Shown here: in pieces, positions 1-64,000 of the stretch | Layout of the letters: each line of letters starts with the position of its first letter | Numbering within the stretch: the stretch's first letter is position 1 | Notes under the pieces: generated by a model | What the model saw: the letters and a program-made list of their open reading frames with translations, nothing else | Databases searched by the model: none | What the model was told of the DNA's origin: nothing | Made by a program: the position numbers and the translations under genes | Assembly: GCA_973895155.1 (NCBI GenBank) | Contig: OZ316896.1 | Coordinates: 1,612,001 to 1,676,000 of the forward strand | Direction: 5' to 3' | Source: Marsupella aquatica | Lineage: Eukaryota; Plantae; Marchantiophyta | DNA: 64,000 nucleotides

Positions 1-1509
1 CTGATCATCGGGTGCCGACCCGATTCTTCCACCTTCAATATTCTCATGAATGGTTTCGGAAAAGCTGGCAAGCTTGAAATGACGGGAAAGTTGATTAAAG
101 AGATGAAAGACAAATGTTGCGAGCCAACTGTGGTAACCTTTGGAGTCCTCGTGAATGTTCTTTGCAAGGCTGGATTGCAGGATGAGGCATACGCTCTGTT
201 CACCTCGAACAAGGCTCTGGCGAACGTGGTAGTCTACAATACAATGCTACATGGGCTGGGCAAGATAGGACGCATTCAACAAGCTCTGAAGCTCTTTAAA
301 GAGATGGAGGCGAAGGGTTTTACCCCTCAAGTAAAAACTGTGAATATAGTCATACGAAGTCTTGGCCATGCAAAGAGGGTTGACGACGCATGGCATCTTT
401 TTAAAGAAATGACCTCTAAGGGTTTGGTCCCGGATTTGTTTACATATAATGTGATGCTTAGAATTTTAATAAAGGTTGCTAGAGTGGACGAGGCATTAAA
501 ACTTCTGGAAGAGATGACTAGAAGAAGGTGCATGCCTGATATTGTGACATATGGCACTCTCCTTTGTGGACTCAGAGACATAGGTGAGGTCGATGATGCT
601 CGGAAGCTGTTTGAACTGATGAGAGTTACTGGGGTGAAACCTAATGTCATTGTCTATGATGCTCTGATTGGTGCTCTATGCCAGGGAGGTAAACTCGATG
701 AAGGTATCAGGATGTTCAATGAAATGATCGCAGATGGCTGCACACCTGACGAGGTTGTTTGTGTAACGATATTTGGCAATTTATTGAAGGCAGGTAGAGT
801 TTATGAAGCTCAACAGCTCTTTGATAGGATGGATAACAAGGATGTGCAGATGTACTTGATGGCTTACAACACTGCTCTTCACGGACTGGGGAAGTCAGGA
901 AAAGGGGAAAGGCTGTGGAGTCTGTTCCAAGAAATGCTACGCACTGGCTGCCAGCCAGATGTGATCACATACAACACTCTCATTGCCCACCTTGGCAAAT
1001 CCGGAAATGTGGATGGAGCCTACCAGTTGTTCTTTGACATGCAAGTTTCAGGTTGCAGTCCAGATGTGGTTAGTTACAGCACCCTTATTGATGTACTTTG
1101 CAGAGAAGGAAGGACTGTGCAAGCGTTGGAGCTGTTTGAAGATATGAATGACAGGGGGATAGCTCCAAATGTAGTTACATATGGATCAATCATTAAGGGT
1201 CTTTGCCGGGCAGGCCAGTTTAAGAGGGCCCACTCGATTTACAAGAAAATGATGGACCAGGGATGCCTACCGAACGAGATCGCGTATAATACTCTGATAC
1301 GAGGCTTTAGCGGTTCTCCTGAACATGTTGATGAGTGCTATGTTCTGTTCAAAGAAATGACAGACAAAGGTTACTTGTCCAATCATCTTACATCACGCCT
1401 GCTCGTGAAATCTCTCAAGAAGGCGGGAAAGCTGGATGAGGTACACTTTGTGAGGTTGAGATCGTCCAAAGTCAGAAGGGCAAACAGCTCGGTAGCTGAT
1501 GCGCTGTGA
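1..1509 (+). CDS. P-class pentatricopeptide repeat (PPR) protein, 5'-partial
   Basis: About 13 tandem 35-aa PPR motifs (e.g. PDVITYNTLIAHLGKSGNVDGAYQLFFDMQVSGC). The frame is open from base 1 (LIIGCRPDSSTFNILM), so the start lies upstream of the window. No E/DYW domain. Confidence 0.95.
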   Translation: MIIGCRPDSSTFNILMNGFGKAGKLEMTGKLIKEMKDKCCEPTVVTFGVLVNVLCKAGLQDEAYALFTSNKALANVVVYNTMLHGLGKIGRIQQALKLFKEMEAKGFTPQVKTVNIVIRSLGHAKRVDDAWHLFKEMTSKGLVPDLFTYNVMLRILIKVARVDEALKLLEEMTRRRCMPDIVTYGTLLCGLRDIGEVDDARKLFELMRVTGVKPNVIVYDALIGALCQGGKLDEGIRMFNEMIADGCTPDEVVCVTIFGNLLKAGRVYEAQQLFDRMDNKDVQMYLMAYNTALHGLGKSGKGERLWSLFQEMLRTGCQPDVITYNTLIAHLGKSGNVDGAYQLFFDMQVSGCSPDVVSYSTLIDVLCREGRTVQALELFEDMNDRGIAPNVVTYGSIIKGLCRAGQFKRAHSIYKKMMDQGCLPNEIAYNTLIRGFSGSPEHVDECYVLFKEMTDKGYLSNHLTSRLLVKSLKKAGKLDEVHFVRLRSSKVRRANSSVADAL

Positions 1510-2820
1510 TGGTCTAATATGAGATCAATAAGTGGAAATCCGTATTGTGCACGGCGTCTATTGGGACTGCGCAAACTTGCCGAAGCCTGTGTAGACTTCT
1601 TCACATCTTTGAACACGAATGTAAGTTCTTAGTCATGTCTCTTAGCAGTACTTCGTTTCCTTTAACCATTTGCAAGTTGTTCAGCCACTAGGAAAGAACT
1701 GATCGAGAAATTTAAGAGCATGAAATGAGCAATTTTGTGCTTATTGTTAACTGACCAAATCTTTGAATGTTGAACAGTGGCTGATGAGAACTTAAGCCAT
1801 GTTGGAGTTCACACCCACCGAGACCACCAAATAGCTGGACGATGATGTTGAAGAGAATCTTCTCTATTTTGGACAACCACGGCTTTGGGTCAGTATATAT
1901 TGTTTGCTGATTAAGTGTTCTAACGCAGCATGTCTCGGCAAAGGATCTCAAAGGAATCCTAGGCAGTACGGAATGTTAATCTAGCTTGAGAAGTTCCGAA
2001 TTTTAAACTCAGTGAGAAGCCCCAAGATCTGGCCATGGAGGGATGGATTAGATCAAAATTCAGCATACAATGATAATTTCCTAAGGATGTCCTGCATGCC
2101 TTTTCTCATTACCGCTAAGCCTTGGTCAATGAACTCACCAACCCACCACCACAATCCTATAGAACCAGAAGTCCCGACCAGTCTCTGTAACATTTCGATG
2201 GAGGGAGGGTTCAATCTCAATTCAATTCTCAACCAAAATTCATGATTGAATGTTAAGGGTCTAGTCTTTCATCAGTTGCATACTCTTGCCCACCCATCTC
2301 GCAGCTCATAATTGAAGAAGGTAGCTAGCTAACGTTGAGCTACTACCCTAGCGTGCAATTCTGGTGAGTGCGAGCCCCACTTGAGCCGATAAGATCCCAT
2401 AATACTCAATGCCCTTGTCCAAAAACGTATAATCTCTAGTCTTACACAAGGGATAGAAAACGGAGAGCCAAGTGCTGTTATAATTCATAGAGTAACTTAG
2501 CATTTTTATTTGAATGCATCACTACTGGCGGATTGAAGTACAGTTCAAGGGCAGACTTAGCGTTAATGATTTGGAGCTGCAAAACAGGGAACCAAAGTAC
2601 GGATGCACCGAAACATTGTCCCTGCCCACCCTATGGATTGAGTAAACTGATCGGCCAGTTTACACCACTGGGTCAGCTGTGTTTTTTATGGAATTTTGGG
2701 ACCCCAAATACGTTTCAAGTGCCCCAATCGTGAATTACTGGTTTTGCCAGACTAGCCCATTTATTTGGATAACTTTCGAATCTCTATCTAAAGCTGAGAG
2801 TTAGTGAGTGTGCTCGGACA

Positions 2821-3260
2821 TGTCATGCTTGACAAAGATTTCGATTGTCGCTTGGGTGATTTTTGGACTGGCAAGATTGTCTGACCACGACACCGCACCA
2901 CCCATACAGCAGTTCTGGCAGGGACCCCAGGATATATGGCTCCAGAGCTTTTGATATATGGCTCCAGAGCTTTTTTACACTTTGAAAGCCACAGAGAAAA
3001 CGGATGTGTACAGCTTGGGAGCAATGGTGCTTGAGGTGGCTATAAGTAATAAATCTAATACGTGCAACAGAAGGTTGGAACGGACTTGTAAATTGGGTTG
3101 TGGGACCTTTGCGGAAACTACACATTCTTGGACGCCGAGATTTACGACTACAAAATTCATATGATCGGGGCAAGATGATCATGTTCTTGAAGATTGTCCT
3201 AGCCTGTTGCCTAAGTTTCACGCAACCCATCACCCAGCCGGGCTCAGTTGAGGCAGTATA
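2821..3260 (+). pseudogene. Receptor-like kinase (LecRK-type) kinase-domain fragment
   Basis: Frameshifted motifs VMLDKDFDCRLGDF/GLARL, AVLAGTPGYMAPE and KATEKTDVYSLGAMVLEVA. A 22-bp tandem duplication GATATATGGCTCCAGAGCTTTT lies at 2931-2974. Confidence 0.85.
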
Positions 3261-4536
3261 TGTCTGTTACAAGCTCTGACTTGATCACAAGGTTTTATTT
3301 CACAGATTTTTTAGGATCTTTATAAAGTAATGAAATGGAACTCAAAACAAAATAAGTAATAAATTTTTCTATTATCAGGGTGAGTCAGTCTAGGGATCTC
3401 GTTCGATGCCAAGCTATGTGCGCCAGTCTTTTGTTAATCCAGTCTTTTGTTAATCCACTGCATGAGGCATTCCCACAATTGGCCGTGTGTGCTTTAGTAA
3501 TATGTGATAATTTAATGCTGAACGGGTGAGAGAGCCCTCTGGAGCTCTTAGATGTCCAAGATCCTTCGAATTAATTCAGCAATTTGTGAGAAAATTGCAA
3601 AGCTCATCAGCGTGTGAGTCGGAAATGGATTGAGCCGGCCTGCAAGCTGCTGGTTCTTGGTCTATCTGTCCAACTGACCAAATTTGTAGGGCATAAGAGA
3701 ATGTAGAGAAGAAAATTGATTCTCTCCTCGGGAAGTACATCCAATTTCGGATCGCCAATATCCACTTCATTTATCCTCGGGACGTAACATCCAATTGATT
3801 CTCTCCTCGGGACATAATATCCTGCTACTCGTGTTCATCGAACAGTTTTGATAAACGTAAATTACTTGTCTTACTAGCCCCAGCGCATGAGGTGCAACAA
3901 CATGCACCTCATGTAGCACGTCGATCTGCTGGCACATTTCACGAAAATGCATTGATGTTCGGTGGATGCTGAAGCATAAATAATATTGCTGGGAGGATGC
4001 AAGGTTTTAGAGTCGACAAACTAAATAAGCATTAAATACGCTGGAAGTCACCTGAATCTTGGTGAGCTCAGTTCTGGAATACGGCCATTGGCACCATTGA
4101 TATATTTGCCGTCTTCAGGGGCTGTTTGCCTCTAAATAAGCTTTCGGTCAATTTCTTCAGAGTAATGTCGTGCGTGACTTGTAAGTTGTTTGGGGCCGGT
4201 GTTTCACGAGGTTGCTATACCCTAGCCTGCAGCACACTAGAAAAATTTGCGTGAATTGCGTGACTGTACACGAACTGATTCACAGGAAATCATACATAGG
4301 ACTAGTCTAGATATACAAGTCATTCCAGCTTTGCAACGAGCTTATTGGACCCGCGTTGAGTTGTGTACTGTAGATCAATCAACACGTCTTGTGCTCTGTA
4401 TGTTATGTGAATAGAGTGTACCTTGCGCGTTCACTTTGAGCTCTCAATTGTCATTGACTTGCTATGCTGTGACAATCGATCCCGATGGATCGATAACAAC
4501 CGTCTGGTCTGAGTATCGTTAAATATCTGGAGCAGT

Positions 4537-5520
4537 ATGACTTTTCCCAAGGGCAGGAGCGTTGCTTGTACACTTCCTCGGCATTTTGATTTGCTCTTCT
4601 TCGCCCTCGTGATTTTTAGTTCGTCGGTTGCACTGGGACAGTCCCCTGCCGTCTTTCATTACGGTAACAGCTTCCAGACGAGTGATGGCGTTCAATTGGT
4701 GAACATAACCCTTACAGTACCAGATGCTCCAAACATTAACATTATTGAAATCCACGATGTCAACTTGACGTGTCATGCTGATTTTCATCTCGTTAATACC
4801 AGTCTTGTGCTGACCAGCCGGGTAGGAATGACTAAGGGCAATTTTTCAGGGAGGTGCTTCTACAACTTGCCCATCCAGCTTAATCCTTTCTGCACTTCGT
4901 TTACTGCGAACTCTTTCAGCACAATGTTTCAAGTCGCGATAAGTTCCCAATTGAATTCGTCTCTGGACCACAGACTAGGTTTCGTCCTGATGGCCGATAA
5001 CTCCACGCAGGATGAGGGTTGCTGGGATCTGAATCACACCTTCAATGGGCAGGCCTCATCGAACGGTCGTTGCTTTGCCGTCGCTGAAATCAAATTCTTC
5101 CACGATGATCCATACACCTTCTCTGTTGGTGCAGCTCCAAATTTTACCCGCGTTCCATGGAGCGACTATAGTTATTCCGAGTTCCTTTCGTTACGAGTGT
5201 GGATACAATACCAAGGTGACGCTAAGATCCTAGAAGTATTTATTGCTGGGGGGCTCAAGAGTGGCATGCTAGGAAATTTTCCTCCCAAGCCCACGCTGCC
5301 AATCATTTCCACTGCTGTAGATCTGACCGAACGAGTGAACTCAAATTTCTCTCTATTCGGCCTCTCGACGCTGTTTGTGGGATTTTCGGTGTCCGGGAAT
5401 TCCTCTGCGTCTGCGTTGGGTCCGAGCAATAGTGACGTTCTGTACATGATCGATGCGTGGACTTTCAATTCCAACGGGTTCGCTCCAGACTTTGACAATG
5501 TAACGCCGTCAGAGGAATAA
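4537..5520 (+). CDS. Secreted legume (L-type) lectin-like protein, no TM or kinase domain
   Basis: Hydrophobic signal peptide LLFFALVIFSSSVALG. Lectin_legB-like motifs SGRCFYNLPIQL, SFSTMFQVAI, LRVWIQY, KPTLPIISTAVDL, LFVGFSVS, IDAWTFNS. Confidence 0.8.
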   Translation: MTFPKGRSVACTLPRHFDLLFFALVIFSSSVALGQSPAVFHYGNSFQTSDGVQLVNITLTVPDAPNINIIEIHDVNLTCHADFHLVNTSLVLTSRVGMTKGNFSGRCFYNLPIQLNPFCTSFTANSFSTMFQVAISSQLNSSLDHRLGFVLMADNSTQDEGCWDLNHTFNGQASSNGRCFAVAEIKFFHDDPYTFSVGAAPNFTRVPWSDYSYSEFLSLRVWIQYQGDAKILEVFIAGGLKSGMLGNFPPKPTLPIISTAVDLTERVNSNFSLFGLSTLFVGFSVSGNSSASALGPSNSDVLYMIDAWTFNSNGFAPDFDNVTPSEE

Positions 5521-6460
5521 CCAATGGAATCCAGGGAATAACCTTCTGCGTTTGCACATTCTTGCTCTGCTTCGATTGTCAAGGGAATTATGTTTCAATG
5601 ATTTAATGATTCGAATGCGGATCAAATTCAATTCTTTTAGGGATTAGAGTTCAACGGGCTGACAGGAATAACCAATGGAATCCGTCCTTCGTATTGAGGG
5701 TTCATGTGCATGAGATCTCTTCCTCTTTGCCATGTCTGTGAAGGCCTTGCTTGCCTGACTGCACTTTACTCGTCTCTTTCTCTACCAATGACTAATTTAT
5801 GGTGTTTCATTCAGTCCTTGTGTGCTGGTGATTGCAATTGTGATGTTTCCTCAGTCCTTTGTTTGGTCGTTTTCACATTTCATTTTTGTGTTTTGTTCTC
5901 TCATTACCCGATATCCCTCAGCAATCTGAGTATTGTCATCCCAGATGCGCCTTCGGTACTATCGAGCGTTTATGTTACCTTGAAAGTTTGGGTGATAAAA
6001 TGGCAGTTCTGGTTATCATGTCGGTCACGTACATGTGTAGGCCTTTCCAGTTAGCCATTAAAGCTATGTGGGTTTTAATCGTTGAACTTAAGAAATGTAC
6101 CTGCTTGCGTAGATATGAAGATTGAATTAATTGGTTCTAACCCATACTCTGGGAATGTTTTGTAAGTGGGAAATATCTGTAGTTTCCATGCAAAGAAGCT
6201 TATGATTATAACCAGAAAATAAACATAGAATTAAGAATGTTGATTCACTGATATATGTTGAGACTGTAATGACAATGTATATGATTTTTTTTATCTTAGG
6301 AAAGAGATGGAGGAACTAAGCAAGACAGTGCTTGATGGGAAAAATGCGGTTACGAAATTTAGCAAATCTGGGCAGACAGATCTAGGAAGGCTGGAACTGA
6401 AATCCTTATAATTATGTGAAGGAGCTGGTTGTGGTTGTGAAGGAGCTGGTTGCTGAAAAA

Positions 6461-6768
6461 GGGGTAAGGCACGCGTGACAGTAAACAGGTTTACTGGTAC
6501 CAGGAAAATTTTTCCTGTTACGAGCAAAAAGTTACTATTACCAGGAAAAATATCCATGTCAAAATATTTTCTAAAAAATTTTATTTTCCAAAAAATCTAA
6601 GTTATAACATTTTTTGGCTAGCTTTGGGCGCTAGCAAAAAAAAAAAAACCTTTTTTTTTCCCAAAAAAAAATTTCAAAAAAATTTCAAAAAAATTATCAC
6701 TCATTTTCCTGTTACCAGTTTATGTTTTCTGTTACTGTTTGCTGTTTCCTGTCGTTTGTAAATACCCC
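6461..6768. mobile_element. MITE with GGGGTA..TACCCC termini
   Basis: Imperfect TIRs (GGGGTA...GACAG(T/G)AAACAG), poly-A/T-rich core, direct repeat CTGAAAAA at 6453-6460 and 6769-6776. Confidence 0.75.
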
Positions 6769-7494
6769 CTGAAAAAGAGACAAGTGGGCAAAACTTGGAG
6801 GAGAGTATACATCAGGCTGGGACTGAGGAGGCGGAGGCGGAGCAGATCCGTTCATCAAATAGACTGAAACAATATTTATCTGATGATTACATTTGTTTGT
6901 TATCTCATTCCACATACAGCGTCTTCGAGCATATATATGGAACTCACCTTGCTTGCTGATAACAAGTTGTTGAACCTAGATACCTCGCCCACTTTATTGT
7001 CTGGTTTTTTACAGCAGTATTTCTCTACTTTTGTAGTAGAAGGGGTCATTGCTGAGTATAAGGACTTACGGGACTCAGTTTTGGGAGTACAATATTTTTT
7101 ACGTGGTGGTTTTGGATTGCTAGCACTGAGGATTATGGAGAGCATTATCAATGATGAAGTACATACAGGTACAAAGGAATAGAGTGTATATGTCGGGGGA
7201 AATGTGAGTCAGTGGAAGTGCAAGCTGTGGCAGAGAATCCAGTGCCGATGACAGAGTACACAGACTACATGAAATAGTTCAAGTCGGATCGAGACCCTGG
7301 GCCCTCAGCTTATATAATACGGGTAGGACGTGCGAACACTTCAAGGGTATTTTTAATTCATCCCAAACTAATTATTATAAGATAGTTAGAAGATAATAAG
7401 GGTGGGTTTTTTAGTGTCGAATAGGTTTTAAGTAACAAGGTATTTTTGAAACTCCCATTTATTATATTTTGGCAAGGGGGTAGTAATTTATCGC

Positions 7495-7527
7495 AACACG
7501 TGGCAGTATATGATTGGTCCACGTGTC
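7495..7527 (+). promoter_or_regulatory. Conserved G-box/ABRE-like plus inverted CCAAT module ~200 bp inside the E1 left end
   Basis: ACACGTGGCA...GATTGGTCCACGTGTC. Equivalent motifs at the same offset in E2 (~21065-21097) and, reversed, in E3 (~34809-34843). Confidence 0.5.
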
Positions 7528-10500
7528 TACTGTTAGTTGGTACTCATTATATTAATGTTTTAATATATTGCTACTATAAGGTCCCTTCTGAATGTTTGTT
7601 TTGTGCGGGGTTTTGTGGTGGGGTTTAGGCAGGGGTTTGGGTCTGGTTTGGGTGGGGTTTTCCAGGTTTTCAGGTTTTGGTCCTGACAACTTTGCTTCAA
7701 GGTTAATGGGGGTCCGGGCGGGGGGTATTAGAGTGGTGGCAGGAGTGTGAGGCGACGGATGAGATTGACTCTCCATCATATCGTGCACCGATCGTGCGAT
7801 GACGATAAGGCTAGGGAGAGGGCCAATGTGTTTGAATAGGATTAGGGCGCAGGCTCCTTGTCCCTCTCCCCCCTCCCCGCCCTCCCCGCGTCCCTCCTGG
7901 CATTCCGTGGAGGCCTCATTCCTTGGTTCATTCCTCACTCGGTCCCCTGCTTGCTACCGATTGAGCTCGCTTCCCGGCTCGCTTCGACCTTTTCTCATTG
8001 TTTTTGCAATCTTGCTGCAGCAGTGATCGCATTCACCATCCCCGCCGCCATCACTTGTTTCTGGTCTCTGTCATCGCTGGAGCTTCGCACATTGCTGCCA
8101 TCGCCTTCAGCAGATGTGCTTGCCACCTCCGCCATCACTAGAGCTTTGTTCATTGCCGCCATCGCCTTCACGGGCGCCTTCAGCAGCTGTGCTCGCCGCC
8201 TCCGCTTCAGCTCGGGCTTCAACTCTATGACCGGGTCTACGACTCACTCGATTGACAGGGCCGAGGATAGGGCTTGTTGTTTTGATGTTCTTTGGTCGTT
8301 TGCCATTGCCTGCGCTCACTGTCTCTTGGACCCGATTCCCGACTGTCTTTGCTTGTCATCTCCGCTCCCGTCTCCGCTGCTGTGGTGACACTTTTTGTGA
8401 CTCTTGGCCCAACTCTTGGTGACCATTTTTTTGCTTCAAGGTTTTCTTGGTGCATTCGCAGTTTGGTTTCTTGGTGCTTTCTTTTGAACGGGCTTTTGAA
8501 CTTTTAACTCTAAATGCTTCCATTTCTCGCAGTTGTTGTTGCCAAGGCTTAAGCACATACATATTGTCAATGTTGCTGACAGTTTAGATAGGGTTAGAGT
8601 TGTGTGCATTGCGATGGCTTCTGGTGCCTCCCTGCGTCCCTCGTGGCGTTCTATGTCGGGGTCATGCCTCGGCTCATTTCGATGATGGTCCCCCGCTTGC
8701 TCCCGGGCTTGCTGTCATCCGCGTTCTTCTCTCTTTGTTCCAAGTTCTTTTTGCAATCTTGTTGCAGTGATCGCATCTGCCATCCGTGTCGCCATTGCTT
8801 GTCCATGGTCTCCGCCATTGCTGAAGCTCGGGCTAGAGCTCCACTCGTCGCCGCCATCGTCTTTAGCAGCTGTGCTTGTCGCCATTGCTTTATCAAAGCC
8901 TCTGGTTGTTGTCATTTATCGCCTTTAGCACCTATGCTCATTGCCATCATCAGTCTGGTTACTTTGTCCCATGTTTGTCAAATTTGATCCTTCCATTTTG
9001 CAATTGTGGTGACAATGCGTGGGGATTTTTGGGTGCAGGTTTGAGATGGGGTTTATTGCTTTCATACACGGAACCAGTGCTGGAAGGCCTGCTGGAAGGG
9101 CGAGGGGTACAAGCAACAGCAAGCGACCAAGTGCAGGCATTCGGATCAACTAATAGGTGATTTTCTCCTCTTCCCTTCCTGACTTCCTTTCTTTAGTCTC
9201 TCCATGTAGAATGCAATGAGTTCTTTCAGACAGTATCTTGCCATTTAATGATTGACTATTTGTGGTGCTTTCAGGGTTTATGTCCATTGCGAGGACAGTG
9301 CATTGTTGACCAGAGACAAATTTTGGGTTTGCGTTGTGGTCCAAGCCTGGTGGTCAGTTGTTGGTGGGCTCACTTCCCCACCCATTGCGAGAAAGCTGGA
9401 GGTCTCCAGTTCATGTGGGAGGTAAAGAATTCCCTCTCGCACTTCTCTCTCCCCCAGATAAAATGCTATGAGTTGTCATTGTGTGCTGCCATCTTAGGTT
9501 CTCTTCTGTGACAATCCTTGCTACTGTCATCTGTGTAGGTAAAATCTAGTCAATGACAACTCGCAAGCATTGGTGACAGTTTTTGGGCATTTGGGGTGCA
9601 GGACCAAGCTTTGGCAATCCGTTTGCTCTAAAGGTGAAGGAGCAACAGTGGAAGGTCCAAAGTTTAGCCGCTAGGTAACTATTCCTCTCCTATCCTCTTT
9701 CTTCAATTTCTCATCGGAGATCAAATGTTGTGATTTATTGTGATGAGAGGTAGCCATCATAGTTGACAGTTTGTTGTGCTTTGAACATTTAGCTACAATT
9801 TTCACCTCATTATTTATGGTTCCATTTATTTTGTATGCACCTATAGGTAACACTCGTTGTTGATTTGAAGACCGTCAATACTTCTGAGAAGCTAGACGGG
9901 ACATCAAAGAAGCGACATTGACTGGACGTTCATTCTAGGTGTGGGTCTCAATTTTGGCAGTCTATTGGTGGAGGGGCCAGAGTGACAGAGCAAGTGGAAG
10001 TGGGGAGTTCAGCTTTGCGGTAACATGTCCTTCCCTTTCTTTTGTTTGTGAAGTGCAAATTGTGACCAGTTTTATTGCAGCTTGTATCTCCTTGTGTGAA
10101 AGTGTCTTTTGTATCTGGAGGTAACACTTGATGTTGATTTGACGAACGTGGTCAGTTCAGACAAGTTAGACGGGACGTCAAAGAAGGTCGAGAAGGTTGG
10201 TGGATGGGCCATAGTGGCAGCAAGTGGGCGTGCGGAGCTCAGCTTTGCGGTAACATTTCCTCTCCCCTTTTCGTCTATGAAGTTAAATTGCTAATCCGTT
10301 TCATCTGCCCTTATTTGTAGATGACAGTATTTTGTGCTTTCAGGTTTCCTCTCCATTTTCACACTCCTCCTTTCACTAACACATATAATCCTGTCAGTTT
10401 GTGTTGACGGCAACTCAAGACAGCGGCAGCTGCACCACTTCAAAGGGCAACAGGAGGAGGTACCAGGCCAGGGTTACTTCAGGTAACCATCACCATTCTT

Positions 10501-11230
10501 CACAGACGCTATCCTTCCCTCTTTGGTGACATGTTTTTGTGTTTCAGGGTTTCCTTTCTGTTTTGACAAGTCTCCCAATGTTTTACCTGCGCAGATACTG
10601 TTACTTTGCTACGAGCAATCTCATAATCAGCGCGGGAATCTACAACAAGGGCGACACTCAAAAGGGCGTTAGGGCGACAACAACTGTTACATATGAAAGT
10701 TTACCTTTCCGGTGAGCACTCCCGTACCCATTTTTTAATTGCTGGAGCGCTGGACATGAAATGCTTTGAGTTCATTGTGATAGGATGTAGCCGTCTTGGT
10801 GCTAGTTTGTTTTTCTTTAATTGAAGGGTTTCTCTTGTTGTTTAATGTCCCATGTTTTTGTTTACGCAGGTAACACTCGATGTTGATTTGAAGAACACTC
10901 GATGTTGATTTGAAGAACACTCGATGGTGAATTGAAGAACGTGGTGACTTCTGAGAAGTTAGACAGGATCAATATCAAAGAAGGTCAAGACTGAAAAGGT
11001 AAAGTAACACAAGAAGCTCACCATATGGATATCACCTAACTTGGAACTTTTACAGTCCCTCACAATGTACGCTAGTTGTGTGCTATTTTGCCTTATTGTT
11101 AGCCGGGTTCTTTACATTGAATTTGACAGATTTCCTTCTGTTTGAAGGTGACGGACTTCAGCTTGAAGGTCACCGCGGGATCAAGCACCTTTTGTTTTGT
11201 GCACAAGGTGAGACTCAGGCTACTGCAGCC

Positions 11231-11638
11231 ATGGTGTCAACCCGCTCTCGGACTTTGGCCGCCCTCCAAGCTAAGGCACTCAGATTGAAAGAGAAATTGG
11301 AATATATGGGCATTCTAAAAGGACCCATTCTATGTTTGTTTGGCTGTGTACCTCCTCGTTTGTTGACTAGGCGCACTCTTTGGAGTAAGAGGGTCAACCC
11401 GACAGCAATTTTGTTCTTCAGATTGGTAGATGGTGTCCAGGGCGAGATGATCACCGGGGGTTGTCTCCATCCCCATTCCCTTAGGTGTTTGGCTTGTGAT
11501 GTGCACCCCGATGCATATATCAAGCATGATTGGGCCTTCAAAGCAAAGCACGCCCAAAAGTTGTGTCGATTGTGGCACACTGACCTGTATGTGAATGGTA
11601 CTGGTATCATTAGTGATACAGCCCCCGCAGAGGCTTAG
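11231..11638 (+). CDS. Possible E1 accessory ORF (135 aa from the ATG), unknown function
   Basis: Open frame MVSTRSR...APAEA with Cys/His residues, downstream of repeated exon-like modules at ~9847, ~10120 and ~10870. No homolog recognised. Confidence 0.3.
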   Translation: MVSTRSRTLAALQAKALRLKEKLEYMGILKGPILCLFGCVPPRLLTRRTLWSKRVNPTAILFFRLVDGVQGEMITGGCLHPHSLRCLACDVHPDAYIKHDWAFKAKHAQKLCRLWHTDLYVNGTGIISDTAPAEA

Positions 11639-12303
11639 GCTCAATTAGTGTACTCCAATCGGATTTTGTATATTTTGGCATGTGATCGACTCAGGATCAA
11701 TTACATTAGTGTCTTGCACAATACTAGACCAGTAGGACTAGGTGGGGTGTAGCGAGCCATCTGGTTTTTATGGAAATGACCCCTAGTAGTCACCTGTCAA
11801 TAGCGTTGTGCTAGTTGGCACCAAACATTTTGTAAACATAATTTATATAACTATACAGTCAGTGAATTTGTATGGAAGTAGCCATCGGTCTCAAGAGTCT
11901 GAGTTTCCGACTCAATGGGAAACGATGATGATGAGAGTGCGGAATTTTGTAAAGCAAAATTTTGACTGTGGCAACATCCGGAAAAGTTCCTATGACCAGT
12001 AGTGCTTGCTCTACTTCAACTTGACAAACTTGGGATGATCTACAGGTGTGGTACGTACTAAGCACCGGAGGTCGGACGGCCAATAGCAAAGACGTGACCA
12101 AAGCTTCACCTACAAAATTCACTGGTACGTTCCGCACCAGTGATTTATTTAGAGTTGAATAGGAAATTATTTAGGGTTGTTTCTTGGTTCTACAGTTATT
12201 TTATCAGGTGGAATGTGCTTTGGCAAACAGGGCTTGTGTTTGTAAAGGTAAAGCATCATTTTGGTTTTGTCATTTCTGCTATAGACATAGGAATTGCTTG
12301 CAG

Positions 12304-12860
12304 GGCCCATCGAATTCAAGGAGACCATTGAGGAAGTGACTGCCTCAATGGAGGCTGCTGGATTTCATCGCTGGCAGTCTAGCGCTCTTTGAAGGAGAAG
12401 CAGGTTGCCTGTGAGGGGGGGGGCTTGGAACTGACACCCAATGGCAATGAGTGCTTAGAGCCATTGAGTCATAGTTGTTGGGTGGTCCTGGTTAGGAGCT
12501 TTGGAATGAATCTGATCCATCCGAGTGTGTCTGTGAGTAAATTGGAGACTGTCCACCATACATGTTGAGGAGATTGATTGGAGTGTAGGGCCTAGCCCCG
12601 ACTGCAGATGGACCAAGCACATAGAGAAGCTACGATCAATGGGACAAGCTTAAACGGGACAAGCTTAAACTGACCATGTGCAGATCCCAATCTCTCTTGT
12701 GCTTACACTGAAACTGGAGTCCATGCATGCAAAGGGTACGACCCTTCCCACCCGAAAGGAGAAAGCTGCAATGGATCTTGAACTTGGCAATGATCACGAG
12801 AAATGGCCGGGATGGGGCAAGGCCCTCGTGGGATTGGTCCAGTGAATGTGGTCTCAACAG
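12304..12860 (+). ncRNA. Conserved structured RNA element (copy 1), probable 5'-UTR exon upstream of the E1 transposase
   Basis: Bounded by ttgcag| and |gtgggc. Shares 10-22-nt invariant blocks and covarying helices with 25315-25823. No conserved ORF. Confidence 0.75.
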
Positions 12861-14858
12861 GTGGGCTGCTTTAGGTTAGTCTTTGTTAGAAACCCCATTT
12901 CTGCCACTCCTAGCTTGCTGGTCTGTCTGAGATGTTTAAATAACTTACTTCGGTGATTTCTAATCGAAATCATCATAGTTTTTGAGTCGACGTTCATGCT
13001 CCTTTTGTCTTCTGAAATGTTTGCAGGCCTGTGGGAGGTGGATGTAGAGTCGTTAGAGTGTTTCACAACATGCCCTCTGCCACTGTATTTCAAGTAGACT
13101 CTGAGTCTGGAGAACGAAAACCGGTGTCCTCATATAGTTATAGGAAAGGGGAAACCTTCGCAGATGCCAGACAGAAGTTGGCGGCTCACTTTGATTTTGA
13201 GTTCCAATTCATAGATGTCAATCTATCTAGTAGGATGCGTGAGTCATGGGAGGTAGTATATTCCTTAGAGGATTGTGGGGGAAAAGTGATCATCATCCCC
13301 AAAAACCCTAGGGATGCTGCAAACTTGCTTGTCCAAAGTAAGGCGGTTATGTCGCAACAAGTCCTTGGAAGCAGCAATGCCTCCAATGGGCCTGATATCA
13401 CAATAAGTGATGATCGTGCTCGGGATCGTGCTGGTTCTCCCATACTGGAAGAACCCCCACTTGAACAGTCAACACCAGACTGTGCTGGCCCATTGGAGGA
13501 AGCCCAAGAGGAAGTTGACCCCCAGGTCACTTTGGGGTCGGAGTTAATGACCAATGAATTAAAGAGGACGTGGTCTTCATGTGTAGAAAAGTTTAAGGAT
13601 CATATGGAGTCAATACAATGCGCTCACCACAAGTGGAGGGTGAAAACCTGGGACAAAGACAATGTGCCATGCAGACACATTGAATGTTGCGAGTGTGACA
13701 CTTGCCATGATGGGTCAGCAAAGGGATTGATGGATAAGACATCCATCAATAATGCCTTCACCAACTTCAAAAAGAAGCATCTGATTTCATCAAAGCATGC
13801 CGCTCGTGTGGCATCTAATAGGGGTGAGAGGCTGCACTCTAAGGAGGTTGCACGGAGGGCTCAAGCAAATACATTGACTGATCGAGCCATACTTCAGTAG
13901 CACCTAAAGATTTTGCAAAAGGTTAATGAGTCTCAGACTGTCGGGAGAGAGACTTTTACAGTTTTAGGTGATGTGGAGAAGGAACCCTTGGAGTTACACA
14001 AATTCAAACTTTTGTGCAATTTATGTTCAGAGCACCTTGTGCTCATTCCAAAACAACGGAATTTGGAGCCCAATCTTGAAAGTCATTGCAATAGCATCAG
14101 TCATCTAAATTATGTTGCAAGGAGTCAAATGCCTGCTAGAGGAGATCCTGTTCTGTCAGGACGGCCTGGAAGACCTCGCCAAGTGGATGCAAGGGATGTC
14201 AAACAAAGGACCATCCAAGGCTTTTTAACTCAAACTGAGGCCGAGTGGAGGGCCGTCTTGCAGTTCCTCTCGAATGTCTGCTGAAGAAGAAAGAGGTGGG
14301 CACTTATCTCTGCTGTGTTGGGGTCTTTGGCGTGATGCGGTCCAATATGGTTCAGAAACCAGGCCTATTAAGGGAATCTTAAACGACCAACTTAAAGTTG
14401 AGGGACTTTGGTTTGCAGAGCCCTTGGTCGTAGAAGATGTGTTCTGTGTAACTGGGCAGGAAACTTATCACATTGAGGGTCTCTTTAGGCACAAGCATTG
14501 CAGTAGATTATCAAAACTTGGGGGTGGCTTTAAAGACTTGACATGTGAACATTGTTTTAGTATAAAAGGGGAACCCGACTTTAGGCTCAGGGTGGCTAGA
14601 GAATTCAAAGCCTCTAAGAAAAGAGGAAGCAGGGGGACTGGGAAGGGTCGTAGGTTAGATTACCTCACGGTTCCCGAGGTCCAGCAACAAGAAAAGTGTT
14701 ATAGGAATCGAGTTCTGAGAGAACGAAAGCTACAGAGAATCCTTAGTCATAGATTACTGATGGCTAAGGCCCGTGTCCCACCCATTGGGGAAGTCTGCCT
14801 TAATTACCAGGAACCAAATAAGGCCACAGTGCTGAAGTTTTGTCAATCCATAGTCTTG

Positions 14859-17800
14859 TGTGACACGGGTAACGTGTCACTTAACCGAACCCAGGTCGTA
14901 GATTAGGTCTTATACGGACGTTAGGACCGTAGCCGTAGCGTAGAATAGCACGTATAGCCGTTTGTTGCCATTATGAATAGATTAGGAGTAGGTTAAGATG
15001 ACCGAATGATTACGAGTTCAGGAAGAGGATTATTACGCGCGACCGAGGTACGGTGGCGGTAGCGGAGTAAAAATCAGTTAGAAGAATCACGCTTGGACCG
15101 AGGCGCCAACTTTAGCTCATTATCAATGACCAAAATGGCCTGGCCTTCTCATGCTCGGGCTCATCCTGGCACCTCCATAAGAGAGGAGCCGATGGCGCTG
15201 CGGGCCATTTGCTCATTTCCACCTTTTTGGAATTCGCGGACATTGCCATCCACTCGCCTTTCCGATCGAATCAAGTTGACCTTTACAAGGAGATTATCGA
15301 GGGATAAGAGCGGAATGTGGCGAGATTTAGTCAGGACGAGCGAGGCCTCCACGAGAAAAAGGACCAATCGAGTGGGAACGTGGACTCAACGAACCGGACT
15401 ACGAGGTTAGTATGACCCTTACAGCCTTGGGATTCTAGACCTTGTTTGGCGAGGTAGGTGCTAAGTTCTCCGAGACTTACTGGTACTCTTGTCCCGAGAA
15501 AGCCGCTTACGAACAAAGATACGCAAAGCTGGTGACCAAGGTAGCACTGGTTAATTGCGAAAGGACAGCCATCACCAGGGATTCCAGCTACAACAAGCTG
15601 TGAGACTACATCATCGAACTATATCTCAGCGAGGAAGGGCTTAGATCAGTAGCAAAGGCGATTCTTGAAGTCCCAACGAAGTTCTTTAAGCTGAAGGGCA
15701 GCCAGCGGCTTACTCAAGCGGAGTTCGACAAGATTCCGGGGTACCTAGACCAGCAGATCGCAGCCGAAAAGCGTCAAGAAGACATCAGCAGACAACGGGA
15801 AGCGGCGCGTAATCTTACGTTCCTCGGGGAAAGCTCCAACGCCTTCAACTGGGATATGGCTACCCCGATACCACCAGTGCCTCAGCCGATGACCACCGGC
15901 ATACCATCGAACCGGTCCCAAGTCCGTCCAATGATCAACACAGTGTTCTTCGGGTTCTGAGCGAGTTAGTCCGCAACTCGAACAGCGTTCTCGTAAGCGG
16001 CCAAGGACAACGACGGCCCCCGAATCAACAACGCGAACCAACGCCGCGCCTACACCTGCCCCGACAAACCCCCCGGCCAACCAGACCCGACGGCCCCCGG
16101 ATAACCCAAAGTCCAACTTATTACAGGTAATCCGCGTCCCCGAAGTAGTCTGGATCGCGATCAAGAAACTCGAACACGCGGACTATCTCAAGGAGCATCA
16201 GTTGGAGCAGTTCGCTCACTTGCTATGGAGGCCGTGCGCCGCCGGGCCGAAGGAGATTTGTGAGTTCATCTCCAATTTCGACACTAACGCATCGACCACC
16301 AAGGTTTTGGGGTAGGCCTTATCACTCACGGAGCATCGGTTAACGCAAATCTTCCGCCTGCCAACCGGGCCGGTGCCGGTTGAACTCCGAATTTGGGATA
16401 AGGAGTATACACCGCGGTACTTCAAACCCGAGGGTAAGACGGACAACGGATACAAGCAGGGGTCATGCACCAACTTAATCTGCATGGAGCGTCTTAACTT
16501 CATACGGACTACCCTACACATGATTGAGCCACGATCCGAGATTTCCCTCTGCATGATCGTGCAGGTGGAACAGTACAAACGGCGGAATTGGGCCCAATTC
16601 TTCTACCAAAGATTCTCGGGGGAGCTGAAGCGGGCTCAGGGTGGTATGGCTATTGGGGGGAAGACTTACTTGGGCAGTCATATTGCCATTATCCTCGCCT
16701 GGTACAAGGCACGGCGGGAGGCCAGAGGAAAGAATTGGCCACCTCAGCCCCAACTAATGTCACCCCCACCCCAGAGGAGGCAACCCCGAGCGCGCGGACT
16801 ACCATCCCTCGGGCAAACCCCGAGCCGGAAGCCCCGACTAATACCCCGCCACCTCCTCCTATGGAAATTCCGCCGCCCCCTTCCGTCGAGCCTCCGCTAC
16901 CCGCAATACAACCACCCCCAATCCCTCCACCACCTGAAGAAACCTTCCCCTCCCTAGCGTAGACTACGGAGGAGCTCGTTGCCCCGCCCGAGGAACCACC
17001 GGTACCCGAGAGGATGGAGGACTACCAGATCCATCGTGACTTCATTAACCAGCTCAACCTGGAGGTAGCGCGACTCCAGACCGAGGCCGATGAAGCTGCA
17101 AACGAGGCGGAGGAGGCGGTGCGGGACAACAAGGCCTTGTAGGACCGCGTTACCTTGCTCGTCCTCCAGCGGGGAAAACCTGGGCCCACCTATGATCAAG
17201 GCGGCTCGAGGTCTCGCCCCGACAAGGGGACCAGCCCTGGTCCAACCACAGCACACACGTAAGGGGTGGTTAGCAAAGGGTGGAAGCAGGCGCCGCGCGA
17301 GGCAGTTAAGTCAGCGGCATCTTTTGGTTAGGTGTAACGACAGAATGGCTGTTATTAGGCACCGATTAGCGGCAGTAGGAAGAATTAGGGCCGGATCAGC
17401 CAACGTAGGATGGAGTCCATCAACGGACTAGATTTTTGTAAGTAGGCTTGGCCGCTGCCATCCCGGTCGGCACCCTTGTCGTCGATGGTCAACCAGTCAG
17501 TGCGGCACGACCAGTAGTCAGAAGGTAGTTAGTCAGTAGGTAGTATCCCGGAAGGTAGTATCCTCCAGTTCTCTTCCGCAAACTGTAGTATTTAGGCTTC
17601 CCCTTCCGCTATGGAAGGGGGACAAGGCTTAGTTATCTCAGCAGAAGAAAGGTGAGGCACGGGGAGTCCCGGCCTGAGCAGGGTCAGAGCGCACCAAGGA
17701 GTGAGAGCCAGAGTCGAGCTTGTTGGGCAAGTGCGAGGCGGGGCCTCATAGAGACTGGGCATCGACTGCCGTTGGGCCTGCTGACCCCCTTTGAAGTCGA

Positions 17801-18234
17801 GTCAACCATGTAAACTGATGCTTCGCTGAGTAAATGTAGTCTTTTCCCTCTAATGTTTCCGCAAGTAACTGGTGTTGTGAGTATGCTTTGTCTGGGCAAA
17901 GGCACCATTTTAAGGGACGTACCGGGTGCGGACTAATGGTAGGGATTGCCACCCATTGTATGTCACAAGGTTCTGTCGCGTCGATGGCTTGAAAAGCCCC
18001 AAGCCGGGAGTTAGTCCGAGTCACTAACTGAGGGAGGATTCCAGCGGTGGAAAATAAAAGATACCTATGACTAGTATGAATTGCTTAAGTTTTATACCAG
18101 TAAGTATATCGGCTTAGCCCGACTTAGGGCTAATCGGGGCCACTACCTCCTTGCCCGAACCCTCACCCCTACTGGTGGTCGAGGTCGCGCCATGGCACTA
18201 AACTGGATTTAAGGCCCAGGTTCGGGACGCGACA
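14859..18234 (+). mobile_element. Solo LTR (family A, 3376 bp) carrying a decayed ORF
   Basis: TGTGAC...GCGACA termini; 5-bp TSD TCTTG at 14854-14858 and 18235-18239. Removal restores IVL-AHKRGAF. No gag/pol and no internal LTR pair seen. Confidence 0.85.
15314..17273 (+). pseudogene. Decayed homolog of the 884-aa LTR-encoded protein; ends approximate
   Basis: ORF 16373-16957 (EGKTDNGY..ERLNF..LHMIEPRSEI..WAQFF..IGGKTYLGSHIAIILAWY) matches the 884-aa ORF (EGSVDNGF..ERLEF..LHMMEPRGEI..WASYF..IGGKAYFASHIEIILEWY). Confidence 0.8.
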
Positions 18235-21200
18235 TCTTGGCACACAAAAGGGGTGCCTTTGGAGGGAGAGGTGCCGTGTGGGATATGTTGTCAGACATAG
18301 CTTCGAACCTAAACAAAGAGAAGCAGGGTTACCGATATAAGGCAGGAACAAAGCTTCTCTGCCAAACACTCTTTTTGCATGGTGGGAGGCGCGTTGTTGA
18401 TTGTCTTTCCAGTAATGGAATAGGTCCTAGTTTGAACACCCTTCAACGAGATAGGAGAGGGATGGCTGTGTTCCGTGCAGGAATTCATGCGTCTCAATTC
18501 AAGTTCATCGCCAAAGTGTACTCACAATTAAAGGATCGACTTGGCATATGTGGACCGATTCCCTGTTTTATGGTAGAGGATGAGACTGTAGTGAAAAAAA
18601 CCGTGAGGTAATTACTATCTCACTTCATAACCTTTGGGTTGATGTACCTACTGTTGTATATTTGAATATGTACACCAAAAAGGCAGCAACCTAAAAAGTC
18701 CTTCACCTTATGTTTGCAGATGGCTGCCAAAACATGATACTCTTATTGGGTTTTGTGGGAAGAGAACTGAAGGCCACCAATGTGTAGCAGGCTTGGAGGT
18801 GAAGGTGGGAAAGGGAGAACCTGGGTTTACTGCCATCGTCGATTCATTTGAGAATTTCCGTGTAGGGAACCTAGCAAGGTGTATCATGGTCAATCCATTA
18901 GTTGTAGGGCTTCCTCACTTGGCTGTAATGGGCGATATAACATGTAATAAGTTTGATGCCCCTTGGGTCAGGCGCCAGTGGGACAAAGTGGAATCTCTCT
19001 GGACAACTCATTGCTTGGAATCGGTGGGCCCTCTATTGGGACATGCCAGTGATGGGGATTCACGAAGGAGAAAGCTTATGTTGGAGGATTATAGTGGGAG
19101 AGGGATTGAGGGGCCAAGGCAAAACCTGGGTTGGGAAGGTTGGCAGCTGACTCACTCGATTACGACTACTGCCCAGGCCTCTGGAGGCTATGCTGTAGGA
19201 CTCCATGATTAGGATTATATCCATAATGGGAAGAAGCTAGTCAACCCACTTGATTCAAGTGCCAGGATTTTGAAACTAGGAGCAGGTGTTGCAACCATAA
19301 GTCACTTGATACACTTAGAGGAGTTATATGAGGTGGCTCAGCATGGCTTGAACAAAGAGGACAAACGTCGCAGAGATCGGCAGAATTGGGCAAGTGCACA
19401 ATGACTTTGTAGTCGTAAAGTCAGTAATTCTTTGCGGCTGCTACGAGACAGAGCAGATGCTAGGGTTGAGCTTACTCTTGGGATAGAGGTGTACATTAGG
19501 ATATGTGCAGATTATTTGGACATTTTTCTTAACACTCGGCTCAGTTTGCGCGAGAGGATTGTTCTCTGTGGGAAGGTGGGATTCTTTTTCAGGCTTTGGC
19601 GTCTGTGGTGTTTTCATGGGAACCGCTCAGTTGGGGGTAACACACACCCTATCACCTTCACCCATAGTTGTATTCCCATGCAGACATTCCTTGACATTCA
19701 AATGTCAGCGCATTTTGTTGTTCTTTTGATAATCCAATTCAGGGACAAATTCCAAGATCTACCTGTACCCTTGCATTTGACTGGGTCAGATTCTTGTGAG
19801 CAGTTTTTTTCCAAAGTTGGGGGCATGAGGGGCAATGAGCGAAGCTATGACATATCAGAATTGGTGGAATGTGCTACTAATCTGAACCGGTTGGCTGCAA
19901 TGGATTTGACCAAAGGAATTATGGGTGTGGGGAAGAGTCATAAAAAACACTCAACCATTTGGATGGGACTGCACCCAATAGAAGCTGGGGTTGATGCAAT
20001 AGCAGATCAAGAAAATTATACAGGAATCGAAACAAATGCAGAGGTTATCATTGCTTTGCAGGATGGGTTGGTATTGGCCCAGAGTATTGCAACTGAGTGT
20101 CAAATGAACCCTTCCACATCGGCCAGGGACAAGGTGTGGTGGACTTCACCTTGGACGACTGAGGCAAAAGGGGCTAAGTATGATGGATGGTGTGATGTGA
20201 ATGTTGAGTCATTAGTTAATGTGGATGAAGGTTTGGATGATGAACCACCACCATTAGTACAGCCTGTTGTCCCAGTGGAACAGACTCTTGAGGAGATTGC
20301 CATGTTTTTAGATCCAGAGGTAGTGGATGTTGGCGCTGCAATTGACGTTACCATGGATGCAATGCATCCTGACTTGGTGTATGGTGCCCCTAGACAGGAG
20401 TTTAAACCAACAGTATCTTACAAAGACAGGAGTATCTACAAAAGTACCCTGGTGAGCCAATTAGTGGGCAACCCACACCTTAGTAAGGACCGTCTCACTC
20501 GAGTGAAGCAGAGTATCTATTTCAACAATTTAGTGGATAAACCAAATGTGCGTGAAGGATCTCCATCCATGTTTATGACAGTTGGAAGTGACTGTGGAGT
20601 ATTTTTTGTTGATGACACTCCTCAGGGTAGAACCACTCAAAATACAGAGGCCATAGCTCGAGCAATGAAAGGGAAGGGGCATGCCAAGAAGTCAACCGAT
20701 TCTAAAAGGCCTAGAGGTGAAGCTATCACAGTGACTTCAGTTACAGGAGTGAAATATAAGTGGTGGATTGGACGAGTCCAAAGCATCCACAGGAAAGATG
20801 GGAACAAGATAGGAAGATCAAGGGAAGCATTGGATTTGCTTGATAGGCCTGGTACTGAATCCCCTGGGCCCCCAACGTTATTAATAATGGACCGGACGTG
20901 CGAACGGCCGAAGGGTACATTTAAATCAATTCCAGATTAATTTTTATAATCGACTTATAACCAACAAGACCATATTTTATATGACAATCTCTTTATAACT
21001 ATTCCAAGGCATCCAAAATGCCGGCCAAAATAATTTGCTTGAAGGGGGCCAGTAATATGGCATACACACGTCATGATGAGATTGGTCCATGTGGCACGCC
21101 CTGAGTGGAGTTTAGTGTAACAAATACTTGTGGTGAATAGGATGAGTTATGAAAGTATTTGGAGTTTTGAGGGTTTAGGGTGAAAGGTTTTTGGGGGTAC

Positions 21201-21239
21201 ATTTCTAGGGGGTTTTGGGTGTTTGCAGGGCAAAAGTTC

Positions 21240-21430
21240 AGGGGGAGTACTCAATCCCAAGGGAATGAGCCCTGGAATGAGTCAAAGGTCCGGGGCAGGG
21301 GGAGTAAACAATCCCCAAGGGAATGAGTCGAAGGCCCGGGGCAGGGGCCGGGAATACTCAATCCCCAAGGGAACGAGTCGAAGGCCCGGGGTCAAAGTGA
21401 GTCCAAGGGAGTGTCAAAGTCGGGGTCGAA
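21240..21430 (+). repeat. Degenerate ~55-bp tandem repeats in the E2 5' region
   Basis: Repeated GGGAGTACTCAATCCC(C)AAGGGAATGAGTCGAAGGCCCGGGG-like units. Confidence 0.7.
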
Positions 21431-24400
21431 GGGAATTAGGGCTCAGCTTCAAGCCGCCGGATTTCACATAGTGCTACCAAGTCGAGAGGTTCGGTTTAGG
21501 CTGAGGGAAGTGGAGCTTGCAGGTTGGCTACGGACCTTGGATGAAGGAAGCTATGGGGCCTAAATGAAATGTTGCGGGTGGAGGCCGACACTTGATGCTT
21601 GCGAAAGTGGCGTTTGACGCAAAGCGGGACGTTGCAAGGCTGGGAGGCGTGCACTGGCGGGACCGACTGTGGGAGGCACACCTTTTTTGGAGTTTTGTTT
21701 AGGGGTAACTTTCCTTACACTGCCCACTGTTTACGTAGAATGATCATACTTTCCATTGTTTATGCATGCATACACTTTACTAACTATGAAAGCTCGTAAC
21801 CTACTACCAGCTATTGCCCGAGCTACCGTCGATCTGTAAGAAGGGTGAGGCGCGGGTTGAGGTGTTGTTGTGGCTATTGTTGATCTGCGCTTAGTGCCGT
21901 TTGTCTGCTGGAAGCCCGGCCAGCGGGAAGCCCAGGCATCTGAAAGAGGTCCGACTCCCTCTGCTCACTATCTTACTCGGCTCACTACCTTACTCCGCAT
22001 AGTACGTGATTTCAAATATTTTGGTATGCACTGCACTTCCCGCTCCACTTTCGACTATGGTCAACTCCTCTTTGTTTTGAAATTGCGGCTCACAGCAGGG
22101 CTGAAATGTTGCAGAAAATGAAAGGTGGTATGCCTTGGGTGTTGTGGGAAGCGACATTGTCTATGTAAGGTTTGCTACTGTTGCTATTGGAGCGCAGCCC
22201 CGAGTATGCGTGCAACTGCAGACGGTGTCTCAAGTTGTCTGTAGGAGGCCCACAAATCCTAGCATGCTGTAATGCAAAAAGGTCCAAATCAGTGTCTTGC
22301 CTTTTCACCACCCTGCACACCCTCTGCTCATTGTCGTTGTCTATGCAATTTAGTTTTTCATTGTATCCTGAAGCTTTACAAGCTTTCATGTTGAGTCTGG
22401 TCGTGGCGTTTTCCCGGGCGTTTTGGCAATCCCATGTTAATTGAATGTTGGGCCCGACTGTATCTGTTGCCGCTGCCGTTTGGAATTTGTTGGATATGGT
22501 GCTCTCTGCTGATTCCCACATTGTCGTGCTCAGTGCTGTCATCTTGTTAATGTGGGCTATGGCTTACTGATCCGTAAGTCTACTCGCAAGCAATCCAGAT
22601 AATTTTATGTTCTAATGTGTGATAGGAAATGTGCTGTCTCCTCTTTCCTCTTTGCTTGACTTATTCCTTCGCTTTTGATCTTGTCCGTGTATCTCAATCT
22701 TGGGCAGCTATTTTCATTTACATAGTGACTGTAAAGCTTTGCTAGTTGCTTACATTGTAATGGTATTTTGCTCTCCATTACAGTTGTTCTTCTGACTTGT
22801 TTGATGGCATTTGACTGTCCAATACAGCGATGAGCCAGCTGCGTTGAGTTCTTTCAATTTGATCAGCTGTTGGGAGAGCGTTCGGGACGTTGAATTTGAG
22901 CTGGTGGCCTCCGAATTGTTGAGATCAGTCAGTCTTGGGTGAAATCCAGTGTTTGCGTGAAAAGGTCCGTGCTCTTTGCTCTTGACGTCTCTGTTTGACT
23001 TGGACCCTCAATTTGTTTCACGGGGATTGCAGCTTTCGTCTTTCATAGAGTCCAAGTCTTTCTCGATTACATTACTGTGTACTTGTAGATGTCTTCCAAT
23101 CGGAGGTACGCTCTGTGTTTCACAGGGATTACAACTTTCGTCTTTCACAGAATCCAAGTCTTTCTCGATTACAAGGCTTCTTGTTTAATGTGGGTGCCAA
23201 TGCCTGTGCAGTTGTAGATGTGTTTGGTTTTCTAAATGCTAATATTTTTTGTGATTGCAGAGTTTTTTGTTTGGGTGAGCGCTGTCCACCTCAAAAGACT
23301 ACAAGCGATTGCAACAATCAGGTCATTTTCAAACTAATCATTTCTTTTGCACAATGTCATAGTGATTTTCAAATCTATTGGTATATCATTTGCTCTTGTT
23401 CAATCAGAGTAGCAAAGCATGGTGAACTCCTATTTGTTGCTCCATCGTGGCCTGCATCGTGGTTAAATTTGTGCTTCAAATGTGTGCAGAAGTTGTCGCT
23501 CTTGCTGTCCGGGCATTTTACTTGTCAAATGTGCGGCTACTGCTGCGGAAGTCCCTGTGGAAGGTGTCTGCCATAGGCCAGTGGAAGGTGTCTGCTTTTG
23601 GGTAGTTTGCCTCTCAGTTCTCCTTTGTGTCCATTGTACTAGTCCAGGAATAATTGTGGGGTAGAAATGTCGTTGTTTGATCGAGAACCACAATTAAGAA
23701 CTTTGGTATATGAGATGGGAAGCGATGGACGTAGCAAAGCTGAGCTGAGCTGAGAGTAGATAGAACAATTTTGCATCACGGCAAAGCGATGAAGAAGATT
23801 GATCATGGCCAATTTTTCCGATCATGGCTCTAGACAACTGACATGATTTTGTCCAATTCTCACATCCGATGACACAAGCAAACCAGTATTACAGAGTAGT
23901 AAGTGGCTTTGCACTGCACAGTGAGTTGTAAAAAGGGAAGTATCGACCAAAACCCCACTCAAAGATTTAGATGAGGTCATGAATGAGGAGTCGAATACAA
24001 AGCTGAGCTGCTGTGCGCGGCTACCCCGGCGCGTTGAGGAGCTGAGGGATTTCTTGTGTTTTGGGGTTTCGTGTTTTGGTTTTTCTTTGTTGAACGAGAT
24101 TCGGCTTGCAGTCTATGCAATCATATGAGGATTTTGGTGGTCCGGTTTGAAGGTGTAACAATTCTGCCATCTCGTTCTCCTTTTTGGCATTGACTTCAAA
24201 CACAGCTTCTGCTGCTTTGCCTACATTCCCCTTCTCCCTTCCCTTGTTTCCCAAGCCAAGATAGTAATTCACGATTGATCGCAGCTCTAATCCTCATTTC
24301 GGTGTCATATTTTGTGTTGCTGGTTTGTTTACTTTATCTTGTTTGTCCGATACCAAGTTGCAGTACACTTGTGAGATTTTCTGTGTGTCCAATAAGACCT

Positions 24401-25314
24401 TTCTCTTAACCCCTCAATCTCAGCCATTCCATCACTCAACTCCTTTAATCTCATCTGGATCGATCCAAGCGAGAGGCATCAATTTCATGCTCCTCTGCTA
24501 CTTCTGCGCCTTGTTCCTGCTCCTTTCACAGCATTTGTAGGGGCAGGGACTAGATGGATTTTGAGCAATTCGAACAAGCAGCGGATTGCATTATTCAAAT
24601 AACCCATTGAAATATCCTATACAGATTGCAATATTAAAAAACCCACTTCATTTGCTCATTGCAATAGTATTGCGTAACTTTATTTTATCACCGAATGTAG
24701 CAATTCTCTTAGTAGGTCATTACTGAAATGCGGGCTGAAATGGTAACAATTTCAATTGCCCATGATAATTGTGTTGCATTACTATAATGAGACGAAATTG
24801 AATTGCTATTTACTTAATGCCTTTTCTCTTTGCTTCTCACTCTTTGTAGGAGGGAGTGATCATTGAGACTGTATTACTTATGCCCCTATGCCCCACCTCC
24901 AAAAGGAAACATGTCCCACACACTGAGTACGTTGTAAGGTAAGATTTGGGGGATCATTGATGTTCCTGTATATGGCAATGCCTTCCTTTTCCTGGCATTA
25001 CCCTTCTAAATAGTCCCACTGCAAACTATTTTTAAAGATATTCCTTAAACTCATTTTTTGTTGTCATTTACACAGATACTCATACACCTCTGAAGTCAGG
25101 AAGGACAGACGCCCCCAAGTGTTGGGTTCCACCATCACAAGGTATCCAATCAATTTTGCATTTTGTACTATTTCCTTCTGGATTACCGTATCTGTAATGT
25201 CTCCACAGACGCTAATTGACAGGCATTGTGTGTTGCTGAGGTAAGTTTTCAGCTTTTCATTTCCAGGTCCTGTTTGCAATTTCCTTCCCTGCTATTGCAA
25301 GTGTTGGTTTGCAG

Positions 25315-25823
25315 GTTCCTCAAGTTCATTGGGACCCTGGGGAACTAATGCCCCCAGAGGAGACTTGCTGGAAGTGATGACCCAGCAGTCTAGCGCCCCT
25401 TGAATGAGAGAACAGGTTGCCTGGGAGGGGGGGGGGGCCTTGGAGTTGATTGCCAATGGCATTCCTGATTAGAGCCCAAAGTGTTAGGATTTGGTTGGTC
25501 CGGGATTGGCAAAGAATCCAAATTCTTGGGGCATTTAGGGTCGATAGGGACTAAGTCCAAGTACACCGTGTTCGAGTGGAGGGAATTGGAGTGTGGGCAA
25601 CCCGACTGTACATGCTAAGCACACATGAGCATGTTACAGATCCCAATCCCTCTAGTGCTTACATTGACATTGGAATCCTTGTCAGCAAAGGGGCCACCCT
25701 TCCCACCCGAGATTTCTCGGAGAAAACTGACTTGGATCTGTAGAAGCCAATCACCAAGAGCAATGGCCGGGATGGGGCAAGGCTCTCTTGGGGGTTGGTC
25801 CAATGGATGTGGTCTCCCAAGCA
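25315..25823 (+). ncRNA. Conserved structured RNA element (copy 2), probable 5'-UTR exon upstream of the E2 transposase
   Basis: Bounded by ttgcag| and |gtgggc. Perfect stems ACATGCT/AGCATGT, TACAGATCC/GGATCTGTA, CATTGGA/TCCAATG and CCAAGAG/CTCTTGG; covaries with copy 1. Confidence 0.78.
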
Positions 25824-25925
25824 GTGGGCTGCTGTAGATGTTCTGTACTAGGGTATTTGATTGGGAAATGCTTGAATGTGACATGTCCATTGTATTTCTT
25901 GCAGGTCTGAATCTGTGATTTTTTC

Positions 25926-28900
25926 ATGCCGCCTGTGCCTGTATTTCTCGTTGACCATGAGTCAGGGACCAGAAAACACTCTGGGACCATTAGTTGTCTC
26001 CCTGGATGGACCTTGGCGGATGCTAGGCAGAAAATGGTGGATTTGGAACTTTGGGACTTTGATTTTGATTTTATTGATAGCGTGGGAGGTTGTAGATTGC
26101 GTGCTGCTTGGGAAAAAGGCAACCTCATTGATGATTGTGATGGAAAGATTGTCATCATCCCAAAAATACAGTCTCTGCCCATCCAGAAAGTGGGGGTAGA
26201 TGTTGGAAGCAGCAATGCCTCCAATGCTGAGGCTCTGAGTAAGAGCGTTAGTGACGGAGAGTGGCACACTGAAGTTAGGGTAGAACCTGAGATACAGTGG
26301 GGACAACAGGACTTGCCTCTACCTGTTTCACCCCCAACTTCACCTCTCCCTAATGTACCTGTGGATGATGATCCACATGTGAGTTTCCAGTCAACAACTA
26401 TGTCAAATGATCTGGCCAAGCTCTGGGTGTCCAGTGTTGACAAGTTGAAGGAGCATATGGTCTTCATAAAGTGTGAGGACCACAAGTGGAGCGTCAAAAC
26501 TTGGGACAATGGTGGTGTTCCATGTGGTAAGATAGAGTGTTGCGAGTGCAACACTAATATATCTGGATCATCTAAGTATGTTATGGATAGGGTGTCTGTC
26601 ACTAATTGTTTCACAAATTTCAAACAGAAGCATTTGATCACCCCAAAGCATGCCAAAAATGTGGCACATAATAGGGGGCAGAGAGTAGACTCTGTTGAGA
26701 TCAGTCGAAGGGCTGCAGCTTCCTCCTTGAACGATCGTGCAACTCTTGACATGCATGTTCAGATAGTTGAAAGGCTCAATGAATCTGAGCCTGTGTCCAA
26801 ACCTACCTTCTACATTGTAGGTGATGTTCAGAAGGAGCCTGTGGAGAAGTTAGAGCGGTTCAGAGTGGGGTGCCATTTTTGCTCTGACGTGTTCACTTTG
26901 GTACCCAAGCAACGTAATCTGGAGGTTAATCTGAAATCCCATTGCATCTCTGCAAATCATCTATCAGCAGTGGCTAGGAGTTTGAAGCCACCACCTGGTG
27001 CACCAATACTGTCAGGAAGGTCAGGCAGACCTCCCAAGGATGATAAGAGGGATGTTCGCCAAAGAACCATTAATGGGTTCTTAACCCGGCAGGCCAGAGA
27101 TATTGCTTCCAGCAGCCGGTCAGGAGGGACAGCTGGAGGGAGTGGTTCAGGAGGGAGTGGTTACAGTGGAGGTTCAGGCCATTCAGGGGATGTGACAGGA
27201 GATCCAGGTAAACCCCACCCTTGGTCATTGTTGTGTTGGGGATTGTGGCGGAACTCAGTTCAATATGGTGCAGTAATCAGGCCTATCAAGGATATCCTAT
27301 TAGATCAGCCAAAGGTTGATGGAGCATGGTACGCAGAGTCAGGGGTAAAGGCAGAGGTGTGGTGTCTTTTAGGCCAAGAATCTTGTTTGATAGAAGGACT
27401 GTTCAGGCACGTGAACTGTAGTAGAGCATCACGGCTTCTTGGTGGTTTTCAAGATCTGACTTGTGAAGAATGTTACAGTATTGCAAGGATGGGTGACTTC
27501 CGATTAAGAGCCTTTAGAGAGGACATTGCAGTAGAGAAAAGAGGTACTCGAGGAACCGGTAAGGGTAGACGGTTGGCATATCTCACAATTCCTGAGATTC
27601 AAGAACAAGCCAAAACTTACAAGAGAAACATTTCGTCTCTCAGAAAATGTCTCAGAGCTCAGCAACACCGCCTGTGCATGCTGGGGGCCCGAGTCCCCAC
27701 TTTGAGAGATCTTTGCAAAGAGTCTGGAAGTAGGAAAGACATGTACAAGTTTTGCAATGACATAGTCTTGGCTCACCAGCGTGGTGCATTTGGTGGGAGA
27801 GAGGCCCTATGGGACTTGTTGCGAGATGTAGCTGCAAATCTTAATAGGAAGAAAGAAGGAAACACCTTTCGGCCTGGCACTAAACTTCTTTCCCAGATAT
27901 TGTTCCAACAAGGTGGCAGGCGTGTGGTGGACTGCTTGCAAAGTAATGCATTAGGCCCTAGTCTGAACACCCTTCAACGGGACAGGAGAGCCATGGCTGT
28001 ATTTAGGCCTGGTTTGCATGCTGACCAGTTCAAGTTTGTTGCTGCTGTATACTCTCAACTAAAGCAGAGGATGGGGATCACAGGTCCCGTGCCATGCTAT
28101 TTGGCAGAAGATGAGACCTGTCTTAAGCGGACAGTCAGGTGATTTCATTCCCCTGGACAACATCCTACAGTCTGTAGTAAATTTTTGGCTGTTATCCCTC
28201 TCCTCAATAGGTCTGTGGTTGACCACTATTGTGGATGGCTGTGTTGCAGATGGCAACCAAAACATGACACCTTATTGGGGTTTTGTGGGTTGAAAGAGGA
28301 TCACCAGTGTGTGGTTGGCTTGACAATAAAGGTTGGAGCAAGAGAGGAGGGTTTCAGCAAAATCACTGATACCTTTGAGAATTACAAAATTGGAAACCAG
28401 GCCAGATGTATAGTAGTAAATCCTCTTGCAGAAAGATTTCCTAAATTTTGCATGGTAGCCATGAGTACATGCGGTAAGTTTACTGCAGATTTTGTCAATC
28501 AACAATGGAAGTCCACAGACACTTTGTGGGCTAAATATTGTCTAGACTCAGTTGGTCCTCTCTTGGGTCATGCTAGTGATGGAGATGCACAAAGGAGAAA
28601 GCTGATGCTAGAAGACTACACTGGTCAAAGCTCATATCAAGGGCAAAGACAGAATTTGAGATGGGAAGGTTGGCTATTGAGCCACTCATTCACTACCAAT
28701 GGACGTCATACACATGCTGTTGGTTTACATGATCAGGATTACATTCATAATGGAAAGAAGTTAATAAACCCACTTGATTCTGCTGCCAGAACTTTGAAGC
28801 TGGGAACAGAGGTGGCTGGAATCAGTAACTTGGACACTCTCCAACGTTTATATAGCAACTTGGATCATGGGTTGAACAAAGGTGATGTTACACGGAATGA

Positions 28901-30659
28901 TAGACAGAATTGGGCCAGTGCACAACGATTATGTAGTAGAAAAGTTGTGAAGGCACTAAGAATGCTTCGTGAAAGGAAAGATGCAAGAGTTGAGCGAACT
29001 CTGGGGACTGAGATGTATCTCACAATATGTGGTGATTACTTGGATATCTTTATGAATCCTTGTCTCACCTTGAGAGAGCGGGTTGTTCTCTGTGCCAAAG
29101 TTAGTTTCTTTTTTCGCCTTTGGCGATTATGGTGTTTTCATGGAAATCATAGTGTTGGAGGTAACACGACAGCAATCAATTTTACTGTGAGTTGTGTCCC
29201 TATGCAGACATTTCTTGATATTCAGATGTCTGTGCACTTTGTGGTACTTCTAATTATCCAATTCAGGGATAATTTCAGACATTTGCCAAATGTGCCATTG
29301 CATTTGACAGGATCTGATGCATGTGAACAGTTTTTCTCCAAAGTAGGAGGAATGAAAGGGAATGAGCGTAGTTATGATTTCTCTGAGTTGATTGACTGTG
29401 CAACATCGTTGAATAGGTTGGCTGCAATGGATCTCAGCAAAGGGATCAGAGGGGCTGGAAAAAGTCACAAGAAGCATTGCAATATTTGGATAAAATTGCA
29501 TCCAATACCGGTACAAGTTGGTACTTCTGTTAATCCTGTAGACTACACAGGTATTGAAACCAATGAGGAAGTTGTGGTAGCTCTGAAAGAAGGGTTACTT
29601 TTAGCCCAGACTGTAGGAATCGAGTTGCAGATGAATCCATCTACATCTTGTAGGGATAAAGTATGGTGGGAATCACCTTGGATTACTGAAAAAAAAGGGT
29701 CCAAGTTTGGAGGATGGTGTGATGTTAAGGTGGAGGATCTTGCACCTGTTGATAGTGATGATGAAGAATCAGGCGGGGAGATCAGGCAAATTGCAGCTAA
29801 TGTAACTATCCCAACACTTCCAACTGATATGGCAATGGCAGAAAGTAGTGAGATCATTGAAGATAGTGAAAGGCCAAGCATTGCAATAGTAGGGGATCAT
29901 TGTTCAGCTGTTATGTCTGAAATGCATTCAGACTTGGTGTATGGACAACCTGTTCTTGACATCAGACCAACTGTGAGTTTTGATGGTCGGACTATATACA
30001 AGAGCACATTGGTAAGCCAACTAGTTGGTAACCCCAATGTAAGTAAAGATCGTTTGACTAGAGTGAAACAGAGCTTGTACTTCAACAATTTAGTTGATGC
30101 ACCCAAAGATCGAGCAGGAGCAGTCACCATGTTCATGACTGTGGGTAGTGATTGTGGAGTTCTCTTTGCTGATACAACAGTACAGACTCGGGCCACAAGA
30201 GCCACTGAGGCTATACAAAAAGCCATGAAAGGGAAAAGAGCAAGGAAAGAATGTGGGACAACAAATGGATCTTCTGCTCCCAATCCAAAAAAGCCAAGGG
30301 GAGAACCTGTGAACGTTACCACAGTACCTGATACCCTTAAGTACACTTGGTGGATAGGGAGGGTACAATGCATCCAACGAAAATATCAGGGTCGGGTGAT
30401 GGGTAGAACAAGACAATCAGTGGATTTACTTGATAGGCCTGGCGGTGAAGAAGCTGTAAGAGTTCGTTTTGAATGGTTTTCAAGGATTGGAAATAGTAAG
30501 CACAGATTTGCTTACAATGTTTGTGATCCTCAGTGGATCGATTTGGATTGTGTGATATCAAACGTGACACTATCAGTGAATCCCACAACTCCAAATGTTT
30601 TTCATTTGCATCCCGCTGATGCAAATTTGCTGGATGATTTTGCTAAAGCCCATAAGTGA
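25926..30659 (+). CDS. ~1540-aa P-element-superfamily-like DDE transposase, join(25926..28138,28250..30659)
   Basis: GT-AG intron 28139-28249 joins the 738-aa and 824-aa ORFs in frame. Motifs LAEDET (D1), ASDGD (D2), QDYIHNGKKLIN, DRQNWASAQRLCS and GSDACEQFFS (E) parallel the P-transposase motifs FDEM, CDQG, DxxHLxKxxRN, KMxVxxAxQ and QDxLENFF. Confidence 0.85.
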
Positions 30660-33136
30660 TTGATACCACAGAAGGGTAAATGGTTATATTCTGAGACTTC
30701 AGCCATGCAAGGAGACAAGATTTTTTCTAAGGCAAGTTCTTAAGATCCTGTTTGCTTTTGTGAACAATTTGATATCCCATTTGATATGACATAGTAAAAC
30801 ATATGCTCATTAGGCTCACATATTACTCCACATAATAGTTTAATTTGGACAAATCATTAATGTTTTTGATGTAATTTTTTTTATTGTGTTCACTCAGGAT
30901 CTTTTGAAGATGGAAGACAAGAGGAGGACATATAAGTTGAGAATTTTGCAAGAGTGTTCTCTTAGTTCAGATAGAAGTTCTGTATGCACTAAACCCTAAA
31001 TGTGTGCCCGGCCTCTTAGTTCAGAACTTTTGCAAACACTCTTACATGTTTATAGCAAAATGTTTTCTAGAAATAGTGCTTTTATAAGATTATTAGAAAA
31101 TAGTTGTATAAGTACTTTTACATATATGCCCTTTATAGACAATAGGTAGATTTGTAAGCACTGCTTCATGTGCTAAATCATAATGAAGCACTCTTATATG
31201 TGCTAGAAACACTGTCAAAGTTAAAGCACTATTACATGTGCTAGAACAGAGTGATTCATTGTTATATGTGCTAAAGTTGAGTCTTCTTCTCCATTCCAAC
31301 ACAATTTTTTTTATATAGATACCTATTTTTCTATGGTATACCTTTAATGAGTTTTGTATATTTTTTAATATTTTTCAAAAATTTATAATATTTTAAGACC
31401 TTTTTAAATTTGATTAATGGTAGATTTATAATTTTTGCAAGGGGTAAATAAATTCTCTAAAATTAAGTTTTTAAGAATAACAAGAGATAAATCTATCGGT
31501 GACCAAAAATAATAAGGGGTATGTGATAAGGGGCTGTACGCACGTATACCCCTTACCAATACAAAGGCTGGGGGCCCAGGGACTGAATCATGTTGGGAAG
31601 TGAGGTTCAATTGGTTTACTCCAATCGGGGCAACTAGGTGTAAGTTTAAGTATGATATGTGCGATCCTAGCAGCATTCCGTTGGAGGCTATCATTCAACA
31701 GTGAGCTTTACTGTAGATCCATTGTACCCAAAAATCTTCATATTACATCCTGATGATGTAATAGCTCTTGACGATTTTGTAAAGAATAGAATAGTTTAAT
31801 TCATTTTCGGTAAGCACTTACCTTTCATACTTCTATCCGTTTGTATTATTATAGTTAGTCTGTTCTGTACATTTGAATGACATGTAGCTAGTGATATTTA
31901 TGAGCCTCTTACTCAAGTACATATTATCCATATGAGTGCTATTGCTATTGATATGTGTTATGGTGATCTATTGTTGGGTCAGGTAAATCCAAATCATAGC
32001 GTGCAACATTGTACCAGCAGAGTTGGTGCAGGGGTCTTAGGTTGTTGTGAAATCATGGGATCATCACGATTTGTCATGAGAAAGGTCCACATTAGGAGAG
32101 CTTACCCTCCTGTGCGGCCTTCAGTACATAGCAGAAGGCAGCCTATGATACTCCGAGACCTTAATGCAAGAATGAAGAGGACATCCGCCTCTGATCCTGG
32201 GATGAACTCAGTCAAGGAGGAAGTAGAAGTGCAGCTTGGTGATAATTCAGTGAAGAGCTCGACGAAGGGGAGCCGAATGCAGGGCCTCAATGGCAGTCTG
32301 GGCATGAGTTGCTGTGGTGATGATGTTTGTTTCTCAAGTGATCCTGTGAAGCCTGAGCAGGCGGCGGGGCAGGCGGCTGAATCCTGTCCAAAAATGAGTG
32401 CTGATGAAGTTGAGGAGTCCAATATTATGGCAGCAGGCGTGCCTGCTGCTTTTCTTGATTACATATTTTGGCCTGTATTGGGGCCTGTACATTATTATTC
32501 TATTCATGAAGCTGATGATTAGTGTTTTGATTATTGTTCTGTGCCTATCAATGTGCATAGGTTCCATGCCTCTTGGTGTAGCACCTGCCTAGCTCCAGTG
32601 TTCCTGAGGGGATTGCAATGGAGCTCTTAGCTATCCAACCAGTATTATAGGTAGTAGTATAGGTAATAACAAAAGTCCTCCATATATGAGGAAGTCATCA
32701 ATAACACTTTTGTTATTGCCACAAGGTTGTATCCTAGTGGCAAAAAGTATGCTACAGTTAATAAAAACCCTACTCCGGGCCCTACTCTCAATACTTCAAT
32801 CATGCGTTTGATGTACGGTGGCAATTTTTTTTACTAATGAATGAAGGGTGTTTTAAATTCATTTTTTCACTAAATTATAAGAATCCAAAGGGCTCAAATT
32901 ATTCAGTGAAAACATAAATTTATAACTAACAAGGGAAATATGAAAAGTCCAAAAAATTATAACAAGGGGTACTAGGGGGAGGCTTGATCTCAGGGGGGTT
33001 CACTTAATTTACTAGGAGTGAGGGCCCAGGGGATCGAGAAAAAGACAAGATTCTAGGAGAGGGTGAGGTAGAGGATTAGGCGGCTATGGAAGAGGTTCAA
33101 GAGGTTCTAGAGGTCCTTGTGGTCCTGGTGTGGATG

Positions 33137-33419
33137 CTCGGGGGTTAACTTAGTGTATATTTTGGGGTACCACATGCGATCCTAGCCTAATACAATCACA
33201 CCTATTTCATAATGGGAATATTCCAAAAATATTCTCTATTTTCAATATTAATGACCTATTTTACTTTATAAAAGGTATATATAAGAGAATATTCTACAAA
33301 TATGAGTTTATAAGACCTTTTGCTTCCTGTGCTTTTTAAAAATTTAGCTAATTTCTACAAAAAATACCTATTTTGGATCGCACTTGGTTCCTAAGATTTT
33401 TAATAGTCAACCCCCCAAG
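33137..33419 (+). mobile_element. ~283-bp MITE (copy 1)
   Basis: Termini CTCGGGGGTTAAC...GTCAACCCCCCAAG; 8-bp TSD TGTGGATG at 33129-33136 and 33420-33427. Confidence 0.8.
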
Positions 33420-33968
33420 TGTGGATGTCGTGACACCGACATTTTTTGTGGGGGTACATAGAACAGATGTTCATTTGCCGGATTTTTTAACCCCACCCAA
33501 GGGAGGAGTGCACTGCAGTAGCACCATCAGAAACAGGTCCATATATGTTTTTTGTCAAAGCAACAGTAGTACTAGAGCAGTGGACATTGTACAATCCTAT
33601 ACGCAGTGTGCCTTCACATGTGCATTTGTTTCATGGTATGAGGAGTTCATCATGGCAAAGTTTCACAAGGAAGGGGATACGTCCTTTTTATCACAGAAAT
33701 GAGTTTCACACTGAAAGTCATTTTATCTTACCAATTCTCTAGTCCATGCTTTTGAGCATCCACTTCATGTTCATCCAGGCAAGCTGAGCAATGACACTAT
33801 CAGTGTCCTAGTTTTTTCAGTACCCATTTCAGTTTTGCATGGAGAGGATTATGACACTTCCTTTAAGGTTGCTTGGTTTGAAGACCCTGACACAAGGTGG
33901 AAGGAATTTTGTGAAAGCAATTTCTTTCATCCAAATGATGCCACTGTACATGAGTTTGATGTGGTGAT

Positions 33969-35043
33969 CCCTGGGCCCTTACTCCGTGTATATTAATGGA
34001 ACCGGCCTGTGAACGCCCCTCCCTTCCAAACCCCTTCAGTACTATTTTTTGCCCTTTTAAAAAGCTCTTATTAGTATTAATACATTACTTTTGGGTCATT
34101 AAGAAAGCCCTTTAGGCTATTATAATCTTCATCAAAATGACATTAAATATGCTCTTCAGGTGTTATAAAAATTCTATCAAAGAGATTCTAAGTCAAACAG
34201 ATTGGAATAAACATTTCACATTATCAAAAGCAAAAATAGGAACAACATATTCTTTATGTACACACTTCCTCGCAAGAAGGTAGGAGTCAAGGCATTTAAG
34301 AGTCAAACAAACTCATACAAGTATCCAAATTAAGTTGTAAACATCCTACGCTGTCATCTATGAAAACCGTAAGTCCACATTGCACTTAAGTTTGTCCCAT
34401 AGTTTGTTGAGCATATTCATCATCGTTTACAGGAAAGTTATCCTTTGAGTCTAAAGCATTGGAAAACTTATTACATTTAAACCAATTCTTTGATCACTAG
34501 AAGTGATAAATATACATCGAGGTACATAAGTGACTCTGGATTGAGACTCTCTCTCTATCACTTGTGGCATCATAGAATCCCCATCTGACGCAACACGCAT
34601 TGAACAACGGTGTCTACTTGACCTCCTCCTTCTTTGGGGGCCCTACAAGGCCATATATACCCCTACACCGTTTGATATAGAGCATCAAAGAGATCGACGG
34701 CAGACCATTTTGGTCATCCATAAATGGTACACGAGACCCCCTAAAGGCAAAATTTCCCCTATCCCCCAAAAATTCAAATGTGTTTGCACACCCCAAACCA
34801 AGGATGTAATGACATGTGGATGAATGAGTATTGACGTGTGGCGGCCCTATATGCTTTACCCTTACATACAACTACTCGAACCCTATTTTTTAGATCACCT
34901 TGGTTCATTATAACATGGAACCAAATAAAACAAAGGGTTGTTACATTATAAGCGATTATAACTATTATTCAAAAAAAGGATTTAAAAACCCCTTGAGTTG
35001 TTCGCACGGGGGGTCCCATATTAGTTAAGCTAAGGGCCCAGGG
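33969..35043 (-). mobile_element. E3: non-autonomous 1075-bp member of the CCCTGGGCCC family, inverted relative to E1/E2
   Basis: 13-bp TIR CCCTGGGCCCTTA; 8-bp TSD GTGGTGAT at 33961-33968 and 35044-35051. The left-end motif CGTGCGAAC is found reversed at its right end. Confidence 0.92.
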
Positions 35044-35330
35044 GTGGTGATAGGCCCTAGTTGTGTTCCACGTGGAGTTGGGACTAGAATTGAGGCTCTT
35101 GCTATTGAAGGCCGAAGACTAACACAGATTTGCTTTGCTTCACTGAGGTCGAGGACTTGACTCCATCATTATGCTGTGTGTCTATTATGAGAAGTTCGTG
35201 ACACTTGAGGTAATCAAGCTATCACTTTCTAGTTTACATTGTATTGTGACCTGACAGTGACTTAGACGGTTTGTAATGAATTTCTAACTGTGGAATTTTG
35301 AGTGTTATTTTCTCATGTTAACTTTTTGTC

Positions 35331-35617
35331 TTCGGGGGGTTGACTATCAAAAATCTTAGGAATCACGTGCGATCCAAAATAGGTATTTTTGACAGATTTT
35401 AACTAAATTTTTTTAAAGCGTAGGAGGCAAAAGAAGGTATTATAAACTCATGTTTTTAGAATATTCTTTAATATATACCCTTTATAAAGTAAAATAGGTT
35501 ATTAATATTGAAAATAGAGAATACTCTTGGAATATTTTCTTTATAAAATAGGTCTATTAATATTAGGCTAGGATCGCACGTGGTACCCCAAAATATACAC
35601 TTAGTTAACCCCCCAAT
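35331..35617 (-). mobile_element. ~287-bp MITE (copy 2, inverted relative to copy 1)
   Basis: Reverse-complement homolog of 33137-33419 with its own 8-bp TSD TTTTTGTC at 35323-35330 and 35618-35625. Confidence 0.8.
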
Positions 35618-36046
35618 TTTTTGTCCTTGTAACTCCCATAATGGATGCAGGTAATCTTGTTGCAGCCCTCATTCTTTTGTATCCACATTTTGCAAGTGGA
35701 GCATTGTAACACAAAGTTTTCCTACAGCTTAGCAGCAGGAAACAACAATTTCTGGATACTAGGGGCCCAAAGTTTCCCTATAGCTTCACCGTCGCATACA
35801 CGAGTATAATAATCAGAGGTGGTCAAAGAGGGACAATGTCATTTTTTGTAAATATTTACTCAATGTGAATTTTTACAAGATAGAAAATATATTTTCCCGT
35901 CTTTTACTTGCATAGATTCTACCATAGGTTGGGACTTGGGACGCAGATAGGGACTCAGAAAGTCACAATTTCAACTTTCAGTCTAGGAGGGAAAACATCT
36001 GCAATCATGAGGTAAATTACCATTGGGGATTCTTGGAGATACTTCA

Positions 36047-36400
36047 GGTGGATTGCATGATTGAGGACTACCAAAGGAGGCAAAAAAGTCTCCAGTCCTT
36101 TCACTAATCCAAGGACTGTCAACGGCCAAGATTAGCACATCTTAGGTAAAAAATACTTCATGACACACTTCCACAAATGTTGGGCATACTTCCAAGAGGT
36201 AAGGACTTTCGAAAAGTGTGGACACACTTCCAAAAGACTTGGCATGCAAGATCTAACCTTTCAATCTCAACTACTCAATCCTAGCCATCAAGGGATATAT
36301 GGCACATTCAATGCTCATGGACTCCTATTAAGTGCTCATGGAGTCCTTTCTTATGGAGAAAAAATGACTAAAATGGTAGTCCTCAATCATGCAATCCACC
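36047..36400. mobile_element. 354-bp MITE with a 27-bp perfect TIR and TTCA TSD
   Basis: TIR GGTGGATTGCATGATTGAGGACTACCA; TTCA at 36043-36046 and 36401-36404. Confidence 0.85.
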
Positions 36401-37291
36401 TTCAACGTCAGCTTGTAGACAAAAGAAAGGAGAAGAAGAGGAGTTTGGATTGCATTTTTGACATATGTTTAATATGGTTTGATTTGATAAGACAATCGGG
36501 TTTAATATTGACCAACAGATTGTATCATATATGAATTACTATAGTCTCCCCATTTGATCAAGAAAGAGAAATCTACACACTATAAGTTTGCACGAGTCTG
36601 AGTCCTTATAATTAGCTTGGTCTAGATCTACATTAAATCTCTTCAGTATAAGATTGTATTGATCTGTGATGACTTGAAGCTTTCTGTAGGAGTGTTGGGA
36701 GTGTTGTTTTCTGTCTCTTTGTCTCCGAATTGGCTCTCTTGAAGAATGGGAGCACAGAGTCATTCTTAGAGACGTGAAATCATCACTACTGTCCGCATTG
36801 TTGTGGTCATGTCTTTGGAACCAACGTTCCTTGTCATCAAACTTGTTTTCTACAGGCGGTCAATGTAAGCTTAATGTCGAATCGGATGTCAAGTTCTTCT
36901 ACAATGAACGCTACGTATTTGGATTGTGAGCTCTATCTGCCCAGGAAGGATCCCAGGAAAGGATATGGGAACTTGTAGCATATTCACAAATTGGCCATCA
37001 TCCAGGCCAAAAATTGTCATAGGGAGCATTCATGTTGGGGGGGTACTTGATCCCTCTGGATTAAGAGCAACAATTTTTTTCCTGTTTAGACTCTCGATTA
37101 AGACCCACACCGAGTCATTGATTCTGCTTGAGCTAAGCGTGCGTGGAAAGCAAGGTACATACAATGGATAGTGGCACGGTAGACTCGCTTGCGGAGCGGA
37201 TTCTCCTGCCGATTGGAGAATATTTGATCGGATCCTAGTAGCTCCTGGACTTTCAATTCTGCTTAGAAGGCACTACGGTTCCGTAACTCAG

Positions 37292-38068
37292 TGTGGTACC
37301 TACTCTGGTAATAGTACCTAGTGTAAGTGTATTGTAGTTGTGTCAGTAGTAAACAATGGGGACGCAGTCTCATCTATATGTATCCTGGGCTATTCAATGT
37401 AAACGAACACATTTATTAATCAAGGGGTACCTAATCTGGCAATAGTAGTTGACAAGTTCTGAAGGTACCCAGTGGGTACCCAATCTGGTAATAGTAATTG
37501 ACAAGTAAAGTGGGTACCCACTATGGGAATAGTAGTTGACAAGTACCCAGTGGGTACCTACTCTGGTAATAGTACCTAGTGTAAGTGCATTGTAGTTTTG
37601 TCATTAGTAAACAATGGCGACACAGTCTCATCTATATGTATCCTGGGCTATTCAAAGTAAACGAACACATTAATCAGGGGGTACCCAACATGGTAATAAT
37701 AGTTGACAAGTACCGAACTCAAGGTTCCCAGTGCAAGACACAGTAGTTATCACTAAGAAACAACGGGTAGTAGAAGTATATACCACATGACTGTGACTGT
37801 GACTCTCTTCCACATGGTACTCCACCCCCATCCTTCTTTTTCGCCCTCACCCGTGAATTCGATTCCCGCCCTCGAAGTCATGGTCTACGGGCTTCAGCCT
37901 ACTAAGTAGCCTCTGAATCAAAGCTTCCCAATGCGCTTTATTAGTAAGATGAGATAATAATACCCTCGTTGATAAGAGTACGCTCATTGATCAAAGTACT
38001 CTCATTGATCAAAGTACAATATTTGATAAACGAATCCTCATTGATAAGAGTATCCTCACTGATATGAG
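37292..38068 (+). repeat. Left arm of an ~800-bp inverted repeat built from short tandem units
   Basis: Reverse complement of 45603-46391. Units include GTACCCAGTGGGTAC, GGTAATAGTAGTTGACAAGTA and GAGTACCCTCACTGATA. Confidence 0.85.
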
Positions 38069-38648
38069 TACCCTCATATCCTCACTGATATGAGTACCCT
38101 CACTGATAAATGTACCCATCTGAGTTTCATTAACCTAAATAACCCATGTATTCAATCTATTCACACTGCATATCTTCGTTGTGGTTCCATGGTACCAGTC
38201 GAATTCCAAGTTAATATTACATGTCAAACACTATCTGGGTTTGATTAACCCATCTGAGTTTCATTAACCTAAATAACCCAGTGGCAATCTAACCCGCAAA
38301 ACTACCACATGTCATGAAAGCAATCAGAACAACAACTAAAAGGCCTATGTTATCAAAGAACTACACTCAGGATATTTGTATGAAAGATTTTGATAATATG
38401 GAAATAATGGGAACATAATGGTTCAAATTAAATAATTTATCCACACTGCACATTAGAATCCTTTATGCTATCAAAATAACAAAATGGTATCAATATGGAA
38501 GCTTTATTCTGATACTTGAATTCTATCATCGACATGTTCTGTTCCTCACTAATTAATGACAATTTTAATTTAGTTCTAAAACTTCTTAGTAGATTAAGCT
38601 GGAAGACAATTCAAACACGAATTCTGACCTGTTGAAGAAAAAACTCGG

Positions 38649-39389
38649 CTATTTCTGCAAGTCTGTTGCAAACTGCACCAGCCATTGACTTCCTTCTAAA
38701 GTTGAAATATCATGAGCTTCTTCCATGATGTCTTTCAGCTCACTGTTTGTGAATCCCTTATGAACTGCCAAATTGGCATCACTGTAAGCACCTAGTATAT
38801 CCAACAAGCCCTGACCAGGAAACGATGGGAGGAAATGACTGTTCGCAACCTCCTTGATGAGTTCGATTTTTGTCATATTCTCTTCTGTTGGGAAGCCACT
38901 GTGTAGCCTTTGAATCTGCATCTTGCACTCTGCAACAAATCAACTCGTGGAGTTCGATAACCAGCATCCTGATAAGCAGCTTTTAATATCTTCCCAGCAT
39001 TCAGTTTTGCTAACTTCACTTTTCTGGACTTACTCCAATCCTGGAAAATTCTTCTCACATGAATACTATGATACTCATTCTTATAATATTCCCATGCTCG
39101 ATCATCCAGTCGACTCTTTTGTGCAGCCTTGACTTCTGCCTTGACTTCATCCTTTATTACACCCCTTAAGACAGTCATCATTGATTGCACATCAGGCAAA
39201 TCCTGATGTCTACGTGTGTCGGCAGTGCACTCGATGTTCGTCATTCCTAGCCAAGTTAAGTCTCTCATATGCTTCTCTCTTGCCACAACTTCAAAGGCTT
39301 TTCCATCACTCACCTTTAAACGCTTGGGTGGGGTTCCCAATGAGACCATATTCACTACTGCAGAACAATATCTCCTTTCTCGTGGCATG
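38649..39389 (-). pseudogene. Frameshifted ORF of unknown function
   Basis: Protein-like frame MPRERRYC...(to 38873) continues in an overlapping frame 38649-38921. No family recognised. Confidence 0.35.
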
Positions 39390-39394
39390 GTGCC

Positions 39395-39962
39395 AGTGAT
39401 GGTGGCAGCGATTATGGCAGTGATGAAAGCAGCGATGGTGACAGCGATCAAAGCAACGATGAAAGCAGCGATCAAAGCAGCGATAGTGGCGGCGATGAAA
39501 GCAGCGAGCGATTGTGGCAGCGATTGTGATAGTGGACCTCGCCTCCAACATGCGGTGATGGTGGCAACGATGAAAGTAGCGATTGTGGCAACGATGAAAG
39601 CAGCGGATATCGCCTCCGACATGCGGTGATAATGGTAGCGTTGGTGGTACGGTTCGTGGCAGCAATGGCGATAGCTAGCAATGGTGGCAGCGATAGTAGA
39701 AGTGGGTGACGATGGTGACAGCAATGGCGGCGATGGGCGACTGTGACGGCAATGGTGGCAGTGAGCGACGATGCGGCGATGGTGACAACAATGGTGGCAG
39801 CGAGCAATGGTGGCGGCGATAGTGGCAGCACCGACGATGCGGCGATGGTGACAGCAATGGTGGCAGCGAGCAATGGTGGCGGCGATGGTGACAACAATGG
39901 TGGCGGCGATGGTGACAACAATGGTGGCAACGAGCAATGGTGGCGGCGATAGTGGCAGCACC
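39395..39962. repeat. GC-rich minisatellite (ATGGTGGCAGCG / GATGAAAGCAGC / GATGGTGACAACA units)
   Basis: Degenerate 12-21-bp tandem units that generate low-complexity ORFs in several frames. Confidence 0.85.
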
Positions 39963-40157
39963 GAAGGTAGTAACGAAAGAAGGGGTTTCCAACAAAGGTC
40001 ATGGCGATGGCGCAATGATGAAAGTAGTGTCGGATGCGGGATGGGGTCAAGATTATGGAAGAAAAATGAGAGGTCAATTAACTATAGAGATGATATGATG
40101 ATGGCATCGGTAGTGAGTGCAACGAAGGCAACAACGATTCGAAGATGGAACTCGAAT

Positions 40158-42780
40158 CCTCGGGTCCACTTCATTAAGACGACCGTAATCCTTGGGTCCA
40201 CTTCATTAAGAAAGTGAAGAACACTGTACTCCACCTGCGACACTATTAGAGGCAAGGAGGGAATCAAACAGTGCACTTCTCATGACATGCTCAGAACAAA
40301 AATAGCTAAAGATGAAGATATGGAGCACACACGGTAAAAAGGACAGTCACTACTCACCCACAGCTTGGCAGAAACAAGGACGCTCATCGGCTGGGAGGGT
40401 GGCATATGCAGGACCAAGACGAATGACAAGAGTAGGCCTGAGTTTGTCATCAACGTCATGTTAGTCGACAAGATATGACCATTGCTTCAACTCTTCACTG
40501 GTTAGAAAGTAGTATGTCCACCTCCAGCTTATGGTCCTTTGCACTTTGGCAACAAATTTCTTCACACTCCCATTTGCGGCCATAAAGAAATTTTCCAGTT
40601 CCTGACCTGAAAGCCTAAGCAAAATCCAAAAAAACTGCTTACTATACTCATCCTCATGCCTCTAGGTATCAACAGTAATATAACCCGAAGACCTTCGCTA
40701 CCTCAGTGGGTCAGATACTGGTTAAATGTATGTCGAATACAAGTTCAAAGCCAAAACTCTCCTAAACTTAAAGCAGATAGGCTCATACACTGTCCTAACA
40801 CCTAGTATACAACCGAAAATCAAGCCTATCAAAAGCGTCTCAGGAAAATTCTACCCTCCCAGCTGTTTGTCCTGGCACATACGGTTGCTCATTATACGTC
40901 CAACGCAGATGACAGTCATGACTTTCCTTACTATCATGGAAAGCCTAAAACACAAATTTTAAAGGCAAATGTTCGATTGACACCTGCAGTGCACCTGCAC
41001 ATGACTTCTATTTCATTTTTCCTTCTTTTCTTGTTTGGATACAAACTTTTATTTCCTGTGGACAGCATTGACTAATGTGCGCACTCAAACCTACCCCATT
41101 GTAGCACATAAGTAGCAAACTTCACTTCTAGCGTACAGTTCTACGCAAAGTTCTCGACACAATGTAAGAGTTGCTTGGGCGTTTCTGCGTACCTTTCTGG
41201 CACCTCAACTTTTGCTGACTCCAGGACTTGCCTAAGGTCATTCATTGTCTCGGTCGGTCTTGATTCGGAAACTTGAGCTCTAGTCCTGCATTGGTGTGTG
41301 GCAAATTTGTGTGAGCACCAAAGAGTCAGTCTTTTTCTGAAGTGGACCCATGTTTAGGATGCTCAGCGAACATCTTTCTAAACTTTCAGAACGAACGACA
41401 ATCCTGTGATGTGAAAGATCCGTTACAGGCAGCTTAAGTATACTCTTTGTGGGCAAACGAGATGGCTTCTCCAACCTCATTAAACACAAACCAAATTACT
41501 GAAATAATCATTAATCACGGAAATGAACATCAGTCCTTGGCTGCAGGTCCTGATTCTTAAGCCCAGAGATTTCTTCCCATTTCAAGTTTCATGTTCAATG
41601 CAAGGGATAAGTTGTCCAGTAACTTTCAACCCAGCTCATTGTAAGTGTTTCAGCTTGTGGTAGGGAATACAGTAATACAGGCATTTACCCATCATCAGAT
41701 ACATGACGAGATTTACCTTTCCACCTGTGGATCTTGTGGAGGAGCTAACACTCTGTCCAGCACATCAGGATCAAAAGCTTGTTGATATTCATCTATAGCA
41801 CTAGAAACAGCTGTTGCAAGAGAGAGAAAAATCAATGGTTTGGAAAACAATGGAAAAACAGGACTAAGTAGCCAATTAAATTCCAATTCAGCAAGGTCAA
41901 GCAAATGAGAGAAAGCTACGGCGCAATTGATTCCGCAAATGAGCCAATTGTTTTCTTACAAAATTCACAACATTAACAGGACAGGACAATTCGTCTTCTA
42001 ATTTCTCTTCAAGCTAGAGATAACCCCCAGTCAACTCGAAGATGTGTACCGTGACGTCCCCCCACCAATACCCACCAAAAGAGATGGACGACGAGGGGAG
42101 TCGTCACGGACGTGAACTCTAACCAACAATAAAACAGGAAAAATCAAATTAGCACATAGCTGGAATGGATCACTCTATCGAATCTAGCAAGGAGTGACGG
42201 AAGCGAACCATTTGAGTGGCCGCGGCAACATCAAAGTCTATGGAAGCAATAGTACATAACCAACCTGTGTTCCTTCCACAAGGTGTCGCAAAGGAGCCCA
42301 TCGCAGAAACCAGCTAAATGGTGGAGCTTGCAACAGAGAGATCCCTTGGAGTCCCCACCAAACTTGCAGACACTTGCCCCTAAGGGATACTCTCCTCACA
42401 GCCTCTAAGGCGGCAACCCTCAGTAAAAACACGACAAATTGTCCCGTGGAAGCTTTTGTGATACGAACCCTCGTCAGAGACAGGATTGGTGCCATGGACA
42501 TTCTCAAAAGCCTTCGGGGCAAAGAAACGGAGGAAAACCTGTTGGTTTTGCTCACAGGTACTTGAGCAGCAGCACTTTTGTCTTCTGTTGCCTTAGCCTG
42601 CTGGCTCCTCACTCTGCTCGATCCAACATCCCTGCCCACGAATTTACTCCCCAAAATGCTCTCCCTCTTCTTTCCATCCATCCTTGAAGATGATCTCAAC
42701 CCATCTCCTCCGTCGAAGCTGCTCGTCATAGGGTGGTGCTCGTCCTTCCGCGCCTTCCTCGGCCCTATTGCTGCCGCCAT
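40158..42780 (-). pseudogene. 3'-truncated Sec14/CRAL-TRIO lipid-transfer-like gene with introns
   Basis: Exons approx. 42780-42265, 41855-41717, 41280-41193, 40615-40359 (ELENFFMAANG..TISWRWTY..WSYLVD*HDVDDKLRPTLVIRLG..FCQAV) and 40245-40180 (VSQVEYSVLHFLNEVDPRITVV). In-frame stop; abrupt end. Confidence 0.7.
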
Positions 42781-43420
42781 GGCATCGACAACAACAGAGG
42801 CCGAGACAAGGCCAAACGCAGCGCCACTTTCCTTCTACAGTACATGATGGCCGTTTACCCAAATCCTTCACAGCCTCTCCAATTTCAAAGCGGAAACTCC
42901 CAGTCCGAGGATTCCACAATAGAATTTCATTTAAAAAATCACAGCCCGTCCATGTGACTACAAACATCACCAGTTCCCTGCGAAATCCTTGATGAACAGG
43001 CCCGCATCGTCATCCTGGCAGATTCTAATCGACATTTTTTAAATGTTCCAATAGGTCAATCATCTTGCTCCTCCTACGCCTCTACTCAATCTCATCACCT
43101 GCCGTGCCATTGGCCAAGTCGGAGAAGCAGCACCAGCACCAGCACTGTAGTGTTCAAAGTGTGCCTACTCTCTAGTCCCTACCATCCCATCCAAACCCAC
43201 ACCACACCAATCACAACACCATAATCCCCTATCTTGTGCTCCACGTGAAGAGCGCAAGAGAGAAGTTACAGTCTGCGTAAACTGCATCGATCAATTTTAT
43301 TTGGGCATAACTTGAATCATCATCGTGCTCTTCGCGGATGAAAGAACGAACAACACAAGAGACAGCAACACTCAGCATCGGGTTTCGGCCTTCCCAATGT
43401 ACAATTGCCTCGACGGACAC

Positions 43421-43650
43421 GTTACTCCACTTTACAGATAAGGCAAAGGAACGGAACGGAGTCTATAACATGTAAAGTCAGGTTACTCCACTTTACAGGT
43501 AAGGCGAAGGAACGGAACGGAGTCTGTAACATGTAAAGTCATGTAAAGTCACCCCTCCACTTTACACGTAGGGCAAAAGGAACGGAATGGATTCTGTAAC
43601 ATGTAAAGTCACGTTACTCCACTTTACAGGTAAGGCAATGGAACGGAACG
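43421..43650 (+). repeat. ~60-bp tandem repeat, about 4 copies
   Basis: Unit GTTACTCCACTTTACAGGTAAGGCAAAGGAACGGAACGGAGTCTGTAACATGTAAAGTCA. Confidence 0.9.
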
Positions 43651-43695
43651 AAAGGGAGTCATTGATTCGTACAAAGATTCGAAGATGGAACTCGA

Positions 43696-44381
43696 ATGAT
43701 GGATCATTATTGTACGCATTTCAATGATATGATGCGAAGGAATCGAATACCAGAATGCACGGTACATGGATGTATAGGTGATTTGTCAAAGTTTGATTCA
43801 AAAGCTGATCGAATATACTACATACTTTCTCAAAAGTCAGTTGTTTCCATCAAAGGGAGAATTGATTCGGCATCTATTTGACTGTCACAACATTCCATTG
43901 ATTCCTAAGTATGATAGTATGTGCATTCTGGCACTCATGTCAGGATTGGAAGATGGAATCGAAACATTCGATTGAATGTACTAACCATCTACGTGGTCAC
44001 ATTGAGGAGTCGCTGCAAGAGTGCGAAACATATGGTTACAGAGGTGTTCAAGTCCAACCAATTGATGGACAACATTTAGATATTACTGATAGAAGTATAT
44101 CTTATAGATCTGTAATAATCTCTTTCAAATGTATATTCTGCAATCATGACCAGCACATTTGCGATGAACAGAGACTTGGACCTGTATGTTATCAAACGGG
44201 TTCTGGTATTAACTACTTTGGTCATATTAAGACTCATTTAAAGAGGATTCCATTAGAAAGAGAAACATACTGCCCTGCCTCAATGATGAGCGGGACGCTT
44301 TTCACTTTATGCAAGTACAATTTGAAGATGACACGGAATGAGATGGTTATACACTTGAAAAGTGTACATTGTATATACTAG
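43696..44381 (+). pseudogene. Frameshifted multi-C2H2-zinc-finger-like ORF
   Basis: Motifs LIRHLFDCHNIP, NHLRGH, CIFC..HIKTH and CP..C..IHLKSVHC spread over three frames. Confidence 0.5.
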
Positions 44382-45602
44382 AGTAGTTAGCTCTAGTTGT
44401 AGTTGGCATCATTATGGACCCCACTAGAGGTCCCTTCCAAAATTCCTAGCACCACAGCGTGCCACGTCAACAACAACCCGCAACAAACAAGACTCGTCGG
44501 TTTTGTGAATCAAACTTATAGTTTTCATTCGTGTTTGTGTCAATTTGGGTGTAAATTTTGGGACGCCGTGCCATAAAAAGAAAAGTAAAAACATTGGAAA
44601 TGCAAAGAGCAAGATGGTTAAAACTGTCACTATGTAACCGTTTTAGTTACATTTTCAATTTTAAAACTTAAATTCAAAGATTTATAAAAAGTATTTTTCA
44701 TATAATAAATAATGACTAATAACTAATAACTAACTTGATAACTTCCTTGTTAAACCGTAACTCCCGGTATGTAAGGACCTCTCGTATTGTACGACCATTA
44801 ATGTTGGGAAGAGCACATAGAAACCCAGGATCAGGGAGGAGGAATGGCTAGAATCTTGAAAGTTCATCGAATTTTATACTCAAAACTATTTACTCATTCT
44901 CAAAACAAAAAACACCTAGTCGTAGATCTCATTGAGATCTTTCTTTTGCATCCTAGATCGCCTTCTAGCATGGATGAATAAGATTTCCAGAGGCATTACA
45001 AAATGGACGACAAAGATCATAAAATCAACAAAATCGACGGCTAGGAAGGCTTGGATTTGTTTAATTTTTCATTTGAAAAATATTAACCCATTTGCAAAAC
45101 GGACAGAACCCATCCATAGATCTATTTGAGATCTTTCTTTTGAGCCATAGATTGGCCATTATGATGGACGAACGAGATTTCCGGAGATAAGAAATGGAGA
45201 CGGCTCAGATCGACTCTTCCCCCTGATTTTATTAGCCAAGGGGTCCATGAACTAATTTTATAGTATTGTTCAATTGATATCCATTGAACTGAACGATGAC
45301 CATAATCGATTGCTCTCTAAGTCATTATCAACTCTCAGATCTTGTATCGTCTAGTATTTCATTAAAAATATCTTGATTATATACAATTCATGTAATTTGC
45401 TAATCAGCACATAGTTGTGTTGTTTTAAAATATTGATTCAGTTTTTCTTGAATTTGACTAGTTTCATAGTAATTAATTCTTCACTGTAGGATACCTCTCG
45501 GCCTATCCTTCTTTGAATACTGTATTTATTCACTATATGCGAACTTGAATCTTACTATGAACATGACTTACTAAATGGAGATATTTCAATTGTCTATTGT
45601 CG

Positions 45603-46391
45603 CTCATATCAGTGAGGATACTCTTATCAATGAGGATAGGTTTATCAAATATTGTACTTTGATCAATGAAGCCCGTAGACCATGACTTCGAGGGTGGGAA
45701 TTGAATTCACGGGTGAGGGAAAAAAAAGAGATGGGGGTGGAGTACCATGTGGAAGAGAGTCACAATCACAATCATGTGGAATATACTTCTACTACCCGTT
45801 GTTTCTTAGTGATAACTACTGTGTCTTGCACTCGGTACCTTCGGTACTTGTCATTTACTATTGCCATATTGGGTACCCATTGGGTACCTTTGGTACTTGT
45901 CAACTACTATTACTAGAGTGGGTACCCACTTTACTTGTCAATTACTATTACCAGATTGGGTACCCACTGGGTACCTTCGGTACTTGTCAACTACTATTGC
46001 CAGATTAGGTACCCCTTGATTAATGTGTTCGTTTACATTGAATAGCCCAGGATACATATAGATGAGACTGTGTCCCCATTGTTTACTACTGACACAACTA
46101 TAATGCACTTACACTAGGTACTATTACCAGAGTAGGTACCCACTGGGTACCTTCGGTACTTGTCAACTACTATTACAGAGTGGGTACCCACTTTACTAGC
46201 TTGTCAATTACTATTACCAGATTAGGTACCCACTGGGTACATTCTGTACTTGTCAACTACTATAATTACCAGATTGGGTACCTTCGGTACTTGTCAACTA
46301 CTATTACCAAATTGGGTACCCCCTGATTAATGTGTTCATTTACATTGAATAGCCCAGGATACATATAGATGAGACTGCGTCCCCATTGTTT
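45603..46391 (-). repeat. Right arm of the ~800-bp inverted repeat
   Basis: Reverse complement of 37292-38068, lacking ~110 bp and with different unit copy number. Confidence 0.85.
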
Positions 46392-47082
46392 ATCCTCAGT
46401 TGACAAAAACTGAAGATACACATCAACAACAATAAAGTTTTGCAAGAGTAAACACTGGGAACATTCGGTTCAGTTTTACACAGCAAATGTCTGATCCGTC
46501 AGTGTCTGTCAATTACACTCAACCTCTTTCTCATTCAAATTTCATAATCCCCATGCCAACATTGTACAAACATAACATACAATGGAAAAACTTTAGGAAG
46601 GTTTATGCACAAGTAATGTGAATATATACATGGTCTCATCTGTAGGGGTCTCTCTGTTAAATTGTCTGTTGAATTCCCAATATCGGATATGATACTCATA
46701 TATATACAAATTCAAATATATATATATGATATTATATGATGCAAACTTCTAATTCTAGACGAATGACTACGCTTACAACCATTATATGAGCATAATATAC
46801 ATCACTTTTTACGGGCTTTAGCCATAGCTTCCATTATGAATTGAACATCAGTGATCGTTTTTTTCTTCTTAGTAGACTCTTTCGATTCATCTCCGTGCAA
46901 AAGTTGCCGAGCCATAATTTTCTTGTTTTTTTGCACAATACACCACGCGCACGTTACGATTAGACGATACTCATCTATTGTCATTCAGGAATATTGACAT
47001 AACATGATACATATTTGAGACTCTGAATGACAGCTTAAATTAATACCTGTAATGTCAAAACTTGTTCCTCGATTGTATCCTC

Positions 47083-49548
47083 TGTCACCTGCTTATCAAA
47101 CAATTTACACGACAAATATGTATTTACTCCTACTAAAATCGTTTGTTATCGTATGACGGGAACGTGGAGGGACGCTATTAAGATTCTATTGCATGTAGGA
47201 TGAGTATGTTTATTTCCGCTCCCGGAAATGTAATTTTTGATCAAGTCTACCGACTAGTCCCACTGCTTTTGATCAAGTCCCATGGACTACGCCACACACA
47301 CTCCTACTGGTCGCTGGTGGAGTGCTGTCACCACCCCCCTACTCACATGGTCGACCAATCCGTGCAAGTATTCCTTAGACACTTCTTGGGGAAAGAACAC
47401 AATTGTGAACCAAAAAAGATTCACACCAAAACTTGAGGAATCAAACCAAATCCATATCTTTTGGCAAAATGTCGTAGCACATTGCAAGGACAACCCGGCC
47501 TCCTGCCGTCTGCCCAACTACTGCCTCACTGGGGCAAGTGCTACACCTCTACCTCACTACTCTGGCTTGATTCCCTCTTCTGGCTATGAGCTAACTTCCC
47601 TAAGCAAACACTAGACTGAGTTCCCCCCCGTACTACTCTGGGGCTCTCCCCCTAAATACTCAAAACAACACACCAAAGCACCCCTCACGGGGTCACCACG
47701 ATGACGGCTACCCTAGCGGCGCCGCTAAAATCTTGCATAAACTTTCACAAAAGAAATCCCTAATCCTAAAGCATGCGGCACACACATGCTCCTAAAAACC
47801 CTAAACTAACTACGGGACCGTCGGTGCCTTCGACGGTGCCAACCGTAATCATCCGTAGTCTCGGGGAAGTGAGGGGGCCACTCATAGTCGAAACCTCAAA
47901 TATGTCCAACTACTCCCCTAAGGGAAGCCCTGGATAGCTCTGCTCTTCCTGATCACGAATCCATAAACGGCTCCACAAACGGACTCTGAAGGACCCAGTT
48001 ATGGTCGTTTCAGTATCCCGTTACCAACCAACTTCGCGGGGCCCTAACTTACTCATCCTGGCTCCGTTTGAGGAGCGCCGCCTCTTGTTGGAATCAGCTC
48101 CGCGAGCTCTTTCCAACAAGCTCGTGAGTGCACCTTTCTGAAAAGTTTCACAATCCAAAGGTCGTACGACCAAGTCCATATACCTAGTCCTCCTCCTCCT
48201 CACTCACGGTGCCATGGCTTGAGCCCCGTGAGTTGGTCTCCTCATCAGTCCTCCTCCTCCTCACTCATGGTGACTTGGCTTGAGCCCCGATCCTCATGTT
48301 CGCCACCACCGGTTCGTTGTAAAAGGAGGGGGTCCCTATAATTGTCGAAACTAAAATTTTCTCAGAATTCACTTCTGAAAACATATCTGAGGAGCCCTCC
48401 TCTTCCTGATCACGGCTCCATAAAAGGTGCACAAAACGGAGGTCAAACGGCCAAAATATGGTCGTTTAAGTTTTCATGGGGCACCATCTCCCTCCGTTTC
48501 GTCCGTACAACACCAGGGGGCCCCGGCTTTGCAAAACACGGATCACGGTTTCCCCGTATGCGCTGCTACCTCCTCCTTCTCTTGCAAAGCTGGGACCTCC
48601 TGCCGTACGGACATCCGTACGGCCTCAAAACTCTCGTATTCTAAAAAATATGCAATTTGTCGTATCTCCCTCATCTTAGCTCCGTTTTGGCTGTGTGACA
48701 CATCGTTGGATTCAGCTTGGCGAGCTCTTTCCAGCAAGCCCATAGACTCCAGATTTTGAGATGGTTGAAAATCTGATGTTCGTACAACCAGGGTCCGTAC
48801 ACACGTTGAAAGCAAGCACAAGAGGGAAAGGGTTTAGGGTTTAGGTATGGATGGAAACCCCACAAGTGCGAATAGTGAAAAAAGGGAAGGAAGAAAGTGT
48901 GAGGGCCCCTTCTACGGTGGGGAAGGGAAGGAGAGCAAAAAAACATGTGAGGACCACACAAAGGGTGAAGGGGAACACAAGTGTGGGAACCCCTTCCTTC
49001 TAAGGGCCCTCCCACCATCACTACTCCAAAATTGCCTAGTTTGCCATTTTACGGGCGTTGAGGTCCCTCAAGATGTCACTGTTTGATATAGACCTAAAAT
49101 CAACTAGGGAACCTCAGTTTCGCATGGGGCTCATTGAGGGGTTCAAAATGAATCCAAACATGACCATGTTTAGAATAGTACTAGCGCAGCAACGTCTGTT
49201 TTAAGTTTCAACATTTTCTATATTTTGGTCATTCTTCCCGTTTTGCGCCTTACGTGGAGCCTCCGACCAGCCCCCACCCCTCCAAGATGCCCACACCTTG
49301 GCTCCAAGTCCTTGGGCTGCCTTGTGGCCTCCTTTTACCCCTCAATGGTTCCCTTGTCATCCATCACCGCCCGACATCCCTCTCTACTCCGGCCTCCGGT
49401 GTCGCATCAATTTTTTAGAACTAACAAAAATTAAAAATTTTGAAAACCAAACACTTTTGCAACACCTACTTGCTTTCTACTCATATACACAATTATAAGT
49501 CATCACTAAGTTACTACCGGGTTTGGGGCCCTTTGGGGCCCTGTCACA
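47083..49548. mobile_element. Solo LTR (family B, 2466 bp)
   Basis: TGTCAC...GTCACA termini; 5-bp TSD TCCTC at 47078-47082 and 49549-49553. The first ~1.15 kb is homologous to 58589-59753. Confidence 0.88.
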
Positions 49549-50318
49549 TCCTCCATCACAAAATGCGTTATATTGACATTTTTCTGCCCTATTCGATGGG
49601 CTTTGTCGATAGCTTGCTCTTCTACTGACGGATTAAACCATAGATCCAAAAATAGTACATGATTTGTTGTTGTAATATTCAATCCAACACTGGCAGTCCT
49701 CAACAATAAAAGCATGACAATCACCTGCCATAATTCATCATATCAGTATTGTTATATCTAAAACATGGATAAATAATTAAAATTACATAGTTATGCTAAC
49801 ATAATTGGTCTGTGAAAATACCTCTGGTTTTTTTCTGAAATCGGCCAGAGCTTGTGCTCTATCTGCCATATTTTTGCTCCCATCTATCCGTCTGAATTGT
49901 ATACTGACATCTGTCATTGAGTCTCTTCTCTATCAAGTCGAGAGCTGTAGTCCATTGAGAAAATACTAACACCTTCTCCTTCCTCCTTACTATCCCGTTA
50001 GTAACATACAAAAGATTCATTATGTACTTCATAACAACAGTAATCTTTGGAGAGTCATCGAGTTCTCCAAATGTAGATTCATCAATTCCATATTGAAGTG
50101 ACTCTTCGTCTGTAAGATCCTCTGTATCTTTACAACTACCTAACAATTCTGCAAGGTTATACAGATCAATATATCCACGCTCTTTAGACACTGTTTACAT
50201 GTTATCGGCTCATCATCTTTGTCAATATAACATATATTACAAAACACGTGGCTGCATGTGGAAATCCATGGATCCTCTCTCAATTGTTCGTGTCAATCAA
50301 AATTAAAAGATTAGAAAT

Positions 50319-53300
50319 TGTCACGTCGTAGGCTTCAGCCTTAACTCAGACTTCAGCTTAGACGGGCACATCCCTCGTAAATCTGAGGGTTCGGGCAGGA
50401 AGGGAAGCACGTAATGCACCTTATTCTCGTAAACTAGCGCTAAGTGCGCATACTGCTAAATACGGACACCTCCTAGGTATGGTTTGTGTTCCGCCGCCGG
50501 AATGTACCTTAGTCGATAGCAGGATCGACCCCGGCTTAAGGGCTTCTAAGCCTTCGTGCTGTCCGCCTTCGATCCGGATTCGATGATACAGGTCCTCAAC
50601 CCGTGCTCGCAACCACTTACCCGCAGGCTGCACCCTGTGCACGTCTCGGGTAGTGCGTTCGGCCTGGCGCTGCCACCCATATACGAGAAACCCACACACA
50701 TATGCGCACACATGCATACAATCTCGATTTACATGAAGGAAAATGATGGGAAAGGATTTTACTACAAAGGGAACATATGCGTACACTTAGTTGACACGAC
50801 AGCCCTGGAATGCACAGGTTCAAGGCCGAGGGTGCACACTACAACGGAGCCCGGCTCCGCACTCGCCCGGCGAGCTTAGTCCTACCCCCTCCCCTTGGTA
50901 CTTTGTCATTCCCAGAGGTCGGGACTCCCCGCATGTCCCGCGGATGTCCGACTCTGAAACTAAAAACCCCCCCTGCCTCTACCGAAGGGTGCACTAAATA
51001 CTAAGAGCCGAGGGATGGGGGGTCCTCTCGCCGAAGATTCGCTGACTAAGGTCCTAACTAAGCTGACAGTCAGGCCGGAAAATGGCTGTGTCTTATTAGA
51101 AGATCCTAATCTACGCAGGCTGGACAGCAGGGCAGCGCTGCTGTACCTAAGGCAGGTGCCTGTCCCAAGAGCCTAACTAAGCCAATCCTAATCCTAATCT
51201 ATTCCTACTCCGCCGCTAATGCCTGGCACGCTTGCCAGAGCCGCTCGAATGGGAACGGCCATCCCGCTGCCTTCGAAGCCTGTCATTGTCCGCTTTGAGG
51301 AGCTGGACCTGGTCCAGCAGAGATTCGTTCACTCGCCTCACCGCGTCCGTCTCCTCTGCTGCCTCCTGATATGCCTCCTCCAGCTGCTGGGCGTCGCTCG
51401 TCAGTTTACCCGCCAGCTGGTCCTGCTTCTCGGCCTCGGTTTGGAGCCGCGCCATCTCGGCCTGCAGCGTGGCTATCTCCGTCGCGTCCCGCTGGGCTCG
51501 CTCCTCGGCCTCCTCCAGGTCTTTCTGCCAGGTGACAGCTTGTTTCTTCAAACTGTCAATCTGGTTCCGGAGTCGTGTAATCTCAGCCTCGTTCCCAGCT
51601 TTGGCCTGTTCGGCTAGGGCGGTAAGAGCGTACGCCTTTGCTAACAACTCATCGGCGGCTGCAACCTTGGGTCGTAGTTGCAGAAGCTCAGCCTCTTGAG
51701 CCGCCACTTTGTTCTTTAGGTACACGGACTCCACCCGGTACCGCTCTATCCTCTGAAGGGCCTCCGACTGGGCCCGACCTGCCTTTATGGCGGCAACCAA
51801 CTCCTGATTGAAGAAACAGGCTACCTTCCGGGCCATGAACTCCCCGGTATCCCGGGCAATTTGATGAGAGAAATCTCCTAGAAGCCCGTTCAGAAACGTA
51901 CCCTGTACGAAGAGTTCCGGGTGGTCCAAGTTGTGCCTGTCCGGATTTGGGCACGGGCAGACATCAACACGCGCAGGGGCCGGGGCAGTGACGTCCAGCC
52001 CTGGGGACATAATGTTGGAAGGGGCTGGAGTGTCCTCCTGCAGCGATGTCCGGTTCTCCGGAATTGCCACCGGCGGGTCCTTGGGAGACCCGGGTTCGGG
52101 TAAGACCTCTACCGTACCAACTTCTGTACTTAGCCCGGCAAGTTGGGTCGCATCAACGGTTGCGACGACCGACCCCTCCGGCGCCTCCTCGGTTACGATT
52201 ACAGCTATTTGTGGAGGTGGGGTGGGTGAAGCTGGCGTGTCTACTGGACTTCGGGCCTCGGGTTGGGGTCGTCTCTCCAATGCCGGAAAAACCCACCTAG
52301 CTGGGACCAGCTTTGTAACGTTGATGCGGGGAAGGGTTCGTCGATCAAACCGGGCGTACCACTCAAGAATGATTTCGATGTGGCTAGCAAAATACGCCTT
52401 CCCGCCAATGTACAGCGTCTTCCTTCGCCGCTCCATCTCTTCATGGAATTTCTTAGCAAAGTACGACGCCCATTTCCTAGGTCGATAGTTCTCGACCTGG
52501 ATAACCTGGGCGGCGAAGATCTCCCCCCGGGGTTCCATCATGTGGAGAGCGTACCTCTGGAACTCCAGCCGCTCAGCTATCTCGGGCATGAGGCAGGTCC
52601 TCATCACGAACCCATTGTCTACTGATCCCTCCGAGGGAAAACTTGAAGATTGGTACTTGGCCCCCTTGCCCCCGGGAGCCCGTGATTCGACTCGATGGTC
52701 ACCTTCGGGTAACCCGAAGATCATCTTGAGCCGTTCTTCTGTGAGGGACATATTCCTTCCCCGCAGCCGAGTCTGTTGACGTACGTCATCATAATTCTTG
52801 ACGAATTCTGTCATGTCCTCCCCGTAGTACCTGCAAGTGTTCCAGGGGAGAGAGGTGAGGTGCTCAAATCCCTGAGTCTTCAGGTACATCGCATGCTTGG
52901 GATGGAGGATGTTGCTATGAACGTTTTCCCCCATGCGATGCATCGTCACCTTGGCTACGGCTACCGTGGCCAACAGTAACCCGGATGTAGTGGCGGATTT
53001 CTTCCTCTTCTTTCCCCGTGACTGACTCGGGGAAGGTGATACTTCCCCATCCTCCCGATCGGGCCTGGGGAGTGCCACTGCGGTTGGTAACGGGCCCGGG
53101 GCGGCCACGGTCACTATGTTGTCTGCTGGGGCCGCTCCTGGGGTCAGAGCAGGGGGTGGGGACGATATAGTGTCGGCCCCCCGAGCGCTTGTTCCTCTGG
53201 GCCGCCTGGTCAAGGGTGGGGTAGCCTCGTCGTCATCGCTAAGATCCACAGCGTTGATGACGGAGCGTACCTGTGCTGGCTGGGTGATAGGTGGTGGGGT

Positions 53301-54336
53301 TTGGCTAGGCTGCGGCTGAGGCTGAGGCTGAAGCTGAGGTTGAGGCCGGGGTTGCATGGGCACGGGTACGGGTACGGGTACGGGCCCGGCTGAGTTGGTC
53401 ATGTTGGTTGATGGCCGAGTTCCCATGAAGCTCTGCAGGTGCTGGTAGAAGTTCTCCGAAGCGAGTGCGGACGCCCTTGTCGAACGGTTGGTACTGGACT
53501 CGTCGTTAATGACAGCCCGAACCTGGGCAGGGATGTGGTCGAAGTGATGTCGCTGCAGGTCGATTGTACCCGGGATATTGAAGACCTCGTCCGGAAGCCG
53601 AAGCAATGCTTCCCAGAACCCGATATATTTGTCTCTGTTGAAGAAGTACCCAGATACCTCAGCTGGTCGGTAAAGCTCGCTCTGAGACGGGTAGTCAAAG
53701 TTAAGGATGTAGTGGTGTCGTCCTGCTAGGCGGATGGCTCTCTCATATTCGCGTTTGATCTCGTATCGGCGCGGGTTGGCGTGTTTCAACGAATCGGCCA
53801 AGTGCCTTCCGGTAGATAGCAACTGCGTCCAGAATCGAATGGCCGAGCTGGAGAGGATCGTGTGCGACATTCAGAGGAGATAGTAGTGGCGACCTAGAGA
53901 GAACGAGAGAGCTGGGGTCGAAGCTGGCGCGCGGACTGATGGACTGGTGCACTACAAAGGGTTGGCTCCCCTTTAATACTTTGAGGGCTTGTCGATCCCC
54001 GACGTCTCCTCGACGCCCATAGGTTGAACCGCTCACGCTTGTGGTGTACCGGCCACTCCGCCAGTCTGAGTCAGCGTGCGTCAGTGGCCGCTTCCTTAAG
54101 TTTGTTATACGGACCCGAGGGAGGGGCCCCTCCACGCTCGTAACCCGGGTGTGCGAATAGCGACCCGCCGCCAGCCCGAACCTGAAGTCCCCCTTATTGC
54201 CTAATGATGTCCTACCCCTAATGATTACCTAAATATTGTCGTTATGCTAATAATAGCGGCCTAAGACCCACCTAACGCGCGTGCCGAGCGCAGTTAGACT
54301 GAATCACTCATTAACCGCCGTACCGGCGGCATCACA
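50319..54336 (-). repeat. Putative 4018-bp 3' LTR (family A) containing a full ORF
   Basis: On the minus strand starts TGTGATG right after the purine-rich AAGCAGGGAG at the integrase end, and ends GACGTGACA. Termini and internal ORF parallel the solo LTR at 14859-18234. Confidence 0.7.
51216..53870 (-). CDS. 884-aa retrotransposon accessory protein (Pro-rich linkers, basic NLS-like motif, C-terminal coiled coil)
   Basis: Intact ORF with GKKRKKS, a central globular region shared with 16373-16957, and a long heptad-rich C-terminus. Confidence 0.85.
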   Translation of the reverse strand: MSHTILSSSAIRFWTQLLSTGRHLADSLKHANPRRYEIKREYERAIRLAGRHHYILNFDYPSQSELYRPAEVSGYFFNRDKYIGFWEALLRLPDEVFNIPGTIDLQRHHFDHIPAQVRAVINDESSTNRSTRASALASENFYQHLQSFMGTRPSTNMTNSAGPVPVPVPVPMQPRPQPQLQPQPQPQPSQTPPPITQPAQVRSVINAVDLSDDDEATPPLTRRPRGTSARGADTISSPPPALTPGAAPADNIVTVAAPGPLPTAVALPRPDREDGEVSPSPSQSRGKKRKKSATTSGLLLATVAVAKVTMHRMGENVHSNILHPKHAMYLKTQGFEHLTSLPWNTCRYYGEDMTEFVKNYDDVRQQTRLRGRNMSLTEERLKMIFGLPEGDHRVESRAPGGKGAKYQSSSFPSEGSVDNGFVMRTCLMPEIAERLEFQRYALHMMEPRGEIFAAQVIQVENYRPRKWASYFAKKFHEEMERRRKTLYIGGKAYFASHIEIILEWYARFDRRTLPRINVTKLVPARWVFPALERRPQPEARSPVDTPASPTPPPQIAVIVTEEAPEGSVVATVDATQLAGLSTEVGTVEVLPEPGSPKDPPVAIPENRTSLQEDTPAPSNIMSPGLDVTAPAPARVDVCPCPNPDRHNLDHPELFVQGTFLNGLLGDFSHQIARDTGEFMARKVACFFNQELVAAIKAGRAQSEALQRIERYRVESVYLKNKVAAQEAELLQLRPKVAAADELLAKAYALTALAEQAKAGNEAEITRLRNQIDSLKKQAVTWQKDLEEAEERAQRDATEIATLQAEMARLQTEAEKQDQLAGKLTSDAQQLEEAYQEAAEETDAVRRVNESLLDQVQLLKADNDRLRRQRDGRSHSSGSGKRARH

Positions 54337-56595
54337 TAGCTCCCTGCTTAATTGTGAAGCGTCCTCGCGAACATCGCTATCGGCGTCGTCATCTTGATGG
54401 TGGTACTTTTTTACACGATCGTAGCTGATTCGCGTGGGGAGTAAATCGCCGGCATACGTCGCAAGCTCCAAAGATCCGTTTCGGTAGATCTGATTGACAA
54501 GGAAGGGCCCCAACCACCGGGTATGCAGCTTCCCTGGAAACTGCATGTACCTACTATCGTACAGAAGGACTAGATCGCCTGCCACGACGTCGACCCTCCG
54601 TAGTCCTTTGTCGTGCTGCTTCTTCAAAGTTGCCTGTTTCTTCACGGTGTGTCGAGCTGCCAGTAGCCGTGCTTCTTCCAAGGCTTCAATCTGATAAGCT
54701 CGGTCTGACAGACTTTCAGATTCAGGTAAGCGATCCCGAATGCTGACCCGTGGAGTGTGCACTTCAAATTCGACGGGCACCAACGAATGTTGGCCGAACA
54801 CCAGAAAGTACGGGCTGTGACTCGTAGTAGTTTTGTAAGCTAGATTATACGAGTACACCGCCGCGTACAACTTATCATCCCAATCCGTTTTGTGCGCAGC
54901 TATAGTTTTGTTGAGGATCTTCCCAATGATACCATTTGCTCTCTCCGCCATCTCGTTGGCTTTAGGATGATATGGGGTAGTCTTGCGGTGCTTGACTAGG
55001 TAACGCTCCGTAAGCTGGGCTACGGTGTCATTGAGGAAGTGGGTTCCACGGTCGCTTACCAATTCTAAGGGCGGTCCGAATCGGGTGAAAATCTGTTCGT
55101 ATAAGAATCTGGCATTGGTTGCGGCGTCCTTTACCGTAGCCCGCGCTTCGACCCATTTGGTGGAGTAATCAATAGCTAATAGGATGTACCTGCACCTTCG
55201 CCTTCGGGTAACGGGAGTGAATGGTCCGATATAATCAATTCCCCATTTTTCGAATGGTGCCAATGGAAGCACAGATATGAGCGGGTGATGATGAGCCCGC
55301 CTCGGGGCCCCCGCTCGCTGACACAAGTCACAGCCCTTAATGAAGCGCTGCACATCCCGATGCAACGTAGGCCACCAATACCCCGAGTCCAGAATCTTTC
55401 GGGCTGTCGTAACTGCCGCGAAATGGCCTCCAGCTTCTTCTTCATGCAGGGCCCGTATCACGATAAGTGTCTCCTTATACTCTAAGCAGCGTCGTAACTT
55501 TCTGTTAATACCTTCCTTATGTAGGTGACCCTGTATCAAGACGTAAGGCCCGGCTTTCCGTAAAAACACAGCGGCGGCCCGAGCGGCGGCCTCCTGATTG
55601 ATGCCGTCAGGGATGCGGCCCGTTAAAAGGAAGGTGATTATTGAGCCGTACCACGTTGGTGTCCCTTCCCCCATGTGGAACAACTCCTCATCCGGAAAAA
55701 TATCATCAATTGGCTGATCGACTGGTACGCCGTCCAGTCGTGAAAAGAAATCGGCATTGAGGTGTACCCTTCCTGGCCGACCCCGAACTTCGTAATTAAA
55801 TTCCTGGAGAAGTAGCACCCACCGGGCTATCCGTCCTGTCACATCCGCTTTGTTGACCATGTACTTCAGGCTATCATGATCCGTGTGGAAAATGACCTTG
55901 TAGCCTAGCAGATAGTGTCGGAACTTTTTACACGAGTAGATTATTCCCAAAGCTTCTCGATCAGTGGGGGAATAATTCTTTTCGGCTGCAAATAGTTGAC
56001 GGCTAGCGAAATAGATGGGGTGATCACGTCCATCCTCATCTAGCTGACTAAGTACGGATCCGATACAGAACCCTGACACATCGACATACACGTGGAACTC
56101 CTTATTCCAGTCTGGGGTGACCATGATAGGCGCGGTGGTGAGTCGTTTACGGAGTTCCTCAAAAGCAATCCGTCTTCGGGGTGTCTCCTCGACCGCTGCG
56201 TCCTTCTTCATCATCTCAGTTAAGGGCAACGCAATTTTAGCAAAGTCTTTAATGAACCGGCGGTAATACCCTACGCAGCCCAAGAAGGATCGTATTGCTT
56301 TTTGATCCAAGGGGAACACCACCGCCATCCAGGCCGCAACTTTCTCTTGGTCCACCTCAATGCCCCGTTTGGACACACGATGCCCGAGTAACACCCCCTC
56401 CTCTACCCCAAAGAAGCATTTGGCGGGATGTAGTTTGAGGTTAACATCTCGGCATCGTTGCAACGTTCGTCGTAGGTGTTCGGGGTGCATGGCAACGGTT
56501 CCAAAGATGGCAAAGTCATCGATAAATATCTCCAAAAATTCCCGTAGGAAATCGTGGAAGATATTCATCATAAGGCGCTGAAACATAGCCGGGGT
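54304..56595 (-). CDS. pol: Gypsy Pol fragment: RT C-half, RNase H, integrase
   Basis: PAMFQR, FIDD, LLGH, FLGCVGYYRRF; RNase H VDVSG..REALG..TDH; HHCC; GIDYIG, SDRGTHF, AERAN; WLGPF. Confidence 0.95.
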   Translation of the reverse strand, partial: TPAMFQRLMMNIFHDFLREFLEIFIDDFAIFGTVAMHPEHLRRTLQRCRDVNLKLHPAKCFFGVEEGVLLGHRVSKRGIEVDQEKVAAWMAVVFPLDQKAIRSFLGCVGYYRRFIKDFAKIALPLTEMMKKDAAVEETPRRRIAFEELRKRLTTAPIMVTPDWNKEFHVYVDVSGFCIGSVLSQLDEDGRDHPIYFASRQLFAAEKNYSPTDREALGIIYSCKKFRHYLLGYKVIFHTDHDSLKYMVNKADVTGRIARWVLLLQEFNYEVRGRPGRVHLNADFFSRLDGVPVDQPIDDIFPDEELFHMGEGTPTWYGSIITFLLTGRIPDGINQEAAARAAAVFLRKAGPYVLIQGHLHKEGINRKLRRCLEYKETLIVIRALHEEEAGGHFAAVTTARKILDSGYWWPTLHRDVQRFIKGCDLCQRAGAPRRAHHHPLISVLPLAPFEKWGIDYIGPFTPVTRRRRCRYILLAIDYSTKWVEARATVKDAATNARFLYEQIFTRFGPPLELVSDRGTHFLNDTVAQLTERYLVKHRKTTPYHPKANEMAERANGIIGKILNKTIAAHKTDWDDKLYAAVYSYNLAYKTTTSHSPYFLVFGQHSLVPVEFEVHTPRVSIRDRLPESESLSDRAYQIEALEEARLLAARHTVKKQATLKKQHDKGLRRVDVVAGDLVLLYDSRYMQFPGKLHTRWLGPFLVNQIYRNGSLELATYAGDLLPTRISYDRVKKYHHQDDDADSDVREDASQLSRELCDAAGTAVNE

Positions 56596-56623
56596 TTTTC
56601 TCACTATGGGTTTTTCTCACTAT

Positions 56624-57090
56624 GGGTGTCCGTACCGTACGGATGCTACATCGATGAGGCCCGCCGAGATAGTTTGAGCCAAATTTTGTCGAAATTTTTT
56701 TTGGAATTTTTTTTTTCAAAAAAAACATGAATTTTTTTTTTCATTTTTTTTTGTCCTTACGACAATCTCGGCGAGGTCAGCTGAGATTGAGACCACATCT
56801 CGGTGAGGCCCGCCGAGATAGTCCAATGTCCATACAGTACGGACGCCAAATTTTGTCAAAAAAAATTTGGGGAATTTTTTTGTTGTTGAAATGTTTCAAA
56901 AAAAAATGAATTATTTTTTCTTCATTTTTTTTTGTCCTTATCTAATCTCGGCGAGGTCAGCTGAGATTGAGTCAATCTTAGCTGCCCTAGCTGAGATGCG
57001 CAAAAATACGAAGGCCCTATGTCAGCTGCTCAGCTGAGATTCAGAAATTTCAAGGCGACAAAACTGATAACTGATGATCCTCACTACCCC
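56624..57090. mobile_element. Truncated MITE-like element with an internal ~185-bp duplication, ending ...CACTACCCC
   Basis: Duplicated CCAAATTTTGTC...TCTCGGCGAGGTCAGCTGAGATTGAG. TACCCC terminus resembles the 6461-6768 MITE and abuts an SNF2 exon. Confidence 0.55.
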
Positions 57091-58329
57091 ATGACAATAG
57101 GATGAACACAAAATCGGCGTAACTTGAGACACATTGCAAATGTGTGATTCTTACCAGTTATTTTTGTCTATAAATCATGAAACTCATGTTAAAACGAGTG
57201 AAACTCATATTTTGTCTGTAAATCATGAAACTCATGTTAAAACACCATTATTAAAAATTATCAGAATATATAAGAGAGCATGATACCTTGTATGCCTCGT
57301 AGCCTTTTGTTTCTATATCATCATACTTCTTCTTGATAGCATTATCCCATCGCAGTCTCACAATGTTACATTTCTTTTCTGGTAAGTCCATAGTCGCTGC
57401 AATTCAGGAAATCAATTGTCGTTAGTATAGATATTTTTACTATAAAGCTGAGTCCATAATTTTGAAACTGCTTGACCCTAAATATCAATTCAAATGATTT
57501 CATTACCTTTCATCCTCCTCAAGAGCATTGGTTGAATATATTCATGGAGAGTCATGTAATCATATTGCTTATCTTCATTGATGATTATGTCAAACTTTTC
57601 TTTGTCCATGAGAGTTGTATCTCAAGAACCTCATATAATTATATATTTCAGTTGCTTTATTCTGAAACGATGTGCCACTCAGACACCATCGTTTACTAGA
57701 TTTTAAATCCCAGATAGATTTACAAACATTAGTTTTCCAATTTTTTATAGCTTGGCATTCGTCTAGTACGATTCTATACCAGTCTATATCATATAAAGGA
57801 CTATGCCTATTTGTTGCAATCCCATATGTGGTTATGACTATGTCAAATTCATCAAACCCAAATTTTTTCTTTTGTCTTTTTGCACCATGAAAGACAACAA
57901 CTCTCAAATTCCCCTCAGGAATGATTTTGTCTTGTATCTCAGCCTTCCATTGAAGGACAAGTGATTGAGTACAGACAATTAGTGTCTTGCTCCCTAGCTT
58001 GCGGTCTATTTGACAAAATAAGTAACAACATTTGAACCGTCTTCCCCATGCCCTACGATTTGAATGACAGAATAAAATATCAGTTTCAAATACTAAAGTT
58101 CTATTTACATACATGACAAAACGTAAATGTTGAATCGTTCAATACTATTAATGAATCTTGCAACTTTTGTATCATCATTTCATTATATATTGTTTGCATC
58201 AACAAGGTGAAGTAGACACTGTTTACTTGAACTACTGTCGGAGTAGCGCTTGTCGGATTGCTATTTGCGCCTATCATTGTTTCTCGTGGTTGTTGTGATG
58301 CCTTGGCTACCTTGTTGCCTTTGGTGGTC

Positions 58330-58588
58330 GACATCTGCTTGTTGAACACGACAAATGGGTAAGTGGAACACTTTTAAGTCCGGCGGCGTAAGATCTCCAA
58401 CAATGCGCATGAATGCTCTATTTGTGACCCTACTCAACATAACATACACCAGGCCCGGTGTGAATTCACTGTTTATTTCTAGCACGACCTTGCCCGCTAG
58501 TGTGCAATCTTGGCTCTTGTGACCTGTTATGGCGTATCTGAGCATGAGAGAGAAAGTGGATTTGCTATGGGTTTGCTGTCCCGAGATG
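58330..58588 (-). pseudogene. PIF1-family (Helitron RepHel-like) helicase C-terminal fragment
   Basis: KSTFSLMLRYAITGHKSQDCT..FTPGLVYVMLSRVT corresponds to SF1B helicase motifs V-VI. Cut at 58588 by an LTR. Confidence 0.75.
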
Positions 58589-60472
58589 TGTCACCTGCTT
58601 ATCCAACGATTTACATGACAAATATGTATTTACTCCTACTAAAATTGTTTGTTATCGTATTATAGGAACGTGGAGGGACGCTATTCAAATTCTATTGCAT
58701 GCAGGATGAGTATGTTTATTTCCGCTCCCGGAAGTGTAATTTTTGATCAAGTCTACCGACTAGTCTCTCTACTTTTGATCAAGTCCCATGGACTACGCCA
58801 CACACACTCCTACTGGTCGCTGGTGGAGTGCTGTCACCACCCCCCCTACTCACATGGTCGACCAATCCGTGCAAGTATTCCTTAGACACTTCTTGGGGAA
58901 AGAACACAATCGTGAACCAAAAAAGATTCACACCAAAACTTGAGGAATCAAACCAAATCCATATCTTTTGGCAAAATGTCGTAGCACATTGCAAGGACAA
59001 CCCGGCCTCCTGCCGTCTGCCCAACTACTGCCTCACTGGGGCAAGTGCTACACCTCTACCTCACTACTCTGGCTTGATTCCCTCTTCTGGCTATGAGCTA
59101 ACTTCCCTAAGCAAACACTAGACTGAGTTCCCCCCCCACTACTACGGGGCTCTCCCCCTAAATACTCAAAACAACACACCATTTAAGCACCCCTCACGGG
59201 GTCACAAGGATGGTGGCTACCCTAGCGGCGCCGCTAAAACCTGCTAAAACTTTTACAGAAGAAATCCCTAATCCTAAAGCATGCAGCACACACATGCTCC
59301 TAAAACCCTAATCTAACGATGGGGCCGACAGTGCCTTCGACGGCGCCCTAACAACGCTCCGTGAACCACCAACCTGCAAGAGACCCCATAATTGCCAAAA
59401 CTAGACGTCCATCTGATTGCACCTCTGAGCTCGCCCCTGGGTAGCCCTACTCCTCCTGATCATGAATCACCAAACCGCTCCCAAAACTGACGTCGAACGA
59501 CCAAGTTATGGCCGTTTCAGTATCACTTTCTTACCAACTTTGTCGGGCCCTAACTTACTCATCCTGGCTCCGTTTGAGGAGCGCCGCCTCTTGTTGGAAT
59601 CAGCTCCGCGAGCTCTTTCCAACAAGCCCGTGAGTGCACCTTTCTGAAAAGTTTCACAATCGAGAGGTTGTACGACCAAGTCCGTACGGCTACCTAGTCC
59701 TCCTCCTCCTCCTCACTCACGGTGCCATGGCTTGAGCCCCGTGAGTTGGTCTCTTTGTCGCTCTCAATCGGAGTGGAGACTACTCCGCCTCTCTTCTTCT
59801 TCACAAGTGTATTCCTCCCGCTAGTGCTCCCTTGCTTCCTCAACGCCGCCAAGCCCTGACATAGCCCTCACCGATGGTATCCTTCCACAAGGCAGTCTCC
59901 TCTCCAGATTGCAACTCCAACGATAAAACCTGCCCGGTGGCCATGGGAGTCCCTGGTGTCACAGATCTGGGCGGCATCTCCGGGTTTCCTGTATTGACCT
60001 GGGCCTCCCGTAACGACTTACGTACCTTCTTGAGCTTTTTCTCCAAGCTCTTATTCTTCCTCCTGATTCTTCTTGGCAGCTTCCAGCAGGGGACCGTACT
60101 TCCCACTTACTTCCTTCACCACCATCTCAATGGCCTTGGAGACCAGGTCGGGGGAAAGCGTGGAGCTAGGTGGGCAGGGATTCTTCCGCTTCCCCAGACT
60201 CAAGGCCTCACTTCTTTTGGCCCTAGTCTTAAAGATCCCCACCTGACTCCGTAGTTCTGCAATCTGGCCTCTTAACCTTCCACTTCTCTCGTGTTCTGCT
60301 TCTCTTTGGCCAATGCTTCTCTCAGCACTCCAACTTCCTCCGCTTCTTTGGCCTTAGTAGACAAGGCCCCCCTCAAGTAAGAAATCTCCACTTGAGCCGC
60401 CTGGAGAAGCTTGGCCTTCTCTTGTATGGCTTCCTCCTTAGCTTTGATCACCTCCTTCATCGACGTGGCACC

Positions 60473-62457
60473 TGTTAAACGCCCAGTTTGACTTGCGATT
60501 AACGGACGTCTAACTGCCTTCTTCGCAGTATCTCCCGCTTAAATGATCAACCGACCTTCTAGCGGGGTACTCCCCTCTTCCTCTATATAGTCCCCGTAAG
60601 TGAATCCTACCAAGTGCTCTATAATGTCTAACTCTTCCTTCCACCTCTTGGGCACGACTGCTTCAGTCAACACCAGACCCTCCCTGTAGATGATCTCGAT
60701 AAACCCACACCAGTAGTGGTAAGTAATTAAACAGATGGGAATACTCTCCTGGCGTAACGCCCGGGTAATCAGGTGGGAACCGATGGAACAGATCCACAAT
60801 TCCAGTGGTCTTAACTTAATCAAGGAGCAAGGCTTGTCCACCTTACTGTCTACATTCATGGTTGTTATAGTAGCAGTGACCGGGTTAGGTCCTGCTGTCC
60901 CTCAATCGGCCTTCCTGGCAATCGAGATGTCTTTGGCTAAATCAAGCAATTTAAATAGAGGTATCCGTAGTAGGAACCCCAATTTAACGGTTGACCCTGT
61001 ATGTTGAAGGTGTACGACGACCAAGGTCACGTCCTGGATACACACAATCTCCAACCAGACCTTGCTTCCCACGAGCTGTCTGTTAAATCGCTACCTTAAC
61101 GTGCTAAACCGTAAGGTCCTCACTCGTAGTGAGACGATTTCCATTCATCCCAGCGATTTACCATTAATCAACTTAACACATATTCCTAACGAGTACTTCG
61201 CGCAAACTCCCATAACCGCACTCCTCGACTCTCAGTATTAATCACGAATGCCCCTCCTTCGAATGACTTTCAAAGTTACTGCTTCTTCTAACTTGATTCA
61301 CAACATTCTTCCAACGTTGACTCTGGACTCTTACTCACCGCTCAAGCACAAGGTAACGAAGTTCCTCTGCACTCTATTGCATTCATACACATCTCTTTAT
61401 AATCGAAAACTACTCAAAACGAGTAGGGACACTAATACAAAACGCTGGTAATCTTGAGGTGAGTCCGGCTCTACCTCTCAACCAAGCTCCTAGCAAAAAG
61501 TGACAGAGCGCCTAGCGCTCCACAGCCTCTAAATACCTATGCATCGCGTCCATCTTTGCTGAGGTTTCTAACTACTTTTCGGGGCGCGCCGACTTCAGTT
61601 GGACGGTTCGCCCTTCAGCTGCGGTCTCCTGCGCTAATCTGCCAAGAAACTCTAACTGTCTCCTGCCAAGAACGATGAGCGAGCCAAGAACCATGTTTAC
61701 ATGTCAAGAAGATTCCCGTGGTTACTGAACTGTGCAACGACGCCCTTGATTCTCTTCTTTGATGGCGCCTGAACTGGAAGCTTCCGGACTTTCGATCGCC
61801 AATTCTGCTAAGTGTGAAACGACATTTAGGTTATCGTCCCCTTCCTTAGCGGTAGTCGCTTTGTTGGCAACGATTACTTGACCGACGGTGATTAATCGCC
61901 ATGCAATCCGTTGATCGCGGTTGTTATCCCGCCTTAGTACCAGATTCCACTTCTTCCGCATGACATTTCTACAAAATTCTCAATGGCCCCGCTGGTCGTG
62001 AATCGCTGACGAAACTCTTCGCCCTTCATTCCAAACAATTGTTGCCCGGCCTCATCCCAAACATGATAGCTCCCTTCTTTCACCCGAATGGTGAACATAA
62101 ACATAAGCACTCCTTCGCCTAGCGGTTTACACCTATGCCCTACTCGATTTCGGCTAATAGGGGTTCCCATGTCGGTCCCCTCTTGTCTTTTCTGTCGAGC
62201 CCTTGTGCCTAAGGCACAGACCTTGCCATCTGCTAGAAAGCCATCGCAACCTTCATAACAGAACTCTACTCCTATCCGGCCACTAATCGCGATGATCGTC
62301 GCCTCTCCTAATTCTAGCCTTTCCGCCATTCTAACAGGATGCAATGAACTGCTACCGGTCCTTGCGTGCTGCTCCCTAAATACCCTGGATTAACTTCTGG
62401 CTGACGCTTCTAAGACTAAAGGACTATAATTTAACCGGTGTAATGTTACCGTTTACA
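60473..62457. mobile_element. Solo LTR (family C, 1985 bp) carrying ORF remnants
   Basis: TGTTAAAC...GTTTACA termini; 5-bp TSD GCACC at 60468-60472 and 62458-62462. Confidence 0.85.
61880..62344 (-). pseudogene. RPA1 C-terminal (zinc-ribbon OB-fold)-like ORF, frameshifted near 61950
   Basis: FCYEGC..KVC..HRC..MFMFTIRV..HVWDEAGQQLFGMKGEEF..RKKWNLVL resembles Rep_fac-A_C. Confidence 0.55.
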
Positions 62458-64000
62458 GCACCCTGCTGCAATGTTTCCACCCTTGTGTTGGCCTGCTTGA
62501 GCGCATCTCTCAATGTGTGGGCAAGCTTGAGCCCCTCATGGGCCCCTTCACAAAATCCTATAATTCCGCCAAGTAGACCTCTGGAATGTCATAACCAAGG
62601 GGCTCCTCTGGGTTCCCCACCAGAGATTCTAGCCACTCCAATGTGTACTCCTCATCTTGGATGTCCTCCTCAACTTGACTGTCTCCTATTCCTGCTGACA
62701 CTGCTCGCACTTTCGTGACTTTCCCCGAGATGGTAGTGGCAATGCTGCGGATTTCCGTGGTAAGGGATGACCCCGCTTCTTCGGGCCCCGGGGAGGTAAT
62801 CAATCCTTCTACCCTGGCCAACAAAAATGACCCCATCAAATGCAAAGCTTCTCCTGGTTTCAGACTCTTGGGTTTAGTAGCCAATAGCTTTGTCAATCCG
62901 TAATACCACCATCCGTAAGCATGGGCTGGATATTTCCAAATATCCAGAGCAATTATGAAATGCTCCCCGTTCACTACCCCGTATTGCACATTACCGAGGA
63001 CCCGTTGATGAACCTTGGCCAGAAATCCCTTGTGTGCTGCATCCTTGACAGCCGAGAGATGAATGGCCGTGGTGGAGGTAGGATTGTTCACCCAGCATGC
63101 CACCATTGTCAACGTGAGATCCCCGACGATGTGTCGCGGGGTGAATAAGAACTGCTGGTTCTCCAAAAACAAAAGCTTAGCCAATTCGGCATGAGGTACC
63201 AAACGCTGAATACATGCAAAATAAATCCCCTCCGTGCGCAATTCCATTCCAGCCTCCAAGTCCCAACTCTTCCCTGGAGGGATTCTAATCTCTACTCTCA
63301 TGAAGTCGGTGAGCCCGGTGGCCTGGAACATAGCTTTGCAATCCTCCATCACCTGGCAGAGGTCTTGGGATAAATTCGACGAAAAACCTTCCTCATAACC
63401 GGTGCTGGACTTGCTGCCGGTCCAGTGCTCATTGCCGCTCTTCTTTCTTCTCTCTCCTCCTCAATTAGTGTCGCAATGTACTCATGGTAAGCGGCCTTGT
63501 ATCTACAAATGCGAGTCGCGCTGAACTCAGGCTGATCAAGCATCCATGCCCAGGAACAATTCCCAATCACAAAATCCGGTCACCACATTCAAATCCTGGC
63601 CCGAATGGCCCCCGTATCACGATTAAGAACCATCCTCAATTTCCCCAAAAGTCACTCCATGCCCTCGCCGCCAATGCCTGGAAAAAAGTGAGCCACCAAT
63701 CTTCAATAATTAACCATGAGAGAGCTTCAAAAATAATTGCAAGAGCTGGAGAGAGCTTTCGGCAATGAGGGAAGTCACGCACGGCGGAGAAAGGAGAGGA
63801 AAGAAAAACCAAAGGAAAAATAACAAAAAAAAGAACAAAGGGGAACCGAGTTCTCCCCTTTATCTCCAGTCCTCATGTCTCTGCGCCTGCCCTGACTCGC
63901 GGCTGCCTGCTACCACCTGGCTACGGCCTCCCGACTACCGGGAGCATTAATGCCCCCCCGGCTGGCCACGGCATCGCCTCGCGGTTGCCTGCCCCAACTC

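Follow-up and report, generated by a model that had tools for sequence, protein, structure and literature searches.

The window, the whole 64,000-nt stretch of DNA that we analysed, contains a PPR gene, a lectin gene and pieces of LTR retrotransposons, a gene content that marks it as plant DNA. It also holds three elements, E1, E2 and E3, all of which (3/3) carry terminal inverted repeats and 8-bp target duplications. Just upstream of the transposase in both E1 and E2 lies a copy of the sequence under study, which we read as a large structured RNA. A third copy was found on L003, a 3,051-bp JGI metagenome contig and the sole locus returned by one exact-match 21-mer scan, which would miss diverged copies. 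The features are given in window coordinates, except for the last.

7295 to 33031, no strand assigned: element E1, with terminal inverted repeats starting CCCTGGGCCC and the 8-bp target duplication GATCGAGA.
11231 to 11638, plus strand: ORF-A, 135 aa, with a zinc-finger-like C-x-H-x5-C-x2-C pattern.
11844 to 11960, plus strand: TATA-like box and short segment, resembling L003 1170-1260 by eye and not detected by blastn.
12304 to 12874, plus strand: structured RNA, E1 copy, a predicted 571-nt exon with acceptor CAG before 12304 and donor GT at 12875.
13070 to 20861, plus strand: E1 transposase, broken into pieces, with E2 and a 3.4-kb insertion (14859-18234) interrupting it.
20862 to 31581, no strand assigned: element E2, nested in the E1 transposase, with the terminal motif of E1 and the 8-bp target duplication ACTGAATC.
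25315 to 25837, plus strand: structured RNA, E2 copy, a predicted exon of 523 nt.
25926 to 30659, plus strand: E2 transposase, two predicted exons (25926-28138 and 28250-30659) with open frames.
33969 to 35043: element E3, short, with ends starting CCCTGGGCCC and an 8-bp target duplication.
1612 to 2135 of L003: structured RNA, L003 copy, a predicted exon of 524 nt.

The modelled fold of the transposase identifies E1 and E2 as P-element-like transposons. In the E2 protein, a DDE core of P-element type is predicted to be joined to a BAH-like domain at the C-terminus. When the model of its second half (pLDDT 74.9) was compared with known folds, the Drosophila P-element transposase matched with Z 19.8 (rmsd 4.2, 325 aligned residues), far above the next family, Transib (Z 8.3), and in Foldseek the P element took the top two rows (probability 1.0, E 3.4e-3). 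The C-terminus is weakly BAH-like (Z up to 6.8). Transposons of the P-element superfamily have 7-8-bp target duplications, terminal inverted repeats and an N-terminal THAP domain. E1 and E2 share the transposase core fold, the 8-bp duplications and the inverted repeats, but differ in having no detected THAP domain, a C-terminal BAH-like domain, ends starting CCCTGGGCCC, a size of 10.7-11.7 kb with multi-exon leaders of about 5 kb each, and the structured RNA. Pfam returned no match for the transposase family, including the N-terminal transposase ORF and its relatives. The named relatives come from the liverworts Calypogeia fissa (44% identity) and Riccia and from the fern Adiantum, which makes a liverwort host likely, and more distant ones have 25-34% identity. 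In one distant relative, P0016 (residues 1-114), the 340 nt upstream of the start translate openly and bear no trace of the RNA, which may therefore be restricted to some members of the family or be situated on the far side of an intron.

Several other features were seen in and around the elements. The insertion at 14859-18234 has TG...CA ends and the 5-bp duplication TCTTG and resembles a solo LTR or retro-derived piece, and the 3' end of the E1 transposase picks up again after 31581. In the E1 leader, 5' of ORF-A, short exon-like units of about 60-90 nt are repeated in three or four copies (9700-11000); 5' of the E2 RNA, three short predicted exons (24850-25241, hand-read) would encode an upstream ORF of about 43 codons. 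Extra ORFs lie in E1 (31932-32522, plus strand, 196 aa, no Pfam match) and in E2 (22090-22542, minus strand, 150 aa). Long inverted repeat pairs of 82-90% identity (33140-33416/35334-35613 and 37286-38068/45603-46408) mark other inserted elements, and an LTR retrotransposon has LTRs at 47083-48240 and 58589-59753 (89% identical) with gag-like and pol ORFs at 51216-56604 on the minus strand.

The original prediction had placed the RNA at 12304-12860 on the strength of seven sequence blocks shared with E2 and a set of candidate helices. All seven blocks are present (E1 12374-12855, E2 25385-25816), the helix arms lie where it had put them, and its 15-bp tandem duplication at 12641-12670 was confirmed, falling in the P7 loop of our model. 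Its start also stands; its end has to be moved, as the unit continues for about 14 nt beyond 12860 to a likely donor at 12874/12875. The flanks, which it had taken to be unalignable, are so downstream (z 0.1 and -0.3), and are weakly alike over the 120 nt upstream (z 3.6-5.5). An acceptor-like CAG stands at the start of the unit in all three copies and an AG/GT at its end in E1 and L003; E2 reads AG/AT at the donor position, a poor donor. The position of the RNA relative to the start codon is the same in E1 and E2, and the RNA is far better conserved than the adjoining leader. Outside it, E1 and L003 have nearly no detectable DNA similarity.

This conservation is not that of a coding exon. No reading frame is conserved, as had been claimed from E1 and E2: stops occur in every plus-strand frame of E1. 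Between the 3' domains of E1 and E2, substitutions by codon position number 17/68, 11/67 and 16/66, with no excess at third positions, in contrast with 120/491, 97/490 and 263/490 for the transposase. Of the 17 indels listed in the RNA, 15 have lengths not divisible by 3. Codon structure thus does not explain the conservation. No translation of the RNA appeared in any of the 87 proteins examined, and frames read by hand revealed no in-frame AUG inside the RNA common to the three copies. The stops, the flat distribution of substitutions and the indel lengths led us to reject a coding exon.

The base-paired structure is real and covaries strongly among the three copies. As a held-out test, the eight helices of the original prediction (40 pairs) were scored in L003, a homolog that had played no part in proposing them, their arms being located there by hand from invariant anchors. 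E1 and L003 differ at 16 letters within these helices; a single pair of the 40 is broken, and seven are changed on both sides and still paired. When 16 changes were scattered with the transition share of the transposase (0.49), the means were 10.65 broken and 0.66 two-sided pairs, and neither observed value was reached in 100,000 shuffles (0/100,000); with 80% transitions, P was 0.0002 for broken pairs, and 0/100,000 shuffles reached the two-sided count. The survival of the predicted helices in L003, conservation that codon structure does not account for and a downstream gene that has a P-element fold support the claim of a large structured RNA upstream of a transposase.

A fuller model of 21 hand-placed helices pairs 288 of 291 cells, with 30 of its 97 pairs varying, 27 of which remain paired in all three copies and 16 of which are two-sided; it was drawn from n = 3 full sequences, with all three copies in view, which makes these counts circular. 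The model has 16 G-U and no A-C cells on the plus strand, which marks the plus strand as the RNA strand. From this asymmetry and the exon-like ends, we infer that the RNA is transcribed and folds as RNA. RNAalifold, applied to the 3' domain alone, gave 10 two-sided pairs of 56. In four pseudoknot or long-range helices (22 pairs), 65 of 66 cells are paired and no two-sided change occurs among the three copies, so that these helices draw on invariance only. The folding energy of E1 is no better than that of shuffles (z +0.53; E2, z -2.5), and the case for structure therefore rests on covariation and not on energy. That there is no functional RNA here, and that the sequence is the decayed remnant of a coding exon, a signal acting at the DNA level or a repeat that moves on its own, appears very improbable. 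The energy of E1, the abundance of stems of at least 5 bp (750-890 per copy), the three full sequences and the hand placement of helices would suit such an explanation, against which stand the lack of codon periodicity, the indel lengths, the held-out covariation, the 16 G-U versus 0 A-C cells and the shared position before the start codon in E1 and E2.

The modelled architecture, in E1 coordinates, is as follows.

12315 to 12441, plus strand: 5' domain, a three-way junction of P1/P1in, P2 (12328/12343) and P3 (12356/12371), with a G-run and hairpin P4.
12442 to 12569, plus strand: middle region, which varies between copies, shows weak similarity (z 4-6) and contains a short motif conserved near 12503.
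12570 to 12709, plus strand: central domain, P5 around hairpin P6 and stem P7, with two-sided changes in P5out, P7a and P7b.
12641 to 12670, plus strand: the 15-bp tandem duplication, located in the loop of P7; loose ends of Logan contigs contain repeats like it.
12713 to 12843, plus strand: 3' domain, in which P8 closes a junction of P9 and P13/P14, with two-sided changes in P8 and P13.
12844 to 12866, plus strand: 3' tail, in which 12850-12855 can pair with 12321-12326, with only one one-sided change.

In the 5' domain, two-sided changes occur in P1in, P2 and P3, and the invariant strand 12405-12410 can pair with 12815-12820, where only a one-sided change is seen. Positions 12551-12555 of the middle region can pair with 12862-12866. 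The P7 loop (12615) and 12582 can each pair within 12699-12709, giving two predicted pseudoknots whose arms are conserved without two-sided changes. In the 3' domain, P9 continues into the hairpins P10 and P11, which are accompanied by a C-rich linker; an invariant G-rich loop (12809-12820), also able to pair within the RNA, caps P13/P14. The 12321/12850 pairing, first described as closing the whole domain, is indeed kept in 3/3 copies; it is not a simple closure, being long-range and in competition with the local stem P1in for the same bases, and P1in is likewise kept in all three.

Two competing pairings, both conserved, are what a switch would require. They favour the main rival to the interpretation developed below, namely a regulated poison (cassette) exon like P5SM: its inclusion would silence the downstream gene through its many AUGs and decay, and a bound protein, be it ORF-A, the transposase or a host factor, would lead to skipping and so turn the gene on. 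Such an exon would also account for a fold that spans acceptor to donor exactly in E1 and L003 and for the in-frame AUG that predicted skipping provides in L003, and P5SM and other plant structured RNAs behave in this way (PMC3378873; PMC12218528). However, the P5SM exon has 175 nt, one third of the present size (PMC3378873), a 550-nt fold is unnecessary for repression, skipping in E1 would expose an out-of-frame upstream AUG, and the E2 donor is poor. We consider a poison exon unlikely, though a serious contender.

The genes on either side of the RNA bear on its role. ORF-A has a homolog upstream of the RNA in L003 (656-1036; 35% identity, E 3e-21). Its family comprises 20 representative matches, of which 19 were aligned, the repetitive look-alike P0080 being left out; the proteins are about 130 aa long, start with MVxTRS and share an invariant C-x-H-x5-C-x2-C. 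ORF-A had no match in Pfam, PDB or Atlas and was not detected in E2; it is a candidate RNA-binding or anti-silencing accessory protein. A TATA-like box follows ORF-A in both E1 and L003, and in E1 the box and the segment after it may be an internal promoter between ORF-A and the RNA; given the two boxes, a single bicistronic transcript is not established.

Downstream, a predicted short intron separates the RNA of E1 and E2 from the start of the transposase. The L003 copy gives way to a predicted 76-nt intron, 5 nt and a 241-aa ORF (ORF-B, 2217-2942) with no similarity to the transposase (hhalign probability 0.4 and 0.1), values that rule it out as a transposase N-terminus. Its single-sequence model is poor (pLDDT 44), and its likeness to AEP-1D primase-like proteins in Atlas language-model features (0.96, of low recognition value) is a lead only. 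Because an unrelated ORF follows the RNA in L003, the RNA is not tied to the transposase; as judged from predicted ORFs, it is reused before at least two unrelated genes. With predicted splicing, and the E2 donor guessed, the last helix lies 13, 30 and 51 nt from the main AUG in the three copies. AUGs inside the RNA number 15, 11 and 12, against 10.2, 8.9 and 9.1 expected from composition, and are thus not depleted.

We then considered variation among contigs from 4 sequencing runs of 2 organisms, aligned at 80% likeness (Logan). Summed depth at 12796-12829, which is contig depth and no copy number, was 1,772 against 36-60 in most flanking bins in run X1 and 64,131 against 221-628 in flanking bins in run X4. 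The 211-nt 3' domain was matched by 62, 75, 81 and 142 contigs across the four runs; so many contigs make many diverged copies likely, and the RNA is probably multi-copy. Among the 40 of 52 variants listed, 16 fall at modelled paired positions: nine still pair with the E1 partner, two (at 12715/12841 and 12716/12840) are matched by a listed variant of the partner and five are without a listed partner. None of these 40 lies in the G-rich loop (12808-12823). At 12607, all aligned contigs read C, completing a pair that is open in E1; this mismatch is consistent with drift in an inactive copy. Raised depth was also seen in 4/4 runs at 12992-13030, just before the transposase exon, a candidate conserved branch/acceptor region, and some contigs join 12992-13030 to the RNA 3' end across different sequence.

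The presence of the 3' domain on 62-142 contigs per run, its conservation above that of the neighbouring leader and the proximity of ORF-A, a potential binder, would fit a trans-acting or scaffold RNA, whether as guide or cofactor for ORF-A or the transposase, as an element for export or stability, or as an anti-silencing decoy. Against this, the transposase has a P-element fold, which is not known to need RNA, and in L003 the RNA precedes an ORF that is not a transposase. Complementarity to the element ends reaches only 7-8 letters, by which a guide acting through such pairing was rejected. We hold a trans-acting role to be improbable.

The RNA matches no catalogued family. Rfam, which the original prediction had named as a check, yielded no match at gathering score in the whole window with Rfam 15; the best E values were 2 (E1) and 0.83 (E2), mostly on the opposite strand. 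GTDB genomes gave 0 matches to the RNA. Pattern scans of IMG/VR returned 2, 0, 7 and 0 loci, all nine chance-like (best nhmmer E 0.015, seed only), and 0 of 43 candidates from a transposase query in IMG/VR were confirmed. Beyond E1 and E2 the window, including E3, holds no further copy, and no RNA run is among the sequencing runs listed as carrying the module. Likenesses to SRP RNA, the HCV IRES and the group I intron P7/J8-7 were rejected, since the elements are not in a matching order and Rfam is unsupportive. Land-plant telomerase RNA carries a telomere template, found in 0/3 copies. A literature search, with most subscription papers and Repbase outside its scope, brought up no apparent description of the RNA or of its host P-element-like family.

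Short invariant single-stranded blocks between covarying stems, several predicted pseudoknots and a place 5' of an ORF would also be expected of a ribozyme of novel fold that, by cleaving or capping the transcript, frees the downstream ORF as its own mRNA, as lariat-capping and retrotransposon 5' ribozymes do. On the other side, the hammerhead core motif is absent in 3/3 copies, catalogued ribozymes and group I/II introns gave no Rfam match at E<=10 (permuted forms would escape), the ends resemble ordinary spliceosomal sites and known self-cleaving RNAs are much smaller than this RNA of about 550 nt. A ribozyme therefore seems rather improbable, and explanations beyond those named here deserve very little credence.

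Our preferred reading, to which we give slightly less than an even chance, is that the RNA is an IRES-like module, the last leader exon, for translating the downstream gene. We favour it because ribosome loading is the simplest purpose for a 550-nt fold kept before an AUG whatever the gene. As the predicted last leader exon, the RNA would be spliced in just 5' of the AUG that opens a transposon-borne gene. It would be compacted by the long-range pairings 12405/12815, 12615/12699, 12582/12706 and 12321/12850, and its invariant single strands (the G-rich loop 12809-12820, the C-rich linker and A-rich bulges) might serve as binding sites for the 40S subunit or for eIF4G/eIF3. Placed at the 3' end of the RNA, the ribosome would scan 13-51 nt to the AUG, and the long multi-exon leader with its upstream ORFs would thereby be bypassed. 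Such a portable cassette would allow a transposase or cargo gene to be translated from leaders impassable to ordinary scanning.

Conserved pairing, a position before the AUG in 3/3 copies, two unrelated downstream ORFs, undepleted AUGs, ORF-A upstream in E1 and L003, and a size close to the roughly 450 nt of type II IRESs (PMC5759354) all support the IRES-like reading. The exon, if included, holds 11-15 AUGs, so a scanning ribosome would meet these within stable structure; in algal nuclear bicistrons using leaky scanning, such AUGs are depleted (PMC11892635). Against this reading, the defining features of the tested IRES classes are lacking, there is no Rfam match, ORF-A is perhaps a separate gene (TATA-like box) and was not detected in E2, the spacing from RNA to AUG varies, the pseudoknot pairs show no two-sided change, and the in-frame AUG after skipping in L003 suits a poison exon. 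Plant IRES claims have, in addition, often been weak, and well-supported ones are scarce (PMC5382211).

We put at even chances the broader proposal of a new class, a large virus-style IRES (or ribozyme) in an early-land-plant nuclear genome, carried as a portable exon by P-element-like transposons and placed before different genes in polycistronic or uORF-laden transcripts. A survey of 130 plant genomes reports 16 structured-RNA candidates with generally modest covariation (PMC12218528); the present RNA has about 550 nt, strong covariation from three copies and apparently many copies, and so lends itself to modelling and experiment. The nuclear bicistrons known so far rely on leaky scanning (PMC11892635). 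If the RNA is an IRES, it would be strongly structured, cell-encoded and native to plants; the existence of structured cellular IRESs could then be tested directly, and plant work might gain a tool for expressing several genes at once. Should it prove to be a switch or ribozyme, a new fold would control a eukaryotic cut-and-paste transposon.

Finally, we compared the RNA with known structured RNAs. In Type IV (HCV-like) IRESs, the IIIe hairpin has a GAYA loop motif; the 12844-12866 tail contains no hairpin, and no GAYA loop is common to the three copies. As these IRESs are described in a survey of viruses, mostly of vertebrates (bioRxiv 10.1101/2025.05.12.653553), our RNA is like them in being a large multi-junction RNA directly 5' of an ORF with predicted pseudoknots, and in having a basal stem that leads into a branched arm and a hairpin with a G-rich apical loop. 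It is unlike them in that neither a IIIe hairpin nor a IIIf pseudoknot follows the basal stem, in having no fixed AUG spacing (13, 30 and 51 nt after predicted splicing, where Type IV has a short fixed distance) and no Rfam match, and in its place within a plant DNA transposon, in a nuclear exon predicted to be spliced. In Type IV, the IIId hairpin has GGG in its apical loop (bioRxiv 10.1101/2025.05.12.653553); the invariant G-rich loop on P14 (12809-12820) may correspond to it, but can also pair intramolecularly.

Type I/II picornavirus IRESs (PMC5759354) resemble the RNA in their 450-600 nt, many internal AUGs and variable start distance (land-and-scan), and differ from it in that our RNA has no shared GNRA loop or long pyrimidine tract and a pseudoknot-rich model. 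GNRA hairpin candidates occur at differing places, with none in all three copies, and no conserved pyrimidine tract was found before the AUG, the longest pyrimidine run being 8 nt and inside the fold. Dicistrovirus IGR IRESs have conserved SL IV and SL V loop motifs and a non-AUG start; one of these motifs is present in 1/3 copies and the other in 0/3.

The PTE, a cap-independent translation enhancer of plant viruses, shares with our RNA a three-way junction that bears two hairpins and a linker rich in C (12732-12759), together with a G-rich stretch, invariant in our RNA, near the junction (PMC10484670); P9/P10/P11 form such a junction, with the invariant C-rich stretch at 12747-12751. In contrast, our G-rich stretch is a separate hairpin loop and not a basal-stem bulge, the RNA lies 5' of an ORF and not in a 3' UTR, and the junction is only part of a larger RNA. 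The P5SM suicide exon of TFIIIA (PMC3378873) and the plant RNAs of the survey (PMC12218528) are likewise structured RNAs filling a land-plant nuclear exon, with splice-site bounds that, predicted from sequence, would apply here for the acceptor in 3/3 copies and the AG/GT donor in 2/3. Unlike P5SM, the present RNA is three times larger, covaries strongly, sits in the 5' leader of transposon genes and has no likeness to 5S rRNA, and Rfam gave no P5SM or 5S rRNA match. The main text of PMC12218528 makes no mention of transposons, liverworts, pseudoknots or IRES, and its supplements may list further motifs. Thus, the RNA appears to resemble viral structured IRESs in position and build, yet on the tested features would fall outside types I, II and IV, IGR, PTE and P5SM, and both its fold and its setting are new.

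Follow-up and report, generated by a model that had tools for sequence, protein, structure and literature searches.

The 64-kb window (the whole stretch of DNA that was analysed) contains an intact, recently inserted P-like transposon of a non-seed plant, E2 (20862..31581), whose transposase gene is preceded by a conserved non-coding segment of ~530 nt (25315..25838). The segment is predicted to form a multi-domain RNA and is likely to be an exon of the 5′ leader. Our preferred reading, held tentatively and at a little under an even chance, is that it acts in cis as a leader structure, likely controlling translation of the transposase. Features lie on the + strand unless stated otherwise; E3 and the target duplications are given without strand.

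The anatomy of E2 described in the earlier note, namely terminal inverted repeats, target duplication, leader, ensuing segment, short gap and intact transposase of 1540 residues, is confirmed by coordinates and open reading frame. The ends of E2 are CCCTGGGCCC; a perfect inverted repeat of 13 bp is found at both termini (20862..20874, and 31569..31581 on the − strand), flanked by the two copies of a perfect 8-bp target duplication, ACTGAATC (20854..20861 and 31582..31589). E2 sits inside the 3′ part of the transposase gene of E1 (7295..33031), which is older and shares these ends, with a perfect 8-bp duplication of its own (GATCGAGA). This relative is no longer intact: stops, an LTR element and the inserted E2 break it up. 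The joint that skips E2 was present in four of four runs. E3 (33969..35043) is non-autonomous, non-coding and 1075 bp long; it also has ends as in E2 and a perfect 8-bp duplication (GTGGTGAT), and does not carry the conserved segment, having transposed in its absence. A target site duplication of 8 bp is common to E1, E2, E3 and a further relative, L007. The subterminal motif GTGCGAAC (20898..20905 in E2), a candidate DNA site for the transposase, recurs at position 36–39 in 9 of 10 ends when up to two mismatches are allowed.

The transposase reading frame has no internal stop and spans two exons. Exon 1 (25926..28138) encodes a ubiquitin-like domain (residues 1–84, as modelled), two C2H2 fingers, a helical region and the motif AEDET, in which the first catalytic Asp is provisionally placed. 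Exon 2 (28250..30659) encodes an RNase H core with a helical insertion, the motifs HASDGD and GSDACE, and a C-terminal domain. In sequence comparison, all three acidic motifs are conserved, and they provide the candidate catalytic residues. The 111-nt GT-AG intron between the exons (28139..28249) has a counterpart at the identical position in E1, and is missing from the relatives L006 and L007.

The fold of the core was modelled on L007 as a stand-in (53% identical in the core; pLDDT 90). This model aligns with the Drosophila P transposase (PDB 6p5a) with Z 24.7 and an rmsd of 3.4 over 402 residues, at a sequence identity of 12–14%; the alignment pairs model residues 41–538 with chain residues 140–569 and covers the insertion region. 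The next family in the fold comparison has Z 10.7, and the Foldseek match of the core to P transposase has an E-value of 2e-10. Judged by this model, a mechanism like that of the P-element transposase is predicted for E2. The likeness was not recognised in the earlier note. At the sequence level, TNP-like_RNaseH_N gave weak matches in 3 of 62 relatives, PDB sequence searches returned nothing useful, and the nearest named proteins of the transposase come from liverworts and a fern. Protein scans confirmed none of 78 candidates from viral contigs and none of 43 from prokaryote genomes.

With the P-element superfamily (Drosophila P, 6p5a; THAP9), E2 shares the 8-bp duplication, inverted repeats combined with a subterminal motif, the split RNase H core and the helical insertion. 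It differs from the superfamily in the 1540-residue length of its transposase, in ends beginning with CCC, and in a 5-kb leader with a structured segment. Unlike Drosophila P and THAP9, it has the ubiquitin-like domain and the two C2H2 fingers instead of a THAP domain, for which there was no Pfam match. According to an excerpt of PMC7776569, the THAP domain is restricted to animals. In the portion available, a land-plant review names six superfamilies with terminal inverted repeats and refers to P solely in connection with Drosophila (PMC9033089). The E2 family may already be catalogued in repeat databases.

Two fingers of the form Cx2C…Hx5H had been claimed for the protein, and both are present: finger 1 at 26538..26651 (Cx2Cx27Hx5H; C205/C208/H236/H242) and finger 2 at 26871..26960 (Cx2Cx19Hx5H; C316/C319/H339/H345), with the spacing retained in most relatives. 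Their proposed assignment to the U1/matrin type was not supported by profile scores, which lie below the family cut-offs in 12 of the 12 proteins scanned; the best, each in one of these proteins, are 11.2 bits for zf-C2H2_jaz (cut-off 22.6) and 8 bits for zf-U1 (cut-off 22). Both fingers match the BED signature Cx2CxnHx3-5[H/C], including the Hx5H spacing, as given in an extract of PMC3606216; the zf-BED Pfam profile matched none of the 12 proteins. The nearest named atlas clusters are zf-C2H2_12 and zf-BED, with scores of 0.81–0.83 (0.81–0.82 for zf-BED) that serve as leads only; both clusters are DNA-binding fingers of transposases. Fold searches with a 737-residue N-terminal model, which held the fingers within the whole rather than alone, listed no U1, matrin or BED finger, though such a likeness could have been missed in this way. 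The E2 fingers are thus similar to the BED/C2H2 fingers of hAT and Mutator transposases in signature, N-terminal site and nearest clusters, but unlike them in the long Cys–His spacing, the P-type core and the missing zf-BED match. In the mechanism that we propose, they would do the work of a THAP domain by binding the subterminal motif in the DNA.

The segment is far better conserved between E2 and E1 (12304..12874) than fourfold sites: identity is 76% (378 of 497 aligned bases) versus 35% (112 of 317). Beyond the transposase and the element ends, blastn matched E2 to E1 only at 25385-25476 and 25626-25837. A coding role was ruled out by stops and by indels, of which 20 of 25 are frame-breaking and 5 are multiples of three; the copies contain 12 (E2) and 15 (E1) ATGs, and a 333-residue antisense frame has no Pfam match. 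Rfam gave no match at gathering score in the window. For the segment itself, with E-values up to 10 admitted, the best were 1.1 and 2.2, far under the gathering scores and none convincing, and there was no similarity to the IRES families. Neither a tRNA nor a long hairpin was found in the segment, and its RNA motifs were not found in the viral contigs, prokaryote genomes, plasmids and phages scanned. To this extent the earlier note is supported: a conserved, non-coding and probably structured segment, matching no Rfam family, immediately precedes an intact DDE transposase gene.

The leader of E2 is 5064 nt long and contains 96 ATGs. Its long upstream part (20906..25314) cannot be aligned to E1, and holds splice-like sites on the sense strand and short stretches that are candidate exons; Pfam domains above cut-off are absent, and the 17 frames of the leader and 3′ region gave one sub-threshold match only. 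Since the start codon of the transposase is conserved in relatives, the leader is not an N-terminal extension. The splice-like signals noted earlier are borne out by a sense-strand excess of acceptor-like sites, with counts on + and − of 9 and 1 in E2 and of 16 and 1 in E1, as scored with a rough home-made matrix at an acceptor cut-off of 5. Such sites lie 21 and 43 nt ahead of the start codons. An acceptor-like site precedes the segment in E2, and a donor-like site follows it in E1 (12875); the E1 acceptor right before the segment scored below 5, and no donor scoring 4 or more was found downstream of the segment in E2. There, less than 100 nt separate the segment from the start codon, including a short gap (25839..25904) with a strong acceptor-like site at its end and an uncertain donor.

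Evidence for a shared fold comes from comparing the two copies. Their consensus fold energy of −110.6 was reached by none of 200 column shuffles, which do not keep dinucleotides, and by none of 60 sequences in each of two position-redealt controls. The strictest control leaves the columns unchanged and fills them with new letters. It reached domain 1 in 9 and 2 of 300 cases and domain 4 in 11 and 6 of 300; domains 2 and 3 failed it (37, 93, 117 and 27 of 300). Domain 1 (25325..25403), a three-way junction, is the best supported; of its 27 pairs, 21 are the same in both copies, 3 are changed on one side, 3 on both sides and none is broken. Domain 4 (25668..25835) is multibranched with a 22-nt invariant run (25762-25783), and has 40 pairs (34 the same, 4 changed on one side, 2 on both). 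In run X4, two loose ends without phasing would add a third version of the closing helix of this domain that keeps complementarity. A look-alike of group II domain V (25757-25788) was rejected, being paired otherwise, by a both-side change. The claim that the segment is structured was thus upheld by the two-copy comparison but not by single copies, neither of which folds better than its shuffles (z −1.39 and −0.26). Structures derived from one copy were mostly non-significant when tested on the other. On balance, the comparison of two sequences makes it likely, with moderate confidence, that the segment folds into an RNA structure.

In the preferred reading, transcription would start from the left end and the leader would then be spliced, so that in the 5′ leader of the transposase mRNA the segment would remain, likely as a folded exon. 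There, it would most probably bring ribosomes past the many upstream AUGs, by internal or non-scanning initiation. Counting against this, E2 shows no clear donor downstream of the segment, and the leaders of two relatives, L006 and L007, contain numerous ATGs as well but gave no match to it. Viral IRESs and the shunt leaders of pararetroviruses are similarly several hundred nt long, rich in upstream AUGs and placed directly before a reading frame. According to sections of PMC5902531, shunting needs a short 5′-proximal uORF before one large stem-loop. Unlike shunt leaders, the segment is predicted to fold in several local domains; it also sits in a DNA transposon and has no Rfam match. Ribosome recruitment, repression and control of splicing are indistinguishable on present evidence. 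On the preferred reading, the RNA would serve expression in a single subclade, the one that bears the intron, and would not belong to the cutting machinery.

The proposal of a system defined by the RNA together with RNA-binding fingers was not borne out by the relatives. L006 keeps both fingers and inverted ends, has no duplication and has a leader of 882 nt with 16 ATGs; L007, complete and flanked by a perfect 8-bp duplication, has a Cys-to-Asp change in finger 2 and a leader of 683 nt with 11 ATGs. Neither leader matched the segment, and a search of 15 loci, two of them with a recognisable left end, gave no match, although models built from two sequences have limited reach. A sliding-window search for stability flagged nothing in these leaders; as it did not flag the E1 segment either, this result cannot show absence from them.

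The transposase is unlikely to bind the RNA through its fingers, with the RNA acting as an autoregulatory operator on the transposase mRNA, or as a scaffold or cofactor. In favour of this, both fingers end in an HxxS/GxxH-like pattern typical of U1/JAZ fingers, and zf-C2H2_jaz and zf-U1 gave faint scores. The model of residues 149–247 has a middling resemblance (Z 7.0, rmsd 3.6, 87 aligned) to ribosome hibernation factors, a group of RNA-binding proteins. The self-regulation of P elements through pre-mRNA splicing, as given in an excerpt of PMC7776569, is a precedent. Against this, the fingers persist in L006 and in the complete L007 without an RNA match, their nearest named clusters bind DNA (as leads only), and the subterminal motif needs a reader where the THAP domain is absent. 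Complementarity of the segment to the element ends or target is at chance in 12 of 12 comparisons (P at least 0.14; longest matches 7–8 nt). A likeness of stem 2 to the terminal repeat (5–8 nt) was likewise at chance level and was discarded. Structured non-coding RNAs adjoining a protein gene in a mobile element are known from IS110 (bridge RNA) and TnpB/IscB/Fanzor (omega RNA), as described in parts of PMC11208160 and PMC10530073. E2 differs from these in its DDE transposase, in that no RuvC nuclease and no complementarity to ends or target were found, and in that the segment is undetected in complete relatives. It is improbable that one subclade of plant P-like transposons acquired a 530-nt RNA bound via the finger region of its transposase, so that the cut-and-paste DDE enzyme would work as a ribonucleoprotein, with its own RNA governing output or assembly.

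Also unlikely is a separate non-coding RNA carried on the transposon, whether captured from the host and missing from Rfam, serving against silencing or as a source of small RNAs, or a repeat with stand-alone copies. In contig depth, the bin 25471-25837 is the deepest of 28 inner bins at 80% likeness in four of four runs; depth is not copy number, and the peak could mean copies without the reading frame, but would arise just as well from the RNA being more strongly conserved across subfamilies than coding DNA. The upstream leader has a host-like CpG content (0.59–0.60), as captured DNA would. The segment itself is unlike the leader and like the transposase gene (0.25–0.33 versus 0.28–0.30), a depletion expected of a long-time resident. 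Its place and order are identical in E1 and E2, and the missing hairpin, tRNA and Rfam match also speak against a separate RNA.

Conservation at the DNA level (promoter, enhancer or protein sites) or exchange between elements, with an incidental fold, is quite unlikely. Single-copy folding is ordinary, the eight both-side changes were reached by 97 of 200 shuffles and are not above control, and most conserved positions are invariant and so uninformative on pairing. On the other side, the sense strand folds better in four of four domains (−110.6 versus −82.5 overall) with G–U pairs, stems are retained while loops differ in length and letters, and domains 1 and 4 pass the strict controls. With 25 indels and 24% divergence between the copies, recent exchange is doubtful. 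That the segment is a ribozyme or processing element, cutting or circularising the long leader so that the transposase mRNA gains a new 5′ end, is improbable. Although a multi-domain fold with predicted invariant loops of 11–22 nt would suit catalytic or pseudoknotted RNAs, with a precedent in the lariat-capping ribozyme that precedes homing endonuclease genes, no Rfam family was convincing and the domain V look-alike pairs otherwise.

Finds of large structured RNAs that Rfam does not cover are rare, and the literature searched lists none for eukaryotic cut-and-paste DDE transposons. E2, from a non-seed plant, represents a P-like transposon whose transposase has C2H2 fingers and a ubiquitin-like domain instead of THAP. 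If the segment drives internal initiation, it would be a nuclear-encoded plant element for this function, both testable and reusable.

The intact transposon E2 (20862-31581), its older, broken relative E1 (7295-33031) and the 1075-bp non-autonomous element E3 (33969-35043) share CCCTGGGCCC ends, and each is flanked by a perfect 8-bp duplication. E2 lies in the 3' part of the E1 transposase gene, whose frame continues beyond it; a joint skipping exactly E2 is present in all four read runs analysed and may stem from an allele lacking the insertion or from further copies of E1 type. The E2 reading frame encodes 1540 amino acids without a stop, spanning a 111-nt intron (exon 1, 25926-28138; exon 2, 28250-30659) at a position identical in E1. 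The ends, duplication and intact frame ascribed to E2 in the earlier note are thus borne out. The motif GTGCGAAC, with at most two mismatches, is found at position 36-39 in nine of ten ends (E1, E2, E3 and the metagenome loci L006 and L007); its background is 0.003 per position.

PPR-like and lectin-like ORFs and LTR elements (labelled by our own reading) mark the window as plant nuclear DNA. The E1 transposase is split by an LTR-type insertion (14862-18236) with TG...CA ends and a gag-like ORF that, by eye, resembles an 884-aa ORF at 51216-53870. Downstream of the transposase, about 1.2 kb of E1 (31800-33031) contains a 196-aa ORF without a Pfam match. E3 is inserted in a further inverted-repeat element (33140-35613; arms of 189 nt, 87%). 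Also present are a large foldback-like element (37295-46392) with long subterminal-repeat arrays in inverted orientation, and an LTR retrotransposon (47083-59753) whose direct repeats (95-100% alike) are separated by 11.5 kb and which contains a pol-like ORF (54304-56586).

Pfam and PDB sequence searches with the window's transposase protein gave no match; its nearest named proteins belong to Calypogeia fissa (48% over exon 1), Riccia and Adiantum, which makes a liverwort the probable source. As the core is interrupted by the intron in the window's element, it was folded from the intron-less L007 as a stand-in (62 sequences; 53% identical over the 400 aa compared). Drosophila P transposase structures are the top matches of this model (pLDDT 90; E 2e-10; Z 24.7, rmsd 3.4, 402 aligned; next family Z 10.7), and three of the 62 relatives weakly match TNP-like_RNaseH_N. 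According to PMC7776569, P elements produce 8-bp duplications, as in E1, E2 and E3, and their transposase carries THAP, helix-turn-helix, RNase H and GTP-binding domains; the window's transposase, in contrast, lacks THAP. By prediction, it would work like P transposase but without this domain. Residues 1-84 (25926-26177) are modelled as a ubiquitin-like fold (Z 7.8, middling), kept in relatives and unusual in a transposase; the two zinc fingers come next.

The segment preceding the start codon (25315-25838 in E2, 12304-12874 in E1) is identical between the copies at 378 of 497 aligned bases, fourfold-degenerate sites at 112 of 317; outside it the leaders do not align, and 20 of its 25 indels are frame-breaking. 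Judged from these comparisons, the segment is conserved and non-coding. Bin 25471-25837 has the top contig depth among 28 inner bins at 80% likeness in all four runs (323, 2153, 15366 and 4411); such depth is no measure of copy number, and the peak hints that many diverged copies retain the segment.

The E1/E2 consensus fold has an energy of -110.6, with 105 pairs unchanged, 11 changed on one side, eight on both (attained by 97/200 shuffles) and none broken. No column shuffle (0/200) attains this energy, nor does any re-dealing of substitutions among nearby columns with one copy fixed (0/60 in each direction). Under a strict control that keeps columns and renews letters, domain 1 (25325-25403) is reached by 9/300 and 2/300 and domain 4 (25668-25835) by 11/300 and 6/300, and domains 2 and 3 do not pass, all domains having been picked with the alignment already seen. 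The sense strand folds better than the antisense in all four. Two unphased loose ends in one read run would add a third variant of one helix, again complementary. The "structured segment" of the earlier note is supported by comparison of the two copies, best in domains 1 and 4, but each copy alone folds ordinarily (11/100 and 41/100 shuffles fold as well); structures from one copy are mostly non-significant on the other, with only 11-15 confident pairs in common. A real shared fold is nevertheless likely. An invariant 22-nt run (25762-25783) includes a G-rich predicted loop, and a pseudoknot with upstream ATCCC, CCCACCC or TTGCC is possible; loop and candidate partners are invariant between E1 and E2.

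The metagenome scan for transposase relatives reduced 437 candidates to 15 loci, none of which matched the segment RNA (blastn, nhmmer and two covariance models, filters off), although two-sequence models could overlook a far-diverged version. A left end is recognisable in two loci. L007 is a complete element (192-6287) with a perfect 8-bp duplication, an uninterrupted ORF of ~1490 aa and a leader of 683 nt. L006, whose inverted ends lie at 308 and 9065, lacks a duplication; it has both fingers, and its leader is 882 nt long. A tree built from 46 of the 83 sequences (the others covered <330 aa of the core) groups E1, E2 and the proteins P0001-P0004 in one clade (support 1.0), separate from L006 and L007. 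Given this separation and the 15 unmatched loci, the RNA looks specific to the intron-bearing subclade, as read in E1 and E2 only. E3 transposed without the segment, which has no guide-like match to element ends or target. Upstream of another relative's ORF, L002:1-1900 appears by eye to be an antisense LINE-type insertion.

In both leaders, acceptor-like sites show a strong bias towards the sense strand, in keeping with the splice-like signals noted earlier, which suggests that a transcript starts at the left end and is spliced. The segment would then form the final large exon of the leader, with the junction 21 nt (E2) or 43 nt (E1) ahead of the start codon, which is conserved in relatives; the segment's donor-like site in E2 is indistinct. 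Since 12-15 AUGs lie inside the segment, plain scanning would be poor, and a cis-acting translation element, probably recruiting ribosomes for transposase synthesis, is therefore favoured, at a little short of an even chance. The upstream leaders (20862-25315 and 7295-12302) have CpG observed/expected of 0.59-0.60 (host PPR-like gene, 0.54), above the 0.25-0.33 of segment and coding region, and may be later captures. The E1 leader carries three to four duplicated intron-exon-like units (9833-10979; families D13 and D19).

The fingers have the Cx2C...Hx5H spacing reported before, and none of 12 proteins reached a U1, JAZ or BED profile cut-off; the BED signature (PMC3606216) takes in Hx5H. Among named atlas clusters, zf-C2H2_12 and zf-BED lie closest (0.81-0.83, leads only). 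Binding of the RNA by the transposase would draw on the HxxSxxH pattern of the fingers, which we take to favour RNA binding, and on a middling structural resemblance between aa 149-247 and ribosome hibernation factors, but DNA binding is the simpler inference given the conserved subterminal motif and the lack of THAP, leaving this reading unlikely. A separate or captured RNA has an equally small chance. No Rfam family matches the segment; a match to one captured from the host is what the earlier note would have counted against its proposal. Conservation at the DNA level is slightly less probable still, and a ribozyme the least probable.

The earlier observation is therefore confirmed and its interpretation supported in part. 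In the literature covered, which left out most subscription papers and repeat databases, neither this transposon family nor any eukaryotic DDE transposon with a large structured RNA was found described. E2 is a P-like transposon variant with an undescribed, probably structured leader RNA.

Follow-up and report, generated by a model that had tools for sequence, protein, structure and literature searches.

A base-paired and apparently undescribed RNA element in a P-like transposon family of Marsupella aquatica

Here we find that a base-paired RNA element of ~520 nt, apparently undescribed, is a real component of a P-like plant transposon family in Marsupella aquatica. Two copies, E1 and E2, lie in nested transposons of the window (the whole 64,000-nt stretch of contig OZ316896.1 analysed here), and a third full copy, L027, comes from a metagenome; only these three full copies underlie our comparisons. 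In 3/3 copies the structure appears to coincide with one predicted exon, opening at a strong predicted acceptor and closing at TAG. The first-pass annotation had treated the sequence as a free RNA; instead, we place it inside a transposon, where it forms a predicted leader exon of a P-element-like transposase gene. The function of this exon is most likely translational, and our tentative choice of mechanism, held at somewhat less than even confidence, is a putative IRES-like element serving the downstream start codon of a long, probably polycistronic transposon transcript. The literature within reach, outside of which lay most subscription journals, Repbase and bioRxiv supplements, holds no description of the RNA or of the element.

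Structure and covariation of the element

The two copies in the window and the parts of E2 are as follows:

12304..12874, + strand: E1, copy 1 of the structured exon; the next acceptor ends at 13026 and the AUG lies at 13070
25315..25837, + strand: E2, structured RNA in one predicted exon; the acceptor TTTGCAG ends at 25314 and the 3' edge, TAG, is at 25837
25326..25403, + strand: E2 5' domain with two-sided changes, where hairpins A (25337-25357) and B (25366-25387) meet in a three-way junction
25413..25422, + strand: invariant CAGGTTGCC of E2
25439..25573, + strand: E2 central variable domain, 59-66% identical among copies, with contig joints across the domain
25578..25660, + strand: E2 helix 25578/25653 around a GG-GCAA-CC hairpin, helix 25606/25639 and the AAGCAC-loop hairpin
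25662..25816, + strand: E2 3' domain, helix ATTGGA/TCCAAT around a junction and a long stem whose loop contains the invariant segment TGGCCGGGATGGGGCAAGG

The junction of the 3' domain consists of an AAGGG/CCCTT hairpin, a CCCAC linker, a variable hairpin and AGAAAA, and the domain terminates in invariant TGTGGTCTC; G-U pairs and GNRA loops point to the + strand. Beyond the 3' edge, TAG is followed by GT in E1 and L027 and by AT in E2, where the window copy has an alternative donor at 25853 that gives a 52-nt intron; contigs with G at 25838 occur in all four public runs. In E1, a 15-nt tandem duplication (12645-12675) enlarges the AAGCAC loop and leaves its stem intact.

Covariance models R1 and R2 match E1 and E2 alone in the window. 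A predicted leader exon of the outer transposon (9340-9410) reads CTTCCCCACCC...GAGAAAGCTG and resembles the C-rich junction of the RNA; this look-alike (9360-9410) receives no score from either model. L027 was the one copy among 32 metagenome loci with the invariant 18-mer, the other 31 being chance, as were all motif-scan loci in viral contigs (7, 0, 2, 0) and prokaryotic genomes (14) by blastn, nhmmer or cmsearch. The four public runs contain 104, 230, 39 and 31 contigs matching the region, many with other letters. Their summed depth is maximal at 25739-25800 in 4/4 runs, with a second high near 25398-25459, which is the pattern expected from diverged copies sharing words and should not be taken as copy number. 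Comparison of E1 with E2 shows identity at 158 of 195 aligned columns in the 3' region (25634-25837), at 725/1,012 positions in the transposase core DNA and at 427/643 in the N-terminal part of the transposase.

All motifs described in the first-pass annotation are found at their places in E2, with matching places in E1 (12304-12874), and the compensatory nested helices that it proposed hold up in L027, a copy absent from its data and so usable as a blind test. Specifically, five of the six helices can be read in L027, where 23/23 pairs are kept across 11 changed bases that include 5 double changes; 11 changes placed at random keep a mean of 16.4 pairs (P about 4e-5). For example, ATTGGA/TCCAAT in E2 becomes GCCCGA/TCGGGT in L027, CAAGAG/CTCTTG becomes GAAGAG/CTCTTC, and CTGGGG/CCCCAG becomes CTAGGG/CCCTAG. 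The L027 strands were located by hand, and automatic alignments recover the same helices. The sixth helix, GTCAG/CTGAC, was excluded from the blind test because its register differs among the copies; its stem is present in the alignment in imperfect form (72.7% paired).

Across 13 nested helices, eight of which were picked with L027 already in view, 58/58 pairs are kept through 28 changes, with 11 double changes against 1.5 expected. Pair counts on the three sequences gave 10 and 8 pairs with two-sided change, values as high as which were reached in 0/500 shuffles and which fell to at most one (0-1) after sliding; since the structures derive from the same three sequences, these controls are not a phylogenetic test. 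The folding energy of E2 (z = -2.35) is weak on its own, and with 25 shuffles each the z-scores are modest (E2 -2.0, E1 -0.3, L027 -1.2).

The proposal of 'multiple pseudoknots' in the same annotation was overstated: of its four pairings, the copies contradict one, covarying nested helices take up the strands of another, and the remaining two do not vary. The contradicted pairing, TACAGATCC with GGATCTGTA, is perfect in E2 only; 2/9 pairs are lost in E1 and 3/9 in L027, where a fourth is merely G-U, and contig ends of other copies read GATCTT. CAGTC/GACTG can pair in all three copies, yet both strands lie within covarying nested helices (hairpin B and CTGYA/TRCAG), and where TRCAG differs (T-A versus C-G), the compensating change lies in CTGYA, which also occupies the GACTG strand. 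AGCAC/GTGCT (5 pairs) and TGGG/CCCA (4 pairs) never vary, so covariation neither supports nor refutes either. The AAGCAC loop of E2, which can pair with GTGCTT at 25655-25660, is the best candidate because it is kept within four different stems (those of E1, E2, L027 and one run X5 contig end); one contig reads GTGTTT, which would retain a G-U pair with the loop. A new candidate joins TTGCCY (in 25413..25422) to GGGCAA at 25775-25780, with one one-sided change. For the G-rich loop, CCCAC, ATCCC and TTGCCY are all possible partners, each invariant or nearly so, and three sequences cannot decide among them. As judged from these sequences, the pseudoknot claim shrinks to two or three candidates.

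The transposons and their encoded proteins

Three elements in the window share CCCTGGGCCC inverted-repeat ends and exact 8-bp target duplications (3/3). They and their coding parts are:

7295..33031, + strand: TE1, outer transposon, with ends CCCTGGGCCCTCA and target duplication GATCGAGA
11231..11638, + strand: 135-aa Cys/His-rich ORF 5' of E1, homologous to a 126-aa ORF 5' of the RNA in L027
20862..31581, + strand: TE2, 10.7-kb transposon, with ends CCCTGGGCCCCCA and target duplication ACTGAATC (20854-20861 and 31582-31589)
25926..28138, + strand: transposase coding exon A, 738 codons, with a ubiquitin-like domain (aa 1-84), two C-x2-C...H-x5-H fingers and the first acidic motif, EDET
28139..28249, + strand: predicted transposase intron; full-length relatives continue across the junction
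28250..30659, + strand: transposase coding exon B, 803 codons, with motifs SDGD, QDYIHNGKK and DACEQFF
33969..35043, no strand assigned: TE3, 1,075-bp non-autonomous element sharing these ends, flanked by target duplication GTGGTGAT

This P-like family, which is without a Pfam model, is represented at 7295-35043 by two nested copies of autonomous type and one non-autonomous copy. TE2 sits in the transposase gene of TE1, which is also broken by stops and by an insertion of ~3.3 kb of GC-richer sequence (14860-18230). The RNA element is absent from TE3 according to covariance models R1 and R2, an absence that fits a trans-acting or a translational role equally.

Several other features were observed in the window. 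The TE1 leader holds three or four repeated exon-sized units at 9829-10990, each with a GGTAAC donor-like motif, and 280-bp inverted repeats (87%) surround TE3 at 33140-33416 and 35334-35613. Long inverted repeats with GGTACC-rich tandem units (37286-38068 and 45603-46408) lie around a 12-nt-period repeat (39380-39960) and are possibly a DNA element. Direct repeats of ~1.2 kb (89%; 47083-48800 and 58589-59753) flank RT/RNase H/integrase ORFs and an SNF2-like fragment in an LTR retrotransposon-like arrangement, and the window also contains a retrotransposon pol region. A host PPR gene (46-1509) and a legume-lectin-domain ORF (4537-5520) are present as well.

TE2 encodes a protein of ~1,540 aa. 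Relatives of 1,492-1,523 aa align to both exons unbroken from residue 4-8, so that the AUG downstream of E2 is likely the true start. The transposase family has 1,395 representatives at E 0.001, with conserved acidic catalytic motifs and a D-x-x-H motif; named protein relatives come from Riccia, Adiantum and Ceratodon, and viral contigs contain none. One relative, P0005, is 44% identical to exon B, and its model (pLDDT 83.8, built on 68 sequences) best matches 6P5A (E 1.8e-10) and 6PE2 (3.1e-10), with RAG1 next at 2e-4. H451 and E643 are invariant and D401, D403 and D448 occur in at least 90% of the 68 sequences, with the motifs present in TE2. From the modelled fold of this relative, the plant transposase is predicted to be P-element-like.

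For the transposase, sequence searches of the PDB and Pfam gave no match, P-element and THAP models included; in the N-terminal model, a domain resembling ubiquitin (Z 8.3, rmsd 2.8, 70 aligned) accompanies other zinc fingers. Foldseek with the N-terminus returned nothing significant, a search with residues 1-400 returned no relative, and leads for the finger region in the Atlas were unnamed clusters only. The two C-x2-C...H-x5-H fingers recur in the long relatives, and their H-x5-H spacing is known from RNA-binding U1/matrin fingers. Residues 149-265 give a weak HPF/RaiA-like match (Z 7.2, rmsd 3.1, 92 aligned) that lies below the trust level of the tool.

Members of the P-element superfamily have an N-terminal THAP domain, terminal inverted repeats and a 7-8-bp target duplication. 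The present family resembles the Drosophila P element in the predicted fold of P0005, the inverted ends, the 8-bp duplication and the spliced gene. Unlike it, the protein here reaches ~1,540 aa with a ubiquitin-like N-terminal domain and H-x5-H fingers, the ends begin CCCTGGG, and the 10.7-kb element carries extra ORFs and this RNA.

Upstream of the RNA, TE1 and L027 have in common a ~130-aa ORF located 570-670 nt away in the same direction, in which GGCLHP, C-x2-C and LCR-W motifs can be seen (L027:653-1036). This small ORF has no Pfam match, a search with the L027 version found its own record alone, and TE2 contains no homolog by tblastx or local alignment. After the ORF stop comes a conserved non-coding block (11814-11949, L027:1141-1261 and 23596-23857), possibly a 3'-end or promoter signal, which is only faint in TE2; a CT-rich stretch of TE2 near 24,050-24,500, seen by eye, could be its own promoter. 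Downstream of the RNA in L027 lies a 241-aa ORF (L027:2217-2942) unrelated to the transposase. An AEP-like lead for this ORF in the Atlas (0.96) came with recognition below threshold, and splicing would bring the ORF into frame with the first AUG in the invariant segment of the RNA.

The leader is rich in AUGs. The exon itself has 11, 15 and 12 in the three copies, a further 21 lie from the start of the upstream ORF to E1, and the 815 nt before E2 contain 14 (introns included). After the next predicted acceptor, the AUG follows at 21, 43 and 5 nt in the three copies, so the distance is not fixed.

Comparison with known RNA families

The first-pass annotation did not recognise the RNA as RNase P/MRP, SRP, telomerase RNA or a group I or II intron, and our search of Rfam 15 likewise found no known family. 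Indeed, no covariance model reached its gathering score in the window, and the best E values (1.1 around E2, 4.6 in L027, 1.7 in E1) belong to different unrelated families; this search covers RNase P/MRP, SRP, telomerase, group I/II introns, ribozymes and IRESs insofar as they are catalogued. Familiar family core motifs and a telomere template are absent from the RNA copies. Together with the covariation, these observations support a conserved structured element outside the catalogued families.

Parts of the element call to mind viral translation elements. As in type IV (HCV-like) IRESs, a helix surrounds a multi-hairpin junction, an invariant GGG loop is exposed on the long stem that comes next, and the whole lies just 5' of an AUG and before unrelated ORFs. 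For these IRESs, an apical GGG loop in subdomain IIId is described, together with such placement and portability (PMC7354566). Here, an invariant GGGATG loop caps a covarying stem in 3/3 copies, a resemblance only. Of the subdomain IIIe GA[U/C]A tetraloop there is no counterpart, GAYA words being unconserved among the copies and absent 3' of the helix; for a basal pseudoknot by the start codon, enumeration over the three copies gave no covarying helix and several invariant options. The element further differs from type IV IRESs in its ~520-nt length, its location in a nuclear transposon exon and its lack of an Rfam match. The pyrimidine tract that type I/II/V IRESs have 18-20 nt before an AUG at their 3' border is not shared among the predicted spliced leaders, where the AUG lies at +5, +21 and +43.

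The PTE, a plant virus 3' cap-independent translation enhancer, offers a second likeness: a three-way junction in which a C-rich linker separates two stem-loops and a G-rich segment is complementary to it. In the PTE, the linker joins two stem-loops of the junction and the G-rich bulge lies on the basal stem (PMC10484670). A linker of this type, CCCAC between the AAGGG/CCCTT and CCG/CGG hairpins, is found in 3/3 copies, whereas a G-rich asymmetric bulge is absent from the 5' strand of the basal stem, the G-rich part here being a hairpin loop 3' of the junction. Furthermore, our element lies 5' of an ORF, and its PTE-like part is a small portion of a larger fold. The G/C contact in the PTE crystal structure is not a plain pseudoknot (PMC10484670), which calls for caution with GGGATGGG/CCCACCC. 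The element is neither a type IV IRES nor a PTE, though it echoes both and may work like them.

P5SM, 45ABC, DEAD and other plant structured splicing elements also present conserved structure tied to pre-mRNA splice sites (PMC12218528); our element differs from P5SM-type elements in its larger size and in belonging to a transposon leader rather than a host gene. The motifs searched were not found in that paper's supplement, and the text consulted does not mention transposons (PMC12218528).

Bridge RNA and omega RNA (IS110, IS200/605) are structured non-coding RNAs encoded beside a mobility protein, as here. Unlike in those systems, no segment matches the element ends or target beyond chance, and the protein is a P-like DDE transposase. 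Against its own element ends, the RNA gives best matches of 7-8 nt, at the shuffled level in four comparisons with a null, and its matches to target flanks (7-9 nt) do not favour the target of its own element. Two further ideas were rejected: that hairpin A mimics the element ends, and that a conserved peptide starts from the AUG in the invariant loop, since lengths and frames differ among the copies.

Possible roles and significance

In the IRES-like reading, one long spliced transcript would carry the upstream ORF, the structured exon and the transposase. An AUG-laden leader behind another ORF would block scanning from the cap, splicing would place the 3' domain 5-43 nt from the AUG, and the invariant GGG loop, C-rich linker and A-rich junction would bind the 40S subunit or eIF4F. 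We favour internal entry because the AUG-full leader is hard to scan and because the fold ends just 5' of the start codon and is reused before another gene; with L027 carrying it before an unrelated gene, the structured exon would be portable. In support of this reading, conservation is highest in the 3' region, which lies closest to the AUG, and the element's size and parts echo viral elements. Counting against it, the element lacks hallmarks of type IV, type I/II/V and PTE elements, the distance to the AUG varies, the donor GT of E2 is missing, and TE2 has no homolog of the upstream ORF and possibly its own promoter. A cassette exon or a circular RNA would account no less well for the exact coincidence of structure and exon.

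An unlikely alternative is that the exon acts as a structured cassette in a splicing switch, in which inclusion would block translation via its AUGs, skipping would free it, and a protein ligand, possibly the transposase, would set the switch. There are precedents in plants (PMC12218528). The structure fills the predicted exon in 3/3 copies, its borders being better explained this way than by an IRES. Furthermore, invariant segments have competing partners that exclude one another (CYC nearby or GGTCTC farther off for GRGACC; CCCAC, ATCCC or TTGCC for the G-rich loop), and the transposase N-terminus offers two H-x5-H fingers and the weak HPF/RaiA resemblance. However, the leader 5' of the exon already contains AUGs, plus a whole ORF in TE1 and L027, so skipping the exon would not free the start; in TE2, one predicted upstream exon has 3 AUGs, so that skipping would not clear the leader either. 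Autoregulation is also weakened because the gene 3' of the RNA in L027 is not a transposase, and known plant structured splicing elements are much shorter.

We regard it as improbable that the exon yields a trans-acting RNA, linear or made circular by back-splicing, that binds the transposase as a transpososome scaffold or regulator. Such a product would be consistent with a fold flanked by an acceptor and a donor, with ends that can pair (GRGACC/GGTCTC in 3/3 copies), with the candidate RNA-binding fingers of the transposase and with retention of the RNA in the related element L027 beside a different downstream gene. Against this stand the lack of any guide-like match to ends or targets and the fact that DDE transposases are not known to require an RNA. 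Less probable again is a self-cleaving or lariat-capping ribozyme that would cut the long transcript to give the downstream ORF a new 5' end. The many invariant unpaired purine-rich linkers and candidate pseudoknots, and a position between two ORFs reminiscent of the GIR1 lariat-capping ribozyme, speak for it; the three copies have no Rfam match even at E 10, the hammerhead core motif is absent, and a cut at the 5' side would leave 11-15 AUGs ahead of the ORF. Inherited similarity among transposon copies with chance helices and no selected structure is highly improbable, for although there are three related sequences only and folding z-scores are modest, the blind test (P about 4e-5), the drop to 0-1 double changes in slid controls and conservation exceeding that of the coding core all argue against it. 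The remaining probability belongs to roles beyond these readings.

Returning to the broader picture, the chances seem to us evenly balanced that this transposon family carries, in the form of a portable exon, a large RNA machine: a new cellular IRES class that makes transcripts polycistronic or, more boldly, an RNA that the P-like DDE transposase binds through its zinc fingers in a working complex. A ~520-nt fold more conserved than the adjacent transposase core is unusual. In the nuclear genomes of plants, RNA structures that are conserved and covary are rare: 16 candidates with modest covariation were reported from a survey covering 130 genomes (PMC12218528). The many diverged copies in seed-free plant genomes make this structure directly solvable by covariation. 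Should the element be an IRES, it would stand as a well-folded example of cellular origin, offer land plants a way to polycistronic expression and perhaps serve as a tool; should the transposase bind it, it would be an RNA partner for a DDE transposase.
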